From Catajapyx aquilonaris (Eukaryota), in contig JYFJ02003242.1 of NCBI GenBank assembly GCA_000934665.2, forward strand, positions 1 to 44,846: a stretch of 44,846 nucleotides of DNA. The letters run 5' to 3'. Below the pieces are notes generated by a model. The model was not told where the DNA came from and made no database searches. It saw only the letters and a list, made by a program, of their open reading frames with translations. Made by a program: the position numbers and the translations under genes. Shown in pieces: positions 1-44,846 of the stretch. Numbering within the stretch: the first letter of the stretch is position 1; the number at the start of each line of letters is the position of its first letter.

Positions 1-1290
1 CACGTGTTTATTTTTGAATAATGAGCTTGCATTCGGTGACAAGGCCATAAAACTTGGTACGTTAGTTCTTTGCACACTTCCGAACATATCTGGACGTTGG
101 GTCACGGTGACCCACCGAATGCAAGCTCATTATTTAAATATAAACACATGTTGCACATTCTGTTAGATATGGCAACCCTGCGATAGTGCCCTACCTTGGG
201 GTGGGTCATCGTGGCTCCACGTCCAGATATGTTCGGAAGTGTGCAAAGAACTAGCGTACCAAGTTTTATGGCTTTGTCACCGAATACAAGCTCCCTATCA
301 AATTATAAACGCATGTTGCACAGTCTGTCAGATATGGCAACGCCGTTATAGTGCCCTCCATCGGGGTGGGTCATCGTGGCTCCACCTCCAGATATGTTCA
401 GAAGTCTCTAAAGAACAATTCTACCAAGTTTCACGTCTTTGTCACCAAATTCAAGTCCCCTATTCAAACATAAACGCAAGTTGCACAGTCTGTTAGATTC
501 GGCAACACCATGATAGTGCCCTCCACCGGGGTGGGTCATCGTGTCCTCACGTCCAGATATGTTCGGAAGTGTGCAAAGAACTATATTGTACCGAGTTTCA
601 CGTCTTCGTCACTGAATGCAAGCTCCCTATTCACATAGTTTACTTAGAGAGCCCATTAGATCTGGCAACGAGTGACCCCCAGCGGGGTCATCCATAGTGG
701 CCTCACTTACAGACATGTTCAGTAGTGTCCAAAGACCAATTGGGGCGAGTTTCATGTTTTAGCAGTGTTTTATCACCGAATGCAAGGCCCTTTTTCATGT
801 AAAGGTGTGCAACACATGTTCGATTTGGCAACTCCGCGATAGTGACCCCTGGCGAGGCCACCAGGGGTCACCCACCGTGACCCCATGTCCAGATATGTTG
901 AGATGTGTTCGAAGAACTACCGTACCGCGTTTCACGTTTTTATCACCGAATGCAAGCTCCCAATTCACATGATCTTCGCAGAGATGTATGTTTGGTCCGT
1001 TAGATCTGGTAACCCTGGAAGTGACCCACAGCGGGGTCAGTCATCATGTCCCCACATCCAGACATGTTCAGAAGTGTCCAAAGACCAATTGTGGGGAGTT
1101 TCATGTTTTTGTCACCCAATGCAAGGTCCTAAAAGGATGCTGCATCTGGTAGTTATGGAAACCCTGCGAAATGGACCACCACGTCCAGATATGATCAGAA
1201 GTGTCCAAAGAACAAGTTTAGTGTACCGAGTTTCATACTTTTGTCACAAAATGCAAAGTTTGGGTCAAATTTGTCCCTTAGCACCTGGAC
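1..1290. repeat. Diverged tandem array of ~165-bp units, with an inverted copy at 1-~98; probably internal to the Helitron ending at 1444
   Basis: Anchor CCAGA(T/C)ATG recurs at ~223, 388, 553, 709, 889, 1058 and 1185 (spacing ~127-180, mostly ~165). Its reverse complement GAACATATCTGGACG is at ~82-96. The palindrome GGGTCACGGTGACCC marks the strand-switch junction (~99-113). Confidence 0.85.
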
Positions 1291-1444
1291 TATAATGCTT
1301 GGAAAGATTTCTGTATAAATCTGAACGCTTTTTTCCCGTGTGAAGAACGGGTATCGCAGCCTGTATACAGTATGTGCAGATTTTATTTTCATTTTACTAC
1401 TTTCACTTCTCAATCCCAGTGCGAAGAACGGGTCCCTATGCTAG
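1..1444 (+). mobile_element. Non-autonomous Helitron, 3' end (5' end outside or unseen)
   Basis: GC-rich hairpin CCCAGTGCGAAGAACGGG (1415-1432) followed by CTAG (1441-1444) and then T, the canonical Helitron 3' terminus. A second, degenerate hairpin CCCGTGTGAAGAACGGG lies at 1335-1351. Confidence 0.65.
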
Positions 1445-1835
1445 TACTGTATATAGTGAGCTAAGTCAGAGGAAGTGTAAATGTTCTGTATACTCATGGG
1501 AGTGATGGCTTCGAACAAGTCACATGAGCAAGACCTGTTGTGGCCCGAATAAGGGTGTGAAGCAGCCAGTATTTCGCTAAATTAAGTAATGTACCGCATT
1601 AAATCAGACAGTTGCTGGACTTGATACGTCAAAGTTCTTGAAGTTATAAAAAGGCTGGGAGCATCGTGCCCATTTTTTAAATATTTGTGATGAAAAAGTA
1701 CCCAAATATAATTGCTGAGAAGGGAGAACAAACACGGTTACCAAAGCAAGGGCACAACATAACATGACAAAAACACTGACTACAACTCCAAAGAAATAAC
1801 ATCGGCGCTTAAAATAACTCTTTAAAACGCTTTAA

Positions 1836-2862
1836 GGTGGAAATGAAGCTAGAGTCACTCAATGAGAATTTTATGAAAAAAACATCTGTTACGCAGTTTT
1901 GTGTCCTCTTATCAATGGTGCAAAGAAAAATACACGTCACCGTGCAAATTAGCGAACTAGAGGGCTCAGAAGTTCGCGATTTAACATGGGCCCTTATGGC
2001 AGAATTTTCAATAGTCCACAAAAAAATGATAAGCAAATGAGAATTTTAAAATTTAATGTGGAATATGTCGGGAATTATATACTGATCGTAACCGCAAAAA
2101 GAAAAACCTCCCTCACCGTGCTCTTTCAATTTGTATTGCTGAAAAACGATCCGAAAATGATCCAGTGACGTCACATTGCTACACTCGAGTGAGGACGTGG
2201 CAACATAGCGTTGTTTACTGTAGCGAGATACGGTTGCACACGACCGCGAAATATGAGTGCAAGTTAGTATGATGGTTTTCACAATGGCTCACACAGGATT
2301 TTCGTTTGGCGGGGGTGTTTGTCAGACGTCAGAACCGTTATATTAGTTTATATAGTTATAATTTTAATATAAAAATCGAATCATTCGAATCCCCCCGGCA
2401 ATGACGTCACATGCTGCTACGCGATAATTGGCCCGGACCTTTGCTGCGTTGCCGCTTCTATCTGTCACCCGCGTACCAACTGAACGTGTTCCAAATCCGA
2501 CCCAAATGAAGAGCTACAGGCTCCCCTTTCGGAACTAAACTTTTAAAAATGCCATGACAAATTGGGACCTCGTAATTACGACCGGATTAAATCGATTTCC
2601 ATCAAAAATAAAAAATATTAAGCACACCTCCAAATACCATGTTTAAGTTGGCAGTCGTGAAAATGGCGCCTGCGCACAAAAACTTGCAGCCGGTAATAGG
2701 CCCATATTAAATCGAGTTTAAAACGCAGATTCGAATGGAATGCATAGGATTGAACAGCATTTACTGCTGCATCGGTTGCGTATGTTTCCCTGATTTTAGC
2801 CCTTCTTGTTAACATTCCAATTCTAGACTCTCATTTGATTAGCAAGTCGCTTCATTTCCACC
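1836..2862. mobile_element. Non-autonomous Kolobok-type DNA transposon (TTAA TSD)
   Basis: TTAA|GGTGGAAATGAAGC ... GCTTCATTTCCACC|TTAA gives a perfect 14-bp TIR with GG..CC termini. Imperfect internal inverted repeats at ~1976-2010 vs ~2680-2716. Confidence 0.8.
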
Positions 2863-2959
2863 TTAAAATAACTTGGATGCATATTTCTTTCCGAGAAGGC
2901 TTATACCTGATGGCAAAAGTGCAGTTTTCGGACTTTTTACTCAATCACATGCAGGTTTA

Positions 2960-3057
2960 GCATCAGTGTGAAAATTTTCAGCGCTCTCGGAAGTGTGGAA
3001 GTGTGTTAGAGGTAGCCGGGACATACATACATACAGAGTCACTCTGTGCTTTATTAT
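2960..3057 (+). mobile_element. Possible DINE-1/Helentron-like (HINE) terminal fragment
   Basis: GTGTGAAAATTTTCAG...(ACAT)n microsatellite...GCTTTATTAT resembles HINE tails. Pattern recognition only. Confidence 0.3.
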
Positions 3058-3297
3058 GGATTCCCCGTGATAGCCTCCTTGGACCTTTTAGGGAATCATC
3101 TTTTCATTAACCGACTACGACTTTAATCATTTGCCTGGGCTGTTATGGGTTTTGATTGTGGCAGGAAACGGGAGAACCCCGAGAAAACACACGCGAACAC
3201 GGAGAGAACACATCGAAACTCTATCCACATAATCATCCTCTGTCCGATCCGGAGATCGTACTCGGGACCTCAGATGTGGAGGGCTGTGGCAATAACC
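3052..3297 (-). mobile_element. tRNA-derived SINE with V-domain-like core (copy 1, decayed head)
   Basis: Reverse complement aligns by eye along its length with the copy at 44450-44708, including the core GTGTTCGCGTGTGTTTTCTCGGGGTTCTCCCGTTTCCTGCCAC and tail GGCTATCACGGGGAATCCATAATAA. Confidence 0.8.
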
Positions 3298-3948
3298 CTG
3301 CACATGGTTATCTCACAATGGAAGACCATGAATGGGCGAAGAGTTTCTTGAACATACGATGCATTGCATTCGATAGAGAGCTCTCACATACATATACTGG
3401 CACCCAAAATTATTATTTTTTGCATTACCCCATTGGGATTTACCATATCCTTTAGCGGGGTGGATTACCACCATCGGAAATGGGAGCCATATAAGAAGAT
3501 CTTAATTAATTACTCCAGGGTATGTAGGAGGGGATGTGCAAAGTGCAAGTGCAATGTCTCTAATGGTCATTTTGTGAGCTCCCCCGGGTGGCTTAGTCTG
3601 TCGGAAATTGCCACCCGAAATGAAGCCAGAGATGGGCCAACTCTGCACGGATAAGGGTGAGAACCCCGGGTGGGGATCGAACCCGGTCACCTGCTGGCAC
3701 CCAAAATTAGCCGCAGAACCCCATACAAACCCCTGGTATGGAACTTTGAAATTCCACCCCACCCCCTCCCCACCACGCATTGGCAACTGAAAACAATAAT
3801 GCAAATACATGAAATTTCAGGGGTAAATGATGTCACGTTCTATAGAAAAGTTGAGGAAGTGTGCGAGGCGGTGCGAGGTAGGCTATGCCTGAAGCTCATT
3901 TTGTGGAAGGTGGCACCCCCCACACGCACGCCCATAACTTTCCGTATA

Positions 3949-4162
3949 CAGGGTGCCTCACCTTTTTTGTCCGAACAGTTATCGGGAAAGCCTATGTATC
4001 TTCTAGCTATGTAGCCAGAATATGCCCCAACATTCCTGGCACATCCCTCAACTGATAAAGCCAGGGAAGCATCACTGTTGGTTGCAAGGCACTGCTTAAA
4101 AAATAAGCAGCTTAGTGCAATATTTCCTATAATTGATCGGACAAAAAAGTTGAGGCACCCTG
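3949..4162. mobile_element. Tc1/mariner-type MITE
   Basis: TA|CAGGGTGCCTCACCTTTTTTGTCCGA ... TCGGACAAAAAAGTTGAGGCACCCTG|TA: 26-bp TIR (1 mismatch), TA TSD. Confidence 0.85.
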
Positions 4163-7100
4163 TATATGCAAGGTGATATTCTTCATCGTCTGTATTACGC
4201 TCCTGCCACCCATCGCTTACCTGAATGGCACCCTTCTCTAGATTTCCCGCCTCAATATCGCGTTGGATAATCCGGAGTATAGGGTGGCATCAACAAAAGC
4301 ATAGTGAGTGGGTGGTGCCTTTAAAGTTAGAAGTTGAAATATATATATACCAAAGGTGAGGAGACTGAGGACTTGATCTGGGTTCCTTGAGGTGTCCTCA
4401 GGTGAAATTACGTACCCCTGTAAATTTTGGTGATTTCGGCTGTACGACGGATATAATCGCATGTTCCTAAGGGTGTATACAGTACGTACGCACGGCTATA
4501 AAGGGGGTACCCCAACTCGAAGCAACTTTTCGTCTTATGTGATGCCATGTCACCATAAATTAATACTGTTTACAGAATTCGACAGAAGGTAGGGTCTCGT
4601 GCTGTACAGCACATATTATGTGCTAATGTAAATTCTTTTCCTTCCCCATGAGATTTCACTCTTTTCGCCCGGTTGACCCGCTTCCTCGATAAATATTATA
4701 TGGCAGGATAGCTTAGGATTTATTTACTGGCAGAGGAATCATGTTTCCATTCGGATTTTTTGTTGTACTGCAAAGTAAAGAATGCATGCATAATTACGTG
4801 AGCATATTTGCAGGTTTTTATATAGGCGGCGATGTTAGTAGCCTGCAAGATCTTTGCTATACCTTACAAAAGAAAAGAGCGGGGAAAGGGCAGGATGGGT
4901 GCAGTCCAGGTGTTGATTAAGCTTCACCGTTATTTGGTCATAAATACGTTAGTTTTTACAATCGGGAATTTTCCCATTTTTTTTGTATAGGTACAAGTGG
5001 ATATTATTTCCAGAATAATTCTCCCACCTGTCATATACTGGAAGGGCCAAAATAATATCATGTCACATCTCCCAATTTATTTCTGAGCGTATATAGTTTA
5101 CGCTACGGTACTGAAATCTATCAGATTATGTGGCAACTTCTACATATAATGTTGCGAATAAAATGACATACTGGTATTGGTCATATACAAGATGGATCCT
5201 TTACGCATCTTGGTCATATAGCATATGCTGTATTAATACGGTAGTTCCGGAGATATTAGCCAATACGTTGTAACATGTGCCCATTTTATTTCTTCTGACC
5301 TATTTACCTCTGATACTTGAAAATATCCCTACAAACTGAGTCGGTCTAAACACGCGACAAGTTTGGTACTTGGTACATATTGAAGCAGACAGGATGACAT
5401 CGCCAGGTCGAACTGTCATGGAATATATCTGCACCTCCTGCGATAAAATCACCCCTGCATGTGTGACCAACAGCGTCACATTTCGAGCGCCCCCTTGAAG
5501 CAACAAATCTCCTCAAATTAGAATATGCGCTATTGTCGCGAGACTTTTCCGTCGACATTATGCTACTTTTCATCCCCAATGACCCCAAACACCCACGCTT
5601 TGCCCAAGACTTCGCCTGCTTTGACTGCATGAGTTTTGTCGCGGGCATTGCAACTCGTCTCTGATGGTGGCAGATTGGTTTCACACGTGACAAGAGTCTA
5701 AGTCTATAAGCCAACCAGCAGCATTAAATTGTTAAAATTGTAAAATTTCAACGTTTCGAAGATCTGTGGGGTCGAACTTCTTCCATCACAGACACGCTCA
5801 ATTAAAGGCGGTCAGAACTAAAGTTCCATTGTCGCAAATCACTAAACAAATGGTGACAGAGTACGATCCACACCAGTGATAAAATGATTCTCGGGCAGTG
5901 TGAATAATTAATATATAATGGGACTTATCAGTTGGTAGAGTTCACCTTGTAGGTCTAAACGTGCAAAGATTATGCGACAGGCTGAGCTATAATAAATTAA
6001 AGAAGAAGCACACGTGTTGCACCTAATGGGAGCGGTGAAATTATGGGCGGTCAAGGTCAATCTCAAGTAGACTAACATGTTTTTTGTTTGTTTCCGGCGG
6101 AGAGGGCAGGGGAATGATGGGTTTGAAGCGGCCAATGCCCGTCACGGACATGGCTTGGTCACAGGACAGTCACGGTGAGTCCTCCGCTTCTTCTCCTCCC
6201 GTTTCATATAAAAGTGTTCTCGTTCCCGCTCTTTTGCGGCCTCCCCTCCCTATACTACACACTTGACGTCAGGTGCCCCATTAGAGAGCATGCGGCAAAT
6301 TGGATGGATGTATGAGGCCACCGATTGGCCGACCTTGCTCGACTCTCCACTCCTGACCTGTTTTCCGCCCCATTGGTCTCGCTCGTGACGTCATCGCCGG
6401 AAGTCGAAGGCTTTTTAAACTATGCACCCCCTGCGGTTGGACTGTGTCATCCCAAGGATCTCTAGAAATGCCGCTCCGGTGGCCGCGCATCCTTCGATGT
6501 CATGGCAGACACAGATAGTCATCATCGACGAGCTCTGGAAAACTCATGAAATGGAAGAAGGAACTCTTCTGCAAGATGGCCACCGTCAGGCTCATCCTGA
6601 TTATGTGTTCCTTATGATTCACGTACCGAGTCCATTTATTCGGATTTTATCTCGATGGGAGTCATCTGCACGCATTTTCGTGTTGGTTTCACCAGTGGCC
6701 TCCAGTTTCCGACTACATTACATTTAATTATTTTGCTTAACAGCGCGGTGAAGCAAAGTTGTCGTTTCAAATACTGTACTTCCCAAGAACCAAGGCTCAA
6801 CATGTTTCCCACCTTGGTGCTCTATAAGTCTATAGTATATTGTCATTAACATCTTCAATGAGATATAAGAAGTTAATGGCAATATCATTCAATTGAGAAG
6901 AATGGGCATTGACACACAATAATGTACTCTTTGGTTAATCTCGCCCAGACATGTAGGTTATGTGATGACATGATAAGCAGTCACTGTGTTGGCAAATGGG
7001 ATCCTGGCATAACGCTGATGTCCTTCAATGTGATTATTGGCCGGATACCATTACTTTATGACGGGTTGTTGTGAAATTATTTAACACGAGAAACGGCCTA

Positions 7101-7312
7101 GATATTGCAGAGGTAATTAAAAACGCCAAAGTTAAGTTTCATTTTTCTATCATTGGCCACAGTGTAAACAGCGTACAGCGTAGAGTTCCTCAGCTTTCCG
7201 AGAACGGAGAACCTGTCATATATACCAGACATTTTTATGCTAGTAAGCAGCTTTTCAAAGTGTGGGTCAAGGACATGAGCTGAGTCACCTACTGACAAGT
7301 CAGAAAGGTTTG

Positions 7313-8411
7313 CAGTGATGGGGAGTATCTAGATACCAAAATGGGTATCTTTTATCTTATCTAGATAATTTGAAGTCTGTGTATCTATACTTGTATCTAG
7401 CTACTTTACACGTAGCATCTGATGGCATCACCAGATACTTTTCCAGATACTTTTAGGCGATTTTTCTGATGAAAACATTATTCCCCTACACAGAAATAAA
7501 TGCAGTAATGCACCGTTCCACACTGGGGGTCAAATTTACACTCCAAGGCGGAACAGATTGAGTGATGAGCATTTTGAGGCCCTTCTCATAATGAAGTGTT
7601 GTATGCTTGATATTGCTTAATGGTGCTGGTGGAATCATCCCTTACTATAGTTAGCTTCTGGCTTTTGTCTGTGAGCACTGCTCAGTGCTCACAGACAATA
7701 TTACTGTACAAAGGTTTAATTTTTCATTACCAGACTGAATAATAAAACATTGTAAAATTGATAGCACTCATAGCAGTAGATTGCGGAGTAGCTTATTATA
7801 CTACAGTGCCAAACGAATAAACTATTTAACTTTACATAATTATATGTTTCAATCCACAGTGAACCAGAGTATAATGTTATTGAGCAGAGTTTCCCAAACT
7901 GTGCTCCGTGAAGCTTCTCCAAGTGCTCCGCGAAGAGGTTGGGAAAAAAAGGAATTCTTCAATAAGCTATATCCATTCAAATCTCTCAGTAGCTTGTGTG
8001 ACCTTGAACCCAAAAAATTTTCGCCTGCGGCGCCCTTTCGCCACTCACCTTCCCATTTATTTTTTTGGCGCTGCCCCCACCCCCTCCGCCCCAGAATTTT
8101 TTTCTGCTTATGCAGTTCGATGATGTTAGTGCTCCGTCACAAATATCTCTCCTGAAAAGTACTCCGTGATTCAAAAAGTTTGGGAACCTCTGTTATTGAG
8201 GATGACAAATAAGTCAAAAGAAATATATTCGCACATGCCTGCGAGTCAGTATATCGTATATGGAGTTGTATGGAAGGTATCTGAAATTGTATCTTATCTA
8301 TTATCTAGATACAATGTTGAACGAGTATCTAGTACAGTATCTAGATGGAAATATTTCCAAGTATCTATTATCTGATCTAGATGCTTTTTGAAAGTATCTT
8401 CCCCATCACTG
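7313..8411 (+). mobile_element. Internally deleted hAT transposon with a transposase C-terminal remnant
   Basis: TIR CAGTGATGGGGA/TCCCCATCACTG; exact 8-bp TSD AAGGTTTG (7305-7312, 8412-8419); subterminal GTATCTAGATA repeats. ~7525-7620 translates as GQIYTPRRNRLSDEHFEALLIMKC, typical of the end of the hAT dimerisation domain. Confidence 0.9.
7885..8192. mobile_element. hAT (Charlie-like) MITE nested in the hAT element
   Basis: TIR CAGAGTTTCCCAAACT/AGTTTGGGAACCTCTG; exact 8-bp TSD TTATTGAG (7877-7884, 8193-8200). Confidence 0.9.
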
Positions 8412-8469
8412 AAGGTTTGCATCTTCCAGATTTGATTCTGCCAAGGCAATAGCATGAGCACTGTGTAAC

Positions 8470-8470
<1 letters not shown>

Positions 8471-8540
<70 letters not shown>
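8471..8540. repeat. (ATT)n microsatellite, ~23 units
   Basis: Perfect trinucleotide run seen directly. Confidence 0.98.
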
Positions 8541-8541
<1 letters not shown>

Positions 8542-9957
8542 GCCACATACATTCCGAAGTAACACCACCTGAGTTAATTTTAACATACTCTGCAAGTATA
8601 GTGTGCGTTTTGTAATTTCACCATAATCCACGAGACCTTTATTTCGTGATCCCTATCTGACCATCGCTAACGGGCACCGTGGCTGACAACGCATATCCCT
8701 CCGGGAAAGTGCAGCTCAGTAGTTTCAGGCTTCCAATACCAGATTCCATGACGATGATGTTATGTTCAGGAAGTCTATACAGTGCGGGTATAAACCGTTT
8801 CAACAATATCAAGCAGCGGAGAGCAGCGGTTTCATCTGATAACTGCCTGTCAAGTGACAAAGAGATGAGAAATCATGGGCCGAGACCAGCACATTTTTGA
8901 AGAAACATGTCGAAACCAACACTTAGACAGAAAAAAAAACTAAAACAGTGAATACTGTCGGCGGCGCACTATCAGGTATAACAAGGAAGGAACCATGTGG
9001 GTTGGAAATCGCTGGTAAAAACATATCGTACATCACTGTCAACCTAAGCTCACATACAAGGTATTTAAAAAATCTTCAACATAGTCAGCCCATCCTTGTT
9101 TTCCTCCTACTACACGTCTACACCTTGCAGGAGCTGGGAATGGAGTGCAAGGTGGTAATCTGCAATAAAGACGCTCGAGAAATCGCGACGACAAGAGTTT
9201 TGGTGACATCAACAAGAGAATAATAAAACATATCCTGGTAGTGTCGCAACCCCCCCCTNCCCCCCCGCCACTTATGGCAGACTTTTGTCATCTACTCACA
9301 AGGAACATATACCTCGGGTGATAATGACGGATCCTGATGAACTGAACATGCTAACCCAGGACAGTATATGATAACCAAAAATGAAATATCTCGGGCTGAA
9401 ACCCATATTTGCAAAAGTTACGACGTGTTAAAGAGACAAAAATGGTACATTTCCATACACAATGGGATTAAGTTAGCGACCACATAATTATAATGGCATT
9501 GAAGTGTGTAATCAGTTTCATTGTACCAAATACACATTATTTAACTTTCATACCATTTAGGCCTATTTACAGATATGCAATTCACTTTTTAATGCATGTA
9601 CGAGAATTGGATATAGAATCGTATTTGATACAGAAACAAATATTGCAATGTGCACAACAAAATATATAAGCTCTCCTCACATGTAGCACACTTGTCACTC
9701 GCCAAGTTGTCAATGCAGAACTCTATTGGTGTGGTGAATGGTGCATTTTGTATGGCTGTTAAAATTAATAACCATCTAGAAAAGTGCTTATACTAACTGC
9801 ACACAGTAGAATATCTGCACGACCAACTGTGAGTGTCATAAAGATGTCAATCACGATTTCAGCTTCAAGAGATATGATATTATCATATATGGGGTTATGA
9901 TGAACTCCGCGATAACTACTTATAGAAACTAAGGGTGGAATTCAGAAATATTTTCTA

Positions 9958-10530
9958 ACTCCACTCAAAATACAAGTTGGTCTCTAAAAATCAGGCAAAA
10001 AATTCCGGTGATACCATCGGTTTTTTTCTACGGCGAACGGTAATCCTAGAAATAAAGGTCAAAGTAGGCCGGCTGATATCAGGCTGTATCCCCCTCCCCC
10101 TCCAGTCCAGCCCACACCTCCCCCTGCCACCTGGCGGCTACCTGAGGAAGTTGGATGCGGATCACCCCCGTCCCGCGGGTTTGAAATGCAGTTCGGTGGG
10201 ATATTTCTGGCTGCTGCCAATGCATATGTTGTCACCGAGGACCTCGCCCTTGCTGAAAAGTAACACCTCGGTGACAACATATGCATTGGCAGCAGCCAGA
10301 AATATCCGACCGAACTGCATTTCAAACCCGCGGGGGATCCGCATCCAACTTCGCCCGGTGGCCGGGGGGCAGCGCGGCGCCATGCTCGATCAGACCTGGA
10401 ATTTTTTCCGACTTTCGCCTCTTCCCCTGTCATTACCGTTCGCCTCAGAGATAAACGGATCGCATTATCGGAATCAGGATTTTTTGCCTGATTTTTAGAG
10501 ACCAACTTGTATATTGAGTGGAGTGTCCCT
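9958..10530. mobile_element. Foldback MITE, Kolobok-like (right end TGTCCCT|TTAA; left tip missing)
   Basis: Terminal inverted repeat ACTCCACTCAAAATACAAGTTGGTCTCTAAAAATCAGGCAAAAAAT and its complement. Central 69-bp arms at 10172-10240 and 10266-10334 (1 mismatch) with a 25-nt loop. Confidence 0.8.
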
Positions 10531-10653
10531 TTAAAAGTGCCGTTTTAAAGCGTGTTGGCTACTGTCACTCGAACTTAGAAGGATCCTCATATTCATAGGC
10601 AGTGATTTGCAGTGATATACTACTGTACACTTCGCAAGTCAATAAAATTAATA

Positions 10654-10810
10654 CAGTAGACTCCCATTATCACAGACTTCAAGGGGCCTAGGAAACCAGT
10701 CTGTTATAACCGAGGTCTGTTATTATACACAGGCCATATATTATGGAAGTATGGCGGAACCAGCCTTTCCGGTCTGCTATAGCCGAGGCTGTTATATCCG
10801 GAGTCAACTG
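10654..10810. mobile_element. pogo/Tigger-like MITE
   Basis: TA|CAGTAGACTCC ... GGAGTCAACTG|TA; internal GTCTG(T/C)TATA repeats. Confidence 0.7.
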
Positions 10811-12305
10811 TATAACAATGGTTCTAAATTTTAAAAAGCGACCTAACTTAGACAACCTCTACGATTTCCGTCATATTATAACATTTTAAAGGTGGAAAAC
10901 TTTGTATTGACAGCATGAAATCTTATTAGCATAGCACATGAACTCCAAAAGTCCACGCCGCAAGAAAGGATGCAGATACGTGCTATATACATTTTATGCA
11001 CAAGTGCAATTGGGAAAAATTTACAGGCTCAGACCTCAGAGTATACGTACTACAAGTAGACCGTATTTGTAATTTTTTTCTCACGTGAACCTGACCCAAA
11101 CGAGGTAAATGCGGGAGGTAGACGATAACTACTAACTTTACTAACTTTAACCTATTAGTCGATGTGTAGATCCGTGGGGGTAAGTGAGATTCTAACAAGA
11201 AGACTGCTTCAGTGCTAAATTACACTCTCCACTTATGATCCTGGGCAAAAGCATGGTGCAGTTCGGCCATAACCAATGTGGTGGGTAGCAAGATGATTGG
11301 TGAGGGGATGCAATGGGGTGGCGGGTTCACGCGTTAGGAATAATCTATGTATTATCCGGGAGGTTCAAGAGGAATTTATGCATGACGAAGAATCACCGTA
11401 ATTTGTAAGCTACTCCTTCCAAAAACCATAATTAAATGAGCATTCGATCAATAATGAACCGTCATTACTCATTAGTTATTTATAAACACTCGTTAAGATT
11501 TGGAACTGCGCTGTGCTGCAGGGGCCGAGCTGAAAAATACCTTCACAGTGTCAGGTACAGTGCTGGAAACATTTATAATACAGTCCGGAATACAGTTTTA
11601 AACGGCAGCATCCATGTAGTACTATAGCTGTCAGCACCCACACCAAGCATATGCCCCCAGATTGGCGCTCTTCATTTCATTTTAATAATAACTTGTGTCA
11701 GGAGATGGTGTCACGCATGACGTATTACCACGCCCATAGCGTAAGAAATCGTGCGCTACCGTTCACTTACGCAAGAAGGATGATGCTACATGAATCTGCA
11801 TCCGATTACACCCTCGCCCTAGAAATAACTCCCCAAAAATACCAATGTTTTTCATCCCCTATATGCCGGTTGCACTCGGTGGCAACCCAGACTTTTAATT
11901 ACCTCTTTAATTGGCAGGTGTACCATTTTTTTTTCTCTCCCTCCGGCCAATTAATATGCAGTTGCAGTAACAGTCCTGGGTGACAATGACATAAAAACTG
12001 TGATGATCCTTCATCCGTTTCGTCATCTTCTCGCCCCGGTGACCTCCGTTTTTTTAGTGTTTAGTTTTTAGCGAGTGGCGACGGGTAGGATGTCAGAGCT
12101 GGGGGGTGGCGGGGGTGCTGGGGGAATGCAGGATTAAATAAATAAAGGGAGGCGGGAAGCGCGGCCGTCATTCGGATCGGCGCTCGCAGGTGGAAGAAGG
12201 CTCAGGTGAGCAAGGGTTAGCTTCCAGAGAGGCGGGGGCGGGTCATATATAGACAAAGAGAAAGTGCGCTTCCGGGCAGGTCAGCGGGTCAACGGGTCGC
12301 CGCAA

Positions 12306-12345
12306 TATATAAACCCCCCTTCGCTCCATTTGTTGCCTATCAGTG
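12306..12345 (+). promoter_or_regulatory. Core promoter: TATA box plus arthropod-type initiator (TSS ~12342)
   Basis: TATATAAA at 12306-12313 and TCAGTG at 12340-12345 in a CpG-rich region. Followed by a short exon ending ATG ATC AT|GTACGT (donor 12464) that splices in frame to the exon at 17758. Confidence 0.65.
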
Positions 12346-12455
12346 CGTATTGGAACAAAGGAGTGCGCGAGTGAGCTTCGCATCGTTGAGCGTTCGGTTG
12401 ACGGCCGGAGAAGCGTGTCTCGCCCATTCATTCGGGAGGCGCAGGCACTGACTCA

Positions 12456-15400
12456 ATGATCATGTACGTGATCCGGCGGGATGTGAACCTTTTTTTTTTT
12501 TCGCCTTTCGAACATGTAACCATATGGCAGGGGGCATGAATGCGAAAAAATATAGTGTCATCGACTCTTTACAGGTAGCACGCCTACGTAGGAATTACGA
12601 AGAATCGTGCAGATACGAACGATGTTTCAATTTGACAAATTGAGCGTGTGAGATTGTAAATATAGAATTCGTATTTAAATTACAAGCACATTGTGCTATA
12701 TTTTCGTATGAAGATATTCTGCCATTAGAATGAAGTATAATTTTCAAGAATGCTTTTAATTTTTCCATCGGACATCTGGCTGGATAAGTGAAAAAAAGGC
12801 ACATGGCTCAAAGAAGGCCAGTCATAAACCAGATTTATTTATGCTTACCTATTAGATAAATTACTTTATGGTCAGGAAGTAAACATTCAAATAAAAGCGT
12901 GTAAAAAATAATTTTAATACTGTACTCACGGTAGCTTTAGATTTTTTAACCCTTATGGAAGTGGCCTATTTAACTTTCGCGAAACATCAATGCCAAGGAC
13001 AAGTCTTCCGTCAACAATAACCGACTTATCTTGTGGTGTAACGATACTTAAAATCATTATTCAAAGTAGGTAGACTGTATGCTATTTTTTATTCTCTAGT
13101 AATAGTCATTGCACTGCTAAAATCACCATTCATTCGCTCTCAATTAGTAGCAGCATTAGTTGATATAATTTGTAGAGTCTTCTAAAATGTTTCAATAGCT
13201 ACGAGTTAGAAGTAACAATAATTTTCACAATGTAGTTCCCTCATTAGCTTATAGTTCACATTTATGTCACAATAACTCGTCAGTTGAACTCAAGCACAGT
13301 CATAACTCATAACAGAAAAATGGCATTCAAAAAGTGGCCTAATTAGGGGCGTGGACCAAATTTCAGTACCGTATCTAATAAATCTAAATTAAGTACTAAA
13401 GCTTATTCCTTTTTAAGTGCACCCGCCTGCACTATATGAGATTCTCACAATCCGCATATAGACATGCCGGTGATCATCTTATTATACAGTATTTCTACTT
13501 GGTTTAACCGGGACTTAAAAAGGCCCGTAAGTTAGATCAGTATATTAGTCACGACTCGACTTTCGTCAACTTCCGAAATATTTTTAGAGACGTTATTGAT
13601 CAGGACCAATATTATACCCCACCATCATGGGGATCTTATACTGAAGGCACGCGTATGTATGCCGTCAAGTGTTGCCATGAGTTGATTAGGGGTGGGAAAC
13701 AGAAAAGTGGACTGATTAAGTACCCTGGCCATTTTTGGGGAGACCTAATCTTAAATACTATTGCGGTTGGATCCCATTGACATTATCCTCGTGTAGTATT
13801 GCATTTATGACAATGAAATTATTCAGAAATAATTTATACGTGTCGTGAAGCTCTTCACTAAAGTGTTGTCGATGTACGATATAAAGGGCCACAAATTGTT
13901 CTGGAGGGTATAGTTATCATATCCTTCTATAGTATTTCATTGTGAAACAATATTTCGTGTGCTTAGGCAAATACTTTGGCTGATTTCTAAATACTGTATT
14001 AGCTTAAGGTTATGGCCAACGTAAAATACTGAAGAAAATTTATTTATAATCCCGCATTTGAAAATAACTAATGCAGGATCTAAGCATCATCTTAATCAAT
14101 ATTTAAGGCGCTTATTCAAAACTACGAAGTCATGGGACGGTGGTTTTAAATATTATCAGTGCATTGCGGGTAATCAGTTTTCTAAATTCGAATGAGTTAC
14201 GGAAGCCCACCAAGGAGTAGTTTCAATAGCCAAATATTGGTTAACTTCGTCATGCGCATATATAACACAAACGCAATTTAAAACTTGTAATACACAGCTT
14301 TAATGCCAAGTTTAATGCTCCATACAAAAGGGACATTACTGCAACAAGGCGCAGAGTAATCTTAATAACTGACTGGTTAAAAAAAACACAAGCAGCGTAA
14401 TTCGACGCGGTCCAAATATCATAATAATTTTCAATTTTCATACATCACAGACTTAAACTACTGGTTCTGGTCTCCTTTGGGTAATTGGTGTGCCAAAGCA
14501 AATTAATGTCATAGCAGCTGCCCTTGAACGAGAAATTTAGTAAATTATAATGCGTGTATAACGTATCCATTGTTCCATGTAAGATAATGAGCGAAAAAAT
14601 AGTGGTATTGCGTGCAGTAACTAGAATTATAGAGCAACAGTGAACTAACGATGCGTGATGTAATATTTTTCAATTTTTTTCCTCCTTTTCTTGGTCCTTG
14701 CAAGTTGGGACTTATTGATACAATTACCTAGATATGGTCGAAATCTCATCCTTGGTATCCACATGGGAAGCCGAAACAATGCAAAGCGTTGCCAATAACC
14801 CCGTGGGAAGCATACATTTCTATTTCACTCCATTTACGAGCCTGGATTACTTCGGAAGACATTGAAGGCCATGAACCCTATTCGCAGATTTCTATACCCC
14901 ACCCGCATGGACAACGACAATTTCATGCATGCTATACACGGTGATCGGTTTCCCACAAAACCGAACCACCCAAATTTCCAATAAATGTCCCCAAACATAT
15001 AGCCTGCATTCAATGCCTCCATTATATCCGCAATTCAGACCATGATTCTTCCATTCCACGCAAGGCCAACAATTCCAAACTTTCAAGTTTATGATCCATC
15101 TTCCATTGTCACCTTTTTCTCGATTGCGTGCGTGGAAGTGCAAATGAATGGTCGTGACTGCCCCCTCTCTATGGAAGAAAAGTCCGACAGTGACATGCAG
15201 GAGACGTGAAGCAAAAGATGAGATACGGGCATTGCCTTCCTGTTCCGGGCGATTGTGGGGGCGTGAGAAGGCGGTGTTGAGAAGACTAGGGACAGTAAAG
15301 GTGGCGGATTTAGTGTTGGTTTTTTTTTGTTTCTTCTTCTTCTTTTTCTGGGAGTGATGGGACTAGTGATAAAGGCTGAAAAAGACGTGCGGGCGCTTGG

Positions 15401-18400
15401 GCACCTTTGCGCTTCCACCGTTAGAAAAGTCGCAAATGGTGGGGAATGGCTGGAGAGGAAGGGTACAGGCAGGTAGGGTGCCGGGGTGGAGAGGTGCGGA
15501 TTCAGGCTTCACCGCTCCTAACTCTTTTTGGAGGCCAACGCCCCCTTCCCCCCCTACGCTCAGGAAACCCTTTGTCCTCAGACTCCCAATGCCCTCCACT
15601 CGCCCTTTCATTGCCCACCTCCTCCCTTGTAATGCGATCCTCCTTGCCCACAAACCCTCTTCTTTTTCCCGCGACTCCGGAAATTGCCCTTCTTACGTAT
15701 CAAACTCTGGCTGCCCGAAGACTCCTCCACCCTGACCTCCACCCTGGAAACCCCATTTCGCAGAAACTCGCCTTTTCACACTATTGTGCATTTTGTACCG
15801 TATACGCGGTTGCTGTTTTGCACACAAGGTTGACGTCTGGGGAGCAGTTACACCGCGAGATATTCGCAAGTCGGCGCGAATCGTCGACTTGCGCCAGTTC
15901 CGTCTTGTTTGACGCACATTCCCATGAAATATCTCATCCTGCTTTGTTCCTTGAAACAGTAATGCGGTTAACAGTAATAATTTGCATCGTATTTTACCTC
16001 GGCCCACGAATATCTTGGTCAGTGCTCTGGACAGAGATTTACGGGTTAGTTTAAAAGGATGCGTTACGAGTTCCGTGAATTCAAATTATTCCCATAACAA
16101 CGGTCGTATGGGATTTTATGGGGCACTGTACTGTGTTCAGTAATAAATGGATGAATTAATTAATGATAAAACATTTAACAATTACACAATGTTCGGGATG
16201 CATGTGCGCATGATTCGGCATCAAATCTGTCATCATTGATTGGCATATTGATCAAAAAGGGACACAAAGTGTACTGGATATAAATTGAGTTCTATGTCAT
16301 AAAAAATGTAGAGGCCTCGATTGCCAGGTTACACCCCCTCAGATGCATCTCTGCCTCTCTCGGGGCACAGCAATGAATGAATCTTTGCATCTGACATTCC
16401 CAATACAGGTTAACAACCAAGTGCAGAAATAACACACTTATATAAATTTGATATAAAGTGCTAATTAATAAAACTGACTGTCCTAGTCTTTTTCGAGTTA
16501 AAAGTGACTGTGATCTAGAAGGGTAATTCTTCGCGCGTCTTCGCGAGCTATGATCTCCTATACTGCGTTACGCTAAGAGCACTCAACCGAACTACGAAAA
16601 CAGAAAACTGAGGGAAAATGGATTCAACAGTGCGTCCACATAGTGAAAATAATTATAAATGACAAGTGAGGCAGGAGTTGTGAGCACAGTTATGCCTACT
16701 TACCTCCTCACCATAGCCATAAAAATACACCGATTTGCCAAAAAAGCACAGCTAAACTCGTAAAAGATGGCCTATAAGCTTACACAGAATTAAAGCAGAA
16801 TCTTCTGACATGGAACAGTGAATGTCAAAAGAAGTAAGAAGACAATAACATTCATGCATTTGAAACAAATCACACGCAACAATAATACGTAATTCGCGAC
16901 ATCTCACTGTGAATGCCATTTGCAAGCTTGACGCTTCGGTATAAAAAATAAGCGTTGTAAAGTCTTTTCCAACCAGTATTTTTCTGCGTTTCAAATGAAA
17001 ATACGATAATGTCACATTCAGTAAATAACGGCTGCATTGAAGAAAATTTTTAATAATATCAAATCTTACGAAAGTTAACAATGGTGTCCGTTTACATCTG
17101 ATGAGATAACTGCTAGTTCCTGCTAAACAGCGTACGTAAACGTATAACCTTAGAGATTTGTAGAAATAATTACAGGTTTCAAGGTCGTGTTTCTAATGTG
17201 ATTATTATCAGCTTGAACTACGAGTACTTGTGCATAATCTTCTCTATACGCGACGCGACGGGTGTATCAGGGTGGAGCGCCTGGAAATTAGTCAGCGCGC
17301 AACATAAAGGAAGCGCAAAGGTTATCTAACTTCCAGGATAAACAAGAACTGCAGCGCTTCCGATGTTTTCTCCCACGGTCGCTTACGGAAAAAATACGAC
17401 GTCCGCAGTTTATCGAAGAAATATCGTAGCCTACTTGTCTAAAAGGTGCATCACACACACGATTCCTCCAGGTTTAATTCCTACGCATAAATATATATAA
17501 TATTCCATTGCTTGAATATTGAATAGGGTGAATGGCCACGTTTATGGGGGTGAATTCCTGCATCTCGATAGCATACACCATACAGTATACATTCCGGATG
17601 ATTATTAGGCGAATTATTGGGTATAGAGTCAGAATGTGACTAAATTCATTTGCAGAAATTCTGCACTAATTTTTCTGCAATTTAGCACTTCTATTGTAAT
17701 TATTTTATACGCACTGCACATAGCACTACATCCTATTCCAACCATCATCACCAACAGCATGTCGACGCCTTACTTCTTCCTGGTGCTGGCAGCGCTGTCG
17801 ACGCTGCACATATGCGTCGCCGAAGATGAATCCACGGAGAGATCCAATTCAACAGATTCTCCTACGACATCGAGACCATCTTGGCCTCCTCCCCCTCCAC
17901 CATGGTTGGCACAAAACCGCCCGCCATTTCGCCCTCCACCGTCCAACTTCCTCCCCTTCAATCCTCGACCACCACTTCCCCCCACCACCCCTGACGACCT
18001 AGACAACGACATCCAAGACGAAGGCCCACCACAGAAGCCGCATCAGCAAAACGTGCAACATCCCCCGTTCAAACCTCCCTCGATGTACACGCCGTACCCG
18101 TCCTTCGGATTCCCGCCGTTCTTCTTCGGAGCACCCTGGATGCCTACGCCGATGTTCATGAGACCTCAACTCCCCCAAGTACCACCATCTTACAGACCGA
18201 CAGTGGCCAACGTCAAGCCAGAAGCACCTAATGGGCGGCGGAGGCGACGACGACGACGTAGCACGCACGCCACGTCCAAGTACCAGAAGCATCTTTGGGA
18301 CAATCCCTGGGACAAACCATCGTCGCGACGGTCGGCGCGTCAGGCAGCGGCTTACGATCCGTTCGCCTTCGACGACGCACGCGACGCCCCGCACCGCAAC

Positions 18401-20148
18401 GGTCCCACACACGCACCGCCCCCACCGCCACCCACTTCTAGTCGCCCTTCCTACACCTCCTATTACAACCAGCCTCAGCATCACGACGTCAGGCCCACCC
18501 GGTATCCAGAGTATGACTACGACCCGTTCTCCCAGGGCCGCAATCCCTACAACCGCCAAGACGACGATGACGGCTTCCAGACCACCGTGAGGACGTCGTA
18601 CGCCACCCGCAACGACCCTTACTCCAATGAATTCATCTACCGAAGTCAGAACCATCCCCTATTTTATTCGCCAGCCTCCAACAGTGAGTCTGTTTAATCA
18701 ATTACTCTTGACAACTAACTTAGATGTGTTTTTTACTGGATAGTTCCTGGAGAATTCGTAATTCAGCTCTGAAGCAGAGAAGAATATGACTAAGTTTACA
18801 TGACTTATTTTGTGTCATACACCAGGTTCAAGGCAATGTGGCACAGGGGATGGGAAAACACAAGAAATACACTCTATAGCTTGATTTCCCCACTACCCAG
18901 TGGAAAACAACAAGAACTACTGTAGCTTTGCTGAGCCACTCGTCATTCAAGCGCTTTGCCTTCTACAGTATTATCCTTGAAGCTCTGCAACTCGATAGGC
19001 ATGGGTGCATGGAGTGAAGTCATAAAAATAACGTGATCTAATTTATTATTATTATTATTATTACTCATCTCCCGAGAATAGCATTACCCAGTAATTCTAT
19101 ACACACGAAGGCTTGAGCACGAAGTCACGCCACGTTTATAATTTCCAGCTTGCTCCAATCCATTGTCAGCAGAAATTTTCACTATTCTCAGCTTTCTCAC
19201 CATCAGACACAATAAAAGTGAGAGGTTACAGTACCAACAGACAATATAACGTTATAATTACGGCCTGTCCTATTAATTATAGTGCAGAGGGCTATTTTTA
19301 TAATAATCTGTGCAATACAGAAGAACTCATGCCACCGGCGCTAACAAAGAATTAGTAACCCCAAAAGCCAACAAAAGAAGTTCCCTTTTCCAGTGAATCA
19401 GAGGTCATTCTAATGTCACATTGCGCAGGATGTGCTCAAGAAAGCTCCAAAGGCGCTTATAATTGCAGAGTAATAATAATTAGCCCGCAACCATCGCCAG
19501 CTAAATTAGTATAATTACTCATCCATTTGTCCTTCACTTTGCATGTCTCCGTGCCATAACCCCAGTCCTTTCTGGGTCACTCTGAATCATTCTGGGTTTT
19601 CCACACCCCCTTCTTATCACGATAAAAATCTAGCATTTTTGTCTCCCTCCCCAGGACGCGATGGCCCTGATTCCTACATCTCAAGCGGAACCCTGACACC
19701 TGTCACCTGGTCCGGTCACGTCATGTCCCCGAGCAGGAGGCGGCCCCAGCACCGAGACGCTTTCGGCTACAACAGCTACCTGCTCAACAAGTACGGAGCC
19801 GTCGACGACGGCTACCCATCGCTGGACTCCGACCTGTCCGACACCCGTCACTTCGAGCTGGCTCCTCTCCTGGAGCGTCCTGCTTCCCCACCTGTCAATT
19901 CCCTTCAGTCTCGAAACCGCCTGTACGCCCAGCAGCCATACCAGCAGCCAAGGGACGCGCTGCCCCCACCGTCAAATGACATTTCCGACACACCGCCGGG
20001 ACAGCCCGCGCCCTGGGCGCTTCGCATAGGGGCCACGCTGCGTGTGCGCGACGACGAGGAAGGACGTGACAGTTACGGCCGACGTTACTATGTGCGTTCA
20101 GAACTGGCGCCGAATGCCAGGTCGGCGGTGTTTCCCTACAGGCGCTAA
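12456..20148 (+). CDS. Uncharacterised secreted proline-rich pro-protein (~472-475 aa); exons 12456-12463 (putative), 17758-18683, 19655-20148
   Basis: Signal peptide MSTPYFFLVLAALSTLHICVA (ATG 17759). Donor A|GTGAGT at 18683 and acceptor TCCCCAG|GA at 19655 are phase-compatible (925+494=1419 nt, 473 codons). Pro-rich, with poly-Arg and RRSAR basic sites. No family recognised. Confidence 0.85.
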
Positions 20149-21339
20149 GTTTTGCGGGGGCTGACTGACATCATGCATCCCTTGTCATCGTACTCCTAGA
20201 TTATACTACCAAAAAGAGGGGGCGCACTCACCGTTGGGTCGAGGCTAGCCGTCACGGTGTCGATGCCATCTGAGTACTGTCGCAAACAATGGCCATGATC
20301 GTCTTTCTAGTAGTTATTGCTGTAAAAGACAGTCCTTTCGTAATTCAAAGTACCAGAACAATTCATTTATTAGTTTGGTAATTTTAGCTACAGCTATACA
20401 TATTTGCCCTGCAAAAAAAGGGGAAGTTGTCACTCATTCATACCCACCTGAAGATTTTTGTAACACAAGACAGGCATATTCCTAGAAATTCCTGTATTTG
20501 ATTGACAAAGTTCAACATTGTATCGGTAACAGCTTTACAATACCCTCAGTAGTTGATAAAATGTTTTATGTTGGTGAAACAGCATTCTAGGTTACTGCAG
20601 TATTTATTTATAATGGAACATACCTAGGAACAATCCACCACAATAATGACTTTAGTTCACAACAGCCAAGCAGGTATGGGTTGCAAAAAAAGGGGGGGGG
20701 GGGGGTGGCCTGCAGCCCTTGTGTTTTGATGTTTAATATGAGCGTGCTCCTGGCACCCATGGGTATAGGTTCCAAGTTGTCAGAATCTTTTTTAGCATCA
20801 TGCATCACATCATGATGATTCATAAAAACAGATAGTGTACAACTCATTCAGTAAATACTGTTTCACCAATATAAGAGTCAATTTACATTATACATACAAA
20901 ATAAAACCTTTTAAGCCATTTACTTTGTCATTACTTGAATGGATGCAGATTTCCCGAACAAATCACACAACGGCTCAATATTTGATGTTATCTAATGTGA
21001 AACAAACTCCACAGTGTGAAGCAAAGGTAATTCACACACAAACAAAAGAAATAGAAAAAAAGTTTGACATACCACGTGAAGCATAATCTATATCCATATC
21101 AGTTGAAATGTCATGGATGCTCTTGCATATAATTGCTAATTGTTAATAGTCCTGACCACGCCAAATTTTGGCTGATCAGAAGAACCAAACAAGCACCCTA
21201 CCCTCCCTGAACACCTCAGCAATTCCCCCTCTCTGTTTCCTTCCACTCAGGGTTCCAGGAGGATTTGTGGGCAAACACATTTCTGCCGATACAGATGCCA
21301 GCAAAATTATGAAAGCACAGTCTAATGGGTGAGGCTGTA

Positions 21340-24300
21340 TTACTGAGGATTATTCATAACATGGCACCGAAACTCCAGAAATGATTCCATGTCCTTATGA
21401 GTGAGAACACGAGGCATGTTGAACAATGGTCCATTTTCAGCAGGAATACTAACTGCCATACCCAAGAGGACTTTTTGCACCCACCTCAGAGTGAGGACAA
21501 ATGATTCAGACCTTGTTGATGCAGAAATAAACTCCCTCTCTTCCCAAGAACCACCCTTAGGGTCCTCACCAACAGCAAATGCTACTGTTACATAACTCAA
21601 TCCATCACCTGTTCTCACAGGCACAGTATGGAAGAGAAAGCCAGGCGGCAACTCGGAATCTGGGAAATTCCTATCAATGTGGCAATGGCTCAGTATAGTC
21701 TGGCAAGGAATCACTAAATGAGGGCATTCAATCAAACTCATCTCCACCACTGCCCCTGAACAGATTACACAGTTTGCAGGTAAAATGGAGGAAAGGATCA
21801 AGCCTTTGGTTTTGGAAGGAGCAGCCCCGAGACTCCACAAGAGGGGGCTATCCCATTTCATCAGCTCCATGTATTCCTGGGATGTCCCCAGATGAAAAAA
21901 TGCTGAGTGCCACAGGACCAAAACTCTCAGCGGTGACTTGGACATAAGGTTGACAATTAAGTCTTTCAAGTGGCTGCTGGCTGACACATTCTGTTGGCAC
22001 ATATACATGGCACAAGTATATTAATCAAAGGAAAATGTTTAGAATGAGATCCTTAGTTTGACATTGCAATTGCATGATTAACTATTAAAAAAAAGAATGT
22101 TAACTTCATAACAATGTCTGCGCAATGCGCATGTTTTAAAATAATTGTAGACTAGCAAAAACAGGCATAAAAACTGATACGATATTTCCTCCTGTCAAGA
22201 GCTTGACATTATTCCTTGTTATCTATCACTACTACTGCTGGTGAGAGCAAGTGTGTACTACAATCAGCCCCGAGTCACTCCTTATACCTGTACATTGCTA
22301 CCCCCATGAGCTTAGCTATTCTCCCCCACCGAGGGGGGTTGGCCACGTTCGGAGCTAGAGTCAAGTGCCAGTGCAGGTGACGCCTTACCTAGCGGGGCAA
22401 TTCTGAACCATTATGGTCGACTCCGATTGGCTGGAGTCTGAAAGGCCTCATATGGCGAGCCATGTTATGGCCCAAGGAGGCCAGCCAATTGGAGTCGACC
22501 CTAATGGTTCAGAATTGCCCCGCTAGGTAAGGTGCAACCTGTAGTGGCACTTGACTCTAGCGCCAAACATGGCCAACCCCCCTCGGTGGGGGAGATCAGG
22601 TAAGCGAAAAGAGGGCGAGTGACAGGGGGCTGACTACAATACTCCAAAATTATGCTAGGCTATAAATATTCAGTAACACTTACCTTAACTGCTGCCAAAT
22701 TAGGACTCTGGCCCATAAGTTGAAGAAAGTCAGTGTAAATGCAGGTCTGTACTTGCAAAATCTCCTTCAAGTTACTAGATGCAAACTGAAGAAATTTCTT
22801 TGTAGTCTCAGGTCCAATCCAAAAGGCACTGTCACTCAAAACTCTTTCTTTTTGCCTCTCTCCTCCTCCTGACTCAATATTAAATATTGCACCTTCCCTT
22901 CTCATGAGAGCTTCTGAAGGCTTCTGCAGCACTCGAATGCAGCTGGAAGTCCAAATAACTTTTCCAGGGCTCTCCTCAGGCACTACTGGAGGTGGCACAA
23001 TGAACACACCATGTCCAGAAGCTATATCAAGAGTGGTTGGATGGGCTAGAGCAGTTATGCCTTCAAATTCAGTCTCAGCAGCCAAGCCCTCCAAGTCATA
23101 AATCTCTACATCATCAGAGGCACTGACAAAGACACCTCCACCCTGCGAAAGACAAGTTATTTGTTCACATAATCAGAGAAGTGTGTTAATTAATAGAGAG
23201 TTCAGAGTTATGCACAGTATTTGGAAATATAAACAAACCGGTTCATCATTAAGTCACAAAGAATTTAAAGTGTTAGTGCCACAATTATCTATATCTATAT
23301 TTTAGGAAGTTTGTAGGTTTGTGGATTTGCTTGTTTGTTCACTGTAGAAATCCATGGGAATGCCCCAACACCACCTAAAACTAGCATACCAGGGGTTACT
23401 TTTTACAAGGAATTTAACGCAGTATGTTTCAGCTTCCGAAAATGAGCCGAACTCCCACAACACGCTAATTCCTCTCACTACGACCCTCAAAAATAGTCCA
23501 CTTAACATTCCCCAAAGAGAGAATAATCCCTACAGTTCGTGCCTACCAGAGCACTTCGCCCTCCAGTACCTGGAAAGACCGACCCATCCGTGTAGACTGT
23601 CTGCAGGAACTTCCATCCAAATCTCTGTCAATCTGAACCATTCTCCAAGGCAAAATAGCTGGAGCACAAGGTCTTACAGATTCTCCTGAAAGAATCTGTG
23701 AACAATGCGAATTCCTAGCCTCCCAGAGAATCCAAGCAAGATGCTCAGGTGGAACCATGCCACAGAGAACGAAAAGTAATTCAGTAGGCTCTACGATGCC
23801 TGTTAAAAAATCGCTTTTGCAAGAAATATTTTGAAAAAAGGACCCATGGAGAGAACTTCTTTCTTGCATAGTGTGTTCCGAGTCGCATCCTTTTAGTTAT
23901 TGCAAATTACACCTAAAGTGGTTATTCTTTGCAGCTTATTGTGCCCTGATCGAGGTGCCCAATTGTGTAGTAGCTACTGCATTCGACCTGTCATCATCAT
24001 CATTATGTAATAACACAGCCAGACACAAATGCATGCGAGCACACGTCTTGCAGGTGCTATATTGACAGACTTTACATAAATATGTCTAGCGGTAGCCTTC
24101 AGAATAACTAAAGTTAGTATCATACGTACTGGCATGAGCTGTATGAAAGGCATGTAGAGGGCCAACTTAAGATCCAGCACATCCCAGCTACAACAGGTTC
24201 CAGAGGTGATAGATGCAAATGGCTGTGGGATAGCTGCAAACACTTTTCCTCCACAAGAATGAGCAGGCATCCTTTTTGAAAACCCTCCCGCGTGAAGGAG

Positions 24301-24671
24301 AAGAATTCGCAAGCCCTCCAGGTTATTGCCATATTCTAGTTGCAACTTCTGCAGGGCATTGAATGTGGCTCCACCTGACCCCAAGCCTGGTACAGGGTCA
24401 GCTAGCGTTTTATAGTCAACCCCTAGCGGTAGCTCCAGATTGGCCACCTTCCTTTCTAGCTGTGCCTAACAAGAGCCATATTTTTAAATGAGTTGCTTTG
24501 CATTTATTTTCATGTGATGAGGTCAATTACCTGATACCACAGTTGTTGTCTCTCATCAGCTGCTGTCAACATAACCACATTCCAAAATGGTGTCGCTCCT
24601 ACATGCTGTCCTCTCAAGGCACAGTATCGAGTCACAAGGCCTTGCAGGTAAGTTCGTACCTTGTCATTCAT
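21340..24671 (-). CDS. FPGT: Fucose-1-phosphate guanylyltransferase (GDP-L-fucose pyrophosphorylase), 528 aa; exons 24671-24531, 24465-24130, 23142-22684, 21990-21340
   Basis: Motifs FWNVVMLTAADERQ, ELPLGV..DP..GLGSGGATFNAL, ILLLHAGGFSKRMP, SASDDVEIY, TALAHPTTLDIASGHGVF, QKPS and FFHLGTSQEY are colinear with vertebrate FPGT as I recall it. All introns GT-AG, phase 0. No kinase domain, so not FCSK. Confidence 0.92.
22265..22632. mobile_element. hAT foldback MITE in FPGT intron 3
   Basis: Termini CAGCCCC/GGGGCTG with exact 8-bp TSD ACTACAAT (22257-22264, 22633-22640); long internal inverted arms (~22320-22435 vs ~22480-22595). Confidence 0.88.
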
Positions 24672-25299
24672 CTTACTGTCAGCTAACAACAGGATTTACA
24701 ATGTCATTGCATTAGTTGGAGATAGTACCACAAATGTTCAATGTGACTTTTGTATACTGTAGTATATACAGTATCAAATGTGTTACCCAATTTCATATAC
24801 CTGATCAATACCCTAACTATAGGCCTATGCCCCATGCCCCACTAATATGCCCTATGCTATTCAGTTGAAGACGGGAGCAAAGTTGCAGACCAATATGCTA
24901 TAAAGCGTGAATATTTGGAAAATGTGACAATGCAGTACACCTTGGTACACTCATGGAAGTGCATGTACCAGCATAGGCTACTACTAACGCCAGTGCTCTA
25001 GGTGTCTGTTTATTTTACCGTACCTCTGTTATTCTGATATCCCGGGGTTGAGTTTGGTCGCTGGATAACAGCATGAGTATAAGGTGTCAATTGACCAATC
25101 TACTATACATACCGTATGCACCTGAAAGAAATCCACATCTACTGGCGAGAATATCTTACTCTGTCTGGAGGAACACTTGAACAGAAAATCTCACCCATGA
25201 TAACGTGTAGGGCAGAATGATGAGCTGTCAGCTGAAAGGCCTGAGACTCTCAAGTTTCAATCTCAACATGCCAACGAGAAAAGCACGGGCCATCCACGA

Positions 25300-25855
25300 G
25301 TCCGAACCTAAAAGAAGGGCATCGCACAGACGCGCACGCATACAGCATAGGCGTACTAACAGGTGTGAATAATGTGAACAGGTGATTACGGAACAGTCTC
25401 GATAACAAGGTGGATCTCGATAACATGACGTACCGGCAACAATGTCCCATGTTAATCCCCAGGTGGCAGCAGGAACTGCGCTAGAAGTTCCCGCCATGGA
25501 ATTTTGTTGCCACGGTTTGTTACAAAACAATTTGGTTGGAAGCAGACAACCGAAATGGCGGTAAAAATGGAAGATGTTTGGCCTCACAGTTCATTTGTGT
25601 ATTCTCATGATGGGAAAAAGTTGCAATCGGCGCAGTTGACCTCTTGCTCTGGCAACGAGAGACTAGACGGGGAGGGAAGAAGGAGGCCAACATGGCTGCC
25701 TCGTAGAGTAGTTTTTAGAAGCAGAAGACGACCGACGAGGGGTGGATTGAGAGAATCTCACCTTCTTTGGTGTGGATTGCCGGGGAGTCCGTCATGGTCG
25801 GTGGTGCTGACCGGTTCCAGTGTTGGGCGGAGCTCGGTACCTCTGCGGCACAAGG
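25300..25855. promoter_or_regulatory. CpG-rich bidirectional promoter region shared by FPGT (-) and TM2D3 (+)
   Basis: Start codons are 1.18 kb apart head-to-head; local CpG enrichment; twice-repeated TCTCGATAACA (DRE-like) at ~25397-25425; YY1-like AAATGGCG and CAACATGGCTGCC. Motif function is inferred. Confidence 0.55.
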
Positions 25856-28364
25856 ATGTGGGCCTCACTACTGATCTTCCTGCTGCTATTCACTCTTGGT
25901 GGACTTGGACGAGAGCATGAAGATGGTAAAAATGATTGCGGCGGCGCCTATAGTCCCGGACATTCATTAGTTCCATGACTTGGTGGAGAATAGTCGTTGT
26001 GACAACCTGCACTGCATGTTATTATTAATTACATGAGTCACCAGGTTGCGCAATGCGAGGGGCGTTCATCGCCTTGAAGGAAAAGAGAGAAACAGTTCAA
26101 ATTGCACGCGTGTATTAGTCGTCCTCTCTACACCGTATGCAGCCTGCAGGGCCACACATATTTCTTCAGCTATGCACGACCTGTGGGACACCATTGTTGC
26201 TAAAGTCGACGTTTGAGATTGAAAATAGTATTCAACCTCTGCGATCACCCCCTTGTCGCTTTCGAAATGCTTTCCTCACAGTGGCTGCTTCAAGTGGCGT
26301 AAGAGGATCCAAGTGTCTAGGGGCGAGCCCCCGAGGTCCTGGGAATACAGTGAATGCGGCAGAATAATGTACCCCAACTGGCCAGCAAGTAGCACAGTGT
26401 CATGGGCAGAATGAGCGGGTGCGTTGTTGTGCACACTTTGCATCACCATTCCTCGTCTCTTCCGCTTGATATGGTGATGCAGCTTTTACAGGAGGTCTTG
26501 ATAATACTGCTCGGTGATGGTCTGACCTTTTCCTGCCTAATGAGTCATGATAAATCTGCAGGAATTCCCAAAAAAACACTGACTGGCCTTTTTCAGTGGT
26601 GGAGAGTTCTGAGTGTTTCTACTGCTTGCTCTGTAATTTTTTTGGTCTCTGGGTCGTAGTGGTACACCCAACATTCATCCATGATGATGAGTCAATTGAA
26701 AAAATCACCCTCATCTACGAGGAACATTGCCAACATTTTCTTAGCCGTACCGAGGTTGAATACTCTTTTCAAGCGCAAAGTGTCGACTCTGGCAATAATT
26801 GTGTCCCACAGGTTGTGCATCGCGGGGAAAAACGTGTGGCTTTGCAGGGTTCATATAGAAAGAAGGACTAATGCATGTGTGCAATTTGAACCGGTTTTCT
26901 CCTTCCCGTCAAGGCGATGATAGGAACTTGATGAATTCCCCTTGTAGATGTGTACTGGCTGTGAGTGATCCACCAGTGGAAGTTGAGAGTTTTGGTGTGC
27001 AGTTGAACTTGTTTTCAGGGCAGGGGTGTAGCTGCACTTCTGCAGCCGCCTTCCTCATGTTGCTAGAGCACATATTGCTATGAGCACCTTTTTTTCTCGT
27101 GACTTGACTGTCAGTCAAAGAATTGAATTCCCTGCACTACTAATAGGAGATTTCTAGTTATATCCTTATGCTTGCTATATTATTTTCTCGGTTGGTATGA
27201 AGGCCTGTGCATTTTATTTGTGTTTCAGTGTCAGCACAGGCTCTTCCGTCCCGAAGCAACCTGGTTCCATCACAGGAGTCGCTCAGGCGGGTCGATCAAG
27301 GAAATCCTGGAGGAGCTTCTTCATGCAAGTCAGGCATTCCATGCTCCAAGTTAGGCATCCAATGCCTCAAGTGCAACTTCAATTACAGCTGTGAATATGG
27401 CAAGAAGACACAGGTTTCTTGCCAGCCACTAAAGGATATGATAGTGTGCTCTGTGAGTTTGGAACCTAAGCCTCTTTTAGAGCAGTTATTTGAAGTTATA
27501 TGTAATGGTCATCAAAAATATTTTATCGAATGCAAGCATTCATTGAGGCCCCAAATTATGTTTCTGCTGAAATAATTGAATTTTGCCCCATTGTGTCAGG
27601 GGTCAGTGGATGGACCAATTTCTCAAAGCCTAGGCTCATCTGGATAGTTTAAAAGGATGCACTAATACCTAATATTAACAGATCAGTTTTAAATGACATC
27701 ATAATGCAGCTGTTAAATTGTAACTGGTAGTAAAAAGTTTTAAGAAACTAAAGTAGGTGGTAGTGTGAATGCAAATACAGAAGAAAATCTCTGATTAGTT
27801 CTCCATACCCATGCAGTGTATATCAGGTTATGAATTGTGTGAATACAACATGAGCGCATAATTTGAGATTTTCTCTTACTTGTATTTGTACAACTTGCCC
27901 TTAGTTACTAAACAAGTGTTAACATATCTTGTACTGACACACTTCTCACTCCATACCAGGGTAACCGGACTGTGATTCGCCAATTCACTTGCCGATACTG
28001 CTATCAGACGTGGGAATGGGAGCATGTGTGTACTGGGATGGCAGGATGCAATGCAAGGGCAGCCCCTCAGCAGACATATCGCGCAAACTGCACTGTGAAG
28101 CCCAATGTAATCTGCCTGGGGAACAGGTCCTTCCCGAAGAATCTTAGATGCAAATGGACTGCGGGAGCAAGCTGGAGCACTGCTTTGGCCCTCAGCATAA
28201 CTTTGGGTGGGTTTGGAGCAGACAGGTTCTATCTGGGACACTGGCAGGAAGGAATTGGAAAGCTGTTCAGTTTTGGTGGGTTGGGTGTTTGGACACTGGT
28301 TGACGTGGTTCTTGTTGCCATCCGTTATTTGGGGCCTGCTGATGGGTCTCTTTATGCATCATAG
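25856..28364 (+). CDS. TM2D3: TM2 domain-containing protein 3 (almondex), 232 aa; exons 25856-25925, 27229-27452, 27960-28364
   Basis: Signal peptide MWASLLIFLLLFTLGG, Cys-rich ectodomain (CRYCYQT...NCTV...ICLGNRSF...C.WT.G..W.TAL.LSITLGGFGADRFYLG.WQEGIGKLFSFGGLGVWTLVDV), phase-consistent GT-AG introns. Confidence 0.95.
26056..26944 (-). mobile_element. Decayed mariner element with long (~190-bp) inverted ends, in TM2D3 intron 1
   Basis: Ends CGAGGGGCGTTCA / TGAATTCCCCTTG|TA; inverted arms ~26066-26245 vs ~26750-26920. Interrupted minus-strand translation gives MDECWVYHYDPETK, GQTITEQYY, HNNAPAH and LPHSLYSQDL, matching the mariner DETW / HDNAP.H / YSPDLAP motifs. Confidence 0.88.
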
Positions 28365-28426
28365 TGGAAATATGCTGTACAGTTTCAACTTTTGTAATTA
28401 AATGGGAGTTTTTACTATGAAGCCAG

Positions 28427-30702
28427 TTACATATCTTTTGACCTTCTCAATGCCAGTTTCAGATGAGAGTCTGTTGTATTATGATCTACCAACACTGGTC
28501 TTAAACCAACAAAAGGAAGCAGCCTCATTTTCATCGACAACAGTCCACTTGGCACCATATCATCCAGATTCTCACATGAAGTGCATACACCTACTTCTGA
28601 ATCCAGAACTTCGACACTAATGGGATGATCCAGCCTGAAAAACAAAATTAAAATTGTGTACCCTGTCAGATTGGTATAAGACGGATATATTGCAGTGGTC
28701 GAAATATTCGGATGCAAAGTGCAATTTGCACTCCAAAAGTGGCATGTGCACTCCAAACTGAGCCTTGGAGTGCACTCCAGTTGGTCCTGCTTTTTAACAT
28801 AGCTTAACACAGTAATTAAATATTAAGCACTCCAAGTAAGCAATTTGCACTCCAGATGAAAGTCTGGAGTGCAAACTTCGCACCTGGACAAAAAAATTAA
28901 AATTCGACCCCTGATACCGTATTGGCATTGCTGCAGGATAGAATACTCTTTAAAAAAAAAAAAAATCCGATCTAGATTAAGGTCAGGTGCAGCTACATTG
29001 TCATCACTAGTGTCCACTAGGATAATTCGAGGGTGATAGGCTTGGTGATAGGTCAGAAGGGCGTATGAGCCTGTAAGGGAATTTTACATGAGAGGGAAAA
29101 AAGTTTCATTATTTCAATATTCATTATAATTTTGTAACTTTTTTGTGCAGCCCACATCTTATCTGCATTGAAACATGTGTTTGCTGCACAAAAAAGTTGC
29201 AAAATTATAATGAATATTGAAATAATGAAACTTTTTTCCCTCTCATGTAAAATTCCCTTACAGGCTCATACGCCCTTCTGACCTATCACCCTCTATAACT
29301 GTTGGTATGAGAACTTGCAGTCAGGTCTAATATATGGAGAACATTGCATGTGAACATAATTTTAAAAACGAACAGTAAGAAAATGTCCTATACAGCAATA
29401 CAGGACTCAAGTGTAAAGATTAACATTGAGTAAATTATTATTGATGTGTGTCATGCTGTGAAAGGCAGTAATATCTCAATGTGCCATCATGAGATATTTT
29501 CCCTTTGATCTAGCTTACCCTTTATAAATGGAAAGCCCTGCAATCCTGAGATGTGGAATCGGACATGATACTGCTGGAAAATAGCCCATCTTCCCCAAAA
29601 GTTTGGCCACTTTTTCCAGCTGTGGCCTGTGCTGCATGTCTCGATAAGCCACAGAAATTGGATCCCATTGGCTGCAATGCCTCAGAGCCAACTCCTGCAG
29701 ATGCTCTGGACATGTTTCTTGCAGGCGTAAGCACGACAACAATAGGTGCAATCGCCTTAGCCCTCTCGCAGTCTGCCTTGAAATTAACGTTGACATATGT
29801 TCGGCATGGATCAATTTTACAGCATGGAGTGTTGCATTGGTAGAAAATCCAGCCACAAACAAGGCCAGCAGCAGGTGCACAATGTCAGCTCCATCTTGTG
29901 TAATGCTGGAAGACTCCAAACTGGCCTCGATGAGTCCAATTAGAAATTGCGGCGGTGGAATTGCCAATGAGTTCACAGCCCACAGCAACCGTGATAAGTC
30001 TTTCATCCTGGGTTCAAATCCACCTCCTTCAACATTTATTGTTGCAACCCACTTTAATAATTGGGGTGGTCTAAACAAAGTGCTGGCAAAGGCAGCAAGG
30101 ATGTGGCTCAACAGTGCCATCGGGATACCATCAACTGACAGTGACTTGGCTAGGGATGCCAGTGAATCCCAGTCAAGTTGACGGCTGTATCTCAAAGCTT
30201 TCAGTATGGACACAACCGATTCCCAATCTAAATTGTCCTTTGACTGAAGCCATTTATTACCTGTCAAAGCAATAGGTAGTGGAATGGGCACTCTTGATCT
30301 GGTGGCACTGGCGCAGGCACTGATCAATATTAACTCATCATTGCATTCAACATATAAACGTGACAATGTTTTCTTTACAACCCTCTGCGCCATTGGCATT
30401 TTTTTCCCTGTAGCAGCAAGTGAAGCCAGAAGTGGGAGAACATCAAGATCCACTTCTTGAGCATCCAACAATTGATCTGCACTTTGGAGGGCAGAATGGA
30501 ATATTGAAGAGCGAGTGGCTTCTCCGTGATTTGTATTGCTCTGGAACCAAGAGTCCAGGGCTTGTACAAGAGGGCCTAGTGATGTAGCTTTCTCAACATG
30601 GTTTGAATTAGAGCATCCTGATGGTTGGCAGCTCCAGCGCCCCAACTTTGGGTGCTGACGAAGTCGAGAGATGAGTCGAGCTGTGAAACCAGCACCTTGC
30701 AT
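28427..30702 (-). CDS. FASTK-family (FAST kinase domain/RAP domain) mitochondrial RNA-binding protein, 463 aa; exons 30702-29519, 28634-28427
   Basis: Arg-rich MTS-like N-terminus MQGAGFTARLISRLRQHPKLGRW; Leu-rich helical repeats (RMKDLSRLLWAV). Donor GG|GTAAGC at 29519 joins acceptor TTTTCAG|G at 28634 in frame (1392 nt), adding a RAP-like end PISVEVLD...GLLSMKMRLL...GLRPVLV. Exact paralogue not assignable. Confidence 0.75.
28693..28913. mobile_element. hAT-like MITE with GCACTCCA subterminal repeats (FASTK-like intron)
   Basis: Termini CAGTGGTCGAA / TTCGACCCCTG; many GCACTCCA/TGGAGTGC copies; TSD not conserved. Confidence 0.55.
29028..29294. mobile_element. Mariner-type foldback MITE (near-perfect ~105-bp arms) in the FASTK-like intron
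   Basis: CGAGGGTGATAGG...CCTATCACCCTC; arms ~29044-29150 and ~29185-29290 are almost exact reverse complements. Confidence 0.8.
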
Positions 30703-32165
30703 GGCTGGGTAACTCTGTGCTGCATCAACCTGGGAACAATGAAAAAAGAGTATTTCAGAGGGCGAGTCATCACAGATACTGTACATCAGGCACATACCCT
30801 GAGACCTAAGCAGTGGTCTTGATGGTCAAGGCCAGTGTGTTTTTGGTTGACTTTGGTAATTATTAATTTTGAGAATTGCAATTTTGGTGTAATATTCATC
30901 CAGTTATTGGAAGTCTTACTGAGACACATGTAAAATGTCAGTGCCAATCTTCTGGGGCATATAATGTAATATTACACATTCTGTCACTAGTGCAGTTCAA
31001 AGTGTAAGTTGTTAAGGTCCTACATGGGGGGGGCAATGCACCATTCAATAATGCAATTCTTTATTCAACATTTACAGAGGAAGGACAACATTATAAGTAT
31101 GGTAGTAACAAGTATTAAAGTGGCCAAAGTAGGCTGCAGTAAAAAAAGTTCGAGAAACACTTCCATGTGGGCTGTACAAGAGTGCCACCAAAGTACCAGC
31201 CGAGCCGGTACCAGCTATAGTGAGTTAGACAAGACAAAAAATGTATACCAGAGTATCTCTCGTGTATGAGATCGCTCTGGGTAGCACCAAGAGCTGGTAG
31301 CACTCATCTAATTCATATGGACTGGACCATAATTGCAGGCAAAATGAAGACATTCCATCATGAGGCAGTCCAATGAGTTCACTGGAAAACTAGTAATACC
31401 TGATGCAAATGTACAGTACAATAAAGCATGCGACAGAAAGTGACATCTGCTACTGTATGTTCACATCACCAAAATTCCAGTGACATAATGAAGCACAAAA
31501 CATATTAATCATTTTGGTTAGAATAAGACTCCTGCCATTTTAGTATTAAATATCTACATCGTCCCTGGCCAACTGCAGCTCCAGGCTGGGGTGCCCTAGG
31601 TGTAGGCATCGAGACCTTACTAGTAGATCACCGAAGGACACTTAGCAGATGACCGAAAATTGAAATGTAGCACTTCGGGCTTTAAAATCAGGGCTAATCT
31701 GCATGGTTTTAAATTTTTAAAACTTCCTCTGTTAATTAGTTTTTGTGTAGCTTTAGCATATCATGTTGTGTGTCATTAACTCCAATCAATCCCACATTCA
31801 ACAAGCCCAATGACAGCTCAACCTACTTACCTGCCAAGCTGATATGTCCAAGGTAGCAGTGAGTTGCCTTCAGCCTCCTCTATACCCATCCATCTCCAGT
31901 TACTAATCAACTAATGACTAACAACATATGCAAAATACTGGAACACAACATTTGAAAGGTCACTGAAGTAGTGACGTGTACTCTGTCTCGAATGATCTCA
32001 AAGGAACTGAGTTGTTTTTCCTTGCTGAGGATTGTCATTATTTGAAAAAAGTGCTTTTACTGTAGCATCAGTACCATGTATATGATATGCATTACTCTTA
32101 GATTGGAAACTAATAGTAAAAAATGATTCCCACAATAATCCACAAACATACAGCTGAAGCGTATA

Positions 32166-32589
32166 CAGGGTGTATCTGAACTCAGTGCCCCGACGTATAT
32201 GACTGCCTTCCTAGCCACCAGAGGATCGATTTAAGTATAGGAATCATTATGTTTGGCCGCCGCATTACGGAGATAATTGGCCGCAAACATGTAGTACAAA
32301 ATATCCTGGCGGTTAGGCCACCCATCGAACCCTCCCCCAGTCAGAAGGCTCTGGAAGGTCTGGGGGCGGGACTTCGTTGGTTTGTTGCCCACAGGTGGTA
32401 AGGCCTCTTTGGCTAGTTACACCAGAAAATTCTCTTTAAAAGTCAGAAGGAGCGATTAGGCAAAAATCGCTAAAGAGTGTATCTCAGTAATGAGGCTGCC
32501 TAGACATATGCCTCCTATACTTAAATCGATCCTCTGGTGGCTAGGAAGGCAGTCATATACGTCGGGGCACTGAGTTCAGATACACCCTG
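32166..32589. mobile_element. Tc1/mariner MITE with ~76-bp perfect TIRs
   Basis: TA|CAGGGTGTATCTGAACTCAGTGCCCCGACG...TTAAGTATAGG, and its exact reverse complement ending CACCCTG|TA. Confidence 0.92.
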
Positions 32590-32935
32590 TATATGTAGGG
32601 GAAAAAGTCATAATGCTAGTACCCAACTCTGGAAATGGGACTGCAAAAGGAAAAATAAAATATCTTTCCACAAAGAGTATCTCATAGCGAGTAGCAATAA
32701 GTGCCACATTCTTCAACATGCTCTCATTAGTTCACTAGTTCTCATACATCACATAGATCACAATAACACTAAAAGCTGTTAAGCTGTGTATCACAGTGTA
32801 GAGTGTAGACAGTAATGGCATCCTTATTGTACAGTACATACAATATAATTATCATTAAATGTCACAGTGGTTATGTACAATGGGATTGACTCCTTGATTC
32901 CCAAATGACCTAAACTATAAACAACAGTAGCAATG

Positions 32936-33020
32936 CAGTAAAACCTCCACATAATGCTCTTCAAGGGCCTGCCCAAAAGTAGCTGTATAAGCGGGAGAGT
33001 GTTATATGGAGGTTTTACTG
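32936..33020. mobile_element. Mini pogo/Tigger-like MITE
   Basis: CAGTAAAACCTCCA ... TGGAGGTTTTACTG 14-bp TIR; internal CTTCAAGGG is shared with the 10654-10810 element; flanks are TG rather than TA. Confidence 0.55.
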
Positions 33021-33395
33021 TGTAAGTATTTTTTCAGAGCTACTTATTTCTCGCTAGAAAGCTGACTTGTATGCAATGCCTTGAACAGTTATGGTATATT
33101 CTTATATAATACAATTAGACAGTTTACAGCACAGATTATTGAAATATTATTTGCTGTAAATTTTTCAGCACGACATTTGCACTGTACAGTATATAATTAT
33201 GTAGCATGTAAAATGAGATACATGACACAATGGTTGCTATAAGTGTCAGTTAATCCGTTAATATTGAGAGGAATGTGTCATACAGTTTTCAACATCTCTC
33301 TAATTACAATATATGCTGGCATGTCACATGTTGCCCTTGGCTTAATTCACAAGTGATTAAATAGGAAAGGATAGGATTGGTGAGAGGTTAGCTGC

Positions 33396-36300
33396 TCAGT
33401 TATTGCTGTCCCGCCTCGCACTATGTCTGCCCATTGGCAAGTTGGCCATGACAGAGGAATGTGTTGCCAGCTCCACCTCCCTCAGGAAAGACCTGCTGTT
33501 GTGTAAGTTGGACCCTCCCAAAACAATTCGAGCAGAGGTGAAGTTTGTCCGGACAAGCTTCTTGAGAGCCAGTGATTCTTCAAGAGTGACTCCTCCCACC
33601 ACAAATACAACTACATCTCGAAGACCTACGTCATCCACAGTGCTTCCACTTGATGGAGGTGGGGGAGAGGATGCATAAGGGAAAGAAGATTCCTTCAGGC
33701 GCCCCTTAAGTAGATCTTCTACTGTCTGTTTCAGAGGGGGCGTGTGCTGGGCAAATACATTCTCCACACCCTTCAGGCCTTCAAAGAATCGACGGGTGAT
33801 CTTCACTGCTTCCTGAGTGTTAAACTGGTCTTTGTCTGCTCGTGTACCTCGGTCTGAAACACTCCCACTGTACTCCAGTACAGAATTCACCATCTAGGCA
33901 GAAGAATAACAACAATACATGTATTTATGTATGGAAAATTTCATAAGAGAAATATTAAGAATAAAGATTTGTTAAAGTACGTACACACAGTCGCTGCAGG
34001 TGCAGGAAAAAATGCAGAAAACACAATGCCATTAACATCATTGAAATACCCTTTCAAATTAAATTCATGGAACAACTAAAATTGCACCAGATGTACTCTG
34101 CGCTTCAGCAGGCATTGTTTGCACCCACATTATGTTTGCATCTAACCCTGGCAACTCCGTGTACTGCCCCAGCATACACAGTGTGCCTTTCGTTACATGC
34201 AATGTGCTTGAAGTCAGACTTTACTCACTGCAGTCATACAATCCCAGCTCCATTTTGCAGGGATAATGAATTTTCTTTCACAATTATTCACAAGCAACAC
34301 CAGCACACTAAATAAACAAGTAGATACTGTGCCACACTATTCTTGCCCTCCATTGATTCCTTCAAATCATAAGTTTAGCCACAAGCACTAAATCAGTTTC
34401 AGACATGCCCCTGGTCACATCTTATCCACCTGTCATGACATTGTATGTTTCCCCCTGCATCACTCAAAAAGGAACCCTTCCCTTTTACCTACGATACATA
34501 CCACAGTAACTGTCAACAACTTATTCATAGTGACCTAAAGTACTGCAAGCAGCCAGTTTACTGATGACTTTGTAATGTATCAAAACACAATGCATGTATT
34601 ATGGTCTTCATGCACTTTGGTATATTTAAGCCAATTGACTTGTAATTTTGAAGTGTTTGCACTGGAAGGCAGTAATACTTGGACAGTTTTGTGATCCTGT
34701 CCCTATCACTATGGCTACTAAAGGTTTTCCCACCAAAGGCATCCCCCAAAGTATTTGCATTTGCTGCTAATAACTCTCTGGGATCCTTGTATCCTTTCAC
34801 AGGTTGGTCCTGATCATTTGCCAATTCCAATTAACTTTCCCAGAACCTCTAAACCCATAGTATTCCCTGGAAATCATCTCAATGAAATGCTCAGAATCTA
34901 ATAGTATGGCATCAGTTCCCGGTACAGATGCTGGGCTCCCAATATCCTCTCTGAACGATAATTGTGAGTGCTGGAGCCTCACACCCACACAATGCTTTCT
35001 TATATGTTACTGGAATTGTTTCAGGTGCACAAACTAAATTAACTGTACCACCATCAATACACAAAATTCACGAAAATATCCATACCTTGATAGACTGATC
35101 TGGCACCTCCCTGCGTTTCAACATATCCCTGAGTCCTGCAATGTCATTATCAGGCCTTCCTCTGTACCTCAGGGCATAAAGCATCACCAGCCTCAGCACA
35201 TGTGGGTGCCCAATCTGTTGTGGAGGCATAGCCAGCAACCTCTTCACCCTGCCCAATGCTTTCCCATGATCTTGCCTACAAGCCAGCTCCTGCTCCAGCT
35301 CTCCAACCTCAAGCAGCCTGTCTTGTTGGACCAAACGTGACAGCTCACCCATAAGTGCTACGTGCTTTCCTGCAGCTCCACTCAGCTTACGAAACTCTGG
35401 GTAGCTCTCCACAAATGATTTCATGTCAGCAATGGACTCCAATTTGTGGTGGTGACTACGAGCTCTTGATTGATACTCCTCCATTAGTGCCTTCAAGGTC
35501 TGACCCATCTCACCAAAGTTCTGTTCCATGGTGGAAGCATAGAATTCATCCTGCTCCTGGCTCAGGACCATTTCTTGCGCATCGCCATTTTCACCAAGTC
35601 GCACCCTGTCATTCTGTATACCTAAAAGCTCATGAACCATGGCTTGATATGTCCACTGGAGAAGCAGTGGGGTTACACAGTCACCTCTGCGGTCTATTAT
35701 GAGCAAGACAGGTGGGACAGGATCAGTATTTCGGCAATTTTCAAACAGAGTTGCCTCCTTCTGCATCCACTGGTATATAGACTCTGCAAGTCGCCTGGCC
35801 ATTGGTGAGTCACCCTGGTAGCGTACATAGGGGCGCTTCTTAAGTGAGAGAAGAACAGCCAGGACACCTTGTTGACACCTCTGCAATGCCAACTGTTCCC
35901 ATCCAGACCCTTTGCTGCATCCAACTAGTCCCAATGAAAAAAGATGGGGTCCCACGGCAAGGTAGTCAGCATAAAACTCTTGCATCTCACGCACCACATC
36001 CTGTTCATCTGCCTCTGCAAGCATCTTTACTTCCGTCATTGATATTGCATTACTCCAATCTAAAATTACGGTAAATCAAATTGATAAATCAGTTCAATCA
36101 ATAAATGCCAACTCAAATTTAGACAATAGCATGTTCAAAAGTAGTTGGCGGACTGCAGTATAACAGGTGGTCCACCTGTTGATTACTTACATATGTAGTA
36201 TGACCCGAACCTAGGTCGCCTGAGCTCGGTAGTAAGAAGCAGCACATTGTCACGTGTGGGCCTGAGGAAGGCGAGGCACTTGAGGTGCGGCATGGAGTCC

Positions 36301-36562
36301 CCCTGCACCTGCCCTCCAACCCCCCCGCCATCAATGCGCTCCAGGAGGTAGACCTCTTTCTGCAAGATCTCTGACTTGGCATACACCATGCTCACCACGC
36401 TGGTCTGCAAGGAGGCCCACCAGTCAGTCCACTCTGCAACCGCAACGCAGTGTGTGCACGCATACATACAGTTTCCTGGTCCATGAGCAGAATCTTCATC
36501 CCGGGCCCACTCTCCTCTATCATCTTGGTGATGTACGACTTGACAGCCCACACCACGTTCAT
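33396..36562 (-). CDS. VPS45: Vacuolar protein sorting-associated protein 45 (Sec1/Munc18 family), 592 aa; exons 36562-36470, 36404-36191, 36059-35086, 33893-33396
   Basis: [98 protein letters not shown] and [14 protein letters not shown] are VPS45 hallmarks; phases consistent. Confidence 0.97.
34560..34990 (-). mobile_element. Possible highly decayed hAT-related transposase fragment in VPS45 intron 3
   Basis: Frameshifted ORF pieces end in IHALCFDT, reminiscent of the AxCFDTTASNTG motif of hATm-like transposases. Weak. Confidence 0.25.
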
Positions 36563-36960
36563 CCCTGCTGGCTGTGTCTTGACTAGGGCGGTAGGCACTG
36601 TACGACGAGGGTGTCGGCGGGGCAGGACAGCTAGCAGCGGGTGGCAAAGGTCAGGACTAGGGTGGGACAAGGAGGAGAAGGCTCAGCCTTTTTTATGGAG
36701 AGACTTACGTGAAGCACACGTGCACACCGGGCTGGCTGTACACACTCCAGTCCAGTCAGTCAGTCCCTGAGTCTGTCCGACGCTCGTCGCCTGCGTCCCT
36801 CACGGTGACCAGCTGCTCAGTCGTGGACGTCGTCGTCGTCGTCGTCGTCGTCGGCACACAAGACAGGCAGGCAAGGACGGGTTGGCAGGCCTAGAGAAGA
36901 GGCATGTTCAGGGCAGCCAACGTGTGAGTAGGAGTCACGTGGTCTATAACAGGCGGCACA
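36560..36960 (-). promoter_or_regulatory. CpG-rich promoter/5'UTR of VPS45, with a probable non-coding first exon ending at 36709
   Basis: High CpG density, (GTC)n run at ~36829-36852, donor CAC|GTAAGT at 36709/36708 and acceptor TTCTCCTCCTTGTCCCACCCTAG| at 36656. Confidence 0.55.
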
Positions 36961-39544
36961 TTTGAAACGTCGGGTAGTCCGAGTCGGTTTTGCATATTAT
37001 AACTGCTTGCTACCTTCTGAATTGCACCGTTGATATAAGTACATTTCAGGGCCGAAAAATCATTGCCATTATCCTAAAAAGTTAATTTTCTAACAGGCAA
37101 TTCAGACCAATCAATAGCCCTTCTATTTTTTGGGACATCGGTTTTGGACATTTTGTGACAATAATGCATCTATGCCTTCTCTGCAAATGGATCCATACAA
37201 AATTATATCCTTCAGACTGTCCCGGGAAATGTTCTTGAACCACATAGAAACATTGTTTTCAATGCTGGAAGTGTATGCGGCTGTCCTACCAACGTACATT
37301 GCAAAAAGCAGGTTAGGGCCATGTGGAAGACACAACCTATCGCAAAAAAACACACACACATTTCTTTTTACTATACAGGACAGCTGTACTGACAAGGGAG
37401 AATGCAATGTTGCGAAATAATATCAGAAATATTTTGCTTATTGAAACAGTACGGAAGGAATCGTAATCAATTAAGTTCACAATAAAATATAATAAATAGA
37501 TCATGTTGCTGTATGTCAATAACTTTTTTTTTGTATATAGAAATTCCGTGGCAAGCATGGGCTGGTCTGGGTGCCAGAAAGGAAGACATGAGGGAGAAGG
37601 TGGCCCATTCTTGCTGCCTGCAAGTTGTTTGCATTATCAGGAGGCCTTCATGCACAAAGGAACCAGGTGCCATTTCTTTACTTGTGCCTGGTTCCTTTGT
37701 GCATAAAGGCCTTTTCATGTGTACCGGTACAATGGTTTTTTTTTGTTTTGTTCATGTTGATATCATCACCCATCATTATATTATATTATAATATTATTAT
37801 CCTATGCATGTTCCTGTCCAGACACCAAAGGATTCACATGTATCTGTCATGGCTAGGAGTTGCACTCACCTGGTTATTGCAGACTACCACACTATGGGAC
37901 ATAGTCGTGATGTAATGAATGAACGGCTGGTTCTTAAAAACCATTTTCATTAAAAATACTGTATCCCTGAGCTGCCAATTGTCAATTTAAGGCTTAGTAA
38001 TATGTTATGAGCATTTAAGGCTGATCTCGAACCATTATTTTAAATATTTTTCATGGGCCACAAATCTTCTCTTCACATCACAGCTTGTCCCAATTTGGAT
38101 GCCAGCCATAACAGAACAGCAAAAATGCACTGCTTCCTTGTTACCTCATAATATGACCTTACGTTAAATCTGGAACAATGGTCAGATACTTGCAGAACAA
38201 AGGGAGGGGGAAGGGTAAACAAATGTAGTAGAAAATACCAGAATTGGCCGGGCTGAGTTGTTGACATGGCTTCGCCACAATGCAGTTTATGAACAACAGC
38301 AGGAAAATCACATCATCACTAACGTAAGTTGTTGTCTAATCATTGTCCCATGGTCAATTACTACTCTACACTTCTAAAATGAGCAGCCAGCACTGAGCCA
38401 CTGGTTTTTTCTCATCCACGAGTTCTTCTTGCCCATGTTTGACTGTGGCTCATGAAAGTCTTAGACAGCACTGTGGAAACTTGACATAGTCTCAAGATTG
38501 ATTGACAGAATAGGAAGGAGCTATCTGGCTATCAGAAGATACAAAGGTGGGACAGATGGCGAGGGAGGCAGGCGAGACTGGGCCTGGGTGATCCTGCCAG
38601 TAGACGAAGTACACAAAATTTTTGCACAAAAATTCCCACAAACACCTAATAATGTATTATTTTGCTCATGTCCTTCCACATGTTCATTTCACAATGGTTC
38701 TGAAATTACTTCATTGCTCTACACAGGTTTACAGAATTAAAACACACACTAGGTCACAAGTTATGTCAGTTTCCACAACTCATTTTATTATTGATGGTCA
38801 TTTCCAAATAATATACACTTGACACAAAGTTCTCAATGTCTCAAGCAAGTCACTATAAAATAACACATTATCTTAACTTCAATTATACCTTTCAATTTCT
38901 GGTAACATCAGTTAACATGACAAGGAGGGGACCCTGCTAGTGGTTTACAGACCAGTTTGTTGAAAAGCATTACTTTAATTTCTTAATTTAGGATGTCTTA
39001 TCTTCAACAATAATAATCAAACAGTAACACTGATTGCATGGACAGTTTACTGAACATTGTGCATCACCAGCTCAGGTTGATCAAACCCGTGAAGCACTAT
39101 TCTTGGAAACTACCATTCCTCCCTCCACTTAAGGCCAGTCTGGACAATGGAAGTATCATGGTTAATGCATCGAAAATGTGATCAGTGAACAAGTTACCCC
39201 CTCGGTAGGTTACCTCCACTATCCAGATTACAGCCTTAAAGAATACTTCTTATAACTTATCCCCCTAAAGCCCTCCTTGAAATTAGATTTTGCATCAAGA
39301 GGAGGGGGGCTGAATGGCCGTCTGATTTAACTGCTTACTAGAATGCATGGATGCATAAATTATTTGATTCCATAATGGTGCTTATATAACTTCAACAGGG
39401 ACTCCTCACTGGCCAAATTCTTCCAAGTAACACTATGTTACCTGCTGCCTTTCTTATACAATAACAATGTTCCTCTACAATTTATCTTATGAACGTGGAA
39501 AACACAACACTGGCAACAACAATATAAAACCTTAATTAATCAGG

Positions 39545-42500
39545 TCAGCAAAAGATCTTCATCTTCTCCTTGTTCACCCACATCTGAAAAAGACATTCAG
39601 GTTGTAAACAACATCCCTACTAACTGTAAGTTCAACTAAATGACACTCAAAATTAAAAATTGGGTACTTTTCAGTTTACAGATTTCTTAGAGTGAACAGA
39701 CACGCCCCCACGGGCGAACCAATGGGGTCGCCTGAATGACCGTGCGTCACAGTAAGGTTGCCAGGTGAAATGCATAAATGTAATTGACGGTGTATTTTAA
39801 AAAGGAATTCGACCGATATCAATTATTTGGTTCTGACATAATTTATGAACACTAAAGCATTATTTAGAATAGCGTAATAGAAAAATTAAAATCAGCAAAA
39901 GTCCTTCGATATGGCCACATGGGGACTACTTTCAAGGCGAGAGACAAAAGAGCATCGGGATCCGTGTCAGCGTAAGTTCGAACTTTCGAAGCATCGTTCG
40001 AATCTCTCGTTCCACCATGTCTCGTCTGCCACCTGCGCTGCCTTCCAACCCGCCTTATGTGTCTGTCATGGTGTACCTGACATGCCGGTCCAAGTGGGAC
40101 CCAGACAAACACTTCTGACTTCGGTCACGCAGCAGCCGCATACTTTTGCAGTAGGTTGGAATAATTACGCTAATAAACATTTTATAACGTGTTTCACGCC
40201 CTTCTCGCTCTCGTTTTGTCGTCATGTCTTGCCCGCGACCTATGCTACTCCATCCCAACAATCCCATCATCGAGCAATAAATTAAAATCAATCATGTATA
40301 ACGACTTATCAGGAGAAATCCGGGCACTTCTTTCCGGCGCGCATAAGCACCATCGGAATAAGGTTTCCCGCCCTGCCGCAGGGATACATGTTGTCATGGT
40401 GCCAAAGTGGTGGGGGGGAGAAGTTGGGGAGGAGGGAGGAGAGAAGTTTGTTTGGGGGCGGGGCCATGGGCCCAGCAGTTCACTCCAAGGAATCCGTTGC
40501 CTTTATCACGCAGTATGGTTATACTTTAAACAGTTGATATTATGGAGGTCATTTTGTAAGCCTGGCTAGTATGTGCTTGCCCTAACTTCCTAAATACAAT
40601 ACTTGCCTCCATTTCATAGAGGTGAATCCAAGGCAGTTTTAGTTGTACATCTCCTTCCTGAAATAACATAGAAAATATTATAATTAGTTCTCTGTAATTA
40701 TTTTTAATTCAAAATTTAAAAAGCGAATCCTACCAGGACAAGCTGTAGTCCCATCTTCTTCTCAGCACTGGTTCGAGGTCTCTTAGGTACTTGTGGAGTG
40801 ATGGGTTGTTCATTCCCTTTCCTCTTCTTCCCTTTTGGAGCACCTGATTCTGCCTTGGCCTTAATTTCATCTGTAAGTGGAGTTCCAAACAGCTTGACCT
40901 TCAGGATGTTTCTGGCTTTCGATTTGGCTGGAGATTTAGTTGCTACACTCCTGTCAAAATAATGTAATTGCTTTAGTTTACTTCTCTTTACAATAAGAGC
41001 TCCCTCCTCATAATATAACCTGGTTAGTGGACTAGAAGTTGAAGGTGGGACTTCAGTTTCCTCCTCTGAGTCACTCAGGGTAACCTCGACAGGTTTCTTC
41101 TGTCCTGCACGTGACCTGTTCAGTAGGAGGTCATTTTAAAATTATGATCTAAGTCAGCTACAATAGTTTGCAAAATCACTTTAAGAATGGTATGAAGAGG
41201 GGAGTGGGAGAAAGGACAGTCCGCTGATAGGTTTGGTTAAGCAGATGACCACAGGGCAACTTTGCCCAACATCGAAAGGGTAACCAGGTAGAGTTTTAAG
41301 ATGTTTGCTATATCTGGGACAAAAACTGGTCAGGTTAGGGGGAATGGTTTGTTTTGAAGGAGAAAATTAATGAGCAAGGAAACATTCTCAATCTATTTCA
41401 TTTGGCAGCAGTCTTCAATTGGTATTCCACAGAGGGTTCCATGAAGGTACTTGGGGTGAAAAACTCAGCAAATTTTAGCAAGTGATATTCAACTAAACAT
41501 AAAAGAAATTAGAACCTTATTTATTTAAAAATTGCAATGGAACCCGTTCTTCGCACGGCCTGTTTCTATGGTAATCACCAACAAAATTCTGTTGCCACGG
41601 GCAAATAAAAATTCTTATTTTTTGCCTTACATACGTAGATTATCAAAATATGTTAATTATTTATTTATTAATAGCAGCAAACCTGTGTGTAGTGTCTCGT
41701 ACATATGTTGCACTTGGTGTCAGTCAACGTACACAGAAGTGATCGAAAGTGGAGGGATAATTGGACAGAGTTATGCAATAATGGCTCAACCCACAAAAAT
41801 GTCAAAATTGAGTTATGCCCAGGAACGTAAACCCAAAGGATAGTACCCGTATTCAGTTAAAATCAAGGTGGCGAAATCTCCATACTTCTGCCACAAGTGA
41901 CCGAAAAGTTAACTGATGAATGGTGTGCATGGACGGTGTTATGCAATAATTTGTCAACCCACGAAAATGTTTACCTTTCCACAGTCTGTTAAACCAGTGG
42001 TTCCCAACCAGGGGGGGCGTGAGGCCATGAGAAATACGTAAAGTAATGTAACATGTTTCCACATGGCGCTGCTGGAAATATGAAGGGACCGACGTTTCTT
42101 CTTGCTTGTATCCGATGTGCTTACAGTGTAGGAAGATTCCACTGTACTTTGGCAGCTACATTCACCTAAACTTTGTGACCTTGAACCCCCAAAAAATTTC
42201 CTCTGTTGTTGCCCCTATTTCAACAGGTTCAGTTATAAAATTTTCTTTCAAGTAACACTTGCTGAAATTTATTGGGGGAGGGGGGGGGGNGGGGCGTGAG
42301 TGTTTGGTGAAAACGAAAAGGGGGCGTCGTGGCGAAAAGGTTGGGAACCACTGTGTTAAACCAATGAACACCATGACATCACGATTTTCCCACTTCCACC
42401 TGGCTCTCTCCTCCAATCATGTCCACGACTACGACTTACTCTGCAGACATAGGGTACTACTGCACATACTCAGAAAACACGGCTGGTGTTACATCATGTC

Positions 42501-44024
42501 GTTCTTTGGATTAACAAACGTCAGCAATCCTCATGGCATTTAAATTTGCCACCTCCTTCATTAAGGTGGCGCAGTATAGTAAAAATGTGGTAGGTGCATG
42601 TCGCCGCCAAGGGTCTGCATTATTACCGTATTATTTTGGTACTGCGCTGCCTTAAGACCCAGCACTTGTCTGATCGGTTCGCTTGGCAGGGGTAAGACGA
42701 CGCTTTTTGTTGTGCTCTCCCAGCAACCGATTGTTTACGACCTGCAGCAAACATGTGGAGCCCACCCCACTACAGCCTCCAAATCTCACCGCGTCGTTAG
42801 GTGAAGATAAACGATAGACATTCCTCTGGAGTTGACAGTCCAAAATTTATGATAAAAAAACTTACCTGGTTTCCCGTTGAGGCTGCCTTCGAACTGGAAT
42901 GTTTGTAGATACACTGGGCTTGGCATGAGATGAAGTTGATACTTTTGACTTTCCCTTGTTCTTGATGTTTTCCTTACTGTGTAAACGTACAAAATTAGTT
43001 GACCATGACAATTGCTTTAGAACAATAGGGCAATACCTTGATGACTTCTTAGGTGGCGCTTGCTTCTTTTTACTCTGGGAATTGGCCACTGCCTTTGATT
43101 TCTTGATGCTATTTCAAACAATACATAAAATAAGTCACCATGATAATAATTAAATAAAACCAACTGATCATACTGAGTATGTTTGTGAGAAGAGCTGGGG
43201 GTTCCTCCCTTTGCGCTTGAGCTGTCACTAAGCTGAACCCTGCTAGACTTGCTGACACCCGCTGTGCTCTTTGCCTGTGGCCTGTTTAAGAAATAATTTG
43301 ACATTAGGACAGTGGTGTCATATTGCCGCAGCTCTTATCCTAATGGCCAGCAAGAATAAAATTACGTGCTGTTTAGCAAAGGGGCCCCATCCAATATGCA
43401 CTGAAGGAACTTGGTAACAAAACCAACTTTTACAAGGGTTTGGCAGCGTATCAATAAATCAAATTTTTTCGCATTACCTGGTTGTTGTAACTGCATGTGA
43501 GTCATCCTCTGCCTCAGTGTATTCTGCCTCGCTGAAGTTGTCCTCAGCCAGCCCTCCATCCTCTTTGCATTCCATACTAATGCGATTAATTTTAATTATC
43601 CGGTAGCCGAGGAGGTTCACCAGACGACTAGCAAACACTTGAGGTTCCTGAGAGTCTTCCATGGCTTTCAATGTGGACTGTAAGTGTGAGCTAATTTTGA
43701 CCACCTGTTCCCTTAGCTTCTGTTTGATATCCATCTCCTTCTTGCCGAGTCTTTGCTTTTGTCCTGCACTTCTCTTTCCAATACTGGCATTAACTGCCTC
43801 ACCTGCACGTGTTTCTGTGGTGCAATTCTTAGGACCTCCAGGTTCAGCTCTTTCCATGACAGAGCATGGCAAAAATGTCATTGGAATCAGATTTGACCCT
43901 GGTAACAGGGATGAATCCAAAGCAGAACTAGCATCACCAATGTTCTCACTGCATGAAGTAATGTTACTAGAAATTCGGGTTGGTGAAGGGGTTCCACTGC
44001 TCATTCCATTTGACATTTCATCTC
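39545..44024 (-). CDS. Uncharacterised Lys/Ser-rich disordered protein (5' end unresolved); exons 44024-43478, 43281-43174, 43108-43037, 42976-42866, 41115-41020, 40950-40734, 40657-40607 (GC donor), 39583-39545
   Basis: Chain of phase-compatible exons with good splice signals giving an open frame (e.g. SQSKKKQAPPKKSS, KKPVEVTLSDSEEETE, PKGKKRKG...PKRPR NLS-like). CpG-depleted gene body; minus-strand AATAAA near 38785. The last two exons are less certain. Confidence 0.7.
41530..41980 (-). mobile_element. Decayed Helitron 3' end related to the one at 1415-1444
   Basis: Minus strand reads GGCCGTGCGAAGAACGGGTTCCATTGCAATT (hairpin conserved, CTAG decayed). Internal direct repeat GTTATGCAATAAT..TCAACCCAC.AAAATGT at 41770 and 41938 (168-bp spacing). 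Confidence 0.5.
41995..42353. mobile_element. hAT (Charlie-like) MITE
   Basis: TIR CAGTGGTTCCCAACC/GGTTGGGAACCACTG; exact 8-bp TSD TGTTAAAC (41987-41994, 42354-42361). Confidence 0.9.
42565..42651. mobile_element. Mini Kolobok-like element (TTAA TSD)
   Basis: TTAA|GGTGGCGCAGTA ... TACTGCGCTGCC|TTAA (10/12 TIR match). Confidence 0.5.
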
Positions 44025-44449
44025 CTGAAAAATGAAGGCCAATAATATTATTCTTCAGCTCTAATATAAATAACAATTTCTCAGAAGAGAACTTTCTAAA
44101 GATGACAGTTTCAGGGCAAATGTAATGATTCTTCATGGTGTTGTAGTAAGTCTGCAAAATCCTAGCTCACCATGGGGAAAAGAGGAGCAGCTTGGCAAAA
44201 ATTGCCATATTCATAAATACCATTTTTTGTCACACCCAAGCATGTCTGAAAACACAATGACATATGCCTGTTTTGGCTCCTGCATTTAGTACACACACAG
44301 ACACACACCTACAAACCCAAAAGATACAATTAAAGGAGTACCGCTTCCTTGGTACATTCAAATGTCATGTATGTAAGCCATACCCTCATGAGACCCAAGA
44401 AGCCATTGCTGCAATTTTTTAGTAATAGGCCTACTGGTGAAGAACCCAC

Positions 44450-44708
44450 GGGGTGACATGGTGGCGAAGTGGTTAGCGCCACAGCCTTCCACCTCTAAGG
44501 TCCCGAGTTCGATCCCCGGGTCGCGCAGAGGATACTTATGTGGATAGAGTTTCGATGGGTTCTCTCTGTGTTCGCATGGGTTTTCTCGGGGTTCTCCCGT
44601 TTCCTCCCGCAATCAAAATCCATCACACGCAGGCAATGATTAAAGTCGGTTCGAGAAAATATGATCCCCTTAGAGGCCCAAGGCCTATCACGGGGTATCC
44701 ATTATATT
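44450..44708 (+). mobile_element. tRNA-derived SINE with V-domain-like core (copy 2, intact Pol III boxes)
   Basis: A box TGGCGAAGTGG (44462-44472), B box GAGTTCGATCC (44505-44515), then GTTCTCTCTGTGTTCGCATGGGTTTTCTCGGGTTCTCCCGTTTCCTCCCGC resembling the V-SINE core. Second copy at 3052-3297. Confidence 0.85.
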
Positions 44709-44846
44709 ACTGGTAAAGAACCCTCTGTAAGGGAGTCACTCTTAATAATTTCATTTTTTTTTGCAGTCACTTTTTGCAAAGTTAGATGTCTAATATATTG
44801 GAAATCCAGTCTTAGACATTCCGTCTCTACATTTTTCAATGAATTT

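Follow-up and report, generated by a model that had tools for sequence, protein, structure and literature searches.

Here we report on two unrelated genes lying one behind the other in a stretch of 44,846 nucleotides of Catajapyx aquilonaris DNA (contig JYFJ02003242.1, assembly GCA_000934665.2), hereafter the window. Both are on the minus strand: VPS45 comes first, followed by a gene for a helical-repeat protein. Their neighbours are TM2D3, with TM2 (PF05154) at 27912-28364 on the plus strand, and FPGT, with PF07959 matched on three frames between 21340 and 24465 on the minus strand. Together with the Sec1 matches (PF00995) described below, these domains bear out the names that an initial annotation, made from sequence, had given to VPS45 and both neighbours.

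Our RNA evidence consists of the assembled contigs of one public run (X1) of unrecorded type, which we take to be RNA because its contigs skip five GT..AG introns. Besides the long joint that is the main subject of this report, these are four canonical introns, three in VPS45 and one in TM2D3. The eight X1 pieces listed contain no letter that differs from the window, and this, with the intron skipping, means that X1 behaves as RNA from the same organism. Contig cover is nil at 31037-32137, 33973-35073 and 36909-38000, and the first of these blanks carries no weight below as to the VPS45 3' end or the donor-like motif at 31831.

VPS45 is represented by the following features:

36470 to 36562, minus strand: first coding stretch, ending at the joint 36404/36470
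36191 to 36404, minus strand: coding exon between the joints 36404 to 36470 (65 nt) and 36059 to 36191 (131 nt); Sec1
35086 to 36059, minus strand: large coding exon bounded by RNA joints; Sec1, E 1.9e-73; homologues up to 59% identity
33396 to 33893, minus strand: last coding exon including the stop, joint 33893 to 35086 (1192 nt); Sec1
32721 to 33395, minus strand: RNA-covered part of the 3'UTR (contigs), with neither AATAAA nor ATTAAA
31060 to 31065, minus strand: first AATAAA past the stop, about 2.3 kb from it and 331 nt upstream of an acceptor at 30729

The four-exon coding sequence is complete, from the ATG at 36562 to the TGA at 33398-33396, and all three introns are confirmed by RNA joints in X1. 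When the exons are joined at the junctions that RNA supports, they encode an uninterrupted 592-aa protein that aligns end to end with all four VPS45 homologues tested (for example, residues 1-589 against 1-562 of 564). Sec1 was matched on each of the three exon frames tested, at E 1.9e-73, 1.7e-16 and 1.6e-07. At E <= 1e-90 a homologue search returned 515 proteins; of the 120 matches listed, those with a name are nearly all VPS45, and the best identities (56-59%) are scattered across molluscs, insects, crustaceans and vertebrates. The first AATAAA past the stop lies where the initial annotation had placed it, some 330 bp upstream of the acceptor, and the minus strand between the stop and this signal (31065-31060) holds no ATTAAA. 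For 2.3 kb past its stop, VPS45 thus has neither AATAAA nor ATTAAA.

The downstream gene is laid out as follows, its last two features being predicted from the DNA letters:

36709 to 36815, minus strand: non-coding leader exon, RNA-supported part
30730 to 36708, minus strand: first intron, 5,979 bases, GT..AG, RNA joint
29519 to 30729, minus strand: main coding exon of the helical-repeat gene, open frame and RNA contigs
28635 to 29518, minus strand: predicted second intron, GTAAGC...TTTTCAG, 884 nt
28427 to 28634, minus strand: predicted last coding exon, frame kept across the predicted splice

In one contig of the RNA-like run, 30729 follows directly on 36709, the 5,979 bases between them being skipped. 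Of its 313 letters, 109 lie on 36707-36815 and 154 on 30574-30727, with 0 mismatches; the joint as placed (30727 to 36707, CT..AC) moves by a cut of +2 to read GT..AG on the minus strand, and the ends of the gap then match a consensus donor (36709) and acceptor (30729) exactly. Just two letters at the joint fit either side, which makes a chimera of k-mer assembly unlikely. This evidence comes from a single contig, at a modest depth of 6.88, and from one small run of unrecorded library type. Both splice sites are present in the sequence and used in the RNA contig: the donor CAC/GTAAGT with the exon ending at 36709, and an acceptor with a polypyrimidine tract, AG at 30731-30730 and the exon starting at 30729, the position at which the coding exon had been annotated to begin. 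No assembled contig of X1 crosses the acceptor from 30730 upward, as can be told from the bins 30670-31036 and 36542-36908, where the junction contig alone explains the depth. The spliced form is the sole assembled 5' end of the downstream gene in this run.

The leader exon contains no ATG at 36709-36815. It probably also takes in the (GAC)n stretch at 36816-36861, as 50 further letters of the contig were left unplaced at this masked repeat, and it may itself be an internal exon, since contigs do not reveal transcript starts. The first intron encloses every coding exon of VPS45, along with its 3'UTR and the spacer behind it. The VPS45 start codon accordingly falls inside the downstream gene's first intron, 147 nt downstream from the 36709 donor and with no intervening ATG. 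In X1 the VPS45 contig ends at 36497, and 36498-36706 is without a contig. Upstream of the leader exon, an acceptor-like CTCTTCTCTAG, with the cut after its last letter, is present at about 36891.

The main coding exon lies in an open frame on the minus strand at 29515-30825 (436 codons). An ATG in good context is found at 30702, 27 nt past the junction; another, out of frame and 5 nt past the junction, opens a 49-codon uORF. The predicted second intron, for which the X1 contigs hold no RNA joint, has a MITE-like inverted repeat at 29044-29290 inside it, and the predicted last exon supplies 68 codons plus one shared codon before a TAA at 28429-28427. The full product is thereby predicted to be a 463-aa protein. 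The two coding sequences, 30702 to 28430 for the downstream gene and 36562 to 33396 for VPS45, are both on the minus strand and do not overlap.

The downstream protein had been called FASTK-like, a name that no family model confirms. The queries were single exons or exon frames. In Pfam neither the 394-aa exon (E <= 10) nor the 436-aa frame (E <= 0.01) matched any family, and the helical region thus has no match to FAST_1 (PF06743) or FAST_2 (PF08368). RAP (PF08373) matched neither exon searched singly; a RAP domain would span the predicted intron, and to the eye the C-terminus looks RAP-like. A word-based homologue search returned 0 matches, and phmmer against the PDB nothing below E 0.78. 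The three matches that phmmer found among 1.84 billion representatives are internally repetitive proteins of bacterial type and hence artefacts. By protein-language-model features, the best ESM Atlas clusters are RESC6 (0.94), FAST_1/RESC6 (0.92) and RAP (0.90), and 9 of the 10 best family-bearing matches belong to a common family or clan; for the last exon, DUF190 was reached at 0.76, under lead level. An AF2 single-sequence model is all-helical and poor (pLDDT 48.6), and a fold search returned generic solenoids only (Z <= 10.8), RESC entries reaching Z 7.4-7.6 at rmsd above 11. On the language-model likeness, the protein is possibly FASTK/RAP-like.

The DNA around and between the two genes differs sharply in CpG content, computed as observed/expected (o/e) in 500-base windows. 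Three further features are needed here:

36501 to 37000, either strand: CpG-rich promoter region, o/e 0.85, GC 0.59, holding the leader exon
32162 to 32593, either strand: MITE-like inverted repeat, arms 32162-32275 and 32480-32593, 114 nt, 90% complementary
31825 to 31831, minus strand: donor-like GGTAAGT, a motif

The block at 36501-37000, just upstream of the VPS45 ATG, is the sole CpG-rich one from 28.5 to 39.5 kb; others lie at 25001-26500 (0.71-0.80) and 39501-40500 (0.81-1.00), in agreement with the CpG-rich 5' regions previously annotated for FPGT/TM2D3, VPS45 and a secreted gene. At this resolution no CpG-rich block occurs within 30.5-36 kb, where all windows from 30501 to 36000 have values of 0.10-0.47 except 32001-32500 at 0.59. 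The MITE-like repeat is this one CpG-richer spot in the spacer, so the description of 30.7-36.1 kb as CpG-poor apart from one MITE stands. The unbroken depletion from about 27 to 36.5 kb fits, and may reflect, a single transcribed block.

Based on these observations, we suggest that the downstream gene is promoterless and is likely transcribed from the CpG-rich region upstream of VPS45, with its leader spliced over VPS45. Its pre-mRNA would start with the non-coding leader (from at least 36815 to 36709) and continue through VPS45 past its 3' end; the donor at 36709 would then be joined to the acceptor at 30729, VPS45 being discarded within the 5,979-base intron, and the outcome would be a monocistronic mRNA whose first good ATG is that at 30702. 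The VPS45 mRNA would come from the same region by splicing of its proximal exons and cleavage in the VPS45 3'UTR. The choice of protein would lie in a competition between cleavage and polyadenylation after VPS45 and read-through with long-range splicing. The junction, the VPS45 exon structure and the intronic position of all of VPS45 are observed; from these we infer that the two mRNAs begin at one promoter or leader, that expression goes mainly by this route, and that polyadenylation and splicing compete.

The initial annotation had offered a non-coding first exon with its donor at 36709, shared by the two genes, as one of three readings. The RNA contig bears out the splice from 36709 to 30729, while the sharing with VPS45 is our deduction. 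No X1 contig carries the leader together with coding sequence of VPS45, whose contig stops short of it, as would be expected of a host gene and a nested gene with two separate, close promoters, the CpG island being common to both and no exon being so. The downstream gene would then start at the leader (at least 36815) and VPS45 within the 147 nt before its ATG, or VPS45 would omit the leader; the nested gene of the cholinergic locus has its own promoters in the host intron (excerpts of PMC3053374). We regard this arrangement as unlikely: the gap from donor to ATG is so short, the CpG-rich block fills no more than one 500-base window, and low coverage (3.6) and high GC account equally well for the missing contig. 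It is quite unlikely, in our view, that the downstream gene has a CpG-poor promoter of its own near the coding exon, the RNA joining 36709 to 30729 being a minor read-through ('conjoined gene') by-product. An in-frame ATG upstream of the acceptor in ORF 29515-30825 would make an unspliced 5' end translatable in principle, and read-through chimeras are common in animals (fusion pairs are mentioned in excerpts of PMC2568002), but the only 5' end assembled is the spliced one, with no contig upward of 30730, and a strong polypyrimidine tract marks the acceptor, with the good-context ATG 27 nt beyond. Just upstream of 30729 there may also be a minor promoter, or one confined to certain tissues.

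The initial annotation had headed the locus a candidate dicistronic or operon-like unit, which overstates a product that is an ordinary monocistronic mRNA. In one of its two other readings, a donor CAG/GTAAGT in the 3'UTR (31831) would be spliced to 30729 to give a dicistronic mRNA, its second ORF translated by re-initiation or an IRES. The motif exists as described, and dicistronic mRNAs are known in arthropods, with 159 pairs in Drosophila (excerpts of PMC4528330), but the window has 6 copies of GGTAAGT where 5.02 are expected, and 41 of 100 shuffles reach 6, so that the motif is at chance level. No contig among those of this one small run links the VPS45 3'UTR to 30729, the transcript observed leaves out VPS45 entirely, and a first ORF of 592 codons would precede the second by more than 2 kb; we consider this reading very improbable. 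An acceptor shortly after the poly(A) signal of an upstream gene is the geometry of operons resolved by spliced leaders, and the strong acceptor about 330 nt after the first AATAAA behind VPS45 has it. The idea that spliced-leader trans-splicing at 30729 resolves a polycistronic precursor nevertheless commands hardly any credence, as the leader at 30729 in the one contig is a genomic exon in cis that lies 5,979 bases upstream along this strand, and no loose end at 30729 is present among the 6 of 19 loose ends listed.

Transcription of both genes from the region upstream of VPS45, the reading that we prefer, has parallels, and two genes from one promoter region are already well documented in Drosophila and human. 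In Drosophila melanogaster, 'shared promoter' pairs such as Ip259/RpS27A (FlyBase) belong to the commonest exon-sharing class, with a shared promoter and 5' non-coding exon(s), which counts 130 genes according to excerpts of Crosby et al. 2015 (PMC4528330). The present locus resembles them in having two same-strand genes with non-overlapping coding sequences; the difference is that the part of VPS45 in the sharing is here putative. More than 20 human promoter-sharing pairs, including CPNE1/RBM12 and UBOX5/FASTKD5, are described in excerpts of Yang et al. 2008 (PMC2568002), where two unrelated proteins depend on a common promoter and non-coding first exon(s), and the proposed switch is whether the transcript is polyadenylated at the 'shorter' gene or runs through to the 'longer'. 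UBOX5/FASTKD5 includes a FASTK-family gene, but the partner genes differ from those of the VPS45 pair, and the coincidence may be meaningless, orthology being unsupported. At the cholinergic locus the whole VAChT ORF lies inside the first intron of ChAT on the same strand, the mRNAs arise from multiple promoters and alternative splicing, and nematode, Drosophila and mammals have kept the arrangement (excerpts of PMC3053374). VPS45 likewise lies wholly within an intron of a same-strand host gene, but it has four coding exons and three introns whereas VAChT is a single-exon ORF, and VAChT and ChAT act in one pathway whereas VPS45 and the helical-repeat protein have no evident functional link. 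At the VPS45 locus the outer gene would be the one without a promoter, with its leader placed at that of the inner gene. The pair of VPS45 with a helical-repeat gene was found in no paper, and the seven literature matches for VPS45 with FASTK, seen as titles and first abstract lines, carry neither term in title or abstract and are apparently gene lists.

The locus would add one more case of two unrelated proteins on one promoter region, with polyadenylation versus long-range splicing deciding the product; those involved are VPS45, an endosomal trafficking factor (SM protein), and a helical-repeat protein that evolves fast and is possibly a mitochondrial RNA-binding one. It also bears on annotation: gene predictors would miss the 5' end of the downstream gene or fuse the gene to VPS45, and the RNA junction points to the exon with which it truly begins. 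As a speculation that we think improbable, leader-exon sharing and read-through splicing could amount to genome-wide co-transcription of unrelated housekeeping genes in this lineage, with weak poly(A) signals, such as the 2.3 kb free of AATAAA behind VPS45, tuning the ratio of products; if so, this would be a cis-splicing counterpart of operons resolved by spliced leaders, and the VPS45/helical-repeat pair one of many. As to the repeat in the spacer, contig depth in X1 reaches 114 in the bin 32138-32504, which points to many copies of the MITE-like element in the transcriptome.

Here we show that a transcript with its leader in CpG-rich DNA upstream of the VPS45 start codon skips VPS45 entirely and continues in the coding exon of the downstream gene. 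The evidence comes from X1, a single public run of unrecorded library type, whose assembled contigs total 31.8 million letters and contain 0.31 of the sampled words, compared with positions 27000-38000; in the eight pieces listed its contigs have 0 other letters relative to the window. Three genes lie within 27-38 kb and a fourth, FPGT, at 21-24 kb:

21340-24465, minus strand: FPGT (PF07959 in three frames)
27453-27959, plus strand: intron of the TM2-domain gene (RNA contig, run X1)
27960-28364, plus strand: last exon of the TM2-domain gene (PF05154)
28634-28430, minus strand: predicted last exon of the downstream gene, giving a 463-aa protein
29518-28635, minus strand: predicted second intron of the downstream gene (GTAAGC donor, strong acceptor, frame kept; no joint across it among the X1 contigs)
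29044-29290: MITE-like inverted repeat (113-nt arms, 97%)
29515-30825, minus strand: 436-codon open frame of the downstream gene, on the same strand as VPS45 and downstream of it
VPS45, minus strand: Sec1 (PF00995) in 3 of 3 tested exon frames (E 1.9e-73, 1.7e-16 and 1.6e-07)

Canonical introns are skipped by X1 contigs in the TM2-domain gene (27452->27960, GT..AG) and in VPS45 (33893->35086, 36059->36191 and 36404->36470), which is expressed and spliced. A fifth joint, 30727->36707 ("cut +2"), connects an exon that ends at 36709 to one that begins at 30729; the 5,979 bases left out between them have minus-strand GT..AG ends. This joint is carried by a contig of 313 letters at a depth of 6.88, with 109 letters on 36707-36815, 154 on 30574-30727 and a further 50 unplaced, at the masked (GAC)n trinucleotide run (36816-36861) of the leader/promoter region; further upstream lies a palindromic CACGTG E-box (36936-36941). 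Because just 2 letters could belong to either side of this joint, a de Bruijn chimera via a shared k-mer is unlikely, and since the breakpoints are also exactly those of a consensus donor (CAC/GTAAGT, 36709) and a polypyrimidine-AG acceptor (30729), we take 36709->30729 to be a real cis-splice. The initial annotation had placed an acceptor at 30729, which is present in the sequence (AG 30731-30730, exon from 30729), and its proposal of a non-coding first exon with donor 36709 is supported by this spliced contig. The joint contig suffices by itself to explain the depth in bins 36542-36908 (109 x 6.88 / 367 = 2.04) and 30670-31036 (58 x 6.88 / 367 = 1.09), and therefore no assembled X1 contig enters acceptor 30729 from upstream.

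The leader exon contains no ATG, and the downstream gene has its main ATG at 30702. A weak-context, out-of-frame ATG 5 nt past the junction (30702-30725) opens an upstream frame of 49 codons that overlaps the main ATG and could damp translation of the gene. The leader exon (36709-36815) may possibly be preceded by another exon, judging from an acceptor-like CTCTTCTCTAG at about 36891.

The VPS45 exons, joined at RNA-supported junctions, give an open 592-aa protein that aligns end to end with 4 of 4 homologues tested, and among the named matches listed almost all are called VPS45, with identity up to 59%. Donor 36709 lies 147 nt upstream of the VPS45 ATG (36562), and no other ATG intervenes. 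A VPS45 mRNA carrying the leader may either read on past 36709 or use an acceptor close by, for example 36656. Past the stop (33398-33396), the 3'UTR is RNA-covered to at least 32721, and 2.3 kb go by without a canonical poly(A) signal. The first minus-strand AATAAA is at 31065-31060, as originally noted, and ATTAAA is absent between. Candidate VPS45 poly(A) sites would be signal variants close to 33019/33100 or this AATAAA.

These observations suggest that both mRNAs would share a promoter, and perhaps a leader as well, the outcome being set by cleavage after VPS45 versus read-through to 30729. Upon read-through, the still-free donor 36709 could pair with acceptor 30729. The CpG landscape, as observed/expected ratios in 500-base windows, reaches 0.85 at 36501-37000, 0.71-0.80 at 25001-26500 and 0.81-1.00 at 39501-40500. 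Two adjacent, separate promoters could be housed within the one CpG island, an arrangement that we consider unlikely; X1 has no contigs over 36498-36706. All windows over 30501-36000 have ratios of 0.10-0.47 save 32001-32500 (0.59), where a MITE-like inverted repeat lies (32162-32275 / 32480-32593; 114-nt arms, 90% complementary), bearing out the earlier description of 30.7-36.1 kb as CpG-poor apart from one MITE. This MITE family is plentiful among the X1 contigs, with a summed depth of 114 in bin 32138-32504, and a variant lacking 170 bases (32309->32480) stands at depth 208. The downstream gene might have a CpG-poor promoter of its own, the junction RNA then being a minor by-product of read-through; we hold this to be somewhat less probable again than a pair of promoters in the island.

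The two readings involving linked messages fare far worse. A dicistronic mRNA through donor 31831 is very improbable: both this donor and 36709 are present as annotated, but the 31831 motif is no more than chance would provide, GGTAAGT occurring 6 times in the window versus 5.02 expected, with 41 of 100 shuffles reaching 6. Slightly harder still to credit is a polycistronic precursor resolved by spliced-leader trans-splicing at 30729, as the leader found on that acceptor is genomic and in cis. The "dicistronic/operon-like" framing is unsupported, since the RNA contig skips VPS45 and joins its leader in cis.

A same-strand promoter/leader arrangement is of an already known kind. In human, Yang et al. 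(PMC2568002) list over 20 pairs, among them CPNE1/RBM12 and FASTKD5/UBOX5, and propose the same choice between poly(A) and run-through. At the cholinergic gene locus, ChAT encloses the whole VAChT ORF in its first intron, and the locus uses multiple promoters together with alternative splicing (PMC3053374). What differs here is that the inner gene, VPS45, has three introns of its own and that no pathway evidently links the two products. The present pair was not found in print in a literature search judged by titles and abstract openings.

The name "FASTK-like" remains unconfirmed, as Pfam, word, phmmer, PDB and fold searches gave nothing specific. Pfam returned no family at E<=0.01 for the 436-aa frame and, at E<=10 with the exon products (394-aa, 68-aa) scanned singly, nothing save a sub-threshold DUF190 (E 0.093); a RAP domain, if any, would straddle the predicted intron 29518-28635, and the exon products were searched separately. 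The word-indexed protein search found no relative, and PDB sequence searches nothing under E 0.78. Three phmmer matches among 1.84 billion representatives (E 3.5e-07 to 2.9e-05) were rejected as artefacts because all are internally repetitive and from unrelated families (SprB and fn3 repeats, for example). An AlphaFold single-sequence model is all-helical (about 22 helices) and of low confidence (pLDDT 48.6); it matched generic alpha-solenoids only (best Z 10.8), and the trypanosome RESC chains (Z 7.4-7.6, rmsd above 11) are, on this model, inside the noise level that the tool describes for helical repeats. A protein-language-model search gave the only positive signal, with best clusters RESC6 (0.94), FAST_1/RESC6 (0.92) and RAP-domain (0.90), and 9 of the 10 best family-bearing matches in one family or clan. 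We therefore keep to a cautious label: a helical-repeat protein that evolves fast and may be of the FASTK/RAP kind. Residues 1-36 hold five basic and no acidic residues, a composition that would fit a mitochondrial presequence.

FPGT and the TM2-domain gene stand head to head, divergent around the CpG-rich 25001-26500, and their intergenic region is probably a bidirectional promoter. The TM2-domain and downstream genes converge nearly base to base at 28351-28429. RNA cover of the TM2-domain gene extends to 28426, the end of its contig, and includes a plus-strand ATTAAA at 28397. The downstream gene has its stop codon at 28429-28427, and on the minus strand the poly(A)-like hexamers closest to it are AGTAAA (28416-28411) and CATAAA (28356-28351); the two 3'UTRs must therefore overlap antisense. 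The CpG ratio also shifts sharply near 20.5 kb, from values that are mostly 0.65-1.5 over 1-20500 to 0.1-0.5 over 20501-44846, where gene starts are marked by short CpG-rich islands, a pattern suggestive of mosaic gene-body methylation. Two single N bases occur in the window, at 9259 and 42290.
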